Below are positions 1 to 64,000 of a stretch of 64,000 bases of DNA, in pieces. Position 1 is the first letter of the stretch; every line of letters begins with the position of its first letter. Under the pieces are notes generated by a model. That model was not told the origin of the DNA. It was given only the letters and a program-made list of their open reading frames with translations, and did no database searches. The translations under genes and the position numbers were made by a program. The stretch is from Bacilli bacterium (GTDB lineage Bacteria > Bacillota_I > Bacilli_A > RF39 > UBA660). The stretch lies in the NCBI GenBank assembly GCA_900769695.1, contig CAAGHO010000048.1, positions 4,698 through 68,697 of the forward strand, read 5' to 3'.

Positions 1-672
1 GAAAAATATATTAATATTAAAAAGATTTATAATGAAACAAATAGTGGTACAGCCTTTAAACAATGGCAAAAAGGTTTTTCTCTTGCAAAAGGAGATTATG
101 TTTGGATAGCCGAAGCAGATGATTATTGTGAAAAAAACTTTTTATCAACAGCTATAAAACCAATAAAAAAGGATCAAGATATAGTACTATCATATGTTGA
201 TACGGCATTTATTGATAAGGATGGATATGTCTTCATGAAATCAATAAAACCAGAAATAGATATATTACAAACCGGACACTGGGATCATGATTTTGTTAAT
301 TCAGGTATTGAAGAAATAAAAAATTATGCTTATTTAAATTGTACAGTTGCAAATGTATCTTCAGTCTTATTTAAAAATGATGATTATAGCAATTTTTTTA
401 AAGAGTCAGGAAAATATAGACAAGCAGGAGATTGGTTATTTTACATAAATATTATGAAACAAGGTAAAATTGCTTTTTCAAATAAACCAATCAACTATTA
501 TAGAGTGCATGGAAATAACGTAACATCGGTTACTAAAAAACAAGCACATTTTGATGAAATAGTTAAAATTCATACAGCATTAAATAAAGAGTTTAAACTA
601 AATAGTAAACAAAAAAAAGAAATTCAAAAAAGATACAAATTTTTAAAGAAAGTATGGAATTTAGATAAGTAA
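1..672 (+). CDS. Glycosyltransferase family 2 protein, C-terminal part (5' end lies upstream of the window)
   Basis: Frame 1 is open from nt 1 (EKYINIKKIYNETNSGTAFKQWQKGFSLAKGDYVWIAEADDY...) and runs into the listed 235..672 ORF. The 'AEADD' acidic motif is GT2-like, and this is the first gene of a glycosylation cluster. Confidence 0.7.
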   Translation, partial: EKYINIKKIYNETNSGTAFKQWQKGFSLAKGDYVWIAEADDYCEKNFLSTAIKPIKKDQDIVLSYVDTAFIDKDGYVFMKSIKPEIDILQTGHWDHDFVNSGIEEIKNYAYLNCTVANVSSVLFKNDDYSNFFKESGKYRQAGDWLFYINIMKQGKIAFSNKPINYYRVHGNNVTSVTKKQAHFDEIVKIHTALNKEFKLNSKQKKEIQKRYKFLKKVWNLDK

Positions 673-682
673 GGAGTATAAC

Positions 683-1651
683 ATGAGAGTTAAAAGTAAT
701 ATTAGTAATTGTTTATATGTAGTAATACCTTGCTATAATGAAGAAGAGGTTTTAGCAGTTACTACAGAAAAATTAACAGAAAAACTAAATAAAATGATTA
801 AAGACAAACTAATTAGTAAAGATAGTAAAATAATGTATGTTAATGATGGATCAAAAGATACAACTTGGGAATTAATTTGTAAATTTAACAAGGAAAATAA
901 ATTCGTAACAGGTGTTAATTTATCTAGAAATAGGGGTCATCAAAATGCATTGCTTGCAGGTCTTATGACAGCAAAAGAGTATGCCGATATTGTAATAAGT
1001 ATGGATGCTGATTTACAAGATGACATAAATGTTATGGATAAAATGGTTAAAGAATATAATAATGGTTGTGATATCGTTTATGGGGTTAGATCAGCTAGAA
1101 AAACAGATACATGGTTTAAAAGAACAACTGCAGAAGGTTTTTATAAATTTATGGCAAAGTTAGGTGTAGAAATAGTTTACAATCATGCTGATTATCGTTT
1201 AATGAGCAAAAGAGCTTTAAATGAGTTAGAAAAATTTAAAGAAGTAAATTTATTCTTAAGAGGAATAATACCACTAATTGGCTTTAAAACAGCGAAGGTT
1301 GAATATGAAAGAAATGAAAGGTTTGCTGGTGAGTCAAAATATCCATTAAAGAAAATGTTGAATTTTGCGATGGATGGAATATTGTCATTTAGTATTAAGC
1401 CAATAAGAATAATTACAACAGCAGGATTTATTGTTTCATTCCTAAGTTTTCTTTTGTTAATTTACGTAGTAATAGGACACTTTACTTCTAATAACGTTAC
1501 AGGATGGACAACAATTGTTTCCTTGATTTGTTTCTTTGGTGGATTTCAAATTCTATGTATTGGTATTGTTGGAGAGTATATTGGTAAAATTTATAATGAA
1601 ACAAAACAAAGACCAAGATTCATTATTGAGGATGTTATATTAAATGACTAA
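683..1651 (+). CDS. Polyprenyl-phosphate (bactoprenol) glycosyltransferase, GtrB/CsbB-like GT2
   Basis: Motifs VVIPCYNEEE, NDGSKDTT, MDADLQDD and ADYRLMSKRA are present. Two C-terminal TM helices are followed by GEYIGKIYNETKQRPRFII, the hallmark architecture of GtrB-type enzymes. An AGGAG RBS precedes the ATG. Confidence 0.85.
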   Translation: MRVKSNISNCLYVVIPCYNEEEVLAVTTEKLTEKLNKMIKDKLISKDSKIMYVNDGSKDTTWELICKFNKENKFVTGVNLSRNRGHQNALLAGLMTAKEYADIVISMDADLQDDINVMDKMVKEYNNGCDIVYGVRSARKTDTWFKRTTAEGFYKFMAKLGVEIVYNHADYRLMSKRALNELEKFKEVNLFLRGIIPLIGFKTAKVEYERNERFAGESKYPLKKMLNFAMDGILSFSIKPIRIITTAGFIVSFLSFLLLIYVVIGHFTSNNVTGWTTIVSLICFFGGFQILCIGIVGEYIGKIYNETKQRPRFIIEDVILND

Positions 1652-3203
1652 TATATTAAAGAAAACATGTGATTATCTAAAAAAAAATAGATTTGTTATT
1701 TCTTTGTTTTTTATAATTTTTATTTTATTAGCTTTTCAACATAGTGTGATCTCAATGTATTTTGATGATTATGGTAATGCGTCATTATCATATAGTTATT
1801 GGGTAAGTAATGTTGATGGTACAAATTATACAATACCTCAATTATTAGAATGGGCAAGACACATCTATAATAATTGGGGAGGAAGAATTTTTTATGCAAT
1901 CGTCTTCATAATACCCTTATTAAAGCATGGAATAAAAGCATATATGTTTGTTCAAACTTTTGTTATAACAGGGATAATATTTTTCATGTATAAAATAATT
2001 AAGTATTATTCAAAAAAACAAAAATATTTAGCAATTGTTCCAATTATATTATTTATATTGTACACATGTATTGATTTAAGTTACTTACGTCATGGGATTT
2101 ATTGGGCTTCAGCTTCTGTTTTATATGTTTGGCCTCTATTACCATTTATGGCTTTATTATATTATTATATAGTTTTATGTGATAAAGAAAAAAATAATAT
2201 AAAATTTAATAAAGTAATATCTAGTTTGATTATTATCTTTCTCTCATTTCTTACTACATTTTCACAAGAACAAATAGGAGTGGGATTAGTTGGTTTTGTT
2301 ATATTATATATAATTTCCCATCATTTTAAAGAAATAAAAAAATATTTAGTTATAGATTTACCATTGCTAGTTACAACAGTTATTAGTTATATTTTTCTAT
2401 TCATGGCTCCTGGTAACTGGGTTAGAATGGAAACAAATCAAGAGTTTGCAAAATTAAGTATTTTTGAAAAAGTAATAAAGAATTATTACAAAATATTAAA
2501 GTCTATATTCACGGATAAAATGAATATATTTATGCTTATTTTATGTTTTATAATGATATATATGTTATATAAAATAATAAAAAATTGTAAGCTTAAAAAT
2601 AAATACATTTTGTTGATTCCTGTATTAATTTCAATATTTGAGATGGTATTTATAATTTTTCCGGAATTATCAAATCATTATATCTTGTTTGTTTTAACAT
2701 CTACCATATGGTTATGTTTGTTCTTTGGTATCTCATTATTATATTTTAAAAATCATAAAATAATTGAATTTACATCATTTGAAGTCGCTGCTATCGGAAC
2801 AATATTTTGTCTAGTGTTTTCACCAGTTATTGGTGGTAGAACCGGAATACCTTATATATTTTTTATAATACTAATCATAACAAAAATGATAGTTGATATT
2901 TTAAATGATACTACTATAATTAAAATAATTTGTATGTTATTTATTATATATATAACAGTGACTGGTATTATAAACTATATTACAATATATTGTGGATATA
3001 GAGATAATTATGTTATTGCAGAGTTAAATGATAAGATTCTAAAAAAATATAGAAGTGAAGAGATAGTTAAATTATACAAAGTAAAAAATAGTATATATGG
3101 TTCAGTTCAATCATACGATGAACCATCTATGGATTTCTGGATTAAAGAGTACTATAATATTCCTCAAGAAACAAAGTTTATATGGGAAGATATATATAAA
3201 TAA
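1644..3203 (+). CDS. Polytopic membrane protein, candidate GT-C-type glycosyltransferase or polymerase partner of the GtrB-like enzyme
   Basis: 519 aa with more than 10 hydrophobic segments. It overlaps the GtrB-like gene by 8 nt, which suggests translational coupling. The function is inferred from context only. Confidence 0.5.
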   Translation: MTNILKKTCDYLKKNRFVISLFFIIFILLAFQHSVISMYFDDYGNASLSYSYWVSNVDGTNYTIPQLLEWARHIYNNWGGRIFYAIVFIIPLLKHGIKAYMFVQTFVITGIIFFMYKIIKYYSKKQKYLAIVPIILFILYTCIDLSYLRHGIYWASASVLYVWPLLPFMALLYYYIVLCDKEKNNIKFNKVISSLIIIFLSFLTTFSQEQIGVGLVGFVILYIISHHFKEIKKYLVIDLPLLVTTVISYIFLFMAPGNWVRMETNQEFAKLSIFEKVIKNYYKILKSIFTDKMNIFMLILCFIMIYMLYKIIKNCKLKNKYILLIPVLISIFEMVFIIFPELSNHYILFVLTSTIWLCLFFGISLLYFKNHKIIEFTSFEVAAIGTIFCLVFSPVIGGRTGIPYIFFIILIITKMIVDILNDTTIIKIICMLFIIYITVTGIINYITIYCGYRDNYVIAELNDKILKKYRSEEIVKLYKVKNSIYGSVQSYDEPSMDFWIKEYYNIPQETKFIWEDIYK

Positions 3204-3224
3204 ATATGAAGAAACAAAGTATTT

Positions 3225-4415
3225 TTGGAGGCAGTTATGAAAAAAACATTTAAACAGTTTATAAAATTTGGAATAGTAGGATGTATTAATACATTTAGTT
3301 CATGGGTATTTTATTATCCATTATTATTCTTAGGTCTTGATTATCGTATATGTACTACTATTGCTTATATTTTAAGTTCTATTATTGGTTATATTTTAAA
3401 TAATAAATGGGTATTCAAAAAGAATATATATGATTCTAATTCAGTCTTAAAATATTATATTATATATGGAAGTTCATATATAATTAATATGGCAGCAATG
3501 TATTTATGGGTTGATGTCTTAAAACTATCTGATTTAATCGCACCAGTATTAACCTTATTTATAACTGTTCCTTATAATTTTATTTTCAGCAGATTATGGG
3601 TATTTACAAAGAAAGAAAACAAATATATTAAACATCCCGAGAAATTTCATACATTTACGATCTGTGCTTATAAGGAATCTGAATATTTAGAAAAGTGCAT
3701 TCAGACAATTTTAAATCAATCAATAAAGTCAAATGTGATTATGTGTTCTTCTACAAAAAATAAGTATATTGAAGAGTTAGGAAAAAAATATAAAATTAAA
3801 ACTTATTTTAGAAAAGGTAAAAGTGATATTCAAGATGATTGGAACTTTGCTGTAAAAAATACAAAAACTGAACTTGTTACAGTAGTACATCAAGATGATG
3901 TTTACGATGAGCATTACTTAGAAAATATTTTGAATAATTATACTGGAAAAGAATTAATGCTTACTACCGATAATTACTATTATATTAATAATAAAAGTGT
4001 TGATAATAAAAATCTAAAATTAAAAAGGATTTTAAAATTTCCACTAAGAATACCTTTTATTGGAAATATAAGATTTATTAGAAAAATGACATTGTCTCTT
4101 GGTAATACAATTCAATGTCCTTCTGCCACTTATAATAAAAAATTAATTGGTGAACCTATATTTAGTTCTGATTTAAAGTTTGGACTAGATTGGGATACTT
4201 TCCTAAAAATATATAAAATGAAAGGAAAGATAAGATATATACCTTTAAAACTTATGTCATTTAGAATAAGTGATGCATCAACAACAAAATCATGTATGGA
4301 AAATGATTTAAGAATAAAAGAAGATAATATTATGTTTAGAAAATTTTGGCCTAATATTATAGTAAAATTAATAATGAAATTTTATGTAAAATGTTATGAT
4401 GTTTATGGAGAGTAA
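3225..4415 (+). CDS. GtrA-like membrane domain fused to a GT2 glycosyltransferase domain
   Basis: The N-terminal ~130 aa have four TM helices with FIKFGIVGCINT...RLWVFTKK (GtrA-like). The remainder starts FTICAYKESEYLEKCIQTILNQS and contains VHQDDVY (GT2-like). The start is possibly the ATG at 3237. Confidence 0.65.
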   Translation: MEAVMKKTFKQFIKFGIVGCINTFSSWVFYYPLLFLGLDYRICTTIAYILSSIIGYILNNKWVFKKNIYDSNSVLKYYIIYGSSYIINMAAMYLWVDVLKLSDLIAPVLTLFITVPYNFIFSRLWVFTKKENKYIKHPEKFHTFTICAYKESEYLEKCIQTILNQSIKSNVIMCSSTKNKYIEELGKKYKIKTYFRKGKSDIQDDWNFAVKNTKTELVTVVHQDDVYDEHYLENILNNYTGKELMLTTDNYYYINNKSVDNKNLKLKRILKFPLRIPFIGNIRFIRKMTLSLGNTIQCPSATYNKKLIGEPIFSSDLKFGLDWDTFLKIYKMKGKIRYIPLKLMSFRISDASTTKSCMENDLRIKEDNIMFRKFWPNIIVKLIMKFYVKCYDVYGE

Positions 4416-4417
4416 GA

Positions 4418-5719
4418 ATGAAAAATAAAATAATAGAAAATCTAAAAATTTTTTTTGTAATAAATATAATTATTTTGGTAAGTATATTTTTAGGTACATG
4501 TCTTCTATATCTTTCATATAAGATTCCACATTCAAACATGGAAAAAAATGTTTATAAATCTTATCAAGTTTTTGAAAAAGAAGGAGATCATCCTGCAGTT
4601 ATAAATCAACTAAAAGAACAAAGTAGACTTGATAATTTCACGGATGCATTGATGTTACTAAATACAATTACAGATTCAAATATTTCAACATTAAAGCAAT
4701 GTCTATTAGTATACAGATATGGGGACTTGTATGCATTACCAATTAATACTTTAAAAAAAATAAGTAATCATGAAAAGGTAACTGAAATTGTTAGTTATCC
4801 AAGGTATTGGCATGGTTATTTAATAGTATTAAAACCATTAGTAAGTATATTTAATTATAAACAGATAAGATTAATAAATGGATTATTTCAAATGTTAATA
4901 ATTTCATTTGTTATATTGTTATTTTGTAAAAGAAAAAAATATAAACTAATTATTCCATATATTTTATTAATTTTGGTATTAATGCCACCAGTAATATTTA
5001 AATCACTTCAATATTCAACTGTTTGGTACATATTTAATATCGGTATTCTATTACTCTTGTTATCTAGCAACAAAATCAACTTGTCATTTAAATATGTACT
5101 TTATATATTTGTAATATTAGGTGCTATGACAGCATATTTTGATTTTTATACATATCCAATAGTTACTTTTGGTATACCAGCAATTATATATTTTTCGATT
5201 TTTGATAGTAAGAATGATAATAAAATATATAAGTTTTTCAGCATCTGTTTTTCATGGGCGTATACTTATTTTACAGTTTGGGTAAGCAAATGGATTATTG
5301 GAACAATCTTCACCGATGAAAATGTAATTAGAAATGCATTAGAAACAGCTGGAGGCAGAATTTCTAATATCGACTCTGCTGGACAAAAATTTACTAGGAT
5401 GAGTGCTGTTTCAAGAAATATAGATTTATTTTTTAATAAATACATAGTTATTAGTTTGCTAATAGTATTGTGTATATTTATTGTTATAAGTATAAAAAAA
5501 TATAATTTAAAAAATATTAAAAATATCAAAAGTCAGTGGCCTTTAATTATTATAGGAATAATGCCCTTTATGTGGTATTATGTTTTTGGTAATCACTCAT
5601 ATATACATTATTGGATGACAAATAAAGGATTGTGTGTTACATATTTTGCAATTGTAATGATAATGATTAATTCATTGACTACAGCTAAAAAAGAAGATAA
5701 GCATACAATTCAAGAATAA
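4418..5719 (+). CDS. Polytopic membrane protein of unknown function (glycan-cluster associated)
   Basis: 433 aa with many TM segments. It starts 3 nt after the upstream stop. I recognise no catalytic motif. Confidence 0.5.
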   Translation: MKNKIIENLKIFFVINIIILVSIFLGTCLLYLSYKIPHSNMEKNVYKSYQVFEKEGDHPAVINQLKEQSRLDNFTDALMLLNTITDSNISTLKQCLLVYRYGDLYALPINTLKKISNHEKVTEIVSYPRYWHGYLIVLKPLVSIFNYKQIRLINGLFQMLIISFVILLFCKRKKYKLIIPYILLILVLMPPVIFKSLQYSTVWYIFNIGILLLLLSSNKINLSFKYVLYIFVILGAMTAYFDFYTYPIVTFGIPAIIYFSIFDSKNDNKIYKFFSICFSWAYTYFTVWVSKWIIGTIFTDENVIRNALETAGGRISNIDSAGQKFTRMSAVSRNIDLFFNKYIVISLLIVLCIFIVISIKKYNLKNIKNIKSQWPLIIIGIMPFMWYYVFGNHSYIHYWMTNKGLCVTYFAIVMIMINSLTTAKKEDKHTIQE

Positions 5720-5843
5720 AGGTATAACTTTCATTACCAGAAAAACATTTTTAGAATAATTTAGGAAAAGGAATCTCTTTTCCTTTTCATATGTAATTTT
5801 GTAATATTTACAATGCCATTTAAATCAAATATAATATTCTTAT

Positions 5844-6810
5844 ATGGTTCAAATAAAAAAAAGGTTAATTATTATGGAGAAAATTTCAGTTATTTTTCCT
5901 TGTTATAATGAGAAAGAAACTATTAATATTTTTTATAAAGAAATAACAAATGTTGCAGAAAAATTAAAAAAGTACAAATTTGAATTTTTATTTATAGATG
6001 ATGGTTCACGTGATAACACTTTAGAAATTATTAAAAAACTATCTAGTACAGATAAAAGGGTTAGATATATTTCTTTTTCAAGAAATTTTGGAAAAGAAGC
6101 TGCGATGTTTGCAGGTTTAGAACATGTTGATGGTGATTATGTAACCATAATGGATACTGATTTACAAGATCTACCTGCTATGTTAATAGATATGTTAGAT
6201 ATTATAAAAAAAGATGGATATGATGTAGTTGGAACTAGAAGAGTAACAAGAAAAGGAGAACTTTCTATTAGAAGTTTTTTTTGCTAGATGTTTTTATAAA
6301 ATAATTAATAAAATGTCTAAAATTGAAATGGTTGATGGAGCTAGGAATTATAGATTAACGAAACGTCAAGTAGTTGATTCTATTCTTTTACTTCAAGAAT
6401 ATAATAGATATTCGAAAGGACTTTTTAGTTTTGTTGGATATAATACAAAATGGCTAGAATATGAAAATGTAAAACGCATAGCAGGGGAGACTAAATGGTC
6501 TTTTTGGAAACTTTTTAAATACGCTTTAGATGGAATAGTCGCTTTTTCAACAACACCTTTATCACTTGCAGCTATATTAGGTATTATTATGTGCTTTGTC
6601 TCATTTATAGCAATTTTAGTAATAATTATTAAAACCCTTATATTTGGAGATCCAGTTGGTGGTTGGCCTTCAATGGTTTGTATTGTCTTATTTGTTAGTG
6701 GTATTCAATTATTATGTATGGGAATAATTGGGCAGTATCTAGCAAAAACATATTTAGAAACAAAGAAAAGACCTATATATATAATAAAAGAAACTAATGA
6801 TAAAAATTAG
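5844..6810 (+). pseudogene. Second GtrB-like polyprenyl-phosphate glycosyltransferase, interrupted by a +1 frameshift in a T8 run
   Basis: ORFs 5844..6287 (ISVIFPCYNE, DDGSRDNT, MDTDLQD) and 6313..6810 (VDGARNYRL..., two TM helices, GQYLAKTYLETKKRPIYII) are the N- and C-halves of one GtrB-type protein. Removing one T from the T8 run at 6275-6282 restores ...RSFFARCFYKIINKMSKIEMVDGARNYRL. The likely true start is the ATG at 5874. Confidence 0.75.
6275..6282 (+). repeat. T8 homopolymer at the frameshift site of the GtrB-like gene
   Basis: Counted directly: gaag-tttttttt-gctag. The frame changes exactly here. Confidence 0.9.
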
Positions 6811-6814
6811 TTTT

Positions 6815-7189
6815 TTAATTGAAAGCAATTTCAATATCAAGTTCAGTATCTACAAAGGCTATATATAAAAAGATTAAACCACTTATTAAAACTAAAGTAG
6901 ATCCAAGTAAACTTAAATTACTTAATCTAATTGTTTTTTGATTAGTTGTTTTTAGAACTCTTACATCCTTATAATTATCATAGAAAAAGTAAATATATAT
7001 TATAACAGCAATAATAAAAATTATAATTGTTAGTTTCCTATAAGTATCTTTAGCTTTTTGATCATTAAAACAAAAATATCTTTTTTCATATTTATTGGCA
7101 ATTAAACATAAACCAATTATGAAAAAATATATTATCCAAACAAAATTTTCAACATCTATTTGTTTTAATCTCTTTTCAATATCATTCAT
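6815..7189 (-). CDS. Small membrane protein (3-4 TM), unknown function
   Basis: 124 aa. It is a paralogue of 7524..7883: both begin with an xxDxIExxKxLxxENxxW motif followed by TM helices and ...YF.YDNYKD / YFLSRNYKD. Confidence 0.5.
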   Translation of the reverse strand: MNDIEKRLKQIDVENFVWIIYFFIIGLCLIANKYEKRYFCFNDQKAKDTYRKLTIIIFIIAVIIYIYFFYDNYKDVRVLKTTNQKTIRLSNLSLLGSTLVLISGLIFLYIAFVDTELDIEIAFN

Positions 7190-7239
7190 AATAAAATATA
7201 TTCTAATAACTTATTAATATAATTAAATAGGTGAAGAAA

Positions 7240-7521
7240 ATGAGTATTATTCCTAATGTAAGTCCTAAAGCCTTTTCTTTTAGTGCGATTATTGTTGGTT
7301 ATCTATTAATTGATGATTTAACAGCTAATGAACAAAATGCATTAGGAAACTGGTTAATGTTAACAGCTCAAGTTCTTTGTACTAATGCATATTATAAACA
7401 GGTTCAACAAGAAAGAAGTACCTCTAATAAAAATGTATCAAATGAAGATGGCATTGAAATGTTGAAAAAAATGGTAAATGCTTTAAATGAAGAAATAGAA
7501 AATTTAAAACGGAATCAGTAA
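7240..7521 (+). CDS. Small hypothetical protein with one hydrophobic segment and a C-terminal helix
   Basis: An AGGTGA RBS at 7229-7234 precedes the ATG at 7240, whereas the track starts at the GTG at 7231. The gene lies between two divergent paralogous membrane-protein genes. Confidence 0.45.
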   Translation: MSIIPNVSPKAFSFSAIIVGYLLIDDLTANEQNALGNWLMLTAQVLCTNAYYKQVQQERSTSNKNVSNEDGIEMLKKMVNALNEEIENLKRNQ

Positions 7522-7523
7522 AA

Positions 7524-7883
7524 TTATACATTCGAAGGTGAATCAGTTTGACGTCTTGTAGTAAGTTGAAAATATAAGAAACATAAAGTACCAATTAAAA
7601 CGAAAATACTTCCCATATAGCGAACTTCATAACTCTTATTCTTATGTTTACAAAAATCTTTATAATTTCTTGATAAAAAATAAATGTAAATAGGAATAGA
7701 AATAGCAGTTAAAGTTAAAAATAATTTATCTGCTTTTTGTTGAGACTTTTTATCACCGTATAAAAGATTCTTTTTAATTAATTCATCTCCATATATATCT
7801 AAAATTGAAATAACGATAAAAACAACCCATATCAGGTTTTCAAAATTAAGTCGCTTAACCATTTCAATAGTATCTTTATCCAT
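7524..7883 (-). CDS. Small membrane protein, paralogue of 6815..7189
   Basis: 119 aa with the same N-terminal motif and TM layout as 6815..7189. Confidence 0.5.
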   Translation of the reverse strand: MDKDTIEMVKRLNFENLIWVVFIVISILDIYGDELIKKNLLYGDKKSQQKADKLFLTLTAISIPIYIYFLSRNYKDFCKHKNKSYEVRYMGSIFVLIGTLCFLYFQLTTRRQTDSPSNV

Positions 7884-7979
7884 ATTTAAATATATGTTAG
7901 AAAATAATTTTATATTTAGAAAAAAAGTGTTGATTAGATATTTAAAACTGATAAAATAGATTATAGATGAGGTGGTACT

Positions 7980-10142
7980 ATGGATAAAAAAGAACTTCTA
8001 GCTCCTGTTGGTAATATGGAAAGCCTATATCAAGCAGTTCATAATGGAGCAGATGCAGTCTACTTAGGATTAAAAACTTTTGGAGCAAGAGCTTTTGCTA
8101 AAAACTTTTCAGAAGAAGATTTTATTAAAGCAATAAAATATTGTCATTTATATGGAGTAAAAATATATGTAACTATGAATACTCTAATTAAGACTGATGA
8201 AGTTGAGGCATTTATAAATACAATTGATTTTCTTCATAAAAATTCAGTTGATGCTGTTATCATGCAAGACTTTGGTATGATTTGCTTAGTAAGAGAAATG
8301 TTTCCAAATTTAGAGATTCATGCTTCTACTCAAGCTAATAATAGTAGTCTAGAAACCATCAAGCTTTTTTATAAACTAGGTGTTAAAAGAGTTGTATTAT
8401 CACGTGAACTATCAATAAATGAAATTAATAAAATAGATGTTCCTATTGAACTAGAATGCTTTATTCATGGAGCGTTATGTATCAGTTATTCAGGAAATTG
8501 TCTAATGAGTTCAATGATAGGTAAAAGAAGTGGAAATAGAGGAGAATGTACAGGTTGTTGCCGTCTTCCTTATAGCCTGTATGAAAATAATAAACTACTA
8601 GTTTCAAATAAATATTTATTAAGTACAAGAGAATTAAACACATCAGGCCATATCAAAGAACTATTAAATAGTAAGATTAAAAGTTTTAAAATAGAAGGTA
8701 GAATGAAAAGCCCTGAATATGTAGGATTTATTACTAATTTTTATCGTCATTTAATAGATTCAAAAGAGTTTAATTATGAAGAAGAAACAAACAAGTTAAA
8801 AACACTGTTTAATAGAAAATTCACAGATGGTAATTTATTTGAAACAACTACTCTTATGAATATAGATACACCCAATCATATTGGTTTAAAAATAGGAAAA
8901 GTAATTTCAGTAAACACTAAAAAAATAAAAATAAAATTAGAAGGGACTCTTAATCAAGAAGATGGGATTAGATTCTTAGAAAGTGGTAAAGGTTTTATTT
9001 GTAACTATCTATATAATGATAAAGATAAGCTTATTAACAGTAGTGATGATATTGTCTATCTTGATAACAAAATAGGACTAACTACTTGTGATACTGTTTA
9101 TAAAACGCAAGATAAAAAATTAATCGAAAGTTTAGAAAAGTATGAAGAAAAACATCTACCTTTAAGATTTAAGTTAACTGCTAGAAAAAATAAAGTCTTA
9201 ACATTAGAAGCAACTTCCTTAGAAAGTAAGGTTTTAGTTACTGGTAGTATTGTAGAAGGAGCAATTTCTAATCCAATTAGTACAGAAAGAATTAAACTTC
9301 AACTAGAAAGACTAGGTAATAGTCCATTTTATCTAGAAAAACTAGATTTAGATATAGATGATGATATCTTTATTCCTGTTAAAAATCTAAATGAAATAAG
9401 AAGAGAAGCAGTTTCTAAAATAATTTCACTTAAAGAAAATACTAATAATCCTAATTATATTCGAAAATGTGTAAAATTTGAAAAACTAAATCTAGATTCC
9501 GAAGATAATATTTTAACTAGTAGCCTCTATACTGAAGAACAATTATTAACCTGTCTAGAATTAAATTTTAAAAGAATTTATGTAAAAGATTTTGCACTTT
9601 ACCAAAAGTATCTTGATAATAAGAATGTATTTTACGTATTACCAAGATCTAATTTTTCTAACAGCTATAATATTAATAACAGTCTAGTTAGTGAATATAT
9701 TGACTTTAACAAAAATATAAATTTAGTTGGTAATTATTTTCTTAATATAACTAACCCTTATACTGCATATTATTTATTAAGACAAGGTTTAAACAATTTT
9801 ACATTATCACCAGAATTAGATGAAGATGAAACACTTAAGTTAGTAACTTCTTTTAGAAAAATTTTTAAATTTGATTTAATACCAGAAGTCCTAGTCTATG
9901 GAAAAGTAGAAAACATGTATATAAAAGGTAATATTTTAAATATAGATAATAGTCTTTATAAGTATAGATTAAAAGATTCTAAAAATAGATATTTTGATGT
10001 TTATTTAGATAATAATAACAATACAACTATTTTAAACTACAAAAATATTGAAAAAGCTATTTCAAATAAATGTCAATTTAGATTTGATTTTTATGATGAA
10101 GATGGAAAAACTATAAAAGAAATTGTAAAAAAGTATCAATAA
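7980..10142 (+). CDS. Peptidase U32 family protein (long form with C-terminal extension)
   Basis: The U32 signature ECFIHGALCISYSGNCLMS is present and the N-terminus reads ELLAPVGNMESLYQAVHNGADAVYLG. Length is 720 aa. Confidence 0.85.
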   Translation: MDKKELLAPVGNMESLYQAVHNGADAVYLGLKTFGARAFAKNFSEEDFIKAIKYCHLYGVKIYVTMNTLIKTDEVEAFINTIDFLHKNSVDAVIMQDFGMICLVREMFPNLEIHASTQANNSSLETIKLFYKLGVKRVVLSRELSINEINKIDVPIELECFIHGALCISYSGNCLMSSMIGKRSGNRGECTGCCRLPYSLYENNKLLVSNKYLLSTRELNTSGHIKELLNSKIKSFKIEGRMKSPEYVGFITNFYRHLIDSKEFNYEEETNKLKTLFNRKFTDGNLFETTTLMNIDTPNHIGLKIGKVISVNTKKIKIKLEGTLNQEDGIRFLESGKGFICNYLYNDKDKLINSSDDIVYLDNKIGLTTCDTVYKTQDKKLIESLEKYEEKHLPLRFKLTARKNKVLTLEATSLESKVLVTGSIVEGAISNPISTERIKLQLERLGNSPFYLEKLDLDIDDDIFIPVKNLNEIRREAVSKIISLKENTNNPNYIRKCVKFEKLNLDSEDNILTSSLYTEEQLLTCLELNFKRIYVKDFALYQKYLDNKNVFYVLPRSNFSNSYNINNSLVSEYIDFNKNINLVGNYFLNITNPYTAYYLLRQGLNNFTLSPELDEDETLKLVTSFRKIFKFDLIPEVLVYGKVENMYIKGNILNIDNSLYKYRLKDSKNRYFDVYLDNNNNTTILNYKNIEKAISNKCQFRFDFYDEDGKTIKEIVKKYQ

Positions 10143-10208
10143 ATTTTAGAATTGTTTCTAAATTGTCAAAAATGTGATAAAATAAATTTAGATAGGGAGA
10201 GTGATTTT

Positions 10209-10736
10209 ATGACAAAAACTGAATCATTAAGAAAGGTACCAGCTAAAAACTATGTATTTTTAGTAATTATATTTTTAACAACATTCTTACTTGCTTATTA
10301 TTTGTATAAATGGTATGATGCTTATTCAACTTATCAGAATAGTATTCCAGTTATTAGAGATACTCTTCCAGAAGTAACAGAAGAAGAAATGGAACATTAT
10401 ATTCAAGAAACTCCAACAACTACGATTTATGTTTGTACAGCATCTGATATAACATGTAGAAACTTTGAGAAAAAATTTAAAAAACTAGTTGAACAATCTT
10501 CATTAAAAGAATATATAACTTATGTTAATTTAGAAGAAGAAAATAAAGAAGAATTTATTAATAGATTTAATATAAATCATCCATATAGAAAAATAGGATT
10601 AAAGAAATATCCTGCTTTAATATATTTTGAAGATGGAAAAGTAGTAGATATGTTGCAATCAAGTAAAGATGAAGAATTAACAATTTCTGATGTTAAGAAA
10701 TTTATTAAGAATAATAAGATAGGAACTACTTATTAA
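10209..10736 (+). CDS. Membrane-anchored thioredoxin-fold-like protein (putative)
   Basis: A GGGAGAG RBS precedes the ATG at 10209. One N-terminal TM helix is followed by IYVCTASDITCRNFEKKF...YPALIYFEDGKVVD, which resembles a Trx-like fold without a canonical CxxC. Confidence 0.4.
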   Translation: MTKTESLRKVPAKNYVFLVIIFLTTFLLAYYLYKWYDAYSTYQNSIPVIRDTLPEVTEEEMEHYIQETPTTTIYVCTASDITCRNFEKKFKKLVEQSSLKEYITYVNLEEENKEEFINRFNINHPYRKIGLKKYPALIYFEDGKVVDMLQSSKDEELTISDVKKFIKNNKIGTTY

Positions 10737-10738
10737 TT

Positions 10739-11248
10739 ATGAATAATATTGTTTTATATGAACCAGAAATACCTCAAAATACTGGTAATATTATGAGGAC
10801 TTGTGTTGCGACTAATACTAAATTACATCTTATAAAACCACTTGGATTTGTTATTGATGATAAACATTTAAAAAGAAGTGGTGTTAATTATATTGATAAA
10901 CTTAATTACCAAATATATGAAAATTTTGATGACTTCAAAAGTAAAAATAAAGGAATTTACTATTACTTTACAAGATATGGTAAGAAACCACATACTAGTT
11001 TTAACTATGAAAATAAAGAGAATGAAGAATTATATTTTATCTTTGGAAAAGAATCAACTGGTATTCCAAAAGAAATATTAAAAAGTGACTTAGACCATTG
11101 TATGAGAATTCCTATGTCAGAAAATGTACGAGCACTTAATCTTTCTAATAGTTGTGCTATTGTTATATATGAGGCTTTAAGACAACAAGATTATAATAAT
11201 TTACTTAAATATGAACCACATAAAGGAGAAGATTATTTAGAAAAATAA
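10739..11248 (+). CDS. trmL: tRNA (cytidine/uridine-34 2'-O)-methyltransferase, SpoU/TrmL family
   Basis: IVLYEPEIPQNTGNIMRTCVATNTKLHLIKPLGF, FIFGKESTGIP and LNLSNSCAIVIYEALRQ are typical TrmL motifs. Length is 169 aa. Confidence 0.85.
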   Translation: MNNIVLYEPEIPQNTGNIMRTCVATNTKLHLIKPLGFVIDDKHLKRSGVNYIDKLNYQIYENFDDFKSKNKGIYYYFTRYGKKPHTSFNYENKENEELYFIFGKESTGIPKEILKSDLDHCMRIPMSENVRALNLSNSCAIVIYEALRQQDYNNLLKYEPHKGEDYLEK

Positions 11249-11251
11249 ATT

Positions 11252-11280
11252 ATACTGATAATCAATATTATCAGTATTTT
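11252..11280 (+). terminator. Rho-independent terminator after trmL
   Basis: Perfect 11-bp stem atactgataat/attatcagtat with loop caat, followed by TTT. Confidence 0.6.
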
Positions 11281-11302
11281 AGTATCAAGAAAAGGTGATA
11301 AA

Positions 11303-12550
11303 ATGGAACAAACTATTTTAAAAATATTAACAGAAGAACAAATAAAAGAAAATAATACATCAGCTAAAAAAATATTTATAGGACAAACATTGAGGTTACA
11401 AAAACTTTTTGCTGGAAAAATATCAGAAATGTATAGTATTGATGAAGAAAAAATAAATCAGATTTTAAAAATAGAATTTTCTGATAAAGCACTAGGTTTA
11501 ATTGATAATTTATTTTCGTATTTCGAAAGAGATGAAAGTGATTTCTATTCAAAAAATATGAATACAGTAGATCTAATTTTTAATACTTTAAAAGATAATA
11601 GGACTAAAGTAATATACTTGGATAATATAATAAAAAAAATAAATGAGAAAAAAGAGACTGTAAAAGAAATACTTGAACAAATCCCAAAAGAAGATGAAAG
11701 TATTAGTGAAGAAAACTTGCAAATGATATTTAGTAAATCTATTCAAAAAATATTAAATTCTATAAATTTATCAAAAGAAAAACAAGAAGAACTTGTTAAA
11801 ATAGCATTTCATTATTATCAATTATATCAAAGTGATATCGCATCAACTATTGAACAATATTTAGATTCTAATAAAAAAACTAGTATTGATGGTATTGAAG
11901 AGGAAATGGATAAACAAAGACTAAGAGGTAATAAAACAAGTGCTGTAGCAAGGATAGAAAAAGAATTAGCAAATAATTCTAAAAAAGTAATTGATTCACT
12001 TTTAGAAGAAAGCATTATAAATAATAAGAAGAAATCTCGTGAAGAATTAAAAATATGTTCTTCTTCAATTATAGATATAATATTTAAATCATTACCAGAA
12101 GAATATAAACAACAACAAGCATTACTTGAAGTAATTGTAGATACTAATATCAATGAAAGATTAGGAAAGATTTTAGATGAGTCAACAGATGATTTATCGC
12201 AAAAATTAAAAGCTAAAAATCATGATGTTATAGAAAATGAATTCTATGAAGAAAAAAGATATAAAAATATAAAACCATATGAAATAGATCTTGATCAAAT
12301 AGATAAAGTTTATCAAGATGTTCTTCATGAAATTACAATTGCTTATGATATTCCAACAACAAATAATAGTTTAAAAAGATTAAACCTAGTTATTTTAAGT
12401 GAAAGTAATTCAACAAAAAATGTTTTTAAAAATTCAATAAATCACATTAGAGCTGAAAATGAAGTTAATCTAAGTCAAGTTCTTGGAGAAATGAAAGAAT
12501 TAAGTAAAAAAGTATCCTCTATGGACAAAAGAAATAATTCTGCAAAATAA
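11303..12550 (+). CDS. Hypothetical soluble, Lys/Glu-rich, probably coiled-coil protein
   Basis: 415-aa ORF with an AAGGTGA RBS. I recognise no motifs. Confidence 0.45.
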   Translation: MEQTILKILTEEQIKENNTSAKKIFIGQTLRLQKLFAGKISEMYSIDEEKINQILKIEFSDKALGLIDNLFSYFERDESDFYSKNMNTVDLIFNTLKDNRTKVIYLDNIIKKINEKKETVKEILEQIPKEDESISEENLQMIFSKSIQKILNSINLSKEKQEELVKIAFHYYQLYQSDIASTIEQYLDSNKKTSIDGIEEEMDKQRLRGNKTSAVARIEKELANNSKKVIDSLLEESIINNKKKSREELKICSSSIIDIIFKSLPEEYKQQQALLEVIVDTNINERLGKILDESTDDLSQKLKAKNHDVIENEFYEEKRYKNIKPYEIDLDQIDKVYQDVLHEITIAYDIPTTNNSLKRLNLVILSESNSTKNVFKNSINHIRAENEVNLSQVLGEMKELSKKVSSMDKRNNSAK

Positions 12551-12615
12551 AAGTTAAATATCTTTTATTTTTTTTGTCTATAGGCTATAATAATAGATAG
12601 AATAGGAGGGGTTTT

Positions 12616-14178
12616 ATGGTATTTCGTAAACCATATGCTTTTTTCATTAAAAACTTTAGAAAAATTCACTTTGTATTAATCATTTTATGTGGATTTATTT
12701 ATTCAAAAACAATCCAGTTAAGTGCATTTAATAAGAGTTTTATAACTTATTTAAGTTATGATCCATATTTAGAACCAATTTCTAAATACTTAAGTGTATT
12801 ATTATACTTAGCAGTTATTTTAACTATAACTGGATTCTTAATAATCTTGGTAGTTCTAAAAAGAAAAGATAAACCATGGAAATTATATTTAATACCAGTT
12901 ATAGAATATATAGCTCTTTTAATAATATATCTTTATTTAAATAATTTTTATAATACTTATGATGGTTCTTTTGTAACAACTACAATTAGAGCGTTAGATA
13001 ACTTTTTATCTATAGCGACAGTTCCTCAGTACATAGTATTTTTAATACTAATAATTAGAGTAATTGGACTTGATTTAAAGAACTTTAACTTTAGTGCTGA
13101 TGAAGAATTTCTGGATTTAAATCAAGATGATCGTGAAGAATTTGAAATTAGTATAAATTTTGATAAATATGCAATTAAAAGAAACTTTAAAATGGTATTA
13201 AGAAATATAAAGTATGTTTATCAGGAACATAAATTTATTTGTAATGTATTAATTACAATACTTTGTCTTATAACTGCATATAAAACATATTACTATTTTG
13301 GAGTTAGTCATAAAACAATAAAAGAAGATACGTTCTTTAATGTAAATAATTATTCTATGATGATAAATGAAAGTTTCTATACTGATAAAGATAAAAAAGG
13401 GAATATCTTGGAAAAAAACAGTGCTTTTATTGTCTTGAATGTAACTGTAGTTAATAATGGTATAAGTCGTAGTTTTGATGGTAATGATTTTCATGTAGTA
13501 AATGGTTCTAGTAATTATACCTATCAAGGAAATACTTATAGTGATGATTTTTCAGATATAGGTGGGAGTTTTCCTACTGGTAAAATGAAAAATGGAGAAA
13601 AAAGAAACTTTGCTTTAATCTTTAAAGTTGATAAAAAACTAGATTACAAGAAATTTGTATTATATTATCAAGAATATAGAGGTAGTGTTTCATATCTTAG
13701 AAAAATAAAATTAAACTTAAAAAATGTGGAAAAAATCAAAAATAATAATTCGATAAATATAGGGGAAGAATTAACTATAGAAAAACCAAATAATGATATA
13801 AGTAAATTTACTTTTGAAAAATTAGAATTTACAGATAATAAAAACTATAACATTGAAAGTTGTGATGCTAGTTCAAACTGTTCTATAACTACAAAAAATA
13901 TTAAAGCACCTGATAATAGTAAAATACTATATATAGAATTTACTTCACAAGATTATGAAGGAGTCCAGTTAGCAAAGTTTACTTCTAATTATGGTAAAAT
14001 AATATATACAAGTAGTGATGGTTTTTCTAAAGAAGTAGTTCCAACTAGTGTTTTAGCTAATAGGGATTACTTAGGAAAGATGTTATATATAAAAGTTCCA
14101 AATGAAATAGAAAGTGCTAAAACTATAGATTTTATATATACAGTGCGTAATAATAAGTATAGTTATAAAATAAGATAA
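12616..14178 (+). CDS. Membrane protein with N-terminal TM bundle and C-terminal extracellular beta-rich domains
   Basis: It has ~5 TM helices, then FIVLNVTVVNNGISRSFDGNDFHVVNG...GEKRNFALIFKV, which resembles Ig-like DUF4352-type domains. This was not verified by a search. Confidence 0.45.
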   Translation: MVFRKPYAFFIKNFRKIHFVLIILCGFIYSKTIQLSAFNKSFITYLSYDPYLEPISKYLSVLLYLAVILTITGFLIILVVLKRKDKPWKLYLIPVIEYIALLIIYLYLNNFYNTYDGSFVTTTIRALDNFLSIATVPQYIVFLILIIRVIGLDLKNFNFSADEEFLDLNQDDREEFEISINFDKYAIKRNFKMVLRNIKYVYQEHKFICNVLITILCLITAYKTYYYFGVSHKTIKEDTFFNVNNYSMMINESFYTDKDKKGNILEKNSAFIVLNVTVVNNGISRSFDGNDFHVVNGSSNYTYQGNTYSDDFSDIGGSFPTGKMKNGEKRNFALIFKVDKKLDYKKFVLYYQEYRGSVSYLRKIKLNLKNVEKIKNNNSINIGEELTIEKPNNDISKFTFEKLEFTDNKNYNIESCDASSNCSITTKNIKAPDNSKILYIEFTSQDYEGVQLAKFTSNYGKIIYTSSDGFSKEVVPTSVLANRDYLGKMLYIKVPNEIESAKTIDFIYTVRNNKYSYKIR

Positions 14179-14193
14179 AAAACGCTTACTTAA

Positions 14194-14221
14194 TTGACTT
14201 TTTCTTACAATATGATAAAAT
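14194..14221 (+). promoter_or_regulatory. Candidate sigma-A promoter upstream of the surface-protein/sortase/Tad-like operon
   Basis: TTGACT (14194-14199), a 16-nt spacer, then TAAAAT (14216-14221). It lies ~50 nt upstream of the start at 14273. Confidence 0.35.
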
Positions 14222-14272
14222 AAAATATAGATAATAGTAGTGTAGAAATTGGGTTAAAAGGAGAATAAAAAT

Positions 14273-16045
14273 ATGCAAAACAAAAAGAATGAAAAGTATA
14301 TAAAAATTGTAGTAACTGTTTTAATTATTGTGGCATTAGTGTGGTTTTTAGTGCTTAGTCCATTACTTAAATTTAGGAGTATGGAAAAAACATTACTTAA
14401 TGCTGCTAAAAGATATTTTGAAGTTAATGAAAACTTATTACCAACAGGTAATAGATTAAGAAAAATATCATTAGATACATTATATGATAAAGAATTTGTT
14501 AAAGAAGATTTACGTGCTCCTTATACAAATACTTTATGTAATAGTAGTGATAGTTGGGTAAAAGTATCTAAAAATAAAAAAGATGATACTAAATATGATT
14601 ATAATGTTTATTTAGAGTGTGGTGTATTTAGATCTAAGATAGATCACACAGGACCTACAGTAAAATTAAATGGTGAAGATGAGATAACTATGTATATAGG
14701 TGATAAATATAAAGAACAAGGTGTTTCTAGCATCACTGATGATACAGATGGTAATATTGATATCAAAAATGTTAAAATAGATTCTTCAAAAGTTAATACT
14801 AATAAAGTTGGTACTTATGAAGTTACATATGAAATAAGTGATAGTTTAGAAAATAAAACAATAAAGAAACGAATAGTAAAGGTTACTCAAACTTTAAATA
14901 ATATTCTAAAAAAAGGAACTGATAATAATACTTATTTAAAAATAGATGGAATACTTTTCACAGCAGTTGGTATTAATAGTGACAAAACAGTAAAAATTGT
15001 ATCTAGTAATGCTTTAGCAAGTCTAGATTATGATAGTGTAGATAAATGGCTTAATGAGTATTTTTATGAAAAATTAAGTGATAGTGCTAAATCATATATT
15101 GTTAAAAGTAAATGGTGCAGTGATAAGGTAAATGATCCTAATAATTATAGTAAATGCAAAAACTATTCTAAAGAAAAATATGTAGGATTATTATCAATAG
15201 GTGATTATAAGAATGCAAAAAGTGAAAATGATGTAGCCCTAAATAATGAGGATGCAGTTTGGACATATAGTAAAAAAGATAATAATAATGCTTGGATAAA
15301 TTCATATCGTGATGTTTTAGCTGGAATTTTTGAAGATTATAAAGCATCATCTTCAAAGAAAATTGTTGGTATAAAACCTGCTGTAAACATAAAAAAAGAT
15401 GCAGTTATAGTAAGCGGCGAAGGAACAAATGTTGATCCTTATATCCTAGAAGGTAACAATAAAAAAGCAAAACCCGGTGACAAATTATCAGAATCTGTAA
15501 CAGGATCTTATGTAAAATATTCAGGTTATAACTTTAGAGTGATTTCGAAAGAAGAAGATGGTACTGTAAAAGTAATTATGCTTGACCCACTTATTTCAAA
15601 TGATGGTGAATTTTATACAGAGTTTGATACTGTAAAAGAATTATATAATCCTAATAAAAAAACAAATATTGCATATAAGATAGCAAATAAAGCTAGTGAA
15701 TTTATAAAGATTGATTATTTTGATACAAAACAAATTGAAGTTAAACAATATACAAATGTTGTTTCTTACGATAACAAACTTGCTACTAATAAATATAAAG
15801 CTAAACTTTCTTTAGCGAGTCTATTTGATTTATATAGTACAACTAAAACTGATGGAGTAAGTACATGGTATAAAGAAAGTTCTAATAAAGAAAATTATAT
15901 TAATTCAGCATCCATTGGTACAGTGGCTATGGAATTTGATAAAGAAAGAGTTGCTGGTATAAAGTTAGTTGGATATTTAAATAAAGATGTTGTTATAAAA
16001 ACAGGAGAAGGAACTTCAATAAATCCATACACATTAACAAAATAG
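14273..16045 (+). CDS. Membrane-anchored surface protein with an Ig-like domain and two 'W..S...(I/V)KP' + 'GEGTxxxPY' modules
   Basis: It has an N-terminal TM anchor and the segment HTGPTVKLNGEDEITMYIGDKYKEQGVSS...VGTYEVTYEISD, a bacterial Ig-like, DUF5011-type pattern. The repeats SGEGTNVDPYILEG and TGEGTSINPYTLTK are present. The N-terminal region is paralogous to 39783..41045. Confidence 0.6.
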   Translation: MQNKKNEKYIKIVVTVLIIVALVWFLVLSPLLKFRSMEKTLLNAAKRYFEVNENLLPTGNRLRKISLDTLYDKEFVKEDLRAPYTNTLCNSSDSWVKVSKNKKDDTKYDYNVYLECGVFRSKIDHTGPTVKLNGEDEITMYIGDKYKEQGVSSITDDTDGNIDIKNVKIDSSKVNTNKVGTYEVTYEISDSLENKTIKKRIVKVTQTLNNILKKGTDNNTYLKIDGILFTAVGINSDKTVKIVSSNALASLDYDSVDKWLNEYFYEKLSDSAKSYIVKSKWCSDKVNDPNNYSKCKNYSKEKYVGLLSIGDYKNAKSENDVALNNEDAVWTYSKKDNNNAWINSYRDVLAGIFEDYKASSSKKIVGIKPAVNIKKDAVIVSGEGTNVDPYILEGNNKKAKPGDKLSESVTGSYVKYSGYNFRVISKEEDGTVKVIMLDPLISNDGEFYTEFDTVKELYNPNKKTNIAYKIANKASEFIKIDYFDTKQIEVKQYTNVVSYDNKLATNKYKAKLSLASLFDLYSTTKTDGVSTWYKESSNKENYINSASIGTVAMEFDKERVAGIKLVGYLNKDVVIKTGEGTSINPYTLTK

Positions 16046-16060
16046 AGGTAAGTAAGTATT

Positions 16061-16840
16061 ATGAAAAAAGACGATGTAATTAAAAAAAATTCTTGGCGAA
16101 TGCTCCTTGTTGTAGTATTATTAATATTGAGTAGTGTACTTATAATTAAGGGTCAGTATCCATATTACAAAATTGAAGATAAAACAAAGGCTTTAAAATC
16201 TTTTAAAGGAGTAGAAGATGAAAAAGCATTAGGATGGTTAAGAGTACAAGGAACAAATATAGATTTTCCAATTGTTTATTATTATGATACAGATGTAACA
16301 GATTCTACTAATGAGTTGGGATGGACTTATTCAAATAGTAATAAATTAGAAGAGAAAACAACAATATTTTCACATAATATTTTAAATGTTTCTTCAAGGC
16401 CTCTTATTACTGATAAAAATCATAAAAGATTTGAGCAACTAATGAGTTTTATATATACAGATTTTGTAAAGAAAAACAAATATATTGAGTATACAACTGA
16501 TAATAATAATTATTTGTTTAAAATCTATGCTATATCATTTCAAAAAGAGGAAAATTTGAGTTATAAGAAAACTGATTTAGCAAATAAGGAAAAGCAAAAA
16601 TATATTGATAATGCAATAAAGAATAGCTATTTCAAGTTCAATACAGATGTTAAAAATAGTGATAAGTTAATTACTCTAGTTACTTGTACAAGATTTTTTG
16701 GAAATACAACAGATTATTCATTTGTTGTTGATGCAAGATTAGTAAGAAAAAATGAACTTGTTACTAATTATGGTGTAGAAGAAACTAAGAATTATAAAAA
16801 GATTAAGGATATTATGAAAGGAGATGCAGATAATGTATAA
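16061..16840 (+). CDS. srtB: Class B sortase
   Basis: It has an N-terminal TM anchor, then LGWLRVQGTNIDFPIVY, TTIFSHN (catalytic His), LITLVTCT (TLxTC Cys) and VVDARL (Arg). The overall layout matches S. aureus SrtB. Confidence 0.8.
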   Translation: MKKDDVIKKNSWRMLLVVVLLILSSVLIIKGQYPYYKIEDKTKALKSFKGVEDEKALGWLRVQGTNIDFPIVYYYDTDVTDSTNELGWTYSNSNKLEEKTTIFSHNILNVSSRPLITDKNHKRFEQLMSFIYTDFVKKNKYIEYTTDNNNYLFKIYAISFQKEENLSYKKTDLANKEKQKYIDNAIKNSYFKFNTDVKNSDKLITLVTCTRFFGNTTDYSFVVDARLVRKNELVTNYGVEETKNYKKIKDIMKGDADNV

Positions 16841-19820
16841 ATATAAGAAAAGGGTTGGAATTAGTTTTATATTAGCTATGGCAATTGTTTTAGGGGTAAC
16901 TCCAAATGCAAATGCTCTATCAAATCAAAAATCTGCTAATAAAGCATGTGAAAATGCTTTATTTTCAGGGAATATGTTAACTGCGAATGAAAATGATGCA
17001 TCTATCAAAATATATGCCAAAGAAGGTAGATGGAATGTAAAGTATTATATATCAAAAGGTTCAACAGAATTTGATTACAGTGTAGTATTAGCTAATTCTA
17101 ATAATAAAAATGCAGAAAAACCAGAATCTCTTGAATATGTAGGTGGAAGTCAAATTTCAATTCCTGTTGGTAGAGGTAATGCAATAGTTTTAATAGCTGA
17201 GCCTCAAGCATCAGAAGATAAACATGTACTTGATGCAACAGGAACGGCAGTTTTAAAAGCACCTAATGGTCAAAGTAGCGTTACATGTAAGGCAGGAAAT
17301 GTTTCTACAGATGACAATTATTCATTAAAAATAACTGGTACTGCTGCATATATTTCAAACAGCTTTGCTTCAACATCTGTTGTTAGTTCAAGAAATGTCA
17401 GTAATGATGCAGCAGGAGAATGCGAAGCTATGAAAAACGCATGGTATGATAAAGATAAACAAGTAAATTATTTAGGAACAGAAGATGCTAAAAATAGATA
17501 TAATGCTCAAATGAAAACTAGCTTTCCTTATTGCTACTCAAGTTATAATTCATCTTTTGAAGTAACTGCAAGCACCATAAAAAAAGTAAGACAAGCATCT
17601 TTAGAAGCATATAAAGCATATGTTGAATTCCAACAAAAACAACAAGACAATAGCAAGTATACAGCAGCGATAGATGAGATTCAAAAAGAAGGATATAAAG
17701 AATTAAAATATTCTGATAAAGGAATGTCAGTAGGAACTCTTTCTTGTAAAAAAAATCAATCTCTAGCTGCAACAGAAAAATACTATACTACCCATCAAGA
17801 TGTACAAAATGATGCTTGCCAAGTTGATTGTGTTGAACAATTACAAGTTACATATGATCCTCCTCAAGCTATAAAAGGTGGTATGTGTTTCCAATACAAA
17901 GTAACTGTAAGAAGTAAAGTTTCTTGTAAAACAGAACTTAGAAATGAAATAAAGTGGCCATCTCCTAAAGATTCATGTGATTATGCTCCAATTTGTAGTG
18001 GTAATAGTCAAGAAACTCAAGCAGGACCTAGTGAGAAATTTGATTCATGTATAAATAGCTGTGATGGAGGAACTTATTCTCAAAGTTGTATTAACAAATG
18101 TTATAATAAAGTTTATGGAACAAGTAAAAAGACTAAATCAAGTGTTAAGAAAACTTCATCAAATACTACTAATACATCAAGCGTTGTTAAATTAGCAAAT
18201 AACAATGATCCTTACTATAATATAACGTCATGCAAAAACAATAAAGAAGTTGCTGATAATATAGATTATTGTGCTAATCAATTTTATCAATTAAAACAAA
18301 AAGAACCTCTAGGAACGTATGAAGAAGAAGATAAAGGTTGGTATCAATATGTATGGAAGCCGGACTCTAGTGTAAGTCCAGCTACTGATAATACAGGTAG
18401 TTATAGTACAAGTGACAGAAGTTGGATTGAGGCAATCAAAAGATCATCACCATATTATTTTAGAGATTTAGCAACAGCTAAGAAAACAATTCAATCATTT
18501 TATGGAGTTGGTAATGGTTATAATGGATATGGTACGGCAAGAAGATATATTATTGATGATGGTGGTATAAAACGACAAAGAACTAATACCTATTGGTGTA
18601 ATGAAGTATGTGGATTTAAACGTTTAAGTGGAACCAGCGATTGTGTAAGCACTAGCCAACAATTAGAAGACAAATATGTAAAAGAATTTGAAAACATATA
18701 TAATCAATTATCAGAATGTACTTCAAAAGCAGTATGTAAAAGTGGAGTAGTATCATCATTTAATATTGGTGTTGACTATGATACTAAAGATGCTACAACA
18801 AACAAAGAAAACTCTGGTAATAATAGTTGGAATGCAACTAATAAATCTGGAGTTAATGCTGATATGGATAACGTTGGACAAGGCGATAAAAAAATGTTTA
18901 TTCCTATCATCGTAGAAGATGATCAAAGAAAACAAGTTATTCCTGCTGACTTAGAGCCATCAAATACTAATAATGGTATTAATGGTACATGCTATGGTAA
19001 AAATAATGATAAGTATTGGCAACATTATAAAACTACTATTACTTTTCCAGGTACTTGGATTAATTTAAAATCAGCTAAAAGATTATATAAAGAGCCAACA
19101 TCTACTGAAAAAGATTACATGAGAGAAAAGGAAAATTATTATTGTGTTGGCTATGATTATAAACCAGTTAATGAAAAATGGTGGGACTGGAAAATAAATG
19201 GTGTTGGCAATATAAATACTATTAAAGTAGAAAAACCAGATAATATTAAGGCTAAAATAAAAGACTTTGGTAAGTATAATTGGTCTTTAAACTTAAATTG
19301 TTTCTATGGATTAAGTAATGAAGTAACTAAATGTGTTGGTAAAAATTGTAATCCTACATGTACTGGTGGAGAATGTGATACTTCAATAAAGAACGTTAAA
19401 ATGAGAACAGTTGATCAACAAGATTTATTTGCTGGTAGAACTGGGGATAAAGTTGGATTCAACTGGACAAGTGCAGCTCAAGATAAAGTTGCATTAAATG
19501 CTAAAAATTCTAATGCAAAAACATATGGTATAGATCCTGGTGAATATGCAAAAAAACTTCAAACAGAAGCTAAAGGTAATTCAGAAACTGCTTATAGTGG
19601 AAATGCTGATTATTCACTACACCTAACAAAAGAAAACATAAAAGAATTAAGAAAATACGTTAAGAATAATGGTTACACCTCTTATCAAGGTAATGGAGGT
19701 AATTCATATAAAGAAGTATCTGGAATAAATCTATATTATTATACAAGTGGAATTTTAAATAAATCCGAATATACTACTAACTTCAAAAGAAATACAAATC
19801 TTGGAGTAAATAATGATTAA
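16833..19820 (+). CDS. Large secreted Cys-rich protein, unknown function
   Basis: The signal peptide reads KKRVGISFILAMAIVLGVTPNANA/LS. I count ~29 Cys, often in CxxxC, CxxC or Cx3-7C pairs. An AAAGGAG RBS at 16817-16823 favours the ATG at 16833, which overlaps the srtB stop. There is no C-terminal sorting signal. Confidence 0.65.
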   Translation: MYKYKKRVGISFILAMAIVLGVTPNANALSNQKSANKACENALFSGNMLTANENDASIKIYAKEGRWNVKYYISKGSTEFDYSVVLANSNNKNAEKPESLEYVGGSQISIPVGRGNAIVLIAEPQASEDKHVLDATGTAVLKAPNGQSSVTCKAGNVSTDDNYSLKITGTAAYISNSFASTSVVSSRNVSNDAAGECEAMKNAWYDKDKQVNYLGTEDAKNRYNAQMKTSFPYCYSSYNSSFEVTASTIKKVRQASLEAYKAYVEFQQKQQDNSKYTAAIDEIQKEGYKELKYSDKGMSVGTLSCKKNQSLAATEKYYTTHQDVQNDACQVDCVEQLQVTYDPPQAIKGGMCFQYKVTVRSKVSCKTELRNEIKWPSPKDSCDYAPICSGNSQETQAGPSEKFDSCINSCDGGTYSQSCINKCYNKVYGTSKKTKSSVKKTSSNTTNTSSVVKLANNNDPYYNITSCKNNKEVADNIDYCANQFYQLKQKEPLGTYEEEDKGWYQYVWKPDSSVSPATDNTGSYSTSDRSWIEAIKRSSPYYFRDLATAKKTIQSFYGVGNGYNGYGTARRYIIDDGGIKRQRTNTYWCNEVCGFKRLSGTSDCVSTSQQLEDKYVKEFENIYNQLSECTSKAVCKSGVVSSFNIGVDYDTKDATTNKENSGNNSWNATNKSGVNADMDNVGQGDKKMFIPIIVEDDQRKQVIPADLEPSNTNNGINGTCYGKNNDKYWQHYKTTITFPGTWINLKSAKRLYKEPTSTEKDYMREKENYYCVGYDYKPVNEKWWDWKINGVGNINTIKVEKPDNIKAKIKDFGKYNWSLNLNCFYGLSNEVTKCVGKNCNPTCTGGECDTSIKNVKMRTVDQQDLFAGRTGDKVGFNWTSAAQDKVALNAKNSNAKTYGIDPGEYAKKLQTEAKGNSETAYSGNADYSLHLTKENIKELRKYVKNNGYTSYQGNGGNSYKEVSGINLYYYTSGILNKSEYTTNFKRNTNLGVNND

Positions 19821-19834
19821 GGTGGTGTTAATTA

Positions 19835-20281
19835 ATGAATAAAGCATATCTATTGGTAGGTACAATAGTATTAAGTATTTTAGCTCTAGCTGCAATTAAC
19901 TTAATTAGTAATTATTCTTCAGGTAATGAGTTAGATTATTACTTATTAAAAGAAACAACTCAAGCATCTATGATGGATTCATTAGATACGGCGTATTGGA
20001 CAGAAAGAGGAGTATTTAGAATCGACAAGGAGAAGTTTGTTGAAAACTTCGTCCTTCGATTCGCAGCTAATGTTGATAATTCAAGAGAGTATGATATTAA
20101 ATTTTACGATATAAATGAAGTGCCACCTAAGGTTACTATTCAGGTAGATTCTCTAAATTCAAGTTTAACTGTTGATGGTAAATCTAATGTTAATATATCT
20201 ACTAGACTTGAAGGAATTTTAGAGACAAATAATAAAAAAGATCCTATATTGACTACTAAATATTTAAAAGGTAATTATTAG
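19835..20281 (+). CDS. Small protein with an N-terminal TM helix (possible minor pilin or assembly protein)
   Basis: 148 aa beginning MNKAYLLVGTIVLSILALAAINL. The assignment rests on its position immediately upstream of the CpaB-like gene. Confidence 0.4.
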   Translation: MNKAYLLVGTIVLSILALAAINLISNYSSGNELDYYLLKETTQASMMDSLDTAYWTERGVFRIDKEKFVENFVLRFAANVDNSREYDIKFYDINEVPPKVTIQVDSLNSSLTVDGKSNVNISTRLEGILETNNKKDPILTTKYLKGNY

Positions 20282-20301
20282 GATAAGAAAGGAAGAATAA
20301 A

Positions 20302-21105
20302 ATGGGAAGTATTAGTGTAACAATAAAAAGAATTTTATCAAATAAAAATACAGTTACTGTACTTGGTGTAATAGCAGCTGTATTAGTATTGTATTTTGGT
20401 TATAATTCAAGAGTAAAAAAGGCGATTACTCCAATTAATGTTCCTTATGCAAAAGAAACAATTAAACCTGGTACACAAATAACAGAGGATATGATTGGAT
20501 ATAAAAATGTATCAAGTGAGACTGTTAATGATGGACTTGCTTATACAAATGTTAATGATGTAAAAAATAAATATGCAAATGCTGATAGTGTAATACCACA
20601 AGGAAGTTTATTTTATAAAAGATCAGTTGTAGAAAAAAGCCAATTACCTGATGAAATCATTTATGATTATCCTGATGGATATGTATTATATTATATGAAT
20701 GTAGATACAGAATCAACTTATGGTAATGCAATTTATCCAGGAAACTATATTGATATTTATTTAAAAGCACAAAATGCGCAAGCTGAAGGTGAAAATATAG
20801 TTACAAGTGACAAAATTATGGTTGGTAAATTGTTAGAAAATGTAAAAGTTATTGCTGTAAATGATGCAAATGGTAATAATGTATTTGCTGATGTTGATGA
20901 AAATAGAACTCCAGCAACATTAATCTTTGCAGTACCTCAAGAATATTATATTCTACTTAATAAAGCTAAATTCTTAAGATCAGTTTCAACCACATTGATT
21001 CCAGTACCAACAGCTGAAAGTTTAAAAGATGATCCAGGAGATTTAAAATTAAGTAGTGAAGAGTTAAAGAACTATATCAACAGTATTACTGTTTGGACAG
21101 AATAA
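20302..21105 (+). CDS. Flp pilus assembly protein CpaB/RcpC-like
   Basis: An N-terminal TM helix is followed by VPYAKETIKPGTQITEDMIGYKNV (SAF-like), then a beta-rich domain. It lies directly upstream of the TadA-like ATPase, as in tad/cpa loci. Confidence 0.5.
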   Translation: MGSISVTIKRILSNKNTVTVLGVIAAVLVLYFGYNSRVKKAITPINVPYAKETIKPGTQITEDMIGYKNVSSETVNDGLAYTNVNDVKNKYANADSVIPQGSLFYKRSVVEKSQLPDEIIYDYPDGYVLYYMNVDTESTYGNAIYPGNYIDIYLKAQNAQAEGENIVTSDKIMVGKLLENVKVIAVNDANGNNVFADVDENRTPATLIFAVPQEYYILLNKAKFLRSVSTTLIPVPTAESLKDDPGDLKLSSEELKNYINSITVWTE

Positions 21106-21147
21106 AAAGAAGAATAAAAAATAAAAAGAAAAAAGGGATGTGGTTAG

Positions 21148-22464
21148 ATGAACGAAAGTATATTTGACAAATTAGATTTTGGACCATTAAAACCATTATT
21201 GGATGATGATGATATTACTGATATTTCATTTTGTAATAAGGGGCAAATTTGGGTTCGTTCTCTAACTCAAGGTTCCAAAAGAATAGAAGTAGAAGGTGTT
21301 ACTCAAGAGTTCATGGAAAAATTAGCGTTTCAGTGTTCAAACGTCATGGGAACAACGTTTAATAATGCTAAACCATTTTTGGATGCTGAATCTGCTGAAT
21401 TGCGTTTTAACTTTGTTCATGAATCTATTGCTACTAATGGTATAGCTTGCGTTATTCGTAAAACACCTGCTAAGATTCGTTTGGAAAAACAAAAATTATT
21501 ACAGGAAGATTATTTTACAGCTGACATTCATGATATTTTAATAAAATGCGTCGAAGGTCACTGTAATATTTTAGTTGCCGGTGAAACTGGTTCAGGTAAA
21601 ACTGAATTTGTAAAATATCTAGCAAGTCATACAAAACAAGATGAAAAAATAATTACGATTGAAGATACACTAGAACTTCACTTAGACAGAATTTTTCCTG
21701 AAAGGGATATTGTTGCGATGAAGACAAATAATGTTGCAAGCTATTCTGATGTTTTAGTTACTTGTATGCGTCAGAATCCTAAATGGATTTTACTTTCGGA
21801 AGTTCGTAGTGCTGAAGCTGTTAGTGCTGTGCGTAACTCAATATCTTCGGGACATAATATTTTATCAACAATCCATGCTGATAAGGCAAGTGCTATTCCA
21901 TATCGTTTATATAGTTTGATGGAAACAGATTTGGAAGTTGATCAATTTTTAAATACAATTTATCGTTATATTCAATTAGGTGTACATATTAAGGCATATT
22001 ACAGTAAACAGTACGGTAAATTTCACCGTGAACTTGATGAAGTTGTTGAATTTTATGTAGATGATGATAATAAACCCCAATCTCATATAATTTATCAAAA
22101 ATTATTTGGAAAAGCACCAATTACTCATAGGCCAAGCAAACATTTAATTGAATATTTAGAAAATCAAAATATAGATATTTCTTCACTTGTTGAACATATG
22201 GCAAAAGAATCAGGTGAAAGTGTAGCAGAGCAAAACGCTGAAGCTTTGAGTAAAACTAGAAATTCAACTACTCAGGTTTCAAATTTAAATCAAAATCGAG
22301 TAAATACATCAACTGTTGTAAATAATCCTACACAAGTTCAAACTGTTCCAGTTCAAAATATACCGAATCAACAGGTAAAACAAGTTGTAGTAAATAATGT
22401 TCAAAATACTACACAAATTCCAAGACCACAGGTTGTAACTCTACCACCTGTAGGAAGTAATTAA
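21148..22464 (+). CDS. tadA: Type II/IV secretion ATPase, TadA/CpaF (VirB11-like) family, with a Q/N/V-rich C-terminal tail
   Basis: Walker A is VAGETGSGKTEF. Also present are ITIEDTLEL (Asp box), LLSEVRSAEA (Walker B region) and ILSTIHAD (His box). The C-terminal ~80 aa are low-complexity NQ/V repeats. Confidence 0.85.
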   Translation: MNESIFDKLDFGPLKPLLDDDDITDISFCNKGQIWVRSLTQGSKRIEVEGVTQEFMEKLAFQCSNVMGTTFNNAKPFLDAESAELRFNFVHESIATNGIACVIRKTPAKIRLEKQKLLQEDYFTADIHDILIKCVEGHCNILVAGETGSGKTEFVKYLASHTKQDEKIITIEDTLELHLDRIFPERDIVAMKTNNVASYSDVLVTCMRQNPKWILLSEVRSAEAVSAVRNSISSGHNILSTIHADKASAIPYRLYSLMETDLEVDQFLNTIYRYIQLGVHIKAYYSKQYGKFHRELDEVVEFYVDDDNKPQSHIIYQKLFGKAPITHRPSKHLIEYLENQNIDISSLVEHMAKESGESVAEQNAEALSKTRNSTTQVSNLNQNRVNTSTVVNNPTQVQTVPVQNIPNQQVKQVVVNNVQNTTQIPRPQVVTLPPVGSN

Positions 22465-22477
22465 GGGGTGATGTAAA

Positions 22478-23371
22478 GTGGTACTATTTCTATTATTATT
22501 AATTGCGTTTATTATCTTAATAAGTCGTAATTATAGTGGTAATAACTTAGGAAAATATGTTATTCAACAAGCATCAAACATATATAGTAAATATGCTCCA
22601 TATTCATTTAAAGTTGTACGTGAAAAAACAAAGCAGTTAGGTAAAGAATTTACAGTTAAAGACTACTTGATTCAGATAGCAATTTTTTCAGTTGCTACTG
22701 GTGTTATTACATACATGTATTTCTATAGTGTTACAATAACAATTATATATGTATGTATAGTAATTGCTTTTATCCCATACTTATCTTATTTAAGATGTAA
22801 AAAAGTTTATAGTGAGTTTATTTTTGAACAAATTCAAACATATACATCAAATACTATTATGGAATTTGCAACTACTCAGTCATTTGTAAAATCACTTGAA
22901 GGAGTTAGAGATTCTGGAATATTAGAAGATCCTGTAAAATCAGATGTTGAGCATATGATAGAACTTGCATATCAAAATGGTACGATTGATGAATCTGTCA
23001 ATTATATGTCAAATTTGTATCCATATTTTATAGTTAAAAACATGCACCAATTATTTTTACAAATAACAAAAGAAGGTGCTAGAAACTCTATGGATAGTTT
23101 GGAAAATATGCAGCTTGACATTGATATGCTTGTTGAAAGTGTTTATCGTGACCGTATTGATAGAGCAACATTCCATAAACAATTTCTACAATTTGGAATT
23201 ATGCTTTATTTAATGGTAATGCTAGTTCAATATTTGCTTGGAACAGAAGCATATTTAAAACTCTTAGAATCTTGGGTAATACAAGGGTTGCTGCATGGCG
23301 TTATTATAATTAATAGTATGTTTCTTCTTAAAGGTGAAAAATATTATTATGAGAATGTAGGTGCTGAATAA
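22478..23371 (+). CDS. TadB-like inner-membrane platform protein (T2SS F-type)
   Basis: GTG start with an AGGGGTGA RBS. The topology is TM, TM pair, ~130-aa cytoplasmic domain, then C-terminal TM helices, and the gene lies right after the TadA-like ATPase. Confidence 0.55.
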   Translation: MVLFLLLLIAFIILISRNYSGNNLGKYVIQQASNIYSKYAPYSFKVVREKTKQLGKEFTVKDYLIQIAIFSVATGVITYMYFYSVTITIIYVCIVIAFIPYLSYLRCKKVYSEFIFEQIQTYTSNTIMEFATTQSFVKSLEGVRDSGILEDPVKSDVEHMIELAYQNGTIDESVNYMSNLYPYFIVKNMHQLFLQITKEGARNSMDSLENMQLDIDMLVESVYRDRIDRATFHKQFLQFGIMLYLMVMLVQYLLGTEAYLKLLESWVIQGLLHGVIIINSMFLLKGEKYYYENVGAE

Positions 23372-24153
23372 TGGAAATAATTATTGTATGTGGCCTTATT
23401 GTTTTTATCTGTTTTTATAATAAAACAATAGATGGTAAAAAGTTTATTGCTGATAATGAAAAGTTTTTTCAACTATTAAGAGAAAAAGATTATGATTTTT
23501 TAGTTTTTTCTAAGTATGGTGACGATGTAGATTGCGATGAATTATTCAAAAAAAGAGTAATGAATGGATTGTTATTTGGATTATTATTCTTTATGATATT
23601 TTTAAGTAATTTAAGTCTTATAAACGTAGTCCTAACATTATTAATAGCGTTTGGAGTATTTAAATTACCATATATGCAATTAAAAAATTTCTATAAAGCT
23701 CACCTTCATGAGATAGATTTATTATTACCTTATTATCTAAAAGGACTAGAAATCTTAATTCAACATTATACTGTTCCAGTTGCAATAGGTAAAAGTATTG
23801 ATGATGCCCCTGATATATTTAAACCGGGACTTAGAAAGCTTGTAGATAGAATTAATGCAGGTGATTCAACAGTTGATCCATATATGGAGTTTTCTAATAC
23901 TTATCCTGTAAGAGATTCAATGAGAATGATGAGACTTTTATATCGTTTAGGTTTAGGTTCACAAGAGCGTAAACAAGAACGTTTAATGATGTTTTCAAGA
24001 AGTGTTTCTAACTTACAAAATAAAGCAAGAGAAGTTAAATACAAAGAAAGACTTAACTATATGGAAAGTCAAACTATGAAAATGCTTGTTGTAACAGGTG
24101 TAGCCGTTATGGGAATCATTTTAATTTCCATGATTGGTATGTTTAGTATGTAA
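23371..24153 (+). CDS. TadC-like inner-membrane platform protein
   Basis: Its start overlaps the upstream stop (TAATG). It has the same topology class as the preceding gene and is the second of the usual TadB/TadC pair. Confidence 0.55.
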   Translation: MEIIIVCGLIVFICFYNKTIDGKKFIADNEKFFQLLREKDYDFLVFSKYGDDVDCDELFKKRVMNGLLFGLLFFMIFLSNLSLINVVLTLLIAFGVFKLPYMQLKNFYKAHLHEIDLLLPYYLKGLEILIQHYTVPVAIGKSIDDAPDIFKPGLRKLVDRINAGDSTVDPYMEFSNTYPVRDSMRMMRLLYRLGLGSQERKQERLMMFSRSVSNLQNKAREVKYKERLNYMESQTMKMLVVTGVAVMGIILISMIGMFSM

Positions 24154-24169
24154 AGTTTGAAGTTTAATA

Positions 24170-24197
24170 TTGTAATTTATGCTAAAATTGGTATAAT
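24170..24197 (+). promoter_or_regulatory. Candidate extended -10 promoter for the Flp-like pilin gene
   Basis: TTGTAA (24170-24175), a 16-nt spacer, then TGgTATAAT (-10 at 24192-24197). A GGGTG RBS lies 10 nt before the ATG at 24237. Confidence 0.4.
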
Positions 24198-24236
24198 AAA
24201 AATGTATATATATAATATGAAAGGGTGTGTTAATAT

Positions 24237-24392
24237 ATGAAAGCAGCAACAGGAGAATTAAATTTAACAGTTATTACATTAATTGCTATTGCAGCAGTTA
24301 TAGGATTTTTCTGGCTAATGTGGCCTAATATTACAAATTCATTGAATGATCAATGGAACAGTATTAGTGGTGGACAAACAACAGCAAAATAG
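24237..24392 (+). CDS. Flp-type small pilin candidate (51 aa, below the ORF-track cutoff)
   Basis: I translated it by hand: MKAATGELNLTVITLIAIAAVIGFFWLMWPNITNSLNDQWNSISGGQTTAK*. It has a short basic leader ending in Gly, then a ~20-aa hydrophobic helix. It has its own RBS and promoter and lies between the TadC-like and pseudopilin-like genes. Confidence 0.55.
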   Translation: MKAATGELNLTVITLIAIAAVIGFFWLMWPNITNSLNDQWNSISGGQTTAK

Positions 24393-24424
24393 TTGATATA
24401 AATAAAAATTGAGAGGTGTTTTAA

Positions 24425-24883
24425 ATGCGTGATTCTATAGGAGGTGTATTTAATCTTACTTTTATAGCAATATTTATGCTAGTAGTAAGTGGTTATTTAG
24501 CTTTTTCTGTTAGTTACAATAAGGCTTATAAGGTTAAAAATAAAATAATTTCTACCTTAGAACAGTATGAAGGATATAATAACAAATCCAAAGAAGTAAT
24601 TGAAGATTACATGAATAGAATTGGTTATAACTCAAAAAATGCTTCTCCTAGATTAGAGTCATCATATGATTGTTGTACAAAAAGAGGATACTGTATTAGT
24701 TGGGTTCCAGATGATAGCGCTAATTCAGGATTACCAAAAGGATATTATAAAGTTGTAACTTCTGTTAACATTGATGTTCCAATATTTAATAAATTTTTGC
24801 CATATATGACATTTTTTCAAACTACTGGTGATACTATGACTATTTACGCTTCTGGTAATCCAACAACAGCTAGTTGTAGTTAA
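24425..24883 (+). CDS. Pseudopilin / TadE-like minor pilin candidate
   Basis: It begins MRDSIGGVFNLTFIAIFMLVVSGYLAF, a short leader ending in GG followed by an xxNLT hydrophobic helix that echoes GELNLTVITLIAIA of the Flp-like ORF. Length is 152 aa with 4 Cys. Confidence 0.4.
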   Translation: MRDSIGGVFNLTFIAIFMLVVSGYLAFSVSYNKAYKVKNKIISTLEQYEGYNNKSKEVIEDYMNRIGYNSKNASPRLESSYDCCTKRGYCISWVPDDSANSGLPKGYYKVVTSVNIDVPIFNKFLPYMTFFQTTGDTMTIYASGNPTTASCS

Positions 24884-24909
24884 TCATAAAATATAGGTTG
24901 GAGGTTAAG

Positions 24910-25908
24910 ATGAACGTAATAGTATCTAATAAGAAACAAGAGCAACTTAACTCATTAGATATTGATGTCATTAAAAGTATTAATGGTATATATGAAACTG
25001 AAGAATTAGTTTCAATGTTTAAAAATTTTTTCTACGAAAAAATGATAATAGATATTACAGCCATTAATAACTATAATGATATTAGTAATATTGAAAGATT
25101 AGCTATGGGATTAGGCTCTGAAAAATTAATTTTATTGCTAACTGATGAATTATGTACATCAGTTTACTTGTCAAAATTAATAGATGTTGGTATCTATAAT
25201 TTTACTAATAATATTAATGCAATAAAAAGACTAATTGCTAGACCTAATACATATGAGGATGTAAAAAAGTTACAAATTTTAAATACTGTTTCAGAAGAAA
25301 TAAAAGAACATGCAGAAACAACAACTTCAAGAAATAAAAACTCTTTAAAAGTTTTGGGTATAAAAAATGTTACTGAAAATGCTGGAGCTACGACTTTTAC
25401 ATATATGTTGTTAAAAACTTTAAAGAAACATTTTGGTAGTAATGCTTATGCTATTGAAGTAGATAAAAATGATTTTAGATATTTTAATGAAAAAAATATG
25501 ATATCAGTCGGATCTGAAAATTTAAAATCTAAACTTGATAGTTTAAATAATGCTCAAATAATTTTAATTGATCTTAATAAATCAAATAATGAGTCATTAT
25601 GTCAAGAAGTAATCTATTTAATAGAACCTAGTACAATTATGTTAAACAAACTTATAAGTACAAATCGTGGGGTATTTGAAAAACTTAAAGATAAAAAGAT
25701 TGTTCTTAACAAAAGTTGTTTATCAAATAAAGATGTTACAGAATTTGAATATGAGGCAAATGTTAAGGTTTTCTATAACATTCCTGCTTTAGATGATCAT
25801 GTTAATAATAACGTTTTAGAGGATTTTCTTTCAAGATTAAGTATTTTTGATGCAACAGCAGCAAGAAAAGAAGACGGAAATAAAATTTTCGGAATATTTG
25901 GACATTAA
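24910..25908 (+). CDS. TadZ/CpaE-like protein (receiver-like N-domain plus degenerate ParA/MinD-type ATPase domain)
   Basis: A GGAGG RBS precedes the ATG at 24910. The N-terminal ~110 aa look like a CheY-like fold. After that, VLGIKNVTENAGATTFTYMLLKTL sits where the deviant Walker A occurs, but the P-loop Lys is missing. Confidence 0.45.
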   Translation: MNVIVSNKKQEQLNSLDIDVIKSINGIYETEELVSMFKNFFYEKMIIDITAINNYNDISNIERLAMGLGSEKLILLLTDELCTSVYLSKLIDVGIYNFTNNINAIKRLIARPNTYEDVKKLQILNTVSEEIKEHAETTTSRNKNSLKVLGIKNVTENAGATTFTYMLLKTLKKHFGSNAYAIEVDKNDFRYFNEKNMISVGSENLKSKLDSLNNAQIILIDLNKSNNESLCQEVIYLIEPSTIMLNKLISTNRGVFEKLKDKKIVLNKSCLSNKDVTEFEYEANVKVFYNIPALDDHVNNNVLEDFLSRLSIFDATAARKEDGNKIFGIFGH

Positions 25909-25999
25909 AGAAATCTTTTATAGATTTTTTTATTTTGTTTAAAAATATATTTTTATATGGTAATATATTTATAGAAATTACCATCAGAGGAGATTTATT

Positions 26000-27496
26000 A
26001 TGAAAACCTTAATAAGAAAAATAAAAAATTATAAACCGTCAAAATATATATGCTATTTATATTTTTTTGTTCCTTTATTTATTTGTTCTATTAGCAATGT
26101 TTCTAAAGAAAATGATATTTGGTTCTTATTAAAACATGGAGAATATATTTTAAAACGTGGATTTCCACATATAGAACCATTATCAATGCATCAAAATTTT
26201 TCATTTGTTATGCAGCAATGGCTATCATCGATTATATTTTATTTATCTCATAAAACTTTCGGGCAATATGGAATTTTGTTGGTGATGTTAATAACTAATA
26301 TTTTAATATTATACTTTCTATACAAGTTATGTATGCTTATATCTGAAAATAGATTTAGATTATCTATAATTATTACTTGTATTACAGACATATTTTTACT
26401 TTTATTTATGATACCAAGACCTTGGATATTTACGATGTTGAATTTAATAATAGTGTTATATATAATGGAATTATTTTATAAAAAGAATAATAGAAAAGCA
26501 TTATACTTTTTACCACTTATTTCATTAATACAAATAAATATACAATCATCAATGTGGTTTATGTTATTTATTTTTATGTTACCATATATTGTTTGTTTAT
26601 TTATTGAAAAAGAAAAATTAAATAAAAATAATATAATTAACATTAGTTTAATTATAATATTAATGTTTATTTGCGGATTTATTAATCCTTATGGACTTGA
26701 TAATATTCTATATGTAGTAAAATCATATGGAAATTATTACATAAATAATACGGTTACTGAAATGCAGGCAATATCTTTAAGTGAAAGCAAATCACTATTT
26801 TATTCACATTTGTTTTATATTATATTGTTAATACAATTGTTAATATACATATTCTGCAAAAAGGGAAAATTTGAACTTAGACATTTATTCTTATTTCTTG
26901 GAGTTACTTTTCTAGGATTAAAAAATATAAGAAGTATGTGGATTTTTATAATTGGAACTATCCCTTTCATAGCTTCCTATCTTAAGCCATATTTTAAAAA
27001 ATTATCAAAACAAGAAGAGAATTATAAATTAGAATCAATAGAAAAAAGAAATTATTATATAGTTATAATTTTCTTGTTTGTTTATACATTCGTAGTAGCA
27101 GGTATTGTAAATAGTAAATTTACTAATAAATTAGAAAAAGGAATTGATGCTATATATAATACTTCTAATGTTAATGCTAAAACTACTGTTTATACTAATT
27201 ATAATAATGGATCATATGCAGAATATAGAAATTTAAAACCTTATATTGATCCCAGAGCAGAGATTTTTATAAAGAAAAATAATCATAAAGAAGATATAAT
27301 GAAAGAATATTATCTAGTTTATAATGGTTATATAAGTTATGATAAATTTATTAATAAATATAAATTTGATTATATGATTATTATGAAAAATGAAGTAATT
27401 TATACTAGTGCTTTAAAAGATAAAAATTATAAGAGCATTTATTACAGTAAAAAATATAAATATAGAGTCTTTGAACGTATAGAAAATAGAAAGTAG
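26000..27496 (+). CDS. Polytopic membrane protein, GT-C-like (ArnT/PMT-type) glycosyltransferase candidate
   Basis: 498 aa with ~11 TM helices. An N-terminal [15 protein letters not shown]...[12 protein letters not shown] loop follows TM1, and there is a soluble C-terminal domain. Confidence 0.45.
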
Positions 27497-27503
27497 TGGA
27501 TAT

Positions 27504-29045
27504 ATGAAAAAAGTAGTTATAATAGGAGCAGGTCCAGCTGGTTTAACAGCGGCATATGAATTATTAAAGAAGAGTAATGATTATGAAGTAATCATTTTAG
27601 AAGAAAATAAAAATATAGGTGGAATTTCAAAGACTATTAATTATAAAGGCAATAGAATGGATCTTGGAGGACATAGATTCTTTACTAAAAATCAAAGAAT
27701 AAAAGATTTATGGTTAGAAATATTACCTATTCAGGGAAAAGATTCTTATGATGATAAAAAACTAAAGAAGCATAAAGAATTAGTAAAAAATGGACCAGAT
27801 CCTGAAAAAGAAGACAATGTAATGCTGATAAGAAATAGAGTATCTAGAATCTTTTATCATGATAAATTTTTTGACTATCCAGTAACATTCAACTTAAAAA
27901 CAATAAAAAACTTAGGTTTTATTAATACAATTATTTGTGGATTTAGTTATTTAAGATATAAAATTTTCAAAAGAAAAGAAAATAACTTGGAAGATTTTTA
28001 TATTAATCGTTTTGGTAAGAAACTTTATTCAATGTTTTTTGAAGGATATACAGAAAAAGTTTGGGGAAGAAGTCCTAAGAATATTTCTAAAGAATGGGGA
28101 TATCAAAGAGTAAAAGGTATTTCTATTACAGCTGTCTTAAGGGATTATTTCTTAAAAATATTTAAAATTAAAAACAAAAATAAAGAAACATCATTGATAG
28201 AGCAGTTTTATTATCCTAAATATGGACCTGGAGAGTTATATGAAGAAATGGCTAAAAAAATTGTAAAGATGGGTGGAATTATTAAGAAAAATTCTAAGGT
28301 TATTTCTATAAAAAGGGCAAAAAATAAGATTACTAGTGTAAAATATATAAATAATAATAAAGAATATAATTTGGATGTTGATTATTTAGTTTCATCTATG
28401 CCTATTAAAGATTTAGTTTCAAGTTTAAATAACGTATCTAAAGATGTAAAAGCTGTTTCTGATAATTTACCATATAGAGACTTTATTACAGTTGGAGTCT
28501 TAGTAGATTCTCTTGCGATAAAAAATAAAACAAATATCAAAACAATTAATAATAATATTCCTGATTGTTGGTTATATATCCAAGATACTAGCGTTAAATT
28601 AGGAAGAATTCAAATATTTAATAATTGGTCACCCTATATGGTAAAAGATATAAATAATAAAATTTTTCTCGGACTTGAATATTTTTGTAATGAAGGTGAT
28701 GACTTCTGGAATTTAAGTGATAAAAAAATCAAGGATTTAGCAGAATCAGAGCTAAGGAAAATGAATTTAATAGATGATAGAATTATAGACAGTTGTTGTT
28801 ATAGAGTAAAAAAAGCATATCCAGCTTATTTTGATAGTTATAAAGATTTTGATATCGTAAAAAATTATTTATCAAACATTTCAAATTTGTATTGTATTGG
28901 AAGAAATGGACAACATCGCTATAATAATATGGATCATTCTATGATGACAGGAATAAAGACTGTAGAATGTATTTTGAATAATAAAGATAAAAGTATAATT
29001 TGGGATATTAATACTGATAAAAACTATCATGAACAGCAAAATTAG
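27504..29045 (+). CDS. NAD(P)/FAD-dependent oxidoreductase (amine-oxidase / UDP-galactopyranose-mutase-like fold)
   Basis: The dinucleotide-binding motif [19 protein letters not shown] is present, followed by GGISKT...[12 protein letters not shown]. Confidence 0.75.
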
Positions 29046-29108
29046 TTAATTTTAAACAATATAAAGAATGATAAAAGTTTAAAAATATGTCAATTACTTT
29101 TAATTTTA

Positions 29109-29137
29109 TTGACTTTTGATTAAAATATATGTAATAT
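29109..29137 (+). promoter_or_regulatory. Candidate sigma-A promoter of the T4SS operon
   Basis: TTGACT (29109-29114), a 17-nt spacer, then TAATAT (29132-29137). A GGAGAGG RBS and the ATG at 29163 follow. Confidence 0.45.
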
Positions 29138-29162
29138 ATTAATTAGAAAAGGAGAGGTTATA

Positions 29163-29504
29163 ATGTTAGATTTAGTACAATTTTTGGTAACAGATAAATG
29201 TCAAGGGCTTGGTCCTATAATAGTAGTAATTAAAAATGTATTTAAGTTAATTCAATTTGCTATTCCAATAGCTTTAGTATTATTTGGTACTATAGATTTA
29301 GGAAAGGCAGTTATATCAAGTGATGAAAAAGAGGTAAAAAAAGCTCAAGGTACATTAATCAAACGTTGTATTTATGCTGTTGCAATTTTCTTTATCATTA
29401 CATTAGTTACATTAATTATGAATATTGTTGCTAAAGGTGTAGCAGACGATAGCGCTAATGGTGCTGATACTTCTAGTTGGGCAACTTGCTGGAATTCAAA
29501 ATAG
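29163..29504 (+). CDS. VirB2/TrbC-like small membrane (pilin-like) conjugal-transfer protein
   Basis: 113 aa with two TM helices flanking GTIDLGKAVISSDEKEVKKAQGTLIKRCIYAVAIFF. It is a paralogue of the next gene and has the layout of pilin-like T4SS subunits of Firmicutes and Mycoplasma ICEs. Confidence 0.5.
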   Translation: MLDLVQFLVTDKCQGLGPIIVVIKNVFKLIQFAIPIALVLFGTIDLGKAVISSDEKEVKKAQGTLIKRCIYAVAIFFIITLVTLIMNIVAKGVADDSANGADTSSWATCWNSK

Positions 29505-29521
29505 TTAATATAAGTGAGTAG

Positions 29522-29562
29522 AAAATAAATAGTAATTGTAATTGCTATTTATTTTTTTTTTT
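29522..29562 (+). terminator. Intra-operon hairpin plus T11 run between the two VirB2-like genes
   Basis: The stem is aaaataaatag/ctatttatttt with a ~12-nt loop, followed by a T-run ending at 29562. TGcTATAAT (29562-29570) follows immediately. Confidence 0.5.
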
Positions 29563-29608
29563 GCTATAATTAACTTGGATTATTTTATGACAAGGGTGGA
29601 TAGTGTCT

Positions 29609-30040
29609 ATGAGAAAAATATTGACAATTATATATATTATGATTATTACTATATCCTTAGTATTACCTATTAATATACAGGCTGCTAATATTAAGATATC
29701 TGATAATAATTATGTTCAAATACTAGATGGAACAATAGATTGTACAAGCCAAGAAACAGGTATACTTGGTAGTGTTCAAGATAAAGAATCTGTTGCTTGG
29801 TTATTACAACAGATTCTAAATTATATTAAGATACTAGGACCGTCTCTTGCAATTGCTTTAGGAACTATTGATTTTGTAAAGGCAATAGTGGTTTCAGATG
29901 AAAAAAGTATGAAAGAGACACAAAAGAAATTTGTGAATAGATTAATTGCAGCTTTTTTATTGTTTTTTGTACCTTTAATAGTTCAAGTGTTATTGAATTT
30001 ATTTGGTTTTACAACAAATATTGCTTGTGGATTAAAATAG
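29609..30040 (+). CDS. VirB2/TrbC-like protein, paralogue with a signal peptide and N-terminal extension
   Basis: A GGGTGGA RBS favours the ATG at 29609. The signal peptide reads ...LPINIQA/AN. The segment GTIDFVKAIVVSDEKSMKETQKKFVNRLIAAFLLFF aligns with 29163..29504. Confidence 0.5.
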   Translation: MRKILTIIYIMIITISLVLPINIQAANIKISDNNYVQILDGTIDCTSQETGILGSVQDKESVAWLLQQILNYIKILGPSLAIALGTIDFVKAIVVSDEKSMKETQKKFVNRLIAAFLLFFVPLIVQVLLNLFGFTTNIACGLK

Positions 30041-30059
30041 TTAATTAGGAGGTAAAAAT

Positions 30060-32270
30060 ATGGTTCAATTATTATTTGGATTTAATAGTGATTTAGCAAC
30101 TCCAGGTGTTGTGCAAAATGCCTTAAGAAGTATACTTATGACACTTGATCATGTTGTATATTGGTGTATTGGTGTTGTTTATAATGTTTTATTTAATATT
30201 TCTGAAACAACAGTTATTAGTTCTGATACGTTAAAATCCTTCTATGGTAGAGTTCAATTAATTTTAGGAGTAATAATGATTTTTAAAATATCAGTATCAT
30301 TATTACAATATGTAATTAATCCAGAAGCATTTAGTGACAAGAAAAAAGGAATTGGTCAAGTAATAACAAGAATAGTAACGATGTTAGCGATGCTTACTGC
30401 AATTGTACCTTTAAATATTCCTTTATCAGCAGAAGATGAAACTAATAAAACATATAATTATTATTTAAATCAAAATGGTTTATTATTTGGTACAATGTTT
30501 TCACTTCAACACAGAATCTTAAAACAAAATACAATAGCTAAACTTGTTCTTGGAAATACAGAAAATTCTTTTACAGTTACAGATAGTGATAATACAGAGT
30601 ATGAAACAGATTTTAGTGAAAATTCAAATGCTGGAGAAGCAGTAGCTGCGTATGTTTTAAAAAGTTTCTTTAGAATAAATGTAAAAGATGAAATAAATAG
30701 TGATAATATTAATAGTCAGGATAATTATTATTGTGGAACAAGTGAAAAAGTAAAAGATGCAATTAATTTTGATAAGGTTGTTGAAAGTGCAGTGTCAACA
30801 GCAGCAGGTGCTACTGCAGGTGCTGTAGTTGGTTCGATTATTCCTGGACTTGGAACTGCAGTCGGTGCTGTAACCGGTGGAGTAATTGGTTTCGTGGGAG
30901 ACAAATTATTCAATTGGGCAACAGCAGATAGAGCTTCAAAGTATTATAAGATGTGGGTTAGTACAACTGATGTTTCAACACTTGCTGAAATGGTTAATGC
31001 AAATTGTGATGATTATTATTTATTTTCTTATTTTCCAGTCGTATCTACTATATGTGGTGTTTTATTACTTTTAGTGTTTGCTGTAACATGTCTAGATGTT
31101 GCAATAAGAGCCTTAAAACTTGCAATACTCCGTTTGATTGCTCCTATTGCTATAATAAGTTATATAGATCCAAAATCAGCAGAAAAAGGTGCTTTCAGTA
31201 ACTGGGTAAAATTACTTATTTCAACATATTTAGATTTATTCTTAAGACTTGCAATAATATATTTTGTTATGTTTATAGTTATGGAAATTATACATGGTGG
31301 TTTAGAGTTGCCACTAGGTAATGGTGTTATTGGATTACTTTCTACTGTTATTATTATCATTGGATTATTCTATTTTGCTAGACAAGCTCCTAAATTTATT
31401 ACCGATGCTTTAGGTATAAAGAGTCTCGGAATGGGAGTTGGTCTTTCAGGATTATTTGGTGCAGCAGGAGCATTAATGGGTGGTGCTGGTCTATCTGGAG
31501 CAGCAGCAGGATTTATGGATGCATCTAATGCATCAGCAGATGCAGCAGCACAAGGAAAACAAGCTCCACCTGCATATAGTTCTCAACGTGATAAAATTGC
31601 ACAAATGCTAACTGGTGATAAAAATGCTAAAGGTGGTATTTTGGGAAATGCTACAAAAGCAATGCAAGATAGAGCTAATGCTAATTTAGCTGAACGTGTA
31701 TTTGGAGTTAATAGAAATAAAGTTGCAGAGGCTAAGAATTTAAAATATGCTTTAGCAAACGAAGCATCAGCAGCTAAGAATAGATATGAAAGATTTGCAA
31801 ATGGTAATATGAGCAATGTAGAAAGAGATGCTTTAATTAATGATTATGCTCGTCAAGAAGCTATGAGTCAAGATGGATGGAACGACTTGTCTGAAGCAGA
31901 GCAAAATGATAGAATTAATTCTTATGTAAATGGTTTATCAGCTCTTTCTACAGATCAACAAAATAGTCTACTTTCTAGCTATCTAGAAGATGATTGGTCA
32001 ACTAAAGAAACTGCTTCTGCTAAACAAAATTCTTGGTATGAAGAAGGAGCAAAAATGCTTGAAAATATGGGTATTAATGAAACTCTTCAAGAAAAATATA
32101 GTGCTAGAGGAAGAAGAAGAGCTAGAAGAGTCTATGATCAAAATTTAGCTGCTAGAGGGGGAGATAGAAATTATAAAGTGCAAAATACATCAAGACCTTC
32201 AACTAGTATAGATCGTGCGGCAGATATTCAACGATTAAATCAAAATAATAACAACAATAATAATCCGTAA
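30060..32270 (+). CDS. VirB6/TrbL-like polytopic T4SS membrane protein with a long C-terminal soluble tail
   Basis: 736 aa with multiple TM helices, Gly/Ala-rich membrane segments (GATAGAVVGSIIPGLGTAVGAVTGGVIGFVG) and a polar C-terminus ending in poly-N. It occupies the position after the pilin-like genes. Confidence 0.55.
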   Translation: MVQLLFGFNSDLATPGVVQNALRSILMTLDHVVYWCIGVVYNVLFNISETTVISSDTLKSFYGRVQLILGVIMIFKISVSLLQYVINPEAFSDKKKGIGQVITRIVTMLAMLTAIVPLNIPLSAEDETNKTYNYYLNQNGLLFGTMFSLQHRILKQNTIAKLVLGNTENSFTVTDSDNTEYETDFSENSNAGEAVAAYVLKSFFRINVKDEINSDNINSQDNYYCGTSEKVKDAINFDKVVESAVSTAAGATAGAVVGSIIPGLGTAVGAVTGGVIGFVGDKLFNWATADRASKYYKMWVSTTDVSTLAEMVNANCDDYYLFSYFPVVSTICGVLLLLVFAVTCLDVAIRALKLAILRLIAPIAIISYIDPKSAEKGAFSNWVKLLISTYLDLFLRLAIIYFVMFIVMEIIHGGLELPLGNGVIGLLSTVIIIIGLFYFARQAPKFITDALGIKSLGMGVGLSGLFGAAGALMGGAGLSGAAAGFMDASNASADAAAQGKQAPPAYSSQRDKIAQMLTGDKNAKGGILGNATKAMQDRANANLAERVFGVNRNKVAEAKNLKYALANEASAAKNRYERFANGNMSNVERDALINDYARQEAMSQDGWNDLSEAEQNDRINSYVNGLSALSTDQQNSLLSSYLEDDWSTKETASAKQNSWYEEGAKMLENMGINETLQEKYSARGRRRARRVYDQNLAARGGDRNYKVQNTSRPSTSIDRAADIQRLNQNNNNNNNP

Positions 32271-32311
32271 TTTATATTTTGTTTTTATGATAAAAAGGAG
32301 TGTGATATATA

Positions 32312-32635
32312 GTGAATAATACATATTTAATTCCAGCTAATACGAAGAGCGGAAAGTTAATTTTGGGAATGTTTAAACCATTTGACTTAATATTGTTTGG
32401 AAGTGGGATAGCCATGACATTATTGTTATTAGTTATTCTACCAATGGAATCATTGATAGTTACAGTAATTGTTATACTTCCAGCATTGATTACAGGTTTT
32501 TTGGTTATTCCTGTTCCAAATTACCATAATATGTTAAATGTCATTGGTGAGTTAGTTGAATTTATAACAACTCAAAGAAATTATGAATGGAAAGGTTGGT
32601 GTGTAGGATATGAAAAAGGCAAGCGAAAAAAGTAG
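32312..32635 (+). CDS. PrgI/VirB3-like small membrane protein
   Basis: 107 aa (GTG start) with two TM helices. It lies immediately upstream of and overlaps VirB4, as in Gram-positive T4SS operons. Confidence 0.5.
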   Translation: MNNTYLIPANTKSGKLILGMFKPFDLILFGSGIAMTLLLLVILPMESLIVTVIVILPALITGFLVIPVPNYHNMLNVIGELVEFITTQRNYEWKGWCVGYEKGKRKK

Positions 32636-33161
32636 ATCAACTGAGGATTGGCTTCCAGTGAGGAGTATTCAAAATAACTGCATTGTAACTTATGGAAATA
32701 ATAAAGTCAGCGGAGTAAAAATAACTCCAAGGAATATATTTATTCTTGATCAAAGTTCTCAAGATAATGTATTAATTAGCTTGAAAAACTTTTATAATAT
32801 GATAGATTTTGAATTTTGGTTAGTTGTGGCAGATAGGCCAGTAGATATATCTGTTTATATGTCTCAACTTCAATTATTACTTAATAATACTCAAAGTGCA
32901 GCTATTAGAAAGTTAATTCTTCAAGATTTAGATAAAGGTAATACATTTATTAACAATAATATTGTTGATACAGAATATTACATTTTATTTAAAGAAAAAG
33001 ATGATAATATGCTTGAGAAGAAAATTAGATTATTAATTAATGGTTTGGCAACTTGTGGATTAAATGCTTCTCAAGTTACTAATGATGATTTAAGAATTGT
33101 TTTAGATAATTTCTTAAATGGGGGTCAAACAACAGAATTTGGAACGGTGATGCCAGTATGA
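32610..33161 (+). CDS. VirB4-family ATPase, N-terminal domain encoded as a separate ORF
   Basis: EDWLPVRSIQNNCIVTYGNNKVSGVKITPRNIFILDQSSQDNVLISLKNFYNMIDFEFWLVV matches the N-terminal region of Gram-positive VirB4 (ConE/TcpF/Orf16-type) proteins. It ends in ATGA, overlapping the next start. Confidence 0.6.
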   Translation: MKKASEKSRSTEDWLPVRSIQNNCIVTYGNNKVSGVKITPRNIFILDQSSQDNVLISLKNFYNMIDFEFWLVVADRPVDISVYMSQLQLLLNNTQSAAIRKLILQDLDKGNTFINNNIVDTEYYILFKEKDDNMLEKKIRLLINGLATCGLNASQVTNDDLRIVLDNFLNGGQTTEFGTVMPV

Positions 33162-34948
33162 GTATAAGTATAAGAGGAGAATTAGCTCCTAAAGGTTTAA
33201 GCTTTAATGCTAGTGATTTTTTCATAAGTGATAAGTATGCAACTATTTTGACAGTGATTGGATTTCCAAGATATATTCAACCAGGTTATTTAGCGACTTT
33301 AACTAGTATGTCAGGAATTAAAATTGTAATTAAACATATTCCAGTACCTTTTTCAACAATGTCTAAAATGCTTAACAAACAAGTTGCTGACTTAAAAGAA
33401 AAGTATCAAAGAGAACGTGATCAAGTAATGCGTGAAAAAATAAGACAAGATGCTGAAAGTTTGGAATATTATACATCTATGCTTGCGGCATCTCAGGCTC
33501 GAATTTTTGATTTTCAAATGCACATTATGATTACAGCTGATACTAAAGAAAGTTTGGAACTAAAGAAAGTTAATGTTAAGAATTACTTGGATGCTATGGA
33601 ATTAAAAGCAATTTCATTACGTTTTGAACAAGAAAAAGTATTAAAATCTATCTTACCAATTTTCCCACCTCAAGAAATAGAGGATAGAATTGGTACTCCG
33701 ATTCCATCTATTACTTTATCAGCTATGTATCCATTTATTTTTGATAGTATAAAAGATCCAGGACTTTCAACTTTACTTGGTGTTGATTTTTCTGGAGGAG
33801 TAATTTTATTTAATCAATTTTTATATAAAATAAGAAAAGAAAATAATAGAAATAATGCTAATATGATTATACTTGGTACTTCTGGTTCAGGAAAATCAAC
33901 AGCAGCTAAATTAATGCTTAGAACACATATAAGAAACGGCTGTCAAATAGTTGCGATAGACCCTGAAAATGAATATTCAGAAATTACTAAAGCATTTGGT
34001 GGAGATCAAGTTGATATCGGTAAAGGTGGAGAATTTGGTCTTATAAATCCATTAGAGGTCGTAATTGATGCTGACGAGGAAGAAATTAAGCAAGGACTTG
34101 GTTATACTATTCTTACTCGTACTTTACAATTTCTAAAAGCTTTTATGAAATATTATGATCCTTCAATTCAAGAAGATGTATTAACTATGTTTAGTGAAGT
34201 TGTTCAAGATACTTATAAAAGATTTGGAATTGATTTTAATACGGATTTCTCAGGATTTACATCAAAAGATTATCCAACATTTAGCGATGTATATGCAACT
34301 ATTAAAGGACGTTTAATGTCAATGACAGAACAAACTCAAGAACGCGATATTATGGAACGTCTTGAATTAAAGGTAAGACCTATCGTAAAGGAATTAAAGT
34401 TTTACTTTGATGGTCATACTACAATAAATAGTGATAGTGACTTTATGGTCTTTAACATTAAGGAATTAATGAATAGCGATTCTAATGTTAAAAACGCTTT
34501 ATTCTTTAATGTTTTAAAATATGCTTGGGGACTTTGTTTAGACACAAGTGTAGATACCGTGTTAATGATTGATGAAGCCCATGTTTTATTAGGAGATCAT
34601 AACAGTTTAGGAGCTGACTTTTTAGCGCAAGTTCAACGTCGTGCTAGAAAATATAACACAGGTACAATTATTATTACACAACAACCAAGTGACTTTTCTG
34701 CTCCTGATGTTATTACTCAAGGTAAAGCAATATTTGATAATGCTTCATATTACTTAGTTATGGGACTAAAAAAACAAGCAGTTGAAGATTTAAGTTTATT
34801 AATTGACTTAAATGAAGGAGAAAAAGAAAGTATAAAAAGATATTCTCAAGGAGAAGCGCTATTTGTATGTGGAAATAGAAGAATGAGAATTAATGTAGCA
34901 GTTACTAAAAATGAACTAGATTCATTTGGTAGCGGTGGTGGATTCTAA
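33158..34948 (+). CDS. VirB4-family T4SS ATPase (central and C-terminal P-loop domains)
   Basis: LAPKGLSFNASDFFISDKYATILTVIGFPRYIQPGYL is present, with Walker A ILGTSGSGKST and Walker B VLMIDEAHVLL, plus RRARKYNTGTIIITQQPSD. Confidence 0.85.
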   Translation: MSISIRGELAPKGLSFNASDFFISDKYATILTVIGFPRYIQPGYLATLTSMSGIKIVIKHIPVPFSTMSKMLNKQVADLKEKYQRERDQVMREKIRQDAESLEYYTSMLAASQARIFDFQMHIMITADTKESLELKKVNVKNYLDAMELKAISLRFEQEKVLKSILPIFPPQEIEDRIGTPIPSITLSAMYPFIFDSIKDPGLSTLLGVDFSGGVILFNQFLYKIRKENNRNNANMIILGTSGSGKSTAAKLMLRTHIRNGCQIVAIDPENEYSEITKAFGGDQVDIGKGGEFGLINPLEVVIDADEEEIKQGLGYTILTRTLQFLKAFMKYYDPSIQEDVLTMFSEVVQDTYKRFGIDFNTDFSGFTSKDYPTFSDVYATIKGRLMSMTEQTQERDIMERLELKVRPIVKELKFYFDGHTTINSDSDFMVFNIKELMNSDSNVKNALFFNVLKYAWGLCLDTSVDTVLMIDEAHVLLGDHNSLGADFLAQVQRRARKYNTGTIIITQQPSDFSAPDVITQGKAIFDNASYYLVMGLKKQAVEDLSLLIDLNEGEKESIKRYSQGEALFVCGNRRMRINVAVTKNELDSFGSGGGF

Positions 34949-34974
34949 TTAGATTCTAGAAGTAGGTGAGGTTC

Positions 34975-36825
34975 ATGCCAAAAGAAAATAAGTATCAAGC
35001 AAATCGTAATCATATAGGTGAAAATAATAAATCTGATGTTCCTAATACAAAAACAGAGAAACTGGCAGACAATAATGGGTCTGCCGATTATTTTACTGGA
35101 GGCAAAGGAGAAGAATCTCTTGCTCAAAAAATTGCTAATGCTAAATTAGGTGATAAGGCTTTAGGAGCATTAGGAAATGCATTAAAAAATACACCAAAAC
35201 TTAATCGTGCTGCTGAAAGGTTAAATGATTTTGATAAAGATCGCAGTGGATTGTCACCTAAAGAGGTTGAAGCAGCTAAGAAAAGAAATTGGGCAACATA
35301 TGATTTAAATGATAATAAAGATGGTAATCCATCATCTACCTCAGAAACTAATAATAATGATAAAGGTAATAAAGTTTTAAATGTTTTTGGGAAAAAATCA
35401 AAAAAAACAAAAAATAAATTAGGTGATTGGAGTCATGTTACAGATGAAGATGATTCTAATGGTGATGATTCCTCTTCATCATCTGATTTTTCTTTAAAAG
35501 CCAATATTGATTTATCTAAATTTTTTACATTAAAAACTAAGATTTGTATAGGTATTATTATTTTCTTAATTTTTATTATTTTTTCTTATATAATAATGAT
35601 TCTTGATGAGGCTGATAAAGAAGATAAAGATATTTCTTCTACTACTGGAAATGGATCTTGTATGTATTCGATTAAAGGATTTACAGATGGATCTAGAGTG
35701 ATTCAAAGAGAAGTAAGTATTAATAATCTTAAAGTAAAATTAATGGAATGTGATGGTTCTAAACCAGTTTCTGGAGAAGAACTTGTTGATTTTGAAAAAT
35801 ATATATTAGGTGTAACTTATCAAGAAAACGGTAGTGGTTCAGATGAGGGTGTAAAAACAGAAGCTGTCGCAGCTAGAAGTTTTGCTTTATCAAGACCAGC
35901 TATGATGGGTAATTCTGGTGGAACTAAACTGTATGAAGAAGATGGGCAATGGATTTTGCAACTTCGTGCTTGTACTAACGATCAAGCATATTGTGATCCT
36001 GATAAAGGTTGTTGGAGTAATACCGCTGGTGGTGAATCTGGAGGAACTATTCATAGTGGACAAGATACAACAAAGGCCTGGTCAAGAGGACCTGTAGCAG
36101 CAGATTCAAAATTAAGAACACTAGTTGCTGAAACTAAGGGTCAAGTTCTTGTTGATTCTTCTGGATATATTTTAAGTACAGGTTATAGAAGTACTGATCA
36201 AAGACAATGGAATTCAAGTGCCTTTGACTACAAGCAAATCCTACTTCAACATTATAGCAGTCAAGGTGCGGCAGATATTCTTCAAATGTCATGTACTACA
36301 TCAAGTCAAGGATCAACTACTGGTGAATTCACTAATTGGAAGCAATATGATCCAGCTTGGGCAACAGTTAATATTGGAAATAGTGGTAAAACAATTAAAA
36401 ACATAGGATGTACAGTCACATCAATATCTATGCTTATAGCAAAATCTGGAGTACCTACTAATATAGAAAACTTTAATCCTGGTACTTTTGTTCAAGCTTT
36501 AAATAATAATAATGGATTTACATCTGGTGGTGCTCTTTATTGGTCTACTGTATCAAAAATTATACCTAATTTTGAATATCAAGGACAAAAATATGTCGCA
36601 GGAAAATCTAAAGCAGAAAAATTACAACAATTAAACGAATTATTAAATAACGGTTATTTTGTTACTGCAGAAGTTAAAGGAAATACTGGACAACACTGGG
36701 TTGCAGTGGATAATATATCTGGAGAAAATATAAATATGTTTGATCCAGCTAGTACATCAACGGATATGTGGTCTCAATACAGTTGGACTAATACTTCTAC
36801 ATATGCATACTTTAAGGTAATTTAA
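34975..36825 (+). CDS. T4SS-associated cell-wall hydrolase: disordered N-terminus, TM anchor, SpoIID-like domain, C-terminal C39-like Cys peptidase domain
   Basis: YILGVTYQENGSGSDEGVKTEAVAARSFAL is SpoIID/LytB-like. The C-terminal NIGCTVTSISMLIAK ... GQHWVAVDN resembles a papain-like C39_2-type Cys/His pair. The start is taken as the ATG at 34975. Confidence 0.65.
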   Translation: MPKENKYQANRNHIGENNKSDVPNTKTEKLADNNGSADYFTGGKGEESLAQKIANAKLGDKALGALGNALKNTPKLNRAAERLNDFDKDRSGLSPKEVEAAKKRNWATYDLNDNKDGNPSSTSETNNNDKGNKVLNVFGKKSKKTKNKLGDWSHVTDEDDSNGDDSSSSSDFSLKANIDLSKFFTLKTKICIGIIIFLIFIIFSYIIMILDEADKEDKDISSTTGNGSCMYSIKGFTDGSRVIQREVSINNLKVKLMECDGSKPVSGEELVDFEKYILGVTYQENGSGSDEGVKTEAVAARSFALSRPAMMGNSGGTKLYEEDGQWILQLRACTNDQAYCDPDKGCWSNTAGGESGGTIHSGQDTTKAWSRGPVAADSKLRTLVAETKGQVLVDSSGYILSTGYRSTDQRQWNSSAFDYKQILLQHYSSQGAADILQMSCTTSSQGSTTGEFTNWKQYDPAWATVNIGNSGKTIKNIGCTVTSISMLIAKSGVPTNIENFNPGTFVQALNNNNGFTSGGALYWSTVSKIIPNFEYQGQKYVAGKSKAEKLQQLNELLNNGYFVTAEVKGNTGQHWVAVDNISGENINMFDPASTSTDMWSQYSWTNTSTYAYFKVI

Positions 36826-36836
36826 GAGGTGAAAAT

Positions 36837-37595
36837 ATGAAAAATAGAAGATATATGTATGTGATTTTAGGATTAATATTTTCACTTCTTCTTTTTTACA
36901 TACTTTATGGTAGAAATATAAAAAAGAATTATGATGATTATGAAGCTCTAATTTTACCTAATGATATTTCATTTGTAAAATCTAAAAATAAGTGGACAAA
37001 AGTTATTGATAATAAACTTTTCAATTGGAAAGAGTATTATATATATACTAATAATGAATACTATGGTAGAAAGAATTTATACTATAATGAAAAGTGGTAT
37101 ATATTTGAAAAAGATAAAACGCCTTTAATGTATAATGGAGAAATCTTAGCATTTAATAAGAATCATAAGGTTCTAGAATTTAATACGGTTGATATTAACT
37201 TTGATGAATATATAAATAAAGTATTAGAAGATAACAAAATAGATAGAAATACCGCTATGACTAGCTATTATATTAATTTAGATTTAGATGGTGATAACGA
37301 TTTAGAAAAAATTTATGTTGTTACAAATAGGTTTGAAACAGAAAATATTTCTAATAAATTCTTTAGTTATGTGTTTTTTGTAAAAAACAATAACATTACT
37401 TATATTTATAATGAAAGCAGTATAGATGCTGATTCATATAGTGGCTGCAAACCATATATTAGTAATATTTTTGATATTGATGATGATAAAAAATATGAAA
37501 TTGCGATGGCTTGTTCGCAATATAGTGATGGACAAGTTAATTATAAAATATATAAATATGATAAAGGTAAATTTAATTTGCTTGTATCTAATTAA
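36837..37595 (+). CDS. Membrane-anchored T4SS accessory protein (possible VirB8/TcpC functional analogue)
   Basis: 252 aa with one N-terminal TM helix. It lies between the hydrolase and the coupling protein. I recognise no motif. Confidence 0.35.
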   Translation: MKNRRYMYVILGLIFSLLLFYILYGRNIKKNYDDYEALILPNDISFVKSKNKWTKVIDNKLFNWKEYYIYTNNEYYGRKNLYYNEKWYIFEKDKTPLMYNGEILAFNKNHKVLEFNTVDINFDEYINKVLEDNKIDRNTAMTSYYINLDLDGDNDLEKIYVVTNRFETENISNKFFSYVFFVKNNNITYIYNESSIDADSYSGCKPYISNIFDIDDDKKYEIAMACSQYSDGQVNYKIYKYDKGKFNLLVSN

Positions 37596-37637
37596 CATTT
37601 AATATATAATATATGTTGAGAGAAAGAAGTGATCTTT

Positions 37638-39764
37638 ATGAAGTTAAAAATAAGGGTAGATTCCGAAGATTTGTTGATATTTGGAATCTTTGCAATATTT
37701 TTACTGTTTGTAGTAGCTATAGCAGTTGCAAATTTATCTTCTTTAGCAACTGACGGTTTTTTTTCAGGAATTAATCCTTTACCTGCATTTAGTAAAGATA
37801 ATATTGCAACTACTATAGTGTTTTACTTGTTGTGTTTATTCGCACTAATTGTCAGTGTTAGCTCAAAAATATTTGAGTTTGATAAGGGTGTTGGTATAAC
37901 AACAAATAAAAAAGATAAAGGCTATAGTAGATGGGCTAAAGAAAAAGAGATGAAAGAAGAACTTTCTTTGATAACTCCATTACAAGAAAAATCAAAAGTT
38001 GCCGGTGTTCCTTTAATATTAAAAGAACAAGAAGCTTGGATAGATGATAGTGAGTATCATACCTTAGTTATTGGTGCTACTGGTTCTGGTAAAACTCAAA
38101 CAGTAATTAAACCTACTGTTAAGTTTTTAGCAAAAGCAGGAGAAAGTATGATTATAACAGATCCTAAGGGTGAAATTTATGAAAGTACTGCTGAAATGCT
38201 TCGTAGTAAGGGTTACCAAATATTACTATTAAACTTTCGTGATCCTCAAAATGGTAATTCTTGGAATCCGATGTCTTTACCATATGAAATATATAAATCT
38301 GGAAAGCAAGATAAAGCAATAGAATTACTTGATGATTTAGCACTAAATATTCTTTATGATGAATCAAATGCAAATGCTGATCCATTCTGGGAAAAAACTT
38401 CAGCTGACTATTTTTCAGGCCTTGCCTTAGGTTTATTTGAAGATGCTAAAGAAGAAGAAATTAATATTAATAGTATTAACTTAATGAGTACTGTTGGAGA
38501 AGATAAATTTGGTGGATCAACATATATTAAAGAATACTTTGGAGCAAAAGATCCAGCATCAGCTGCATCGATTAATGCTTTTGGTACCATAACTGCTCCT
38601 AGTGAAACTAAGGGCTCAATTTTATCAGTGTTTAAACAGAAAGTAAAACTTTTTGCGTCACGTGAAAATTTAAGTGAGATGTTATCTCATAGTGATATAG
38701 ATTTAGCCTCAATTGGTAAAAAGAAAACAGCAGTATTTATTGTTATTCAAGATGAAAAGAAGACATATCACTCACTTGTTACAATTTTATTAAAACAAAT
38801 ATATGAAACTTTAATAGATGTTGCCCAAAAAAATGGTGGTAAACTTCCAATTAGAACTAACTTCTTATTGGATGAGTTTGCTAATATGCCACCACTTAAG
38901 GATGTTACAACAATGATTACAGCAGCACGTTCTCGACAAATCAGATTTACAATGATTATTCAAAACTTCGCTCAGTTAAATAAAGTTTATGGAAAAGAAG
39001 ATGCTGAAACCATTAAAGGTAACTGTGGTAATATCATTTACTTAATAAGTACAGAGCTTGCAGCACTAGAAGAAATTTCTAAAATGTGTGGTGAGGTAAA
39101 AAGTAAAAAAGATGATAAGACAGCTTCAACACCACTTGTTACGATATCAGATTTACAACGTATGAAGCAATTTGAGACAATTATTTTACGTATGAGAAAA
39201 CAACCATTTAAAACAAAAATGACACCAGATTTTAAAATAGACTGGGGAGAAAAATATTCGAAAGCAAAATATCCAACTCGTGCAAAAAGAGAAGTTCATA
39301 CTTTTGATATTAAAGAATTTGTAAAATCAGAAAAAAAGAAAAAATTATTAGAAATGATGAATGCTGCTGATACTGATGCAGATATGCAAAATCTATCAAA
39401 TTCACCATTTGCAGCAGGGCCACTTTTTGGTGATATTCCAAAAATGCCACCTGTTATGAATAATCCTTTTCAAGATATTAAAAACACACCTAAGACTGCT
39501 TCAGAGCCATCAGATTTTAATGTAGATGAGCTTGTTAAAAAGATAGATGCTAAAATAGCAGAATTAGAAGAAGAAGAAAGAAGAAATAAAAAGGAACAAG
39601 AAGAAAAGAAAAAATCAGATAACCTAGAAGTAATTGGTGATAAAGAATCTGAAACTCTTCATAGTAATATAGAAGTTGATAAAAATAAACCTACTTCAAG
39701 TCTTAATTTGGATGATGATGACGATGATAGTGATGAATTCTTTGATGATTTTTTTGATAATTAG
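37638..39764 (+). CDS. Type IV coupling protein, VirD4/TraG family
   Basis: Two N-terminal TM helices are followed by Walker A LVIGATGSGKTQTV, then ITDPKGE, FLLDEFANMPP (Walker B) and RSRQIRFTMIIQNFAQL. The C-terminal tail is acidic (DDDDDDSDEFFDDFFDN). Confidence 0.85.
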   Translation: MKLKIRVDSEDLLIFGIFAIFLLFVVAIAVANLSSLATDGFFSGINPLPAFSKDNIATTIVFYLLCLFALIVSVSSKIFEFDKGVGITTNKKDKGYSRWAKEKEMKEELSLITPLQEKSKVAGVPLILKEQEAWIDDSEYHTLVIGATGSGKTQTVIKPTVKFLAKAGESMIITDPKGEIYESTAEMLRSKGYQILLLNFRDPQNGNSWNPMSLPYEIYKSGKQDKAIELLDDLALNILYDESNANADPFWEKTSADYFSGLALGLFEDAKEEEININSINLMSTVGEDKFGGSTYIKEYFGAKDPASAASINAFGTITAPSETKGSILSVFKQKVKLFASRENLSEMLSHSDIDLASIGKKKTAVFIVIQDEKKTYHSLVTILLKQIYETLIDVAQKNGGKLPIRTNFLLDEFANMPPLKDVTTMITAARSRQIRFTMIIQNFAQLNKVYGKEDAETIKGNCGNIIYLISTELAALEEISKMCGEVKSKKDDKTASTPLVTISDLQRMKQFETIILRMRKQPFKTKMTPDFKIDWGEKYSKAKYPTRAKREVHTFDIKEFVKSEKKKKLLEMMNAADTDADMQNLSNSPFAAGPLFGDIPKMPPVMNNPFQDIKNTPKTASEPSDFNVDELVKKIDAKIAELEEEERRNKKEQEEKKKSDNLEVIGDKESETLHSNIEVDKNKPTSSLNLDDDDDDSDEFFDDFFDN

Positions 39765-39782
39765 AAGAAATGAGGAATAGTT

Positions 39783-41045
39783 ATGAGCGATAATTTAGAT
39801 AATAAGGATGAACTTGTAAGTGAAGAAGATACTTTAGATAACGAGTCAGATACAAATTCAGAAGAACACACTGAAGTTAAAAGTACTAATACTAATAATT
39901 CAAATAATAACAATGAGTTTAGAGAAAAAATGATTAAAATGTTTGGTTTTGTTATTATTGCTTTAATAGTAGTTTTAATTGTAGGATTTTTAATTTCATT
40001 AGTTTTTAAAAAGAATTATAGTTATGCTACTGTAGAAGAAGAACTAAAAAATGCAGCTATTAATTATTTTAAAGATAATAAAAATAAATTACCAAAAAAC
40101 ACTTCAGAAATAGTTGAAATAGATTCTAATATTTTAGCAAATAATAAATATATGAAATCTTTAGATAAATATCTTAAAGATGATTCATGTACAGGTAAAG
40201 TATCCGTTGAAAAGATTGATAATAAATCATATAGTTATACACCTAAGATAACTTGTAAAGATTATACAACTACTAAATTTTCTGATGCAATTACTAAAAA
40301 TAGTGATGTTGTAACTAGTGGATTTGGTGTTTATAATATAAATAACGAATATGTATATCGTGGTAATGAAGTTAATAATTATGTACGTTTCAATGATTCA
40401 GAAAAAGTATGGAGAGTTGTAAAAGTAACTTCAAACAATGAAATAGTTTTAATCAGTAACGATAAAACAAGAAATGTATTTAAGTGGGATGAAAAGTATA
40501 ATAATGAATATGAAGATAACTATGGAATAAATATATATAAAAACAGCTATATTTCTACAATACTAAAAAAATTATATGCTAATTCATTGAATGATGATGA
40601 GGAAGATTTTTATAGTAATGAAGAAACTGATATCTTAACAAAAGAAGAAAAAACAAAAATAGTAGAGTTTAATGCCTGTGTTGGAAAAAGATCAGAGTCA
40701 GATACTTCAAGAGATGGTTCAGCCGAATGTCAAACAATAGAAAAAACAAAAATGTCATTACTTTCTACTTATGATTTCTTAAATGCTTCACTTGATACAA
40801 ACTGTAATTCAATCATTAAACCTGATTGTCAAAATTACAATTATTTAATATCAGATTATAATTATTGGTTAGCAAATGGATCAGCTGATAGTTCAAGTAA
40901 GGTATATAGAGTTACATCTTCTGGATATATTCAATCATCATATGCTAATGTTGAATCATATGCGAGAGTTGTTATTCATTTATCTGAAAATACTATGTTA
41001 GTAAAAGGAAAAGGTACTAAGGATAATCCTTATGTAATAAGGTAG
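39783..41045 (+). CDS. Membrane-anchored surface protein (candidate mating adhesin), paralogous to 14273..16045
   Basis: It has an acidic N-terminus and a TM anchor. LKNAAINYFKDNKNKLPKN...C...C aligns with the N-terminus of the 14273 protein. The C-terminus has YNYWLANGSADSS...ARVVIHL followed by GKGTKDNPYVIR. Confidence 0.55.
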   Translation: MSDNLDNKDELVSEEDTLDNESDTNSEEHTEVKSTNTNNSNNNNEFREKMIKMFGFVIIALIVVLIVGFLISLVFKKNYSYATVEEELKNAAINYFKDNKNKLPKNTSEIVEIDSNILANNKYMKSLDKYLKDDSCTGKVSVEKIDNKSYSYTPKITCKDYTTTKFSDAITKNSDVVTSGFGVYNINNEYVYRGNEVNNYVRFNDSEKVWRVVKVTSNNEIVLISNDKTRNVFKWDEKYNNEYEDNYGINIYKNSYISTILKKLYANSLNDDEEDFYSNEETDILTKEEKTKIVEFNACVGKRSESDTSRDGSAECQTIEKTKMSLLSTYDFLNASLDTNCNSIIKPDCQNYNYLISDYNYWLANGSADSSSKVYRVTSSGYIQSSYANVESYARVVIHLSENTMLVKGKGTKDNPYVIR

Positions 41046-41103
41046 TACTTATATAATTACTTGAAATTTTAACTTTTCATATATTACATTGAGGTGTAGT
41101 ATT

Positions 41104-41403
41104 GTGAATAAGCAAATAGATTCCTATAGTTTAAGAAGGTTGTTAAAAACAAAAAATATTAATTTAATTGATATTAGACCTTCATACATATATTCTTCTG
41201 GAACAATAGGAAATTCTAAAAATATTCCAGCAAATTATTTGATGACTAATCCTACTGATTATTTAGATAAAACAAATGAATACTACATATTTTGTAACTA
41301 TGGAAATACTAGTACTAGAGTATGTAGTTATTTAGAAAGATTAGGATATAATGTTATCAATGTAATTGATGGATATCAAGGTTATAAAGATAGTATCATG
41401 TGA
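41104..41403 (+). CDS. Rhodanese-like single-domain protein
   Basis: A GAGGTG RBS precedes the GTG at 41104. The pattern NLIDIRPSYIY...IPANYL...YYIFCNYGNTSTRVCSYLERLGYNVINVIDGYQGY is present, including the active-site loop CNYGNTS. Confidence 0.7.
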   Translation: MNKQIDSYSLRRLLKTKNINLIDIRPSYIYSSGTIGNSKNIPANYLMTNPTDYLDKTNEYYIFCNYGNTSTRVCSYLERLGYNVINVIDGYQGYKDSIM

Positions 41404-41415
41404 TACTATCTTTTT
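41388..41415 (+). terminator. Rho-independent terminator overlapping the rhodanese stop codon
   Basis: The stem is agatagtatc/gatactatct, followed by TTTTT. Confidence 0.6.
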
Positions 41416-41496
41416 AATGTAAAATTGTAATTAATTTGATGCATTACTTTTAAAAATTATAATTTTATACTATAATAATTAATAGGGTGATGCATA

Positions 41497-42066
41497 TTGG
41501 AAATGATATATCATTATATAGATTTAGCAACAGAACTATTAAAATCAGGTGGATTAATCTGCGGAATTTTACTTGTTTTACTAGAATCAATTATTCCAGC
41601 ATTACCACTTGGAGTATTTATTGCTTTTAATATAAATGCTTACGGATTAATTGTAGGCATTCTTATTTCTTGGTTTGGAACATGCTTAGGTTGTTACCTT
41701 TCATATTCTTTCTTTAAATATTTATCAAAAAAATTTTTTACAAAATTACTGCAAAAGAAAAAATATGAAAAAATTATTACTAAAATTAAAACAATTAGTT
41801 TTCCTAATTTAGTTGTTTTAATAGCATTACCATTTACACCAGCTTTTCTTATAAATATTGCTTGTGGAGTAGTAGAAATTTCTAAGAGAAAATTCTTAAC
41901 AGCTATTTCTATTGGAAAAGTATTTATTGTCATATTCTGGGGATGTATTGGTAAGAGTTTACTGGAAAGTGTTACAGATATAAAAACAATTATAGTTGTT
42001 TCTTTATCAATATTAGTTGCTTATTTTATTTCAAAATTAGTCAGCAAAAAATTAGATATAGAGTAG
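41497..42066 (+). CDS. DedA / TVP38-TMEM64 family membrane protein
   Basis: 189 aa with ~5 TM helices. ESIIPALPLGVFIAFN... and LPFTPAFLINIACGV are typical SNARE-associated/DedA patterns. Confidence 0.65.
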   Translation: MEMIYHYIDLATELLKSGGLICGILLVLLESIIPALPLGVFIAFNINAYGLIVGILISWFGTCLGCYLSYSFFKYLSKKFFTKLLQKKKYEKIITKIKTISFPNLVVLIALPFTPAFLINIACGVVEISKRKFLTAISIGKVFIVIFWGCIGKSLLESVTDIKTIIVVSLSILVAYFISKLVSKKLDIE

Positions 42067-42076
42067 AGGTGTTTAG

Positions 42077-43156
42077 ATGTTAGATTATATAATTATAGGA
42101 TTACTTATAATAAATTTAATTCTTATAGTGATTTCATTATTTAAAAATATCAATGAAAGTAATATTACAGAGCGACTTGGTAAATTAGAAGTAAATATGA
42201 TTAAAGAGTTAGGTGATTTTAAAAATGATTTAACTCGTAATATGAATGAGGACTTTAATAAACTTAATGATCAAGTAGAACAAAGATTAATTGTTATCAA
42301 TGAAAAAGTAAATGCAAGACTTGATCAAAATTTTGAAAAAACCAATAAGACATTTACCTCAGTAATTGAAAGGTTAAGTAAGATTGATGAAGCACAAAAG
42401 AAGATTGAAAATTTATCAACTGATATTGTTTCACTTCAAAGTATTCTTACTGATAAAAAGAGTCGTGGTATCTTTGGAGAAGTTAATCTAAAACATATTT
42501 TAGTTAGTGTCTTTGGAGAAAATAATAACTCAATTTATAGTCTTCAACATACGATGAGTAATTCATATATTGCCGATTGTTGTTTATTTGCACCAGAACC
42601 ACTTGGTACTATTGCGATAGATTCAAAATTTCCTTTAGAAAACTATCAATTAATGGTTGATAAGAATTTATCAGTAGACGAGCGTGCAAGATATGAAAAA
42701 CTATTTAAGATGGATGTCAAAAAACATATAGATGCTATCAGTAGTAAATATATTATTCCTGGAGAAACTTCAAACCAAGCTATTATGTTTTTACCAGCAG
42801 AAGCAATTTTTGCAGAAATTAATGCTTATCATCCAGATATTATTGAATACTCATATAAAAAACATGTTTGGATAACTTCACCAACAACATTGATTTCAAC
42901 CTTAACAGTTGTTGAAATGATTGTAAAAAATATTGAAAGAGATAAATATACTTCAATTATTCATGAAGAATTAAATAAATTAGGACTTGAATTTTCAAGA
43001 TATAGAGAAAGATGGGATAAATTATCTCGTAGTATTCAAGCTGTTAACAGAGATGTAGAAAATGTTTCTATTACTACTGATAAGATAACTAAAAAATTTG
43101 AAACAATCAATAAAGTAGAAGTAAATAAATTAGGACTATCTGACGATGAAGAATAG
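42077..43156 (+). CDS. rmuC: DNA recombination protein RmuC
   Basis: An N-terminal TM helix and coiled coil are followed by SRGIFGEVNLKHIL, AIDSKFPLENY, MFLPAEAIFAEI and VWITSPTTLISTL. These are RmuC family patterns. Confidence 0.8.
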   Translation: MLDYIIIGLLIINLILIVISLFKNINESNITERLGKLEVNMIKELGDFKNDLTRNMNEDFNKLNDQVEQRLIVINEKVNARLDQNFEKTNKTFTSVIERLSKIDEAQKKIENLSTDIVSLQSILTDKKSRGIFGEVNLKHILVSVFGENNNSIYSLQHTMSNSYIADCCLFAPEPLGTIAIDSKFPLENYQLMVDKNLSVDERARYEKLFKMDVKKHIDAISSKYIIPGETSNQAIMFLPAEAIFAEINAYHPDIIEYSYKKHVWITSPTTLISTLTVVEMIVKNIERDKYTSIIHEELNKLGLEFSRYRERWDKLSRSIQAVNRDVENVSITTDKITKKFETINKVEVNKLGLSDDEE

Positions 43157-43233
43157 TCTTTTTTTTGTATATTTAAGATAATTTATTTGTATACTATAAT
43201 TAGATGTTTCATAAATATAAGTAAGGAGAATTT

Positions 43234-43446
43234 ATGTTATCTAGAATAATTTTTTTTCTTGTTGGTTTTTGTCTGATGGTAATTGGTCTTTCCTATATAG
43301 TTATCTATAAAAATTTATTAACCTTTGGTTACAGTCTAAGTGAATATTTTGAATTTCTAGTAACTAGATATGAGTGTTGGTATTTTGTTATAGGATTGTT
43401 AATAGAAATTATAGTTGTTAATAGAAAGGGGATACACAAGTGTTAA
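43234..43446 (+). CDS. Small membrane protein (2 TM)
   Basis: 70 aa with an AAGGAGA RBS. It overlaps the next gene by 7 nt. Confidence 0.4.
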   Translation: MLSRIIFFLVGFCLMVIGLSYIVIYKNLLTFGYSLSEYFEFLVTRYECWYFVIGLLIEIIVVNRKGIHKC

Positions 43447-44105
43447 ATGTATATGATATATTATTAAATCTTTTAGATAGTGAGTATGTATATGAATTTT
43501 TTGAATGGAGTAATAAAGATGATGTTGAACATATAAAAAAGATACCAATGATTAAGATTACTAGTAATTGCTTAGATTCATTTATTAATGATACAGTTAT
43601 TATTGATAAAGAATTTCTAACTACTATTTATCAAAAAACAGAAGTTTTTAATCCTGATAGAATAGGTGTAATTGATTACGCTTGTTTATTTACAGATGGA
43701 TACAAAGTTTTAGGAATTGAATTTAATAAAGAAGGAAAAAGCCTTTTTAAAAGTTTTCTTTTATTAGATGAAGAAGAAGAAATATTAGAAATTAGTAATG
43801 AAGTAAAATTAACTAATATTAAATATAAAGTAATAAAGAAAAACAATAGATTAAAGTATTTAACAAGAGAAGAAGAGTACCGTAAGAATTATTTATTAAG
43901 AGAGTTAAAATACGCTAAAAGACATGGAATGTATGAAAAAATAAATTATCTATATGAGGAGATATATCCTGTTAGTAAAAAGAGTATAGAGGAAAAATAT
44001 AAATTATTGATAGAAGATATTACCAATAATTATAGAGATTGTTATAATGAATTATTTAAAATATTAAAACTATCTCATACAAAGAAAAAAACTACGTCAA
44101 ATTAA
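43440..44105 (+). CDS. Hypothetical cytoplasmic protein
   Basis: 221-aa ORF with a GTG start, coupled to the preceding small ORF. I recognise no motif. Confidence 0.4.
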   Translation: MLNVYDILLNLLDSEYVYEFFEWSNKDDVEHIKKIPMIKITSNCLDSFINDTVIIDKEFLTTIYQKTEVFNPDRIGVIDYACLFTDGYKVLGIEFNKEGKSLFKSFLLLDEEEEILEISNEVKLTNIKYKVIKKNNRLKYLTREEEYRKNYLLRELKYAKRHGMYEKINYLYEEIYPVSKKSIEEKYKLLIEDITNNYRDCYNELFKILKLSHTKKKTTSN

Positions 44106-44106
44106 A

Positions 44107-44130
44107 AGACTACTAATGAACTAGTAGTCT
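44107..44130. terminator. Bidirectional hairpin between convergent genes (43440..44105 and trpS)
   Basis: The stem is agactacta/tagtagtct with a 6-nt loop. T-runs lie on the + side (attttc) and A-runs upstream. Confidence 0.5.
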
Positions 44131-45125
44131 ATTTTCATGGCTTTCTTTACATTTTTCATATTTTCTTTAGCAACACTTCTTGCATATTCTGTTCCTTCAT
44201 TAAGAATTTTTTCAACCTCTTGTGGATTATCTTCATAGTATTTTCTTCTTTTTTTAATTGGTTCTAAGAAATTAGATAAATTTTTGATTAATTCTTTTTT
44301 ACATTGAACACAACCACGACTTCCTGCTTTGCATTGACAACAAATATTATTAAGTTCATCTTTTGGTGTTACTAATTTATGATAGTAATAAACCATACAA
44401 ACATCAGGATTAGCAGGATCGTCCTTCTTTATTTTTTTAGGATCAGTAACTGCAGACATAACCTTTTTAGATATTGTATCTAAATCATCTACTAAAAAGA
44501 TTGCATTTCCTAAACTTTTTCCCATTTTTTCATTACCATCAAGGCCTTTAAGTCTTGATGTTGTACTTAATACTTGTTCAGGTTCAATTAAAACATCACC
44601 ATAGATACTATTAAATTTTCTAACTATCTCACGACATTGTTCAAGCAAAGGTAGTTGATCATCTCCAACAGGAACAACTTCACCTCTAAAAGCTGTTATA
44701 TCAGCAGCCTGTGAAACTGGATATCCTAAAAATCCATAAGTAATACTTTCACCGTTAGTTCCAAATAATTCTTGTTTTTGTTTAACTTCATTTTTTACGG
44801 TTGGATTTCTAAATAATCTAGATACAGTTACTAAATTAGAATAGAATACAGTAAGTTCAGCTATTTCTGGAATTTTAGATTGAATAAAGATATGAACTTT
44901 CTTTGGATCAATTCCTATCGCTAGTAAATCCTTTGTTATTTCATAAACATTACGTCTTACTTTTTCAGGATCATTAAAATTATCTGTTAAAGCTTGAACA
45001 TCTGCTATTTCCAAAAAGAAATTATAATCATCTTGCATTTTAATATAATTAACTCCAGCACCAAATAAATGGCCTAGGTGAAGATTACCTGTAGGTCTAA
45101 GACCTGTAAGAATTGTTCTCTTCAT
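44121..45125 (-). CDS. trpS: Tryptophan--tRNA ligase (form with a C-terminal Cys cluster)
   Basis: It has the HIGH-type motif TGNLHLGHLFGA and the KMSKS-type motif KMGKSLGN. An AGAGGAAGTGA RBS precedes the ATG at 45125, and the track's extension to 45185 is unlikely. The Cys motif is CMVYYYH...CCQCKAGSRGCVQC. Confidence 0.9.
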   Translation of the reverse strand: MKRTILTGLRPTGNLHLGHLFGAGVNYIKMQDDYNFFLEIADVQALTDNFNDPEKVRRNVYEITKDLLAIGIDPKKVHIFIQSKIPEIAELTVFYSNLVTVSRLFRNPTVKNEVKQKQELFGTNGESITYGFLGYPVSQAADITAFRGEVVPVGDDQLPLLEQCREIVRKFNSIYGDVLIEPEQVLSTTSRLKGLDGNEKMGKSLGNAIFLVDDLDTISKKVMSAVTDPKKIKKDDPANPDVCMVYYYHKLVTPKDELNNICCQCKAGSRGCVQCKKELIKNLSNFLEPIKKRRKYYEDNPQEVEKILNEGTEYARSVAKENMKNVKKAMKIDY

Positions 45126-45239
45126 AGTATCACTTCCTCTTAAATATTTTAACACATAAGTATATTTCTGGAAAGAAATTTGCAAAATTTCATAAAATAT
45201 GTTATAATATTGCTACTTTTAAAGAGGGGGAAATATAAA

Positions 45240-45758
45240 ATGATAAGTAGAATAACTTCAAAATTAGAAGTACTACTACAAGAAAGTATTGCCACAGATA
45301 GTTCTATAAGTATGTCAAAATATAGTCTATCTTGTGGTAATGTTGAACTTTCTTCGGATGAATATGAATTATCAGTAGATGAAGAAGGCTTACTTGATTT
45401 TATTTATCAAGCTGATCATTTACAATTTAGTAGGGAAGTTGCAAGCATAATAAAAAATAGAATTAGTTTAGCAGAACAAAAATCATTTTTTACAAAATTG
45501 TTTATTTATGAGACTTTAGTAGAAAATGAGACTAGTTTTATTGTTCCATATTCTGAATATATAACTAAATTAAATACAGGATTTACAGATGAAAAACAAA
45601 AAACAGTAAGTGATTTGATAGATATATATGCATCAGACAAATTAAAAAATGATACAGAATTTAATGAAACAATAAAAAAATTAAAAAGTTCTAAAATAGT
45701 TTCTGATTCTAATTGTATTGAAGGATATAACCAAAATCCTCAGCAATATATAAAATAA
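45240..45758 (+). CDS. Hypothetical protein
   Basis: An AGAGGGGGA RBS precedes the ATG at 45240 (MISRITSK...). The upstream part of the track ORF overlaps the trpS start region. Confidence 0.4.
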   Translation: MISRITSKLEVLLQESIATDSSISMSKYSLSCGNVELSSDEYELSVDEEGLLDFIYQADHLQFSREVASIIKNRISLAEQKSFFTKLFIYETLVENETSFIVPYSEYITKLNTGFTDEKQKTVSDLIDIYASDKLKNDTEFNETIKKLKSSKIVSDSNCIEGYNQNPQQYIK

Positions 45759-45778
45759 CAAAATTTATGCAAAAATCT

Positions 45779-45810
45779 AAAGAAATTGGTTCTAATTTCT
45801 TTTTTATTTT
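45779..45810 (+). terminator. Rho-independent terminator
   Basis: The stem is aaagaaatt/aatttcttt with loop ggttct, followed by a T-rich run. Confidence 0.55.
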
Positions 45811-45854
45811 GTATGAAAAATTAAATGTTAAAAGCTTTAAATACATAGAATGTA

Positions 45855-45948
45855 ATAGTATTTAATGATAAGATATAAATGCAAGTATAAATATTATGTC
45901 TGAAGGATTAAAAAAGTATTATCAAAATTAGAAAAATAAGATATAATA
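45855..45948 (+). repeat. Intergenic repeat, copy A (~90 nt, promoter-like, ends in TATAAT)
   Basis: atagtatttaatgataagatataaatgcaagtataaatattatgtc...aaaattagaaaaataagatataata aligns at roughly 80% with 57793..57877. Confidence 0.6.
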
Positions 45949-46081
45949 GAAATAAATACGGTAGTGGTGCTTCATGAATTTAAGACTATGAAAATAAAAT
46001 ATATTTTAGAAAGTAAAGTAGGAAACTCAAGAAGCAAAAATAAGAGGCTCCGTTGTAAGTTATGATAGGAAGTGATAAGTA

Positions 46082-47146
46082 GTGGAAGCATTGGACAATA
46101 AATGTCCAGCATGTGGTGCAAAGATAAAATTTAATCCTAAAAATCAAAAATGGGATTGTGAGTATTGTGGTAGTAAATTTACTCTAGAAGAGATGCAGCA
46201 ATATGATAATGCTAGTTCTGTTTCAAATAATAAGGTTGAGGTAAAATTAAATTCAACAAAAAAATTAGAAGAGATGGATATTTATCATTGCAAAAACTGT
46301 GGTGCTGAAGTCATGGCAGATGAGGCAACAACAGCAACGTTCTGTTTATATTGTGGTAGTACAACTATCCTTAAAGATAGAATAACAGATGGTATTGCAC
46401 CATCAAAGATAATTCCTTTTAAGAATGTCAAAGAAGATGCCATCGAATCATTTAAGAGTCTTTATAAAGGAAGACCATTAATGCCAAAACTTTTTAATGA
46501 AGAAAAAAATATTGAAAAGTTAACAGGTGTTTATATTCCTTTTTGGTCATATGATTTAAATGTTTCAGGAAATATTAATTTTAAGACAAATGATACGAAG
46601 ACTTGGAGTGACTATGACTATACTTATACAAAAATAGATGAATACTTATCAAAAAAAGAGGCTAATATGACCTACAACAAAGTATTGGTAGATGGTTCAT
46701 CAAGATTTGATGATGATTTAATGGATTCATTAGAACCATTTGATTTTAATGGATTAGAAGATTATAATCATGCATATTTATCAGGCTTTTTTGCAGAAAA
46801 ATATGATATAGATCAAAATAAAGCAATAAAAAGAGCAACATTAAGAGCAATGAATACATCTATAGATCAAGTAAAAAAGACTATAACTAGACATGTAGTT
46901 TGTGTTGAGTCAAATAACTTAAATATAGAAAATACAAATACTGATTATATATTATTGCCTGTTTGGATGATGAATATTGACTATAAAGGCAAAAAATATA
47001 CTTTTGCTATGAATGGACAAACAAAAGAAATAGTTGGTAATATTCCAATTGATAAGAAAAAAGCAGTTATAATGTTCTTCATTATATTCATACTGACATT
47101 TATAATTGGATTGGTTATATCTGTATTGATGGGGGCTCAAATATGA
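46082..47146 (+). CDS. Zinc-ribbon protein with a C-terminal TM anchor (YdjG-like)
   Basis: Two CxxC...CxxC ribbons are present (CPACGAKIKFNPKNQKWDCEYCG and CKNCGAEV...CLYCG), plus a C-terminal TM helix. It is the first gene of a G-H-I-like trio. Confidence 0.55.
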   Translation: MEALDNKCPACGAKIKFNPKNQKWDCEYCGSKFTLEEMQQYDNASSVSNNKVEVKLNSTKKLEEMDIYHCKNCGAEVMADEATTATFCLYCGSTTILKDRITDGIAPSKIIPFKNVKEDAIESFKSLYKGRPLMPKLFNEEKNIEKLTGVYIPFWSYDLNVSGNINFKTNDTKTWSDYDYTYTKIDEYLSKKEANMTYNKVLVDGSSRFDDDLMDSLEPFDFNGLEDYNHAYLSGFFAEKYDIDQNKAIKRATLRAMNTSIDQVKKTITRHVVCVESNNLNIENTNTDYILLPVWMMNIDYKGKKYTFAMNGQTKEIVGNIPIDKKKAVIMFFIIFILTFIIGLVISVLMGAQI

Positions 47147-48051
47147 AAAAGTATATAAAAATTAGTTTCTTATTAGTGATAACATTAGTACTTAGTTTAA
47201 GTAATGTATTTGCTAGTACAAATACAAAAGAAAGGACTGAGTCTGATTATTTAGTTCCTAATAACATAAAAATAACAAATTATAATAAAGACAAAATTCT
47301 TAAAACACCAGCTGTTGATGAAACAGAAAAGGTATATGATTTTGCTGATTTATTTACTGATAAAGAAGAACAAGAATTATATAGTCAAATAACTAAATAT
47401 ATTTCTTCATATAAGATGGATTTAGCTGTTGTTACTATAAATGAAAATAACAAGTATAGAGCACAAGATTATGCTGATGATTTTTATGATTATAATAATT
47501 TTGGTATAAATAAAAGCAGAGATGGAGTTTTATTCTTAATAGATATGGATACACGACAAATTCATATGACAACTAATGGTCAAGCTATAAAGATGTATGA
47601 TGATAAAAGAATTGATGATGCCCTTGATTTAGTGTATCAACATATGACTGATGAGGAATATTATACTGGAACGATTAAGTTTATAAATAGAATAAGTGAA
47701 GATGCTAATTCTGGAGTTCCATCTAGTAACAAAAATATGGTTATTGACAAAGATGGAAATGTTCATATAATAAAAAGAGTTAATTGGTTTTTATTAGTAA
47801 TAATATCTTTGATTGTATCAATTATTACAATAGTTATTTTAGTAGCTAAAAACAAATTAGTAAGGAAGGCAACCACTGCTGAAGAATATTTGGATAAAGA
47901 CAGTGTTAAAATAAATGGACAAGATGTTTTCTTGAGTACTCACACTACTAAACATAAAATAGAGCATAGTAGTAGTGGTGGTTCTGGAGGATCATCAACA
48001 CATAGTGGAAGTAGTGGTATGTCTCATGGTGGCGGAAGTCATGGCTTTTAA
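47143..48051 (+). CDS. TPM-domain membrane protein (YdjH-like) with a Gly/Ser/His-rich tail
   Basis: A signal peptide is followed by VYDFADLFTDKEEQELYSQITKY...DLAVVTI (TPM domain), one TM helix, and the C-terminus SSGGSGGSSTHSGSSGMSHGGGSHGF. Confidence 0.65.
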   Translation: MKKYIKISFLLVITLVLSLSNVFASTNTKERTESDYLVPNNIKITNYNKDKILKTPAVDETEKVYDFADLFTDKEEQELYSQITKYISSYKMDLAVVTINENNKYRAQDYADDFYDYNNFGINKSRDGVLFLIDMDTRQIHMTTNGQAIKMYDDKRIDDALDLVYQHMTDEEYYTGTIKFINRISEDANSGVPSSNKNMVIDKDGNVHIIKRVNWFLLVIISLIVSIITIVILVAKNKLVRKATTAEEYLDKDSVKINGQDVFLSTHTTKHKIEHSSSGGSGGSSTHSGSSGMSHGGGSHGF

Positions 48052-48102
48052 AAAAGCAATAAATAATAGAATTTAATTAATAAAGAAAAGAGGTTAAGAA
48101 AT

Positions 48103-49185
48103 ATGGGATTAATTAAAGCAGCAGTAGGGGCTGTAGGAAGCACTCTACACGATCAATGGAAAGATTATATAAGATGTGAGGACTTAGGACAAGATATTTT
48201 AATGAAGAGAGTATCAACTCCTAATGGTGTTATTTCAAAAGATAGTGCTATTCAAGTTTCTCCAGGACAAATAGCAGTAATATTTCAAAGTGGAAAGATT
48301 TTAGATGCAACAGCAGAAGAAGGAATTTATACATTTGATAGTTCAACTTCACCTTCATTTTTTGCAGGACAATTTGGGGCAGTATTTAAAGAAATGTGGA
48401 ATCGTTTTATTTATAATGGCGCTCCTAGTAAAGAACAAGCAGTATTTTATATAAATGCAAAAGAAATTATGGATAATAAATTTGGTACACCTGCACCAAT
48501 TCCATTTCAAGATTGGTCACATGCAATACCAAATCAAATGACAGGAAAAGAAACTCCAATGGGAGTAAAAGTTAAATGCTTTGGTAAATATACATTTAAA
48601 ATAGCTGATCCTGCTACATTTATGCAACAAGTTGCAGGTACAGCTGAAGAATATAGAAAAGATCAAATCTGTGAACAAATGAGATCAGAAGTAATTGGAA
48701 CATTCCAAAATGTATTAAATGAATTAGGTAATTCAGTACATAAAGTACCAGTATTAGAATTACCAAGTAATACAGATGAAATTAAAAATTTAATGGATGA
48801 AAAAGTATTTGATGAACCAATTAGAAGAAGAGGAATCAGTATCGTTGGATTTATAGTAGAATCTGTAACATTAGATGAAGATTCTGAAAAGAAAATCAAC
48901 AATTACGAATTATCTGCAAATACAGCAATGCAACAAGGTACACTTACTGGAGCTTATGCAAATGCAGTTGTTGATGCAGCAAATAATGCAAATGGTGCTG
49001 CAAATGGTTTCATGGGTGTTGGAATGATGAATATGGCTTCAGGTGGAGTTATGGGTGGAGTAGCAACTAATGCTCAACCAACACAACAAACAACTCAAAC
49101 ACAAGCAGGTGCTAAATTCTGTTCAAATTGTGGTAGTCCAGTATCTGGAGCATTCTGCTCAAACTGTGGAAATAAAATTGCATAA
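48103..49185 (+). CDS. SPFH/band-7-like protein with a C-terminal double zinc-ribbon (YdjI-like)
   Basis: MGLIKAAVGAVGS...ISKDSAIQVSPGQIAVIF is followed by a Gly/Met/Asn-rich linker, then FCSNCGSPVSGAFCSNCGNKI. This is the same architecture as B. subtilis YdjI. Confidence 0.75.
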   Translation: MGLIKAAVGAVGSTLHDQWKDYIRCEDLGQDILMKRVSTPNGVISKDSAIQVSPGQIAVIFQSGKILDATAEEGIYTFDSSTSPSFFAGQFGAVFKEMWNRFIYNGAPSKEQAVFYINAKEIMDNKFGTPAPIPFQDWSHAIPNQMTGKETPMGVKVKCFGKYTFKIADPATFMQQVAGTAEEYRKDQICEQMRSEVIGTFQNVLNELGNSVHKVPVLELPSNTDEIKNLMDEKVFDEPIRRRGISIVGFIVESVTLDEDSEKKINNYELSANTAMQQGTLTGAYANAVVDAANNANGAANGFMGVGMMNMASGGVMGGVATNAQPTQQTTQTQAGAKFCSNCGSPVSGAFCSNCGNKIA

Positions 49186-49210
49186 TTTGAAATAGAAAAG
49201 ATAAAAATTC

Positions 49211-49240
49211 AAAATCAAGCAAAAAATTTTGCTTGATTTT
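49211..49240 (+). terminator. Hairpin after the SPFH gene, first element of the repeated cassette
   Basis: aaaatcaagcaaaa/ttttgcttgatttt is a perfect inverted repeat followed by a T-rich stretch. Its 3' arm contains TTGATT. Confidence 0.6.
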
Positions 49241-49247
49241 TTATTTC

Positions 49248-49257
49248 GGGGGGGGGG
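49248..49257 (+). repeat. Poly-G tract (G10) directly abutting TTATAAT
   Basis: Counted directly: ...tatttc GGGGGGGGGG ttataat... It sits ~40 nt upstream of the ATG at 49297, in DNA that otherwise has no G-runs longer than 5. Confidence 0.9.
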
Positions 49258-49296
49258 TTATAATCATTTTAGATAAGAAAATAGGTGGTATCTAAA

Positions 49297-50271
49297 ATGA
49301 AGAAAATACTAAAATTCATAAAGCATAACGTATTAGGATTCATAATGGGAGCAGTAATATTTGGAAGTTTAGGAGTATATGCGGTAACTATTATAGCAGC
49401 TTCAAATGTGGGATATTCAGATAATAATGATTTAGGAGCAGTTAATGTTCAAGACGCCATAGATAAACTAAATACTAAGGCAACAATAAAAATTAAAGAA
49501 GCAGAGGCAAAGTGTCCATCTGGAAATTTATGTGTATTTGCAAAACCAGGTGATTATGTGAAAATGACACCAACTTCAACCAGTTATACTATAACTAAAG
49601 AATTAACAGGATATAATACTGATGTAATTATTAATCCAAGTGAGTTAAACTTGTGGAGAGTAATAAATGTTAATAGTGATGGAACCCTTGATTTGGTATC
49701 AGTATATTTATCATCGACTATTGTTGCTTTTCAAGGAAAAACCGGATACCAAAATTTTACATATGTTTTAGATCAAATAGCAGCACAATATGCTAATTCA
49801 AAATACACAGTGGCTACAAGAAATATGGGTGATAATGGACAGACAAAAACCATAACTGATACTTCGATATTGAATTCTACAACTTTACCACAATCTTCAT
49901 CAACCTCAAATTTAAATGTTAATAGTACAAATGAAGCAAAAGGATTAGGTGATATAGAGTACCAGAAAGACTATAATCTAGTAAAAAATACACTAGGTAC
50001 ATTAAAAACCAATATAGTTGGTAAAAGAGAAGCTTATTATTGGTTAGCATCTCGTTGTTATATTTATGAATCATCTTCTAATTGGATATTTAGTGGTCTT
50101 AAAATTGATAATTGGGGTAATCTTAGTCCAGCAAATTTATACTATAATAATAATGGTGTTCTTACAGACAGCTTAGATAATGCTGTAATTAGACCAATTG
50201 TAACTTTAAAAGCTAATCTTGTTCCATCAAGTGGTTCTGGTACAAATTCTTCACCATACGTGTTAGACTAA
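49297..50271 (+). CDS. Secreted or membrane-anchored protein with an 'NVQDAIDKL' N-terminal motif and a C-terminal 'YWLASR...IRPIV' + 'GSGTNSSPYVLD' module
   Basis: An AGGTGG RBS precedes the ATG at 49297. It has an N-terminal hydrophobic anchor. Its N-terminal region is paralogous to 58620..59165, and its C-terminal module is shared with the 14273 and 39783 proteins. Confidence 0.6.
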   Translation: MKKILKFIKHNVLGFIMGAVIFGSLGVYAVTIIAASNVGYSDNNDLGAVNVQDAIDKLNTKATIKIKEAEAKCPSGNLCVFAKPGDYVKMTPTSTSYTITKELTGYNTDVIINPSELNLWRVINVNSDGTLDLVSVYLSSTIVAFQGKTGYQNFTYVLDQIAAQYANSKYTVATRNMGDNGQTKTITDTSILNSTTLPQSSSTSNLNVNSTNEAKGLGDIEYQKDYNLVKNTLGTLKTNIVGKREAYYWLASRCYIYESSSNWIFSGLKIDNWGNLSPANLYYNNNGVLTDSLDNAVIRPIVTLKANLVPSSGSGTNSSPYVLD

Positions 50272-50411
50272 TAAAAAATAATATAATGACTTTCGAAATT
50301 TAATCTACATAAAGTAGTAAAATTTATTAATGAAGGTAGAATCTAAAACAAATAAAAACTTGATTTTTGTGCTTTTTCTGATATACTTTAATTTGTAAGG
50401 AGACTAGTATT

Positions 50412-51362
50412 ATGAATGAAGAATTTGATTTAGCAAAGAAAAGAATTAGCGTTTTAAATAATTATGGTGAAAATTTATCAGAAAAGGACTATATTACTAA
50501 TCCAGCTATTGGTAGAGATGAACAAATAAAACAAATGATTTTGATTTTATTAACACCAGATAAATCAGCAATCTTAGTTGGTAAACCAGGTGTTGGTAAA
50601 ACAGCAACAATAGAAGGTCTTGCTTATCGTATTCAGAATGGTACTGTTCCAGATGTCTTAAAAAATTATAATGTTATTAAATTAAATACTTCAGCATTAC
50701 TTGGTGTTGATCCTGTAACTGGAGAATCAAAAGTACAAACTCTACTTGATGAATTAAAAAAACAAACAAAACTAATTCTATTTATAGATGAAATTCATAC
50801 TTTAATGGGCACTAAAGGAGAGGCCTTAGACTTTGCTAATATGTTTAAGCCAGCTCTTGACCGTGGTGATATCAAGGTTGTTGGAGCAACAACAACAGAA
50901 GAATATGAAAGATATATCTTAAGAGATAAAGCCTTTGTAAGACGTTTTCAAAAAGTTGAAATATTTGAACCTACAAGAGAAGAAAATATTGCAATATTGG
51001 TAGGTACTCTTCCTAAAATAGAGAAAAGAACAGGTGTCAAGATAGGATATTCATCTTTTGTTCAGCAACAAATTATGGCTTTTATTACAGATATAACATC
51101 AGAATATAAAAGAATCTATGAAATAGGTTCACGTTATCCAGATGTTTCTTTAACTTTAGTTCAAGAAGCTTTTTCAAATGCATTATTTGATAATAGAAAA
51201 GAAGTTAACATTTTAGATTTTAGAAAAGCAATAGAATCAAGTAAAAACATATATCAAGATGTAATAGATAAAGAACTTCCACATTTTGATGAATTATTCG
51301 CAACTGAAATAAAACAAGTAGAAGAAAAAAATACCCTTGGTTACGAAAGATTAGATGGCTAG
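50412..51362 (+). CDS. Stand-alone AAA+ ATPase resembling the D1 module of ClpA/ClpB/ClpC
   Basis: AIGRDEQIKQMILILLTPDKSAILVGKPGVGKTATIEGLAYRIQNGTVP is present, with Walker B LFIDEIHTLMG, then GDIKVVGATTTEEYERYILRDKAFVRRFQKVEI. It is only 316 aa, with no N-domain and no D2. Confidence 0.75.
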   Translation: MNEEFDLAKKRISVLNNYGENLSEKDYITNPAIGRDEQIKQMILILLTPDKSAILVGKPGVGKTATIEGLAYRIQNGTVPDVLKNYNVIKLNTSALLGVDPVTGESKVQTLLDELKKQTKLILFIDEIHTLMGTKGEALDFANMFKPALDRGDIKVVGATTTEEYERYILRDKAFVRRFQKVEIFEPTREENIAILVGTLPKIEKRTGVKIGYSSFVQQQIMAFITDITSEYKRIYEIGSRYPDVSLTLVQEAFSNALFDNRKEVNILDFRKAIESSKNIYQDVIDKELPHFDELFATEIKQVEEKNTLGYERLDG

Positions 51363-51750
51363 AATGATAAAGAAAATAATTTATATTATCAGTATTATTT
51401 CTTTAGGTGTACTAACAATCTTAACGAGTCAAATGATTCCAATTATTTTTCAAGCTAATTTACAAGGAATATTTTATCTAATAACGGTTATAGGATTACT
51501 TATATTCGAATTAATAGAGTTGATTATATCAAAGAAAATAATTAAAAAAATGTATGGTTATAATATTATGATAATTCTAATATCAATTTATTTAAGTATT
51601 ATATATTGTGTGATTTATAGTAATAATGCCTTAAATAGTATTAAATATTATAAAGATAATTTTTTAATAGTAAGTATTTTAATAATATTAACTATTATAA
51701 GTTATTTTTTTATAAAAAATGATTTTAAATCTCAAAGGGAAAATAGATGA
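51355..51750 (+). CDS. Small 4-TM membrane protein overlapping the AAA+ gene
   Basis: 131 aa. Its start overlaps the AAA+ stop (ATGGCTAG). Confidence 0.45.
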   Translation: MARMIKKIIYIISIISLGVLTILTSQMIPIIFQANLQGIFYLITVIGLLIFELIELIISKKIIKKMYGYNIMIILISIYLSIIYCVIYSNNALNSIKYYKDNFLIVSILIILTIISYFFIKNDFKSQRENR

Positions 51751-51827
51751 AAAATCTATTTTTTTTCCTCTTAGTTTGCTTTTTTTTAAATAATTAGTAT
51801 ATAATATTTAAAAGGAGAGTAGATAAT

Positions 51828-53609
51828 ATGTGTGGAATTGTTGGATACATAGGAAAAAGAAACGCTATAGATATTTTACTTGATGGTTTGAAAAAATTAG
51901 AATATAGAGGATATGACTCTGCAGGAGTTTGTTTATATGATTCTTCTAATATAGAAATAATTAAAAGTGTTGGAAGAATTAAAAATTTAGAAGAAAAACT
52001 AGATTTTTCTAAAGTCAGTAAATACAGTCGAGGTATTGCTCATACAAGATGGGCAACTCATGGAAATGTAACAGAAGAGAATGCTCATCCTCATCAAGTG
52101 GGAAAAATTACTTTAGTACATAATGGTATAATTGAAAATGCTGATATCTTGAAAGATGAATTAATAAAAAAAGGTTATGTTTTTAAATCTAATACTGATA
52201 CTGAAGTAGTTGCAGCCTTACTTGATTATAATTATGAAGAAGACTTTCTAAAGACAATAGATAAATCTATGAAAACTTTAAAGGGAAGTTATGCTTTAGG
52301 AATAATTGTTGAAAAAGATACTAGTAAGATATATGCTGTAAAAAAAGATTCACCACTTGTTCTTGGAACAGGAGAAGGTGAAAATTTCTTTGCTAGTGAT
52401 ATTACTGCTATTAATACTTATACAAATGACTTTATATTTTTAGATGAAGGTGAAGTAGCAGTAGTAACTGATAAAGATATAACAGTTTACAAAGATTTAA
52501 AAAAGGTTGATAAAAAAATAGATACTATTGTAGTTGATTTAGAAAGTAAGAGTAAAAATGGTTATTCCCATTATATGTTAAAAGAAATTAATGAAGAGCC
52601 TGTTGTTCTTGAAAAAACTTTAAAACCATATTTAGATAATTTAGATTTAATACCAGATATAAGTGAGTATGAAGTAATTCATATTGTAGCATGTGGTTCT
52701 GCGATGTATGCTGGTATGGTTGCTAAATATTTACTAGAAGAAAAAGCAAATGTAGAAGTTATGGTTGATGTTGCTAGTGAATACCGTTACAGAAATATAA
52801 ATTATAATCGCAAAACATTAGTTATTTTAATTTCTCAATCAGGAGAAACAGCTGATACTATTGCCGCTATGAGATTTGCTAAAGAAAAAGGTCAAACTAC
52901 ATTAGCAATTGTTAATGTTAAGACTTCAACTATTGCAAGAGAATCAACCAAGGCTTTATTTATAGAAGCAGGAGAAGAAATAGCAGTTGCAACAACTAAA
53001 GCTTATCTATTACAAGTAGCACTTCTATCACTTTTAAGTTTGAAACTTGCTTATGATAAAAAATTAATTGATGATATAACTCCATATCTAGATGAGTTTA
53101 GAGTAATTCCTAAATTAGTAAAGGAAACAATAGATAAAGATAATAATTATAAATCTATCGCAAATGAAATCTATGAAAAAAATAACTCATTCTTCATAGG
53201 AAGAAAGATTGACTATGCATACTGTCTAGAAGGAAGTTTAAAATTAAAAGAAGTTTCTTATATTCACTCTGAGGCATATCAAGCAGGAGAGTTAAAACAT
53301 GGAACAATTTCTTTAATAGATGAAGGTATGCCAGTATTTGGAATCTTAACAGATGAAGATATTATTCCCAAAACTTTATCAAATGTTATTGAAACTAAAG
53401 CTCGTGGTGCAAAAGCAATTATTATTACCTCAAGTTCTGATTTAGGAAAAGACTTTGATTTAGTAATTAATGTTCCTAAACTAAGTATGTTTACTCAAGG
53501 TTTAGTTGTTGTTCCAACATTACAATTAATTGCTTATCATACTGCATCTTTACGTGGATGTGATATTGATAAACCAAAAAATTTAGCAAAATCAGTTACT
53601 GTTGAATAA
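51828..53609 (+). CDS. glmS: Glutamine--fructose-6-phosphate aminotransferase (isomerizing)
   Basis: MCGIVGYIG is the N-terminal nucleophile. Two SIS domains are present, and the protein ends ...KPKNLAKSVTVE. Confidence 0.95.
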   Translation: MCGIVGYIGKRNAIDILLDGLKKLEYRGYDSAGVCLYDSSNIEIIKSVGRIKNLEEKLDFSKVSKYSRGIAHTRWATHGNVTEENAHPHQVGKITLVHNGIIENADILKDELIKKGYVFKSNTDTEVVAALLDYNYEEDFLKTIDKSMKTLKGSYALGIIVEKDTSKIYAVKKDSPLVLGTGEGENFFASDITAINTYTNDFIFLDEGEVAVVTDKDITVYKDLKKVDKKIDTIVVDLESKSKNGYSHYMLKEINEEPVVLEKTLKPYLDNLDLIPDISEYEVIHIVACGSAMYAGMVAKYLLEEKANVEVMVDVASEYRYRNINYNRKTLVILISQSGETADTIAAMRFAKEKGQTTLAIVNVKTSTIARESTKALFIEAGEEIAVATTKAYLLQVALLSLLSLKLAYDKKLIDDITPYLDEFRVIPKLVKETIDKDNNYKSIANEIYEKNNSFFIGRKIDYAYCLEGSLKLKEVSYIHSEAYQAGELKHGTISLIDEGMPVFGILTDEDIIPKTLSNVIETKARGAKAIIITSSSDLGKDFDLVINVPKLSMFTQGLVVVPTLQLIAYHTASLRGCDIDKPKNLAKSVTVE

Positions 53610-53663
53610 AAATGTATAAATCTTATCAATTTTTACCATTATAATAATGGAAGGAGAGATAAG

Positions 53664-54203
53664 ATGAAACTTAAAAAGATACTTGCTATTTGTTTAGGAA
53701 TTTTCATACTTGTTGGTTGTACTAATACTAATAATACTCCAAGTAAAAAAGTAGAAGATTTCTTAAGTAAATATCAAAAACTAGATGATGATGTTTTAAC
53801 CCAACTTGACTTAACACTAGATAATGATCAAGATATGAGTGACGATCAAAAGAAAGATTATCGTGCACTTATGGAAAAACAATATCAAAATTTATCTTAT
53901 AAGATTACAGACGAAAAAGAAGAAGATGACACCGCAACAGTAGAAGCTGAAATAGAAGTTTACGACTATCAAACATCAGTTACAAAATCAACAGAATATT
54001 TCAATTCTCATAAAGATGAATTTGTAACAGATGCTGATAAAGATGGCACTAAAAAGTTTATTGATTATAAGATAAAAGAAATGAAAAATGTATCTGATAA
54101 GACAAAATATACTATGACTTTTAATCTTACAAAGAATAACGGAGAATGGATACTTGATGATATTACAGATACAGATAGACAAAAATTACATGGTTTGTAT
54201 TAA
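53664..54203 (+). CDS. Lipoprotein, unknown function
   Basis: The signal peptide has the lipobox ILVGC/TNT. Length is 179 aa and the protein is acidic. Confidence 0.6.
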   Translation: MKLKKILAICLGIFILVGCTNTNNTPSKKVEDFLSKYQKLDDDVLTQLDLTLDNDQDMSDDQKKDYRALMEKQYQNLSYKITDEKEEDDTATVEAEIEVYDYQTSVTKSTEYFNSHKDEFVTDADKDGTKKFIDYKIKEMKNVSDKTKYTMTFNLTKNNGEWILDDITDTDRQKLHGLY

Positions 54204-54241
54204 GACTAGAAATAGTCTTTTTTTCTTGATATAATTTATTT

Positions 54242-54931
54242 ATGAAAAAATATAGTTTAAATAATCAAATAGAAAAAGTTTTAATGGGTAAAGCTACTAA
54301 CTTTTTAAATCCAATAGATACTAGATATGTAATTAATAGATTAAAAGGTATGGATTTTACATATAAAATATTTTATCTATATAAAGAATCAGAAAAGTTA
54401 ATTGTGTATAATGATGATGTTGATATAACACTATTTGAGATAGAATCTAAGATATTATTAACACATAGTCAAATACTTGGTAGTTTATTTTCTCATAATT
54501 TAGATGAAGCTATGTTTGGAGATATTGTTATTATAAATGATAAGTATTATATAGCTATTGTTAACAAAATAAAGAACTATTTTATTAATAATTTTAACAT
54601 GGTAGGTAAAAATAAAATAAAGTTACATGAAGTTAGTCTAGATCAAGTAAAAGACTTTATTCCTAAATATAAAGAACTTAAGATATCTATATCATCACTA
54701 AGAATAGATAATGTCATCTCTAAAGTTATACCAACTAGTAGAACTATTAGTAAAGAATTAATAGATAATGATAAAGTTTTCATAAATTATGAAGTTTTAA
54801 GTAATAAGAATTATTCTTTAAAGGAAAATGATATATTTTCTATACGTGGTGTTGGTAAATTCAAATTAATAAGTATTGGACCTCTAGTAAAGAATAATAA
54901 GTATCAAATAGTTATAAAAAAATACATTTAA
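54242..54931 (+). CDS. RNA-binding S4-domain protein (YlmH-like)
   Basis: The C-terminal LRIDNVISKVIPTSRTISKELIDNDKVFINYEV...ENDIFSIRGVGKF is an S4 domain pattern. Confidence 0.55.
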   Translation: MKKYSLNNQIEKVLMGKATNFLNPIDTRYVINRLKGMDFTYKIFYLYKESEKLIVYNDDVDITLFEIESKILLTHSQILGSLFSHNLDEAMFGDIVIINDKYYIAIVNKIKNYFINNFNMVGKNKIKLHEVSLDQVKDFIPKYKELKISISSLRIDNVISKVIPTSRTISKELIDNDKVFINYEVLSNKNYSLKENDIFSIRGVGKFKLISIGPLVKNNKYQIVIKKYI

Positions 54932-54977
54932 TATTATAAAATTACAATCTTTGACATATATTTTTTTAGGTGATATT

Positions 54978-56009
54978 TTGAAAAAATATATGTTTTTTTT
55001 ATTATTAATTCTATTTCTTTTTCCATTAAATGTTTTTGCAGTTACTGATACAGCAACATCATCGATTGTAATGGATATGGATAGTGGAAGAATTTTATAT
55101 AGTAAGAATAAAGATGAAAAAAGACTAATTGCCTCAATTACAAAAATAATGACTTCAGTTATTGCTTTAGAAAAAGGAAAATTAAATGATGAATATCAAG
55201 CTGGTGAAGAAATTTTAGAAATGTATGGTACTAGTATTTATTTGGAATATAAAGAAAAAATGAAACTAGAAGATTTATTATATGGATTAATGTTAAGAAG
55301 TGGCAATGATGCTGCAGTTGTTATTGCTAATAATATTAGTAAAAATGAAGAAACATTTGTAAAATTAATGAATGCTAAGGCTAAAAAATTAGGAATGAGT
55401 AATACTTCTTTTAGTAATTGTCATGGTCTTGATGAGAAAACCAAAAACTATTCAACTGCCTATGACATGGCTAAACTTTCAAGTTATGCTTATACTAATT
55501 TTAAAGAATATCGTAAAATCGTAGGTACTAAAAAGTATAATGTTCAAACAAAAAATAAAAGCTATTTATGGTATAACAGGAATAAACTTTTATCATCTTA
55601 TGAATACTGCACAGGAGGAAAAAATGGATATACACCAAGTGCTGGTAGAACACTTGTAACAACAGCAAAGAAAAATAATCTTAATTTAACAGTAGTTACT
55701 TTAAATGATGGAGCAGAATACGTTACCCATAAAAATTTATATGAATATGCCTTTAGTAACTATAAAAGATATAAAGTAGTAGATAAAAATAATTTTAGTA
55801 TTAGTAAATCATTTTTTAAAGACGATTTGTATATAAAAAAATCATTTTATTATCCTTTAAAAGAAGATGAAGTTGATAAAATCACAACAAAAGTTAAGAT
55901 AAATAAGAAAAAAAGATATAAAAATAATGAAGAAGTAGGAAATATAGATATTTATTTAGACAAAGAAAAAATTGCTTCAATTCCAATTTACGTAAAAATA
56001 AAAAAGTAG
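54978..56009 (+). CDS. D-alanyl-D-alanine carboxypeptidase (serine-type, PBP5/DacA-like)
   Basis: An AGGTGA RBS precedes the TTG at 54978, giving the signal peptide MKKYMFFLLLILFLFPLNVFA. Motifs are SxxK (ASITKIMT), SxN (RSGNDAA) and a KxG-like GGKNGYT. Confidence 0.8.
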   Translation: MKKYMFFLLLILFLFPLNVFAVTDTATSSIVMDMDSGRILYSKNKDEKRLIASITKIMTSVIALEKGKLNDEYQAGEEILEMYGTSIYLEYKEKMKLEDLLYGLMLRSGNDAAVVIANNISKNEETFVKLMNAKAKKLGMSNTSFSNCHGLDEKTKNYSTAYDMAKLSSYAYTNFKEYRKIVGTKKYNVQTKNKSYLWYNRNKLLSSYEYCTGGKNGYTPSAGRTLVTTAKKNNLNLTVVTLNDGAEYVTHKNLYEYAFSNYKRYKVVDKNNFSISKSFFKDDLYIKKSFYYPLKEDEVDKITTKVKINKKKRYKNNEEVGNIDIYLDKEKIASIPIYVKIKK

Positions 56010-56022
56010 GAATCTACTTTTT
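56001..56022. terminator. Bidirectional hairpin shared by convergent genes
   Basis: The stem is aaaaagtag/ctacttttt with loop gaat, spanning both stop codons. Confidence 0.5.
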
Positions 56023-56937
56023 ATTTGTTAAACGATAAAAATTAATACTTGGATTATTAAATATTCTAAATCCTATAGTTTTAGATACCAATCCTCCAGA
56101 AATATAAATATCAGTACTATTTTTCTTATAATATGGATTAATATATTTACTAGAACCTTCCTGCTTAATAATTCCTCCAATACCAGGTATTACTATTTCT
56201 CCATTTAATGAATTTCCAGCAAGAACTAAATCAGGATTATAATTAGTAATAATTTCATCTAAATCTTCAGTCTCACTCATTATAGAAATTGTATAAATAT
56301 TAGAATTGTGTGTTTCTTCATTGAAATATTTAAAAGCTTCTTCTATATTTCTTTCATTATTTACATAGCTAGAAAGCCCTACTAATAGAATAGGAGTATT
56401 ATTGTTGTATATTAGATCATAAGAATTATCTAAGATAATAAAATCACTTTGATTCATAATCGTTGTAAAAATATCCTTATTATCATCTTTACCATATACA
56501 GCATATTTACTAGTAGAGGCATTAATTTTTTTTAAAGAATTAATTATTTTTTCTTTTTCTTTAATACTTAATTCATAATTTTTATTAATTAAATTACCAG
56601 TAAAAATTACAATATCAGGCTTTCTTTTATTAATCACTTTTACTAAATTATCTAATTCTTCTTGAGAAATATTATTGCCATAATCAATATCTGTAAAGTG
56701 AATAATTTTATTTCCATTAAATGAATCAGGTATTTTTTGATTAGTAATTCTTACTTCTTTTACAATTAATCCTAGAGTAGTAGCGTATTTAGCATAAAAG
56801 TATAATGAGAAAAAGAAGATTATAATTATAATTGTTATCTTGAAGAGTAATTTTACTATTTTTTTTCTTTTTTCACGAGACTTTTCTTCTTCTATTTCAT
56901 TTTGAATATCTTTATTTTTTTCTTGTCTTGTTACCAT
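56014..56937 (-). CDS. Membrane-anchored calcineurin-like metallophosphoesterase (YkuE-like)
   Basis: A GGTGA RBS precedes the ATG at 56937. An N-terminal TM helix is followed by IIHFTDIDYG, DIVIFTGNL and LVLAGNSLNGE. Confidence 0.65.
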   Translation of the reverse strand: MVTRQEKNKDIQNEIEEEKSREKRKKIVKLLFKITIIIIIFFFSLYFYAKYATTLGLIVKEVRITNQKIPDSFNGNKIIHFTDIDYGNNISQEELDNLVKVINKRKPDIVIFTGNLINKNYELSIKEKEKIINSLKKINASTSKYAVYGKDDNKDIFTTIMNQSDFIILDNSYDLIYNNNTPILLVGLSSYVNNERNIEEAFKYFNEETHNSNIYTISIMSETEDLDEIITNYNPDLVLAGNSLNGEIVIPGIGGIIKQEGSSKYINPYYKKNSTDIYISGGLVSKTIGFRIFNNPSINFYRLTNKK

Positions 56938-57040
56938 AATATTCACCAATTATATTGTAACATAATATATAAAAAAATATTTTAAAAATTACAAAAAAAT
57001 GATATCATTAGTGTATAAGAAAAATAAGGAAGTGAAATTT

Positions 57041-57694
57041 ATGGCTACTAACAAGGGTAAAGAAAAAAAATCTACAACTAAAAAAGTAAGTAATAGCTCT
57101 ATAAAAAGAAAGAAAAATGTAAAGAAAAAGATAGATATGGAAAAGTACAATAACGATATATTTATGTTTTCAATATTGTTATCTGTCGTTTGTATTTTAG
57201 CAGTATCATTAAAATCTTATCAATTTATACTATTTGGTAATCACTTACCATTTTCATTATTGATAGTACCATTTACTATCTTTATAAGTAATTATATTAC
57301 AAAAAAATATGGTTTTAAAAATTCATTATTTTCAATAGGAGTTTCGACATTAGTAATTGTTGCTTTCATTTTATTGATAGATAATTTAACTAACAGGCAA
57401 GCAAGTATTACAGAAATAAGTGGTTTTGTAGTTACATATTTTGGAAGTATGTTTATTAACTTGTTGATTTATTATTACATAATACTTAATATGACTTCTA
57501 AAAGTATTATGATAGGACTAAACTATTTATTTACACTAGTTCTTAATTCTTTTCTATATTTATTATTCTTTCATGAATTAGTTCTATCAAGTTCATTATG
57601 GATGGAATTAACAATTTCATTTATAATTCAATTTATTATTTCTATAGGATTAATTTACTGTGATAGAAAAATAGAAAGAGGAGTAAATATTTAA
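57041..57694 (+). CDS. Polytopic membrane protein, possibly VUT/YhhQ-type (queuosine-precursor transporter family)
   Basis: An AAGGAAGTGA RBS precedes the ATG at 57041. A basic N-terminus is followed by ~6 TM helices with ...LLIVPFTIFISNYITKKYGFKNS... The family call is tentative. Confidence 0.4.
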   Translation: MATNKGKEKKSTTKKVSNSSIKRKKNVKKKIDMEKYNNDIFMFSILLSVVCILAVSLKSYQFILFGNHLPFSLLIVPFTIFISNYITKKYGFKNSLFSIGVSTLVIVAFILLIDNLTNRQASITEISGFVVTYFGSMFINLLIYYYIILNMTSKSIMIGLNYLFTLVLNSFLYLLFFHELVLSSSLWMELTISFIIQFIISIGLIYCDRKIERGVNI

Positions 57695-57720
57695 AATAAT
57701 TTATAAAAAACAAATAAATG

Positions 57721-57760
57721 ATATGACCTCATTTCTCGAATATAAGAAATGGGGTCATAT
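57721..57760 (+). other. 16-bp hairpin (one G-U pair), no T-tract on the + strand
   Basis: atatgacctcatttct - cgaatata - agaaatggggtcatat. It lies 27 nt after the stop at 57694. Confidence 0.5.
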
Positions 57761-57792
57761 TAGTGTTAGAAGATGAAAATGTTAGTAATATG

Positions 57793-57877
57793 ATAGTATT
57801 AATGATTCAGATATAAATGTAAGTAGAAATATTATGTTTAAAATACATTACTAAAATTAAGAGAATAAGATATAATA
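57793..57877 (+). repeat. Intergenic repeat, copy B (matches 45855..45948)
   Basis: The sequence is atagtattaatgattcagatataaatgtaagtagaaatattatgttt...aaaattaagagaataagatataata. Confidence 0.6.

Positions 57878-64000: not shown

Follow-up and report, generated by a model that had tools for sequence, protein, structure and literature searches.

Positions 14273..25908 of the analysed DNA (a stretch of 64,000 nt, in the following called the window) hold a real, conserved operon that joins a divergent Tad-type pilus motor with a sortase and large surface proteins. This operon makes up the front half of a chromosomal gene array of ~27 kb for conjugation-type (type IV) secretion, which is common to many uncultured RF39-type gut bacteria. 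That is, Tad-like parts and a type IV secretion system (T4SS) of the Gram-positive/Mollicute-ICE type form one tightly packed array. The locus is best read as part of a domesticated machine of the conjugation type, in which it provides the pilus or pseudopilus. With a probability of roughly 0.6, we interpret the whole as a composite, chromosomally fixed 'Tad-like plus T4SS' cell-contact/transfer machine of RF39-type gut Bacilli, in which the operon provides the filament-assembly half. A preliminary description had taken the locus for a hybrid of a Tad-type fibre with a wall-anchored or sortase-processed component. The locus is not self-contained, and both the contiguous T4SS and the presence of the same module in the transfer regions of pLS20, pHT73 and Parageobacillus plasmids had been missed.

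The operon consists of 11 co-directional ORFs (g1-g11), which span the above interval exactly, with intergenic gaps of -17 to +91 nt. All are located on the + strand, as are the further array genes u2 and d3-d12, and terminator prediction gives none for this strand from 10.5 to 30.2 kb. Conservation was assessed in 80 species-level genomes (MAGs) from RF39-type Bacilli, where linkage was judged if the respective contig was long enough. The gene order (u2-g1...g11-d3...VirB4) is the same in these 80 MAGs, i.e., far beyond chance, with median intergenic gaps between -26 and +158 nt. The linkage of sortase, Cys-rich protein and tad-like genes, on which the preliminary description had built, recurs with unchanged order in all relatives that have a sufficiently long contig. 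The T4SS genes (from d3 on) start at a median distance of 57 nt from g11 in nearly all relatives, and the 3.2-kb gap observed at this place in the window is a lineage-specific insertion. The first gene of the array, u2 (12616..14178), encodes a conserved 520-aa membrane protein that has a single TM segment, weakly matches DUF4352 and is invariant at its cytoplasmic N-terminus (RKPYAFxIKNF); it is collinear in 70/80 relatives (identity 34-58%; median gap to g1 10 nt). The last gene, d12 (39783..41045), encodes a 420-aa membrane-anchored surface protein that is a paralog of g1 (profile vs. profile, reciprocal E 1e-34 and 1e-37), such that the two bracket the whole array.

The genes following g11 encode, judged by their profile matches, a T4SS of the Gram-positive/Mycoplasma-ICE type with two VirB2-like proteins, VirB6/TrbL, a split VirB4, a hydrolase and VirD4. 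The two VirB2-like pilin paralogs d3 and d4 (29163..30040; PF18895: d4 29.4 bits with a cutoff of 26.6, d3 E 2e-3) are both kept downstream of g11 in relatives. They are followed by the 736-aa VirB6/TrbL-like channel protein d5 (30060..32270; PF19597 TrbL_4, 30.1 bits, cutoff 27) and by d6-d8 (32312..34948), i.e., a small protein with 2 TM segments in VirB3-like position (d6) and the split VirB4 ATPase (d7, d8). Here, the Mycoplasma ICE VirB4 model NF045975 matches d8 with 354 bits and d7 with 63 bits against its N-terminal part, while d8 reaches 172 bits against CD1110-family VirB4; orthologs of this region are 80-90% identical among relatives. The SpoIID-like cell-wall hydrolase d9 (VirB1 role; PF08486, 27.3 bits, cutoff 23) and the 252-aa membrane-anchored protein d10 (together 34966..37595) are conserved among relatives as well. 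The VirD4-type coupling protein d11 (37629..39764) matches NF045973 conju_CD1115 (313.9 bits, cutoff 250) and PF02534 (1.4e-55).

Such a full conjugation-type gene set including VirD4, together with closest characterised homologs on plasmids and Mycoplasma ICEs, would also be expected from an active ICE or an integrated plasmid that carries the pilus operon as cargo. We consider this very improbable. The array lies between a SpoU methylase on one side and rhodanese-VTT-RmuC-TrpRS on the other, i.e., conserved housekeeping genes (downstream of d12 in relatives: rhodanese, RmuC and TrpRS), and both flanks recur across many species in those relatives whose contigs reach them. Its chromosomal site is thus conserved in RF39. 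Tens of metagenome contigs, derived from the guts of humans, ruminants, sloths and squirrels, retain the downstream half along with both flanks. Furthermore, neither relaxase, integrase or transposase genes nor tRNAs or att-like repeats were found in the window, the GC content of the array resembles that of its surroundings, and searches of plasmids and phages gave no near-identical copy of the locus. Given the syntenic housekeeping flanks, adjacency inside RF39 alone is no proof that the Tad-like genes and the T4SS are functionally coupled.

The argument for coupling instead derives from plasmids, since the Tad-like module and T4SS genes co-occur there. The same module is located inside the transfer regions of the Bacillaceae conjugative plasmids pLS20 (genes 36-41) and pHT73 as well as of a Priestia and a Parageobacillus plasmid. 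It adjoins T4SS genes in all four, while the T4SS flavours differ among them. We therefore hold that g1-g11 almost certainly work together with the contiguous T4SS. The four plasmid versions examined contain neither the sortase nor the Cys-rich protein, i.e., both are additions in the RF39 array. A stand-alone Tad/Flp adhesion pilus, of which one component is anchored or processed by the sortase and to which the T4SS would be an unrelated neighbour, is unlikely in our view. While Tad-like core components are present and the 3.2-kb insertion parts the two halves in this window, the short distance between g11 and the T4SS in nearly all relatives, the g1/d12 paralogs enclosing both halves and the joint occurrence in at least four plasmid lineages speak against it.

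Within the Tad-like core, g5 (20302..21105) is CpaB/RcpC-like with a TM segment, a SAF and an RcpC domain (PF16976, 29.2 bits, cutoff 28.8; TIGR03177, 4e-11), and its family HMM finds the plasmid CpaB-like proteins with 1e-38 to 1e-39. The secretion ATPase g6 (21148..22464; T2SSE 1.4e-27) belongs to the CpaF/TadA clade. Its Walker A, Walker B and His box are invariant, while its C-terminal tail is variable and Q/N/P-rich. The respective pLS20 ATPase (gene 37) and its relatives are 30-35% identical to g6, and published work takes the plasmid homolog for VirB11 (PMC8557374, PMC11730352); in the pLS20-family study this VirB11 assignment is putative, and genes 36 and 38-41 are listed without a known function (PMC8557374). 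A 2025 review describes Gram-positive T4SSs as having neither pili nor VirB11 (PMC12857230).

One could thus read g6 as the functional counterpart of VirB11, supplying the T4SS with energy, with g4, g5 and g7-g11 as membrane or scaffold subunits of an expanded channel and no filament at all. This is in line with the plasmid nomenclature and with VirB11 being the top NCBIfam score of g6 (113 bits; TadA/VirB11 110-113), as well as with the missing canonical class III signal features of g9 and g10 and the missing peptidase. On the other hand, g6 is nearer to FlaI (73 bits) and CpaF (71 bits) than to VirB11 (53-55 bits) among solved structures, N-domain included. It also travels with CpaB-like, TadZ-like and T2SSF-related proteins, which are parts of type IV filament systems and not of T4SSs, and g9 resembles a Flp pilin in size and topology and has a leader-Gly motif in common with g10. 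We rate the filament-free reading as rather unlikely. A competence (Com-type) pseudopilus for DNA uptake is disfavoured and hardly to be expected: it would fit Bacilli that have a type IV filament-like ATPase plus platform and whose reduced genome might scavenge DNA, but ComGA (82 bits) falls behind TadA/VirB11 for g6, with PilB/GspE lower still. In addition, CpaB- and TadZ-type partners are foreign to Com systems, neither ComGB nor ComGC family matches were obtained, and g9 shows no G/F-xxx-E motif.

The platform proteins are linked to the Tad system via plasmids. For the polytopic, TadB-like g7 (22478..23371), neither Pfam nor PDB gives a direct match and the AF2 model is poor, while its family HMM, on which the assignment is based, identifies 'T2SS F family' proteins of Priestia (1.7e-17) and Parageobacillus (3.4e-9) and a 315-aa protein of pHT73 (9e-19). 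The Parageobacillus protein in turn clears the Pfam T2SSF threshold (26.6 vs. 25.2 bits). The second, TadC-like platform protein g8 (23371..24153) has no direct Pfam T2SSF match; its HMM finds collinear proteins of Priestia (6e-19), pHT73 (2e-14), Parageobacillus (2.5e-9) and pLS20 (gene 39, 1.3e-5), in accordance with position and topology. The T2SSF homology of g7 and g8 thus appears to be transitive through the Bacillaceae plasmid proteins. Upstream, g4 (19835..20281) is a DUF5411 protein (PF17424, 1.8e-44) that combines a TM helix at the N-terminus with a small extracytoplasmic domain and whose position is held by DUF5411 proteins in pLS20 (gene 36), pHT73, Priestia and Parageobacillus. 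We consider it a candidate minor pilin or assembly factor.

The pilin-sized g9 (24237..24392; 51 aa) is preceded by a good Shine-Dalgarno sequence and consists of a short charged leader, a Gly and ~22 hydrophobic residues. Its N-terminus (MKAA[TS]GELNLTVITLIAIAAVIGFFW) is nearly invariant across 67 species, but it has neither a Flp_Fap match nor the G/xxxxEY motif, and the missing Flp motif also argues against a stand-alone Tad/Flp pilus. The minor-pilin-like g10 (24425..24883; 152 aa) carries a TM helix behind its MRDAxGG leader, has the motif G-x-x-N-L-T-x-I in common with g9 and weakly matches DUF4320 proteins (Priestia 2.6e-3, pLS20 5e-2). The assignments of g8, g9 and g10 are those of position, topology and weak profile links only. 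For g11 (24910..25908), a receiver-like N-domain and a ParA/MinD-fold domain with degenerate Walker A (KNVTEHAGATT) are observed; the protein collection contains an identical entry for the 332-aa form. Foldseek relates its AF2 model (pLDDT 83.1) to ParA 3ea0, BcsQ and MinD/FlhG and, covering both domains, to the two-domain TadZ protein 3fkq of E. rectale (E 1.5e-4). The Tad/type IVc-like core and the TadZ-like protein with degenerate P-loop proposed beforehand are thus present. The TadB/TadC calls hold by way of the plasmid HMM links and not by direct Pfam matches, and the 'Flp-like pilin' and 'pseudopilin' fit in size, leader or topology, with no Flp_Fap match for g9 and weak DUF4320 links for g10. 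As had been stated, no prepilin peptidase is encoded: a profile search for Peptidase_A24 found none among all window ORFs of at least 90 aa. Since the plasmid regions examined likewise have no such gene annotated close to the module, this absence is no local peculiarity of the RF39 locus.

The Ig-domain surface protein and the ~995-aa Cys-rich protein described earlier are both found as such. The former, g1 (14273..16045), is N-terminally membrane-anchored with one Ig-like domain (PF16403 Bact_surface_Ig-like, 3.8e-15) and two ~190-aa modules, each ending GxGTxxxPYx[IL]; a C-terminal sorting signal was looked for in g1 and is absent. The latter, g3 (16833..19820; 995 aa), overlaps the end of g2, has a signal-peptide-like N-terminus and evolves fast, while ~20 Cys columns are invariant (29 Cys, 2.9% vs. 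0.9% in neighbouring proteins). It is an orphan, i.e., without similarity in Pfam, PDB or plasmids and with matches in only 531 clusters (50% identity) among 1.84 billion proteins. In between, g2 (16061..16840) encodes a divergent, class B-like sortase-fold cysteine transpeptidase with an N-terminal TM anchor (PF04203, 1.4e-9, 38.2 bits, cutoff 26.6). Its catalytic triad is intact, with His, Cys (xTCTR) and Arg (xDAR) conserved throughout an alignment of 76 orthologs, and its closest plasmid matches (26-30% identity) are annotated srtB. The earlier call of a class B sortase is therefore right in fold and triad, while the best NCBIfam model, class B TIGR03064, scores 67.9 bits and thus below its cutoff of 153.75. 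In the operon, the sortase is coupled in translation to the large secreted proteins, and all are conserved among relatives, which would suit a stand-alone pilus with a sortase-dependent component; against this, no protein of the cluster or the window shows a sorting signal, such that a 'sortase-processed fibre' is left without an identified substrate.

For the composite machine, we envisage that the TadZ-like g11 would place the hexameric ATPase g6 onto the g7/g8 platform. There, g6 may power the assembly of g9 into a short filament (pilus or pseudopilus), to which g10 and g4 would contribute minor subunits. This filament could exit through the CpaB-like collar and an opening that the SpoIID-like hydrolase cuts into the wall. 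The surface proteins g1, d12 and g3, all of which evolve fast, might act as adhesins or receptor-binding parts, one of which the sortase would attach or process via a non-canonical signal. Once the filament has made or stabilised the target-cell contact, the adjacent VirB4/VirB6/VirD4 channel would move DNA, as in the relaxase-poor transfer of the Mycoplasma type, or else a protein substrate. The g9 sequence without Flp motif, the window without prepilin peptidase and the sortase without identifiable substrate are points against this composite reading. So are the VirB11 naming of the pLS20 ATPase, the review's view of Gram-positive T4SSs and the weak profile links of g8-g10, and a relaxase may be encoded in another part of the genome. 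To our knowledge, a filament formed by the Tad-like module has been reported in no organism. If the reading is true, the module serves mating-pair formation in plasmids and was domesticated for a host function in RF39. The host itself is of an RF39-type, reduced-genome lineage of Bacilli and not Clostridium-like.

The eleven plus-strand ORFs g1 to g11 lie densely packed in 14273-25908 (gaps of -17 to +91 nt), exactly where the preliminary description had placed them, in a window of about 26% GC whose genes are almost all on the plus strand. Its gene calls were mostly borne out by profile searches, i.e., a bacterial surface Ig-like domain in g1 (3.8e-15), a sortase (g2), DUF5411 in g4 (2e-44), a CpaB-like protein (g5) and an ATPase (g6); for g3, g7, g8, g9, g10 and g11, no Pfam or NCBIfam family was found at usable thresholds. 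For two genes we prefer a start slightly downstream. That is, the Cys-rich g3 most likely starts at ATG 16833 (995 aa), judged by Shine-Dalgarno spacing, and the TadZ-like g11 most likely at ATG 24910, since the resulting 332-aa form has an exact match in the protein collection. A promoter scan gave no excess over the shuffled expectation. Further upstream, a 415-aa ORF (u1, 11303-12550) lies between a SpoU methylase gene and u2, the gene before g1; it is found in the closest relatives only and shows a weak Spore_III_AB match (E 0.005).

Next, we studied whether the gene order is conserved. A scan using one genome per species identified relatives in 333 genomes, the best 80 of which were surveyed by tblastn. 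Each of these is a MAG of an uncultured gut organism; the labels read Bacilli, Tenericutes, Mollicutes, 'Mycoplasma sp. CAG:877', 'Clostridium sp. CAG:417' and Candidatus Faecimonas, the last of which is GTDB genus CAG-877 (order RF39; genome about 1.4 Mb, 28% GC; PMC8035907). The window hence probably stems from an RF39-type Bacilli lineage. On essentially every contig that is long enough, a single order on a single strand is observed, i.e., u2, g1 to g11 in numerical order, two VirB2-like pilin genes (d3, d4), a VirB6/TrbL-like gene (d5), a gene for a small two-TM protein (d6), d7 and VirB4. Median gaps within this array range from -26 to +158 nt; between g11 and d3, relatives without an insertion have a median of 57 nt. 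The linkage of sortase and tad genes, which had been proposed from the window, therefore extends to the relatives. A second survey, using VirD4 as query against metagenome contigs from human, ruminant, sloth and squirrel guts, continues the order from g11 via VirB4 to a hydrolase gene (d9), a gene for a membrane-anchored protein (d10), VirD4 (d11) and d12, followed by rhodanese, VTT, RmuC and TrpRS genes. On the other side, the SpoU methylase gene recurs in the 80-genome survey wherever the flank extends that far.

The genes behind g11 encode together the core set of a Gram-positive conjugative T4SS (MPF_FATA-like), namely VirB4, VirD4, a VirB6-like channel protein and a wall hydrolase. VirB4 is best described by the Mycoplasma-ICE family NF045975 (354 bits; CD1110 family 172 bits), VirD4 by the CD1115 family NF045973 (313.9 vs. 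cutoff 250), d5 by TrbL_4 (30.1 vs. cutoff 27) and d9 by SpoIID (27.3 vs. cutoff 23). The pilin d4 matches PF18895 (VirB2-like) above threshold, d3 weakly. VirB4 is encoded by two ORFs overlapping by 4 nt (32610-34948), where d7 corresponds to the N-terminal region of the Mycoplasma-ICE family and d8 to its ATPase part; the split is kept in relatives. Between g11 and d3, the window carries a gene pair (26000-29045) for a 498-aa polytopic membrane protein and an FAD amine-oxidase-like protein, which we consider a lineage-specific insertion since it is confined to the window and its closest relatives.

The Tad-like and the T4SS half of the array are tied together by the paralogy of g1 (14273-16045, plus strand), the first gene of the preliminary description, and d12 (39783-41045, plus strand), the last gene of the T4SS half. 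Both are related at the profile level (E 1e-34 and 1e-37), and this pair flanks the whole array at both ends. Their common build comprises an N-terminal TM segment, a domain of about 110 aa and a module of about 190 aa ending in GxGTxxxPYx[IL]; g1 has in addition the Ig-like domain and carries the 190-aa module twice. Among relatives, surface components diverge fast (g1 34-54%, g3 23-50%, d4 and d5 about 30-55% identity); motor and channel proteins show 64-92% identity. Surface proteins and a sortase next to a Tad-like core would also suit a stand-alone adhesion pilus, i.e., one that works apart from the neighboring channel. Set against the paralog pair spanning both halves and the conserved gene order, this reading is unlikely.

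With regard to the ATPase, g6 matches T2SSE (1.4e-27) and its Walker A, Walker B and His box are invariant. The closest solved structures are archaeal FlaI (73 bits) and CpaF (71 bits), with the N-domain included, while VirB11 structures align with just a portion of the protein, at 53-55 bits. Against TIGR03819, g6 reaches 110 bits, which is below the cutoff of 373. Its homologs are thousands of unnamed metagenomic proteins, and the best 120 are all at least 72% identical. The C-terminal tail (about 22200-22464) is rich in Q, N, V and P and probably disordered; its length is highly variable, and orthologs span 421 to 749 aa.

A tblastn search of plasmids with g6 and g5 reached B. subtilis pLS20, the pHT73/pAW63 family of the B. 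cereus group, one Priestia and one Parageobacillus plasmid. The common module of these plasmids adjoins T4SS genes and encodes, in this order, a large surface protein, DUF5411, a CpaB-like protein, a ParA-type ATPase, the T2SSE ATPase, two polytopic proteins, a small TM protein and DUF4320. Around the 'VirB11' gene, the part from DUF5411 to DUF4320 covers 9446-13334 in L081 (pLS20), 17542-25405 in L084 (pHT73) and 11483-17631 in L165, our labels for the respective plasmid loci. The RF39 array shows the same collinear pattern as these conjugation modules of Bacillota plasmids, likewise beside T4SS genes, and differs in that the TadZ-like gene comes last and u2, g1, the sortase and g3 are added.

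In pLS20, the g6 homolog is gene 37 ('putative VirB11', 30-35% identical). It is accompanied by collinear genes for DUF5411 (gene 36), two membrane proteins and DUF4320 (gene 40) as well as a 47-aa single-TM protein; a CD1115-family VirD4, VirB6 and VirB4 come after the module. In contrast to RF39, pLS20 is a mobile plasmid, encodes a MobP relaxase and uses a thioester protein as adhesin, and it has no CpaB-like, TadZ-like, sortase or g3 homolog. A study of the pLS20 family enters genes 36 and 38-41 as 'unknown' and states that the family lacks pilus components (PMC8557374). A fuller module, including CpaB-like, ParA-type (AAA_31) and two T2SSF(-like) genes, is found in the transfer regions of pAW63/pXO2/pHT73-type, Parageobacillus and Priestia plasmids. 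The Parageobacillus order agrees with that of the RF39 array (Tad-like module, small pilin-like protein, TrbL, VirB4, hydrolase). Unlike the RF39 array, these versions are plasmid-borne with relaxases (MobQ for Parageobacillus) and encode SLH-domain proteins where RF39 has the sortase and g3. Furthermore, their ParA-like gene precedes the ATPase gene instead of ending the module and has no detectable sequence similarity to g11.

These plasmid proteins are also relevant for the membrane proteins g7 and g8, which had been called TadB- and TadC-like. No direct match to either was found in Pfam or PDB profile searches, and an hhalign comparison of the two yields a probability of 11%. Family HMMs built from RF39 orthologs link g7 to the first collinear plasmid protein (Priestia 1.7e-17, pHT73 9e-19, Parageobacillus 3.4e-9; pLS20 2e-3) and g8 to the second (6e-19, 2e-14 and 2.5e-9; pLS20 gene 39 1.3e-5). 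Given the Pfam T2SSF cutoff of 25.2 bits, the Parageobacillus partner of g7 passes (26.6) and the Priestia partner narrowly misses (24.2), while the homology of g8 is solely to the collinear second plasmid protein. The earlier assignment lacks a direct T2SSF match; for g7, there is an indirect link via plasmid proteins that score close to the T2SSF threshold. The AF2 model of g7 using database homologs (pLDDT 52.6) was left out of the fold search, and PDB sequence-profile searches with the g7, g8, g11, g7+plasmid and g3 families returned nothing meaningful.

For the remaining Tad-like components, g5 narrowly passes PF16976 (RcpC/CpaB; 29.2 vs. cutoff 28.8) and contains a SAF domain, and it scores 42.7 bits against TIGR03177, below the cutoff of 71. 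In the 51-aa g9, a leader and a Gly precede a hydrophobic helix, and residues 1-29 hardly vary across 67 species. Its motif G-ELNLTV has neither Glu+5 nor Tyr+6, and PF04964 is not matched. The small Flp-like pilin of the preliminary description thus retains its pilin size and leader-Gly-helix layout but neither the Flp motif nor membership in Flp_Fap. The DUF4320-like g10 has a pilin-like N-terminus, where a short charged leader is followed by a G-x-x-N-L-T-x-I motif in common with g9; its profile links to DUF4320 proteins are weak, TadE is not matched, and the literature on DUF4320 yielded nothing relevant. Neither g9 nor g10 shows the Flp signature G/xxxxEY or a Flp/TadE Pfam match.

The TadZ-like call for g11 is supported on the level of the predicted structure. 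Its AF2 model (pLDDT 83) has two alpha/beta domains, for which Foldseek reports ParA, MinD and BcsQ ATPases as well as 3fkq over both domains (E 1.5e-4, probability 0.99). The latter is the TadZ structure of Eubacterium rectale. The Walker A motif of g11 is degenerate, as had been described earlier, and profile searches found no sequence-level match. Finally, no Peptidase_A24 (TadV/CpaA) match occurs among window ORFs of at least 90 aa, in agreement with the earlier view that the window encodes no prepilin peptidase.

Compared to canonical Tad/Flp systems (Aggregatibacter tad, Caulobacter cpa, Bifidobacterium breve tad and Eubacterium rectale TadZ), the RF39 module shares a CpaF/TadA-clade ATPase, CpaB/RcpC, the TadZ architecture and a roughly 50-aa pilin-sized protein, and it has a putative pair of TadB/C-type platform proteins. 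It differs by the missing G/xxxxEY, Flp_Fap and TadE/F Pfam matches and TadV in the window, by its fusion to a T4SS, and by its DUF5411, DUF4320, sortase and Cys-rich partners; all its Tad-type sequence scores are below the equivalog cutoffs. Two defining features of Tad/type IVc systems are absent, i.e., the Flp motif and a linked A24 peptidase. The module is nevertheless predicted to function like, and to derive from, such a system. The two absent features and the 'VirB11' label of the plasmid ATPase would also fit a filament-less VirB11-type accessory module, but this is rather unlikely in view of the higher FlaI and CpaF scores of g6 and the pilin-like build of g9. A competence pseudopilus, i.e., another known system to which the ATPase and platform genes could belong, was rejected as extremely improbable beside the CpaB- and TadZ-like partners.

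Next, we evaluated the sortase g2, which lies between g1 and g3 and is translationally coupled. It exceeds the cutoff of PF04203 (38.2 vs. 26.6 bits) and keeps its His-Cys-Arg triad (SH, xTCTR, xDAR) in 76/76 orthologs. The best NCBIfam model is the class B sortase TIGR03064, where 67.9 bits are below the equivalog cutoff of 153.75, and the identity to annotated srtB genes is 26-30%. From the earlier class B sortase, the sortase fold and triad are hence retained, while the class is not reached at equivalog level. No window ORF of at least 60 aa carries a sorting motif with a subsequent TM segment and basic tail, and none of the 12 cluster families scanned shows a conserved LPXTG- or NPxTN-like column. 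An 'LPTG' by the g1 N-terminus was dropped as a candidate, as it reads L-P-T-G and not LPxTG. We also rejected the sortase as a stand-in prepilin peptidase, since its topology suggests a sortase domain outside the membrane and the leader would be cytoplasmic.

The neighboring g3 has about 20 invariant cysteines and no similarity in Pfam, PDB or plasmids; it matches 531 clusters at 50% identity among 1.84 billion proteins. Plasmid homologs of g2 are just ordinary srtB of Clostridia, Listeria and Niallia (<31% identity). Since g2 and g3 are both missing from the four plasmid versions examined, we regard them as RF39-specific additions. They might serve in surface attachment or in the processing of an adhesin. 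A conserved sortase without recognizable substrate and an orphan Cys-rich protein pose biochemical questions of their own.

With regard to mobility, the 64-kb window contains no relaxase, integrase or transposase families, no tRNA genes and no Rfam families at gathering threshold. Around the island, there are no att-like direct repeats apart from chance AT-rich matches, and no near-identical DNA turned up in plasmids or phages when the locus was searched by megablast. The chromosomal flanks of the array, on the other hand, are conserved across species. Given these fixed flanks and the missing mobility genes and sites, we consider the array a part of the chromosome that is passed on by vertical descent, rather than an active mobile element. 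An active ICE, to which the conjugative T4SS genes could point, was rejected on the same grounds and is very unlikely.

We favor, with a probability of roughly 0.6, a composite machine of a Tad-like filament module, surface proteins and the adjoining T4SS channel. Here, the filament module would supply a pilus or pseudopilus and a route through the wall, the paralogous and orphan surface proteins would supply contact, and the VirB4/VirB6/VirD4 channel would move a substrate, either DNA or protein; each of these steps is deduced from sequence. Of the interpretation offered earlier, the Tad-like core and the conserved sortase linkage are kept; it had missed the T4SS context, and its sortase-processed fiber is left with no identified substrate.

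The composite machine can be related to chromosomal T4SSs of Patescibacteria. Both lineages are monoderm, uncultured and of reduced genome size, with a chromosomal T4SS that is widespread in the lineage; in the MPF_FATA-like T4SS of Patescibacteria, a linked relaxase is mostly missing as well and PF18895-type VirB2-like pilin paralogs are located beside virB4 (PMC12102498). The missing relaxase, the fixed location and the VirB2-like pilins of RF39 closely parallel that system. In contrast, Patescibacteria are another phylum, no Tad-like module or sortase is reported in their clusters, and T4SS essentiality for epibiosis is known only for them (PMC12102498). More tentatively, and with doubt, the filament module, sortase/Cys-rich protein and relaxase-less T4SS with its VirB2-like pilins might form one chromosomally fixed, widely conserved apparatus for obligate cell-cell interaction (attachment to and exchange with other bacteria or host cells, or distributive exchange of chromosomal DNA) instead of plasmid conjugation. 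If so, it would parallel the essential T4SS of Patescibacteria, and 'VirB11' modules of pLS20-/pAW63-type plasmids would be unrecognized Gram-positive conjugative pili.

Other systems resemble parts of the array. The T4SS of Mycoplasma ICEs (Mbov_0397-family VirB4; MMCAP2_0566 family) provides the best VirB4 match and a weak match of d3, and RF39 is a Mollicutes-related Bacilli lineage; the scores are, however, below the equivalog cutoff, the RF39 VirB4 is split, and the array is not on a mobile element. Tad-like genes are not known in Mycoplasma ICEs. In Gram-negative bacteria, a type IV filament encoded with a T4SS aids mating-pair formation (R64 thin pilus, PAPI-1), which is an analogy only, given a IVb instead of a Tad-like filament and different envelopes and organisms. 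Within gut Firmicutes, Miller et al. 2022 described an operon of CpaF, PilC/GspF and DUF5411 in Roseburia, Ruminococcus and Eubacterium as putative new membrane machinery (PMC9523054). It shares with RF39 the combination of DUF5411 with CpaF and a T2SSF-type protein but has an internalin-like partner, and no T4SS or sortase is reported ('sortase' is absent from the supplements; PMC9523054).

The locus contradicts the textbook generalization on Gram-positive T4SSs, which a 2025 review describes as being without VirB11 and pili (PMC12857230); mating-pair formation in Gram-positive conjugation is described as largely elusive (PMC11730352). Here, at least 80, possibly 333, species-level genomes physically combine a monoderm T4SS with a Tad-type module (ATPase, putative platform, CpaB, TadZ, pilin-sized protein), and the same Tad-like module has gone unrecognized in well-studied conjugative plasmids. 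We found no description of it as Tad-like in the literature and nothing on RF39 T4SSs or pili. Since the module sits in pLS20, the question of a pilus module is directly testable in B. subtilis. RF39 is an abundant uncultured gut lineage with genomes of about 1.4 Mb, and the widely conserved relaxase-less T4SS, along with surface proteins that evolve fast, may indicate a lifestyle that depends on contact, which could guide cultivation.

Two further gene groups of the window were observed. A three-gene cluster (46082-49185) encodes a zinc-ribbon protein, a TPM-domain protein and an SPFH/Band-7 protein with C-terminal zinc ribbon. In 57902-63766, a reverse transcriptase (RVT_1, 59125-59850), a 661-aa family-less ORF, a Zeta-toxin-like P-loop kinase and a DUF2201 metallopeptidase/VWA protein are neighbors, which possibly form an anti-phage defence island.

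What the first reader, a model, noticed from the sequence alone, without database searches (positions are those of the whole stretch)
29163..41045. Complete-looking Gram-positive T4SS cluster without relaxase, integrase or replication genes, embedded among housekeeping genes
The cluster encodes the channel and energetics set: VirB2-like x2, VirB6-like, VirB3-like, VirB4, a wall hydrolase, a VirD4 coupling protein and an adhesin-like protein. I see no MOB relaxase, recombinase, integrase, excisionase or obvious att repeats anywhere in the 64 kb. The flanks are a GT-C-like/FAD oxidoreductase pair and rhodanese/DedA/RmuC. Three explanations are possible. The DNA-processing module may lie elsewhere (a split or trans-mobilising element). 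The ICE may be decaying. The T4SS may have been domesticated for protein or DNA export. Its proximity to a Tad-like pilus locus is also notable.
Basis: partly seen in the sequence, partly recalled or inferred. Interest (0 to 1): 0.7.

Follow-up and report, generated by a model that had tools for sequence, protein, structure and literature searches.

The report
Domesticated T4SS–Tad pilus locus, RF39
The relaxase-less type IV secretion gene cluster is real and intact, but it is not a mobile element: fused to a Tad pilus locus, it is a strongly conserved chromosomal feature of hundreds of species of the uncultured, genome-reduced gut order RF39, derived from a plasmid-type conjugation module and apparently kept for another cell-contact function.

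Summary
Window 29163-41045 encodes ten intact, co-oriented genes:
- two VirB2-like pilins
- VirB6
- a VirB3-like protein
- VirB4 split into an N-domain ORF and an ATPase ORF
- a wall hydrolase
- VirD4
- two membrane-anchored surface proteins

No relaxase, integrase or att repeat occurs in the 64 kb window. None was seen in 10 kb beyond each end in the same species.

The cluster is not an ICE. About 580 stretches in a one-genome-per-species collection carry VirB4 relatives. The 80 loci examined are 82-97% identical and come from RF39-type gut bacteria. Gene order is almost invariant and the flanks are housekeeping genes.

VirB4 is more conserved than the neighbouring RmuC and TrpRS (dN/dS 0.02-0.06). 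Walker motifs are intact in all orthologues.

In nearly all species the Tad locus abuts the T4SS, giving a 28 kb super-locus (window 12616-41045). The GT-C/oxidase pair is a lineage-specific insertion.

Both halves have homologues in the Bacillus thuringiensis plasmid pBMB64. There a MobP3 relaxase sits beside VirD4. RF39 lacks it.

The closest parallel is the relaxase-less chromosomal T4SS of Patescibacteria. The cargo is unknown. I found no report of this system in RF39.

The parts
12616..14178 (+). Polytopic membrane protein with a DUF4352-like extracellular domain. First gene of the conserved super-locus.
   Evidence: Pfam DUF4352 4e-4, below the cut-off. It is the upstream boundary of conserved synteny in 45 metagenome loci.
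14273..16045 (+). TM-anchored surface protein with a bacterial Ig-like domain. Its domains end in a GxGTxxxPY motif shared with gene 39783-41045.
   Evidence: PF16403 3.8e-15; conserved position; motif read from the sequence.
16061..16840 (+). Sortase.
   Evidence: PF04203 1.4e-9; conserved position. No LPXTG-type substrate was found in the window.
16824..19820 (+). 998-aa secreted, cysteine-rich protein of unknown function.
   Evidence: No Pfam hit. Conserved position with 24-45% identity. A large protein sits at the analogous position in pBMB64.
19835..20281 (+). DUF5411 small membrane protein.
   Evidence: PF17424 1.8e-44. A weak DUF5411-like gene (8.9e-6, below the cut-off) also precedes CpaB in pBMB64.
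20302..21105 (+). CpaB/RcpC-like Tad pilus assembly protein.
   Evidence: PF16976 29.2 bits, cut-off 28.8; 28% identity, 1e-20 to the pBMB64 SAF-domain gene.
21148..22464 (+). CpaF/TadA-type secretion ATPase.
   Evidence: PF00437 1.4e-27; 548 or more relatives in metagenome contigs; 2e-32 to the pBMB64 ATPase.
22478..24153 (+). Two polytopic membrane proteins at the TadB/TadC platform position (22478-23371 and 23371-24153).
   Evidence: No Pfam hit. The assignment is inferred from position. The first has 28% identity, 2e-9, to the gene that follows the ATPase in pBMB64. 63-76% conserved across species.
24237..24883 (+). Flp-like 51-aa pilin (24237-24392) and a TadE-like minor pilin (24425-24883).
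   Evidence: Short ORFs with hydrophobic N-termini; conserved position. No HMM confirmation.
24898..25908 (+). Conserved 336-aa protein, last gene of the Tad half. It may be a degenerate ParA/TadZ-like protein, but this is unverified.
   Evidence: No Pfam hit and no PDB hit. hhalign against the pBMB64 AAA protein aligns only the P-loop region, probability 2%. Present in all loci.
26000..29045 (+). Lineage-specific insertion: a GT-C-like membrane protein and an FAD amine oxidase. Not part of the machine.
   Evidence: Between the Tad and T4SS halves only in the window species, L002 and L003. Absent there in the other ~75 species loci and in the 45 metagenome contigs. Pfam Amino_oxidase 1.5e-15.
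29163..29504 (+). VirB2-like T4SS pilin 1.
   Evidence: PF18895 18.5 bits, below the cut-off. Two hydrophobic helices around a charged loop. Paralogue of pilin 2.
29603..30040 (+). VirB2-like T4SS pilin 2 with a signal peptide.
   Evidence: PF18895 29.4 bits, cut-off 26.6. Orthologues range from 109 to 567 aa through a variable N-terminal extension.
30060..32270 (+). VirB6/TrbL-like polytopic channel protein with a long C-terminal tail.
   Evidence: PF19597 TrbL_4 30.1 bits, cut-off 27. Fast-evolving, 30-52% identity.
32312..32635 (+). VirB3/PrgI/TcpE-like small membrane protein.
   Evidence: Lies immediately upstream of VirB4. Weak PrgI (best 0.0012) and TcpE (best 0.0091) matches in 8 and 13 of 53 orthologues. 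dN/dS 0.12-0.16.
32610..33161 (+). VirB4 N-terminal domain encoded as its own ORF (TrsD-like).
   Evidence: NF045975 positions 96-277, 1.4e-17. Precomputed PF26593 TraC-like, weak. The split is conserved in all species. 3e-13 to the pBMB64 227-aa gene at the same position.
33158..34948 (+). VirB4 ATPase domain protein.
   Evidence: NF045975 354 bits at positions 295-891; PDB 4ag5 2.4e-58; 82-97% identity in 80 species; dN/dS 0.02-0.06; Walker A GTSGSGKS in 82/82 orthologues.
34966..36825 (+). Membrane-anchored cell-wall hydrolase in a variable slot.
   Evidence: PF08486 SpoIID 27.3 bits, cut-off 23. The same slot holds M23, NlpC/P60, glucosaminidase+CHAP, or GDSL+CHAP+lysozyme proteins in other species.
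36837..37595 (+). TM-anchored beta-rich protein of unknown function, fast-evolving.
   Evidence: No Pfam hit. AF2 pLDDT 75 with no significant PDB fold match, so not VirB8-like. Only 5 homologues by word search.
37629..39764 (+). VirD4 type IV coupling protein with an acidic C-terminal tail.
   Evidence: PF02534 1.4e-55 and PF12696 4e-25; NF045973 313.9 bits, cut-off 250; 32% identity, 2e-70 to pBMB64 VirD4; Walker A and B in 74/74 orthologues.
39783..41045 (+). TM-anchored surface protein with a lectin-like/DUF6273-type ectodomain. Candidate adhesin.
   Evidence: AF2 pLDDT 83.8, pTM 0.75. Foldseek 9qa6 (T. ramosa IgA peptidase) E 2.9e-7. 408 homologues, some carrying PF19789.

Best explanation
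The cluster is the T4SS half of a roughly 28 kb chromosomal 'Tad pilus + monoderm (MPF_FATA-type) T4SS' super-locus, window 12616-41045. It was inherited from a conjugative-plasmid-type module. It has lost its relaxase and is now a fixed, largely vertically inherited core organelle of RF39-type gut Bacilli. It no longer moves itself.

Proposed working (inferred):
1. Tad pili and the membrane-anchored Ig-like and lectin-like surface proteins make contact with another cell.
2. The species-specific hydrolase opens peptidoglycan.
3. VirB3, VirB6 and the two-part VirB4 build the membrane channel and a short VirB2-type pilus.
4. VirD4 recruits cytoplasmic cargo through its acidic tail and feeds it to the channel.

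My best guess is that the system serves an obligatory interaction with neighbouring cells, delivering or exchanging proteins or other macromolecules. This would resemble the relaxase-less T4SS that Patescibacteria need for epibiotic growth, rather than self-transfer of DNA.

Shown here: composition, intactness, conservation, selection, ancestry, and the absence of nearby DNA-processing genes. Inferred: direction of transport, cargo and target.
For: Component set.

Lineage-wide conservation:
- About 580 related stretches in a one-genome-per-species collection. The best 80 are 82-97% identical over the full 596 aa.
- More than 7,200 clusters at 90% identity collapse to a single cluster at 50% identity. 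The next relatives are at 41-44% and then 34% or less.
- Gene order is almost invariant, with housekeeping flanks.
- Ca. Faecimonas/CAG-877 members place the lineage in order RF39.

Selection: dN/dS is 0.02-0.06 for VirB4, 0.08-0.18 for VirD4 and below 1 for every gene. Mean pairwise distance is 0.145 for VirB4 and 0.197 for RmuC. Walker motifs are universal.

No mobility genes:
- No relaxase, integrase or recombinase Pfam hit in the window's ORFs or among the genes called for 10 kb on each side in the same species.
- No att-like repeats.
- The cognate MobP3 relaxase has no hit in 2.7 Mb of related loci.

T4SS and Tad evolve as a unit, rho 0.61-0.73.

Ancestry: pBMB64 carries MobP3-VirD4-small ORF-TrbL-PrgI-N-domain-VirB4 ... 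large protein-DUF5411-CpaB-AAA-CpaF. Six window proteins have homologues there. A Mycoplasmatota plasmid also links VirB4 and Tad genes.

For a first-order interaction role rather than a dispensable one:
- RF39 genomes are highly reduced, lacking fatty-acid and several amino-acid and vitamin pathways (PMC6784871).
- The Patescibacteria parallel: split TrsD+VirB4, PF18895 pilins, no relaxase, essential for epibiotic growth (PMC12102498).
- Surface parts and the hydrolase slot diversify fast.
Against: - No cargo, effector or target was identified.
- There is no evidence that RF39 cells attach to other cells.
- VirD4 still scores above the cut-off of a conjugation-type family. The nearest VirB4 model is the mycoplasma ICE ATPase. 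Both fit DNA transfer equally well.
- Whole genomes were not scanned, so a relaxase elsewhere is possible.
- Prevalence within RF39 as a fraction of genomes was not measured.
- Expression is untested.
- Relative to the closest species, synonymous divergence of the T4SS genes exceeds that of four flanking genes. Inheritance is therefore not purely vertical.
Confidence: 0.55

Rival explanations
1. The machine is a DNA-exchange apparatus. It transfers chromosomal DNA between RF39 cells, or imports DNA. It uses either a relaxase encoded elsewhere or a relaxase-independent route, as proposed for mycoplasma chromosomal transfer. The Tad pilus brings cells together, as Ups pili do for the archaeal Ced importer.
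For: - VirD4 scores above the cut-off of the conjugative CD1115 family. The best VirB4 model is the mycoplasma ICE ATPase.
- Ancestry from a conjugative-type module.
- Synonymous divergence of all ten T4SS genes (0.75-1.56) is 2-4 times that of four flanking genes (0.26-0.36) relative to the closest species. This suggests allelic exchange by recombination.
- RmuC lies just downstream in most species.
- Type IV pili are needed for Ced DNA import (PMC12102498).
Against: - No relaxase, primase or ssDNA-handling gene lies in the conserved locus or nearby in 80 species.
- Per PMC12102498, protein-secreting T4SSs also use coupling proteins, so VirD4 does not argue for DNA.
- By general expectation (my own knowledge, not tested here), gene-exchange systems are often lost in some lineages. 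Here the ATPase is more conserved than a tRNA synthetase.
- dS is also high in some non-T4SS genes (GT-C 0.72, DUF3603 0.59), so the mosaic pattern is not specific to the cluster.
Confidence: 0.3
2. The locus is an ordinary or decaying ICE or integrated plasmid whose integrase and relaxase lie outside the region examined.
For: - T4SS gene content is typical of monoderm conjugative elements.
- GC content is slightly higher in the cluster (0.28-0.32) than in the immediate surroundings (0.22-0.25).
Against: - Same locus, order and neighbours in about 80 species, with divergence broadly tracking the flanks.
- All genes are intact and under purifying selection.
- No att repeats.
- No mobility genes within 10 kb beyond the window.
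- An insertion of ordinary metabolic genes sits inside the super-locus in one sub-lineage.
- Similar GC rises occur at other conserved genes in the window, for example 48-50 kb and 60-62 kb.
Confidence: 0.03
3. The locus is an adhesion and colonisation organelle only. The Tad pilus, VirB2-type pilus and surface proteins mediate attachment to mucus, host cells or particles. The ATPases serve pilus biogenesis, and nothing is translocated.
For: - Rich in surface proteins: Ig-like, lectin-like, sortase and two pilin systems.
- By my own knowledge, Tad pili are classical adhesion organelles.
- Fast evolution of the exposed parts.
Against: VirD4 has no established role in pilus biogenesis, by my own knowledge. 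Yet it is present in every locus that extends far enough and is under strong purifying selection, with intact Walker motifs and a conserved TraG-D_C domain.
Confidence: 0.1

Closest known systems
Chromosomal relaxase-less T4SS of Patescibacteria/CPR (Quinonero-Coronel et al. 2025, PMC12102498)
   Same: - A chromosomal, lineage-wide, MPF_FATA-derived T4SS in genome-reduced bacteria.
- VirB4 with a separately encoded N-domain homologue (TrsD), a PrgI/VirB3-like protein and VirB6.
- VirB2-like pilins of Pfam PF18895.
- Wall hydrolases next to virB4.
- No relaxase.
- Accompanied by a type IV-class pilus.
   Different: - A different phylum (Bacillota, order RF39).
- The nearest named VirB4 relatives are from Erysipelotrichales-type bacteria and a Mycoplasmatota plasmid, at about 31-33% identity. 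No Patescibacteria sequence could be placed for comparison, so an independent domestication is likely but unproven.
- VirD4 is inside the cluster and highly conserved here. In Patescibacteria it is usually distant, and it is non-essential in Ca. Southlakia.
- The pilus partner is a Tad/Flp system fused into the same locus.
- Only two pilin genes rather than long arrays.
T4SS + Tad-like module of Bacillus thuringiensis plasmids pBMB64/pBMB67 (MOB-suite: conjugative, MOBP)
   Same: - Same gene set, with matching order within the T4SS core (small ORF, TrbL/VirB6, PrgI/VirB3, separate N-domain, ~600-aa VirB4) and within the Tad half (large protein, DUF5411-like, CpaB, CpaF, platform protein).
- VirD4 of the CD1115 family.
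- Six window proteins match at 26-32% identity.
   Different: - The plasmid has a MobP3 relaxase directly upstream of VirD4, plus replication genes. RF39 has neither.
- The T4SS and Tad halves are in the opposite order, and VirD4 sits at the other end of the T4SS genes.
- RF39 adds a sortase, an Ig-like protein and lectin-like surface proteins.
- Conjugation of pBMB67 itself has not been shown experimentally (PMC9673590).
Mycoplasma ICE conjugation ATPase family (NCBIfam NF045975, Mbov_0397 family)
   Same: Best-scoring curated VirB4 model. The N-domain ORF and the ATPase ORF together cover model positions 96-891 of 894. Pilin 1 weakly resembles a mycoplasma conjugal transfer protein family.
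   Different: - The score of 354 bits is below the equivalog cut-off of 590.
- VirB4 is one polypeptide in mycoplasmas and two here.
- By my own knowledge, mycoplasma ICEs are mobile, carry a DDE recombinase and vary between strains. This locus is fixed.
Archaeal Ced DNA importer with Ups pili
   Same: A conjugation-derived VirB4/VirB2-like machine works together with a type IV-class pilus without a relaxase (as summarised in PMC12102498). NCBIfam CedD and CedB models give weak hits (8.6e-12 and 1.6e-4).
   Different: Only remote similarity. The Ced and Ups loci are separate, and no VirD4-type coupling protein of the conjugative kind is involved.

Membership tests
Monoderm conjugative T4SS (MPF_FATA) | VirB4 ATPase of the Firmicutes/Tenericutes type | tested here: met
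   NF045975 1.4e-105 and NF045971 1.7e-50, both below their equivalog cut-offs. PDB 4ag5 2.4e-58. 2,599 plasmid records match, mostly Enterococcus, Bacillus and Staphylococcus, all below 60% identity.
Monoderm conjugative T4SS (MPF_FATA) | VirD4/TcpA-type coupling protein | tested here: met
   NF045973 313.9 bits, cut-off 250. PF02534 1.4e-55.
Monoderm conjugative T4SS (MPF_FATA) | VirB6/PrgH-like polytopic protein | tested here: met
   TrbL_4 30.1 bits, cut-off 27.
Monoderm conjugative T4SS (MPF_FATA) | VirB3/PrgI-like small membrane protein | tested here: inconclusive
   No hit for the window protein. Sub-threshold PrgI matches in 8 and TcpE matches in 13 of 53 orthologues. The PDB profile search found nothing.
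Monoderm conjugative T4SS (MPF_FATA) | Cell-wall hydrolase (VirB1 analogue) | tested here: met
   A SpoIID domain in the window. M23, CHAP, glucosaminidase or lysozyme domains occupy the same slot in other species.
Monoderm conjugative T4SS (MPF_FATA) | VirB8-like (PrgL/TcpC/TraM fold) protein | tested here: inconclusive
   The best candidate, 36837-37595, modelled at pLDDT 75 has no significant fold match. 39783-41045 is lectin-like, not NTF2-like.
Monoderm conjugative T4SS (MPF_FATA) | Relaxase (and oriT) associated with the T4SS | tested here: not met
   No relaxase Pfam hit in the window or in the precomputed Pfam lists for the genes called 10 kb beyond each end. MobP3 of the homologous plasmid has no hit in 2.7 Mb of related loci. 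Whole genomes were not scanned.
Integrative conjugative element (ICE) | Integrase, recombinase or excisionase | tested here: not met
   None in the 64 kb window, in 10 kb on each side, or next to the locus in 80 species.
Integrative conjugative element (ICE) | Flanking att direct repeats | tested here: not met
   Only 70-85% AT-rich chance matches.
Integrative conjugative element (ICE) | Variable presence and horizontal distribution | tested here: not met
   Same locus and neighbours in about 80 species and 45 metagenome contigs. Distances correlate with the flanks, rho 0.43-0.64. Strain-level absence was not tested.
Patescibacteria-type chromosomal T4SS | Chromosomal, lineage-wide, no relaxase | tested here: met
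Patescibacteria-type chromosomal T4SS | Separate TrsD-like VirB4 N-domain gene next to virB4 | tested here: met
   32610-33161 matches positions 96-277 of the VirB4 model. The split is conserved.
Patescibacteria-type chromosomal T4SS | VirB2-like pilin genes (PF18895/PF04956) near virB4 | tested here: met
   Two genes, one of them above the Pfam cut-off.
Patescibacteria-type chromosomal T4SS | VirB4 inside the monophyletic Patescibacteria clade | tested here: inconclusive
   No tree was built. The nearest named relatives are Thomasclavelia, Solobacterium and a Mycoplasmatota plasmid at about 31-33% identity. This points to a separate origin, but most representatives carry no name.
Tad/Flp pilus system | CpaF/TadA ATPase and CpaB | tested here: met
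   PF00437 1.4e-27. PF16976 29.2 bits, cut-off 28.8.
Tad/Flp pilus system | TadB/TadC platform proteins, Flp pilin, prepilin peptidase | tested here: inconclusive
   The platform and pilin genes are inferred from position and topology only. They have no Pfam hits. No prepilin peptidase was found in the window.

The most novel reading that the evidence does not exclude
RF39 bacteria are among the most prevalent uncultured, genome-reduced members of the human and animal gut. In this reading they are obligately contact-dependent: episymbiotic or parasitic on other gut bacteria or on host cells. They would use this domesticated conjugation-derived Tad+T4SS organelle to obtain or exchange essential macromolecules. 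That would be an independent, Bacillota version of the Patescibacteria lifestyle, and it would explain why RF39 resists cultivation.
Probability: 0.2. Interest if true: 0.9.

Novelty: new variant of a known kind. Interest (0 to 1): 0.66.

Why it matters
RF39 is widespread in gut metagenomes. It lacks fatty-acid, amino-acid and vitamin pathways and has no cultured member (PMC6784871). How it makes a living is an open question.

The most conserved protein in this region is the ATPase of a relaxase-less T4SS that is welded to a Tad pilus and surface adhesins. That gives a concrete, testable hypothesis for dependence on other cells, and a target for imaging, metatranscriptomics and co-culture design.

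It also shows that domestication of monoderm conjugation machinery is not peculiar to Patescibacteria. The plasmid pBMB64 shows a related module that still has its relaxase beside VirD4.

The pilin findings bear on a published statement that Gram-positive T4SS classes lack VirB2-type pilins. A PF18895-type pilin (29.4 bits, cut-off 26.6) sits in this Bacillota-lineage T4SS cluster. A weak, sub-threshold PF18895 match also occurs at the C-terminus of a 781-aa protein on a Mycoplasmatota plasmid. Together these suggest the statement needs qualifying.

Tried and rejected
- Promoter and terminator scan of 24-43.5 kb. Fewer promoter-like sites than in shuffles and no convincing internal terminators, so it says nothing about operon structure.
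- Repeat search for att sites. Only chance matches.
- tRNA scan as a possible integration target. None found.
- Sequence searches against PDB. Nothing for the hydrolase, the 420-aa protein, the VirB3-like profile, the pilin profile (only spurious GPCR hits) or the 336-aa protein profile.
- Fold search of the 252-aa protein. No significant match, so the VirB8-like idea is dropped.
- TadZ assignment of the 336-aa protein. hhalign against the plasmid AAA protein gave probability 2%, so it is left as unverified.
- Second cluster-member look-up to name distant VirB4 relatives. It returned no names.
- Literature. Searches for RF39 with 'type IV secretion', 'VirB4', 'pili' or 'epibio' found nothing on this system. 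Neither Nayfach 2019 nor Wang 2020 mentions it. One read fetched the wrong paper.
- Whole-genome relaxase scan of the complete RF39 MAG OZ006970.1.

Full report
**Observation.** The window is about 25% G+C. Almost all genes are on the + strand and there are no tRNA genes. Positions 29163-41045 hold ten tightly packed or overlapping ORFs. Profile searches identify the following:
- Two paralogous VirB2-like pilins (Pfam PF18895, 29.4 and 18.5 bits, cut-off 26.6).
- A TrbL/VirB6-like polytopic protein (30.1 bits, cut-off 27).
- A 107-aa two-helix membrane protein.
- A 183-aa ORF and a 596-aa ORF that match positions 96-277 and 295-891 of one VirB4 model, NCBIfam NF045975, the mycoplasma ICE ATPase family. 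The ATPase part also matches PDB 4ag5 at 2e-58.
- A membrane-anchored SpoIID-domain hydrolase.
- A 252-aa membrane-anchored protein.
- A VirD4 coupling protein (PF02534 1.4e-55; NF045973 313.9 bits, cut-off 250).
- A 420-aa membrane-anchored protein.

One addition is that VirB4 is encoded in two pieces. One caution is that the VirB3 assignment is only weakly supported: sub-threshold PrgI/TcpE matches in 8 and 13 of 53 orthologues.

**No DNA-processing genes.** Pfam scans of every ORF of at least 80 aa in the window found no relaxase, integrase, recombinase or replication initiator. The window is most of a 71.9 kb metagenome contig. Longer contigs of the same species show polysaccharide-synthesis genes for 10 kb upstream and GatCAB, AspRS and transporters for 10 kb downstream. 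No direct repeats bracket the region.

**Whose genome.** The VirB4 ATPase has more than 7,200 relatives at 90% clustering. The top 120 are all about 596 aa and at least 86% identical.
- In a collection holding one genome per species, about 580 stretches encode a relative. The best 80 are 82-97% identical over the full length.
- Their records are gut and rumen MAGs labelled uncultured Tenericutes, Bacilli, 'Mycoplasma sp. CAG:877', Ca. Faecimonas and Ca. Onthousia.
- Ca. Faecimonas is GTDB genus CAG-877, family CAG-611, order RF39 (PMC8035907).
- RF39 is described as an uncultivated order with highly reduced genomes that lack fatty-acid and several amino-acid and vitamin pathways (PMC6784871).

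**Comparative anatomy.** I called ORFs in the 80 species loci and matched them to the window's proteins. The order is almost invariant: DUF5411-CpaB-CpaF-TadB-TadC-(Flp)-TadE-336 aa | pilin1-pilin2-VirB6-VirB3-VirB4N-VirB4C-hydrolase(+1-4 small genes)-VirD4-420 aa. In most species rhodanese-DedA-RmuC-YuzI-DUF3603-TrpRS follow.
- Where the downstream neighbours differ they are still housekeeping genes: nicotinamidase, NAPRTase, P-type ATPase and similar.
- A second set of 45 metagenome contigs, anchored on CpaF, extends the conserved block upstream to DUF4352-Ig-like protein-sortase-998 aa protein. Beyond that the neighbours vary.
- The conserved unit is therefore window 12616-41045.
It is an insertion.

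**Selection.** Nei-Gojobori estimates against five species give these dN/dS values:

| Component | dN/dS |
|---|---|
| VirB4 ATPase | 0.02-0.06 |
| VirB4 N-domain | 0.09-0.18 |
| VirD4 | 0.08-0.18 |
| VirB3-like | 0.12-0.16 |
| Pilins | 0.18-0.46 |
| VirB6, hydrolase and the two anchored proteins | 0.18-0.97 (dS near saturation) |

- Mean pairwise protein distance among species is 0.145 for VirB4, against 0.197 for RmuC. VirB4 is also more conserved than TrpRS, which is 56-78% identical.
- Walker A and B motifs are present in 82/82 VirB4 and 74/74 VirD4 orthologues.
- At 50% clustering the whole family is one representative. The next relatives are at 41-44% and then 34% or less.

This pattern fits a long-fixed component under heavy constraint. 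It does not fit a decaying or recently acquired element. T4SS and Tad proteins co-vary (rho 0.61-0.73), as strongly as genes within one module. Correlation with RmuC is weaker but positive.

**Ancestry.** No plasmid in PLSDB reaches 30% identity with VirB4, but the best hits are informative.
- B. thuringiensis plasmid pBMB64 is typed conjugative, MOBP. It carries MobP3 relaxase-VirD4 (CD1115 family)-small ORF-TrbL-PrgI-227 aa ORF-VirB4 (DUF87). Further on it carries an 851 aa protein-DUF5411-like-SAF/CpaB-AAA-T2SS/T4P ATPase-membrane proteins.
- The window's VirD4, both VirB4 parts, CpaB, CpaF and TadB all match that plasmid, with E-values from 2e-9 to 3e-77.
- A 98 kb plasmid of a Mycoplasmatota isolate likewise places a Tad set two genes after VirB4. 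It has a 781-aa protein with a weak, sub-threshold C-terminal PF18895 match.

The T4SS+Tad combination is thus an ancestral conjugation-type module. RF39 carries a chromosomal derivative without the relaxase. The plasmid's MobP3 finds nothing in the window or in 2.7 Mb of related loci. The nearest named chromosomal relatives of VirB4 are from Thomasclavelia and Solobacterium, which are Erysipelotrichales by my own knowledge.

**Individual parts.**
- The slot after VirB4 always holds a wall hydrolase, but with different catalytic domains: SpoIID here; M23, M23+NlpC/P60, glucosaminidase+CHAP, or GDSL+CHAP+phage-type lysozyme elsewhere.
- Pilin 2 orthologues range from 109 to 567 aa through an N-terminal extension.
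- The 420-aa protein gives a confident model (pLDDT 83.8). Its only significant PDB match is a region of the Thomasclavelia ramosa IgA peptidase, and it has weak C-type-lectin-like matches. Reading the sequence by eye I saw no HExxH motif. I read it as a binding protein rather than an enzyme.
- The 252-aa protein has no recognisable fold relative.

**Mechanism.** Shown here: an intact channel and energetics set, a coupling protein, a hydrolase, two pilus systems, anchored binding proteins, fixation in the chromosome, and no nearby DNA-processing genes. The proposed sequence of contact, wall opening, channel assembly and VirD4-mediated cargo recruitment is inferred from established knowledge of T4SS and Tad systems.

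I favour a first-order role in interaction with other cells, with non-self-DNA cargo. My reasons are these:
- Conservation exceeds that of the neighbouring housekeeping genes RmuC and TrpRS.
- Exposed parts and hydrolase specificity diversify quickly.
- RF39 is metabolically dependent on outside sources.
- The closest architectural parallel is the relaxase-less T4SS of Patescibacteria, which has split TrsD+VirB4 and PF18895 pilins and is reported as essential for epibiotic growth (PMC12102498).

The main rival is DNA exchange between cells. It is supported by the conjugative character of VirD4 and by one unexplained result. Against the closest species, dS of all ten T4SS genes (0.75-1.56) is two to four times that of four flanking genes (0.26-0.36). 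This suggests allelic exchange. I cannot separate these readings computationally.

**Novelty.** I found no paper linking RF39 to a T4SS, VirB4 or this locus. The kind of system, a domesticated relaxase-less monoderm T4SS, is known from Patescibacteria. This is a new variant because:
- It occurs in another phylum.
- It retains VirD4 inside the cluster.
- It is fused with a Tad pilus and sortase locus.
- A plasmid, pBMB64, carries a related module that still has its relaxase.

**Caveats.**
- Prevalence was not measured as a fraction of RF39 genomes.
- No phylogeny was built.
- No complete genome was scanned for relaxases.
- Expression and phenotype are unknown.

Noticed in passing
window 26000-29045: The GT-C-like membrane protein and FAD amine oxidase are a lineage-specific insertion between the Tad and T4SS halves. 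It is seen only in this species, L002 and L003, and the gene order is swapped in L003.
   Followed up: partly
window 29163-41045 versus L002: Against the closest species, synonymous divergence of all ten T4SS genes (0.75-1.56) is 2-4 times that of the flanking amine oxidase, rhodanese, DedA and RmuC genes (0.26-0.36). This hints at allelic exchange of the cluster between lineages. GT-C (0.72) and DUF3603 (0.59) are intermediate.
   Followed up: partly
window 34966-36825; L060:11769-16011; L010:11811-14039; L019:11808-14690: The slot after VirB4 is filled by non-orthologous peptidoglycan hydrolases in different species: SpoIID, M23, NlpC/P60, glucosaminidase+CHAP, or GDSL+CHAP+lysozyme.
   Followed up: partly
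window 29603-30040 and orthologues; L082:10094-12439: Pilin 2 orthologues vary from 109 to 567 aa through an N-terminal extension on a C-terminal VirB2-like domain. A Mycoplasmatota plasmid has a 781-aa protein with a weak PF18895 match (E 0.0012, 19.3 bits, below the 26.6 cut-off) at its C-terminus.
   Followed up: no
window 57902-61865: A Drt3a-like defence reverse transcriptase lies at 59125-59850 (PADLOC 1.3e-25). It is preceded by an overlapping 181-aa ORF in another frame (58620-59165) and a Zeta-toxin-like kinase, and followed by a 661-aa protein with no Pfam or PADLOC match. The two-ORF layout recurs in other contigs of the species. An RT also abuts the T4SS end in L077.
   Followed up: partly
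window 50412-51750: An AAA ATPase with weak IetA/TniB-like matches, followed by an overlapping 131-aa ORF. It may be a defence or MoxR-like pair.
   Followed up: no
window 5844-6810: A GT2 glycosyltransferase appears split. A 147-aa ORF covers domain positions 1-121 of 168, and a separate 165-aa ORF follows. The same layout occurs in other contigs of the species.
   Followed up: no
window 16061-16840: A sortase is conserved inside the super-locus, but no ORF of at least 60 aa in the window carries a C-terminal LPXTG-type sorting signal. Its substrate is unknown.
   Followed up: partly
window 14273-16045 and 39783-41045: The Ig-like surface protein and the 420-aa T4SS-end protein share a terminal GxGTxxNPY motif. 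Some homologues of the latter carry DUF6273 (PF19789), and its model resembles part of the Thomasclavelia ramosa IgA peptidase.
   Followed up: partly
L163 (pBMB64) and L082 (CP074574.1): Bacillota and Mycoplasmatota plasmids couple a monoderm T4SS with a full Tad-like gene set, including a DUF5411-like gene before CpaB. This suggests Tad pili act as mating pili in this plasmid family.
   Followed up: partly

Follow-up and report, generated by a model that had tools for sequence, protein, structure and literature searches.

The promoter preceding the gene for a 324-aa protein in a 64-kb stretch of DNA (the window, by which the whole of the stretch analysed is meant) is probably a slipped-strand phase-variable promoter, of which the sequence would show a weak or off state. 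A run of ten G is situated between its −35 and −10 hexamers, the same arrangement recurs as a cassette ahead of paralogous genes, and the length of the run differs between assemblies of the same species.

The promoter cassette and its second copy in the window

From 5′ to 3′, the cassette consists of a terminator hairpin, the −35 hexamer TTGATT, nine AT-rich nucleotides, a tract of G9–10, a single T, the −10 hexamer TATAAT, a short leader and a ribosome-binding site (Table 1). The original prediction had located the G10 run and the two hexamers, as well as the 20-nt spacer, and all these positions proved exact when checked again; it had also placed TTGATT inside the 3′ arm of the upstream terminator, and the hexamer does fall within the 3′ arm of a hairpin with 13 pairs and a subsequent T run, which is found past the stop codon of an SPFH/zinc-ribbon gene (48103–49185) and which, as RNA, has a folding energy of −14.7 kcal/mol (z = −5.0). 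TTGATT agrees with the −35 consensus at four of its six positions, and a G at −14 provides a partial extended −10 in this first module.

The GC content of the window is 26.5% over 64 kb, and not the approximately 28% first given. If bases were independent, about 0.004 G runs of nine or more would be expected in this length, and two are observed; under a first-order model the expectation for 64 kb goes from 0.001 (runs of at least ten G) to 0.04 (at least eight). These two, a G10 and a G9, are the only G or C runs of six or more in the window, where there are no G runs between G5 and G9 and no C runs of five or more. Given this excess, and since both runs occupy homologous promoter positions, chance is excluded, in agreement with the prior claim that a G10 would be improbable in such DNA.

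The tract at 49248 was thus correctly recognized at the outset, but the G9 tract and the multi-copy nature of the element were missed. The second module presents the same order, with a hairpin (AATCAAGCAAGAAATTTTGCTTGATT), nine nucleotides with TTGATT before them, G9, TTATAAT, a ribosome-binding site and the ATG, and the existence of this homologue shows the G10 locus to be no isolated oddity but one of a set of repeated promoter cassettes. The 181-aa protein encoded behind it has in common with the 324-aa protein an N-terminal motif, GYSDN..LGA.NVQ.AID, and the two genes contain a DNA repeat, D2, with 80% identity over 66 nt. Both tracts end 39 nt 5′ of the ATG, upstream of the −10 and hence outside the ORF, for which reason an intragenic translational switch of the Campylobacter type was rejected for the tracts of the window. 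An invertible promoter (inverton) was also rejected, because the only repeats are those of the terminator and of the leader hairpin, neither of which brackets the promoter, and because there is no neighbouring recombinase gene.

A shortened reverse-transcriptase ORF, every NCBIfam match of which lies under its cut-off, overlaps the second paralogue at its 3′ end. This ORF may be the remnant of a decayed diversity-generating retroelement (DGR); a DGR target locus within the window was rejected, as no template/variable repeat pair is found in 48000–64000 and the reverse transcriptase is incomplete. The metagenome contig L078 departs from the window sequence from about 59207 on. On the 3′ side of the reverse-transcriptase fragment, positions 59880–63766 contain three ORFs: one of 661 aa with no Pfam or NCBIfam match, one of 133 aa with no Pfam match, and one for a 497-aa protein with a DUF2201_N domain (putative metallopeptidase) and a VWA-like DUF2201 domain.

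As regards orientation, all the G tracts of the window are G on the + strand. Its first 46 kb carry 38 ORFs of at least 120 aa, all but two on the + strand, the long ORFs of the remainder are mostly + too, and on this strand G exceeds C by 51% (10,192 versus 6,747). Such a bias of the ORFs, together with the excess of G, fits a leading-strand segment with a strong GC skew.

Table 1. Features of the two promoter modules, their genes and the L213 repeats (window positions unless L213 is indicated)
Feature	Position	Strand	Basis or remark
Terminator-like hairpin, module 1; 3′ arm holds the −35	49211–49240	+	13-pair stem, then T run
−35 hexamer TTGATT, module 1	49233–49238	+	Sequence; kept across module copies
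−35/−10 spacer, 20 nt, containing G10	49239–49258	+	
G10 homopolymer in the promoter spacer	49248–49257	+	Direct read-out of sequence
−10 hexamer TATAAT, module 1	49259–49264	+	Sequence; TTATAAT invariant in 11/11 copies
Inverted repeat in the 5′ leader	arms 49264–49275 and 49289–49300	+	12/12 complementary
Transcription start, predicted	~49271	+	Putative
Ribosome-binding site AGGTGG	49283–49288	+	8 nt ahead of ATG 49297
Gene for 324-aa signal-/membrane-anchored protein	49297–50271	+	Uncharacterised family
Second module, whole	58532–58619	+	Homologous to module 1
Second-module hairpin	58537–58562	+	−35 TTGATT inside, at 58557–58562
Second-module G9 tract	58572–58580	+	Spacer 58563–58581 = 19 nt
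Second-module −10 TATAAT	58582–58587	+	
Gene for paralogous 181-aa signal-anchored protein	58620–59165	+	Repeat shared with the first gene
Shortened reverse-transcriptase ORF	59125–59850	+	Pfam RVT_1, E = 2e-16, profile positions 61–204 only
Variable repeat (C-terminal part of gene)	L213: 2265–2411		
Template repeat	L213: 3336–3482		

Module copies, tract length and leader

Eleven copies of the module were compared: the two of the window, another from its species (L209/L210), with G9 and ahead of the gene for a 63%-identical paralogue, and eight in a related MAG, CAKOXP01, from an uncultured Bacilli of the Hadza gut. The latter came from a GTDB search with a pattern running from the −10 to the ribosome-binding site, in which the G tract was not demanded, and all eight were in this one MAG; the tract is G9 in six of them, G10 in another and interrupted (GGTGGTGG) in the last, and the genes on their 3′ side encode homologues of 179–269 aa. 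The blocks CTTGATTTTT, TTATAAT, TTA.ATA and TAGGTG are invariant in the 11 copies, and the G run is also a conserved block, interrupted in a single copy and consisting of G9 in eight. The spacer accordingly measures 19 nt in eight copies, 20 nt in two, and 18 nt in the interrupted, or locked, one. Some copies (L220, L224) have lost the left arm of the hairpin and retain the −35 and the G tract; as CTTGATTTTT is kept in 11/11 copies even where this arm is missing, the −35 is conserved in its own right. The reading of the tract as part of a promoter spacer, already present in the original prediction, is borne out by its position between this universally kept −35 and a perfect −10. In 59 kb of CAKOXP01 and the loci examined from the window's species, G or C runs of seven or more are found in the modules only.

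When a pattern made up of the hairpin arm and TTATAAT was compared with genome contigs, it yielded five chance matches in unrelated taxa, and with metagenome contigs ten loci, two of them genuine (L078 and L081). The whole window has no match in Rfam at gathering thresholds, which indicates that the element does not correspond to any known riboswitch or RNA.

A conserved sequence containing GGGAAGTTAAATAAATAATTTACC is located directly 5′ of the modules in L115, L220, L226 and L210, with related sequence in L086/L087 and L212; it looks like the end of an insertion sequence that prefers a site adjacent to the cassette. In L086, the SPFH gene and the module are separated by an inserted gene for a 396-aa HTH_38 protein, which may be a transposase.

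With respect to length, the original prediction had called for the tract to be compared across isolates and metagenomes, and variation is what this comparison reveals. At the first locus, nine independent assemblies of the same species (93–100% protein identity) have G9 in seven cases and G10 in two, a range of one nucleotide that is drawn, like all the length data, from short-read metagenome consensus, in which a one-base change in a homopolymer of ten could be an error of sequencing or assembly. The flanks can be identical over 7 kb: the single difference between L006 and the window in 6,975 aligned nucleotides is one G in the tract, and L010, which matches the window, has G10. At the second locus, three assemblies (L011 and L078 among them) have G9. 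The G7 and G8 alleles that are predicted to be the on-lengths occur in none of the assemblies at the loci of the window, which contain G9 and G10 only. As a control, an interrupted GGTGGGG in the orthologous promoter of a relative is identical in seven assemblies; in another orthologue one strain has G9 and the other GGGGGTGG, with an identical protein. A hypermutable tract subject to occasional decay should look like this. The contig of the NCBI MAG GCA_902463045.1 begins within the tract of the first locus, and such contig breaks are only suggestive as a sign of length heterogeneity within populations.

The leader contains an inverted repeat of its own, arranged in such a way that the start codon falls within its 3′ arm and the AGGTGG within its loop. 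The corresponding hairpin (−10.3 kcal/mol) is found in most module copies, and 90% of its pairing cells are kept across seven distinct copies, against 35–49% in slid controls; the covariation among these seven, with one compensatory pair, falls short of significance and, being weak, leaves the fold-back step as something that we infer. Because the left arm begins at the last base of the −10, transcripts from the cassette promoter would miss most of it. Transcripts reading through from upstream would fold shut with the start codon in the stem, and it may be in this way that the hairpin blocks their translation. In the fold-back inhibition of IS10, the region of the start codon is paired, through an inverted repeat, with sequence 5′ of the element's own start, with the consequence that translation is possible only for transcripts of the internal promoter. 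The leader repeat of the window has the same geometry, although in this case the transcription start is a predicted one and the inhibition is presumed.

The protein family and the wider distribution of G-tract promoters

The 324-aa protein has an N-terminus that is basic and then hydrophobic, as is typical of signal peptides and membrane anchors, and it looks surface-exposed; the window proteins have no lipobox. A total of 590 homologues come from MAGs of uncultured gut Bacilli, Tenericutes or Firmicutes, and neither of the two putative surface proteins of the window (324 and 181 aa) matches Pfam or NCBIfam. An AlphaFold2 model of the longer one has a mean pLDDT of 81 and is confident for residues 80–324; a Foldseek comparison of this model with the PDB gave nothing with E < 0.1, and none of the PDB sequences matched in a profile search with the protein.

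In L213, the gene for a 59%-identical homologue has a 147-nt repeat pair (Table 1) whose mismatches are mostly adenine-specific, and on its 3′ side come a MutS_I-domain gene, one with a weak bAvd match (27 bits, the Pfam cut-off being 40) and the template repeat. As the template differs from the variable repeat mainly at adenines, this homologue is a DGR target.

Only two of 63 GTDB homologues have a G run of six or more within 160 nt upstream of the called start, so that the promoter tract is restricted to a lineage and not general to the family. When the whole loci of the same 63 were scanned, runs of G7–G11 appeared in 11, mostly intragenic. Among distant homologues, G10 abuts the −10 in L012 (G10 and TATACT) and L035 (TTGACA, 9 nt, G10, TATGAT). 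In other lineages (L037, L043, L049, L050, L054, L055, L064 and L067, all of them MAGs in GTDB, from the guts of rabbits, mice and others), tracts of G8–G11 are located inside the gene, about 45 nt past the ATG, where the signal peptide or membrane anchor is encoded. Of ten such tracts, nine are out of frame (mostly G10, for which G9 would restore the frame) and one, a G9, is in frame, and several contigs begin a few bases 5′ of them. These intragenic tracts correspond to the classical translational form of phase variation, and their occurrence in and out of frame in homologous genes lends further backing to the phase-variable reading with which the analysis began. In all cases the tracts of the family are G on the coding strand.

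Beyond this family, a pattern as simple as a run of at least G9 beside TATAAT is sufficient to find more than 100 similar promoters in public genomes, with at least 122 tracts in the GTDB scan. Among the matches listed, 69 of 122 have a strong −35 (TTG-type, at least five of six positions) 13–30 nt upstream, compared with seven of 107 control positions. The distances to the −35 among these listed matches are nearly all 15–21 nt, with 19 the commonest, a shift towards long spacers that is partly built in, since the pattern demanded at least G9. Most of the callable downstream genes among them encode N-termini resembling signal peptides, and their hosts include many uncultured Bacilli MAGs (with several copies each), Clostridia and Saccharibacteria, as well as Treponema, Streptobacillus notomytis, Streptococcus suis and Blautia schinkii. 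A recurrent architecture in L089–L208 is TTGACA, 7–9 nt, G10 or longer and TATAAT, 5′ of genes for signal-peptide proteins.

The proposed switch, competing readings and known systems

According to the mechanism proposed here, the spacer of a promoter of sigma-70/SigA type would hold, in the G tract, a simple-sequence repeat that is hypermutable, and slipped-strand mispairing at replication would lead to the gain or loss of one G. The tract would set the spacing (17 nt with G7, 18 with G8, 19 with G9 and 20 with G10), and as its length alters the distance between the −35 and the −10, transcription would be dialled between high and near-off. The switching would be heritable yet reversible, random, and separate at each copy. 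G7 and G8 are predicted to be strong and the sequenced states, G9 and G10 (19–20 nt), to be weak or off, with the surface protein being made by a minority of cells carrying G7 or G8. The upstream terminator would shield the gene from upstream transcription and, with the possible leader hairpin, would make expression rest on the cassette promoter alone. If each cassette switches independently, as proposed, the outcome would be a combinatorial display of a variable family of surface proteins. The dependence of expression on length, the rate of switching, the exposure at the surface and the start of transcription are inferred.

The spacing can be set against the norm of the lineage. In 382 kb of low-GC Bacilli loci, taking −35/−10 matches at 11 or more of 12 positions, only the 17-nt spacing of ordinary strong promoters rises above shuffled controls (27 versus 14) and the 19-nt spacing is depleted (1 versus 10). 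The G-tract promoters, with spacers of 19–20 nt, are therefore 2–3 nt past this norm, and the initial estimate that 20 nt is about 3 nt above a 17-nt optimum agrees with the promoters of the lineage.

The main rival is a static promoter element, in which the tract would be a fixed, rigid, A-form-like G·C spacer with its optimum at 19 nt, the differences between G9 and G10 would be neutral or noise, and there would be no switching. This we regard as unlikely, even though the length is uniform (G9 in eight of the 11 copies and in seven of the nine assemblies), G7 and G8 alleles are absent from the assemblies, the clustering at 19 nt could represent a functional optimum, and the G at −14, as a partial extended −10, could lower the sensitivity to spacing. 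Against it, paralogous and orthologous promoters keep their architecture with interrupted runs (GGTGGTGG, GGTGGGG, GGGGGTGG) and spacers of 18–19 nt, which means that the identity of the G is itself dispensable; a 19-nt optimum runs counter to the preference of the lineage for 17 nt and its depletion of 19; the intragenic tracts of the same family mostly disrupt the frame; and one G is the sole difference over 7 kb between two assemblies. The uniformity, for its part, can be accounted for by a mutational bias towards G9/G10 (PMC3401435), and the clustering at these lengths matches both this bias of C. jejuni and the tprL tract of T. pallidum (PMC3401435, PMC7864442).

Less probable still is that the site is governed by a DNA-binding regulator, acting on the palindrome of the −35 (AATCAAGCAA...TTGCTTGATT) or on the inverted repeat at the start site, with the G tract either incidental or tuning the geometry. 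A perfect palindrome of 10–12 nt does overlap the −35, a 12-nt inverted repeat extends from the predicted start to the ATG, and the sequence of the stem is similar between species; however, the left arm of the palindrome is missing in L220 and L224 while the −35 and the G tract stay, and this dispensability makes control by a regulator unlikely as the whole story. In L209, moreover, an A-to-G change in the left arm keeps the RNA pairing (as G·U) and breaks the DNA symmetry, which favours a terminator, and in the window the modules have no linked regulator gene. As for the tract being an artefact of sequencing or assembly (poly-G of two-colour Illumina chemistry, or a chimeric join), which would have in its favour that contigs L008, L012, L043, L049 and L067 begin in or just 5′ of G tracts, it is scarcely credible: the tract lies inside contigs of at least nine independent samples, obtained with several assemblers and always between the same −35 and −10, it is found again at each of 11 homologous modules, and in the intragenic class it is in register with the ORFs. 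This recurrence across samples and assemblers effectively refutes the artefact.

If we accept the slipped-strand promoter as the best explanation, the locus offers a concrete and testable example in an uncultured commensal lineage of the human gut, with several near-identical cassettes per genome. Were reads to confirm it, these organisms would hedge the display of their surface against phage or IgA, the tract would serve as a metagenomic marker for phase states at the population level, and the breaks of MAG contigs at such tracts would be explained in part, although contigs broken by repeats of paralogous sequence would have the same appearance. A broader proposition, which we advance tentatively as conceivable and somewhat short of probable, is that uncultured gut Bacilli of low GC possess a poly-G "phasome" of several loci: a dispersed cassette (terminator, −35, G9–10, −10 and fold-back leader), with from at least three to eight copies per genome, that would independently gate a family of surface proteins also hypermutated by DGR in at least one relative, thus giving two stacked layers of variation, and that G-tract promoter spacers before genes for secreted proteins are widespread, and largely unrecognised, in gut MAGs across phyla. 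Multi-repeat simple-sequence phase variation has been documented almost entirely in pathogens, an apparent restriction that a 2025 review counts among the open questions and that may reflect a bias of the databases (PMC11868660). A literature search found no description of such a switch for this lineage, for its cassette or for the link with a DGR-targeted family, just as the original prediction was aware of none in this type of AT-rich Gram-positive, and lineage, cassette and link alike appear to be undescribed.

The putative mechanism is nevertheless of a known kind, closest to tp0126/tpr of T. pallidum, porA of N. meningitidis and vlp of M. hyorhinis; the likeness to homopolymer switches of pathogens that was first suggested is thus upheld as to kind, but it left out the closest precedent, the poly-G promoters of T. 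pallidum. In the vlp system of M. hyorhinis, which belongs to the related low-GC group of Bacilli/Mollicutes, each of the surface genes has a highly conserved 5′ region with poly-A between the −35 and the −10, and their independent on/off switching generates a combinatorial variation of the surface. The resemblance lies in a gene family each of whose members has its own conserved homopolymer promoter, and the difference in that the vlp tracts are poly-A and precede lipoproteins with internal size-variable repeats, whereas here they are poly-G, there is no lipobox, and the variability of DGR type is found in relatives.

In T. pallidum, tp0126 has poly-G between the −35 and the −10, with an optimum of 17 nt, and tprL has mostly G9 in vivo, G8 being active and G10 near background (PMC7864442). 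The likeness to tp0126, tprE/G/J and tprL extends to coding-strand poly-G of about 8–11 in sigma-70-type promoters, to putative surface proteins, and to the presence of several poly-G loci per genome; in contrast, T. pallidum is a spirochaete pathogen with unrelated gene families, while here the hosts are low-GC gut Bacilli and what is involved is a near-identical dispersed cassette known from sequence comparison. According to the summary in the same source, a homopolymer that lies between the −35 and −10 of porA (poly-G) and opc (poly-C) of N. meningitidis, or overlaps them, gives graded expression (high, medium or none) and, as in the cassette, sets the spacing ahead of a gene for an outer-surface protein (PMC7864442); unlike the window, where the evidence is comparative and the resting state longer than the optimum, those are single loci of a Gram-negative pathogen, proven experimentally. 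Finally, the poly-G tracts of C. jejuni are on the coding strand and cluster at G9/G10, with a bias to insertion at G8–9 and to deletion at G10–11 (PMC3401435). An AT-rich genome, G/C runs confined to contingency loci and a modal length of G9/G10 are common to both cases (PMC3401435), and distant homologues of the gene in the window use the same intragenic, frame-shifting form; yet most of the tracts of C. jejuni are inside ORFs, whereas the two of the window are in promoters, and the phylum and the target genes are different.
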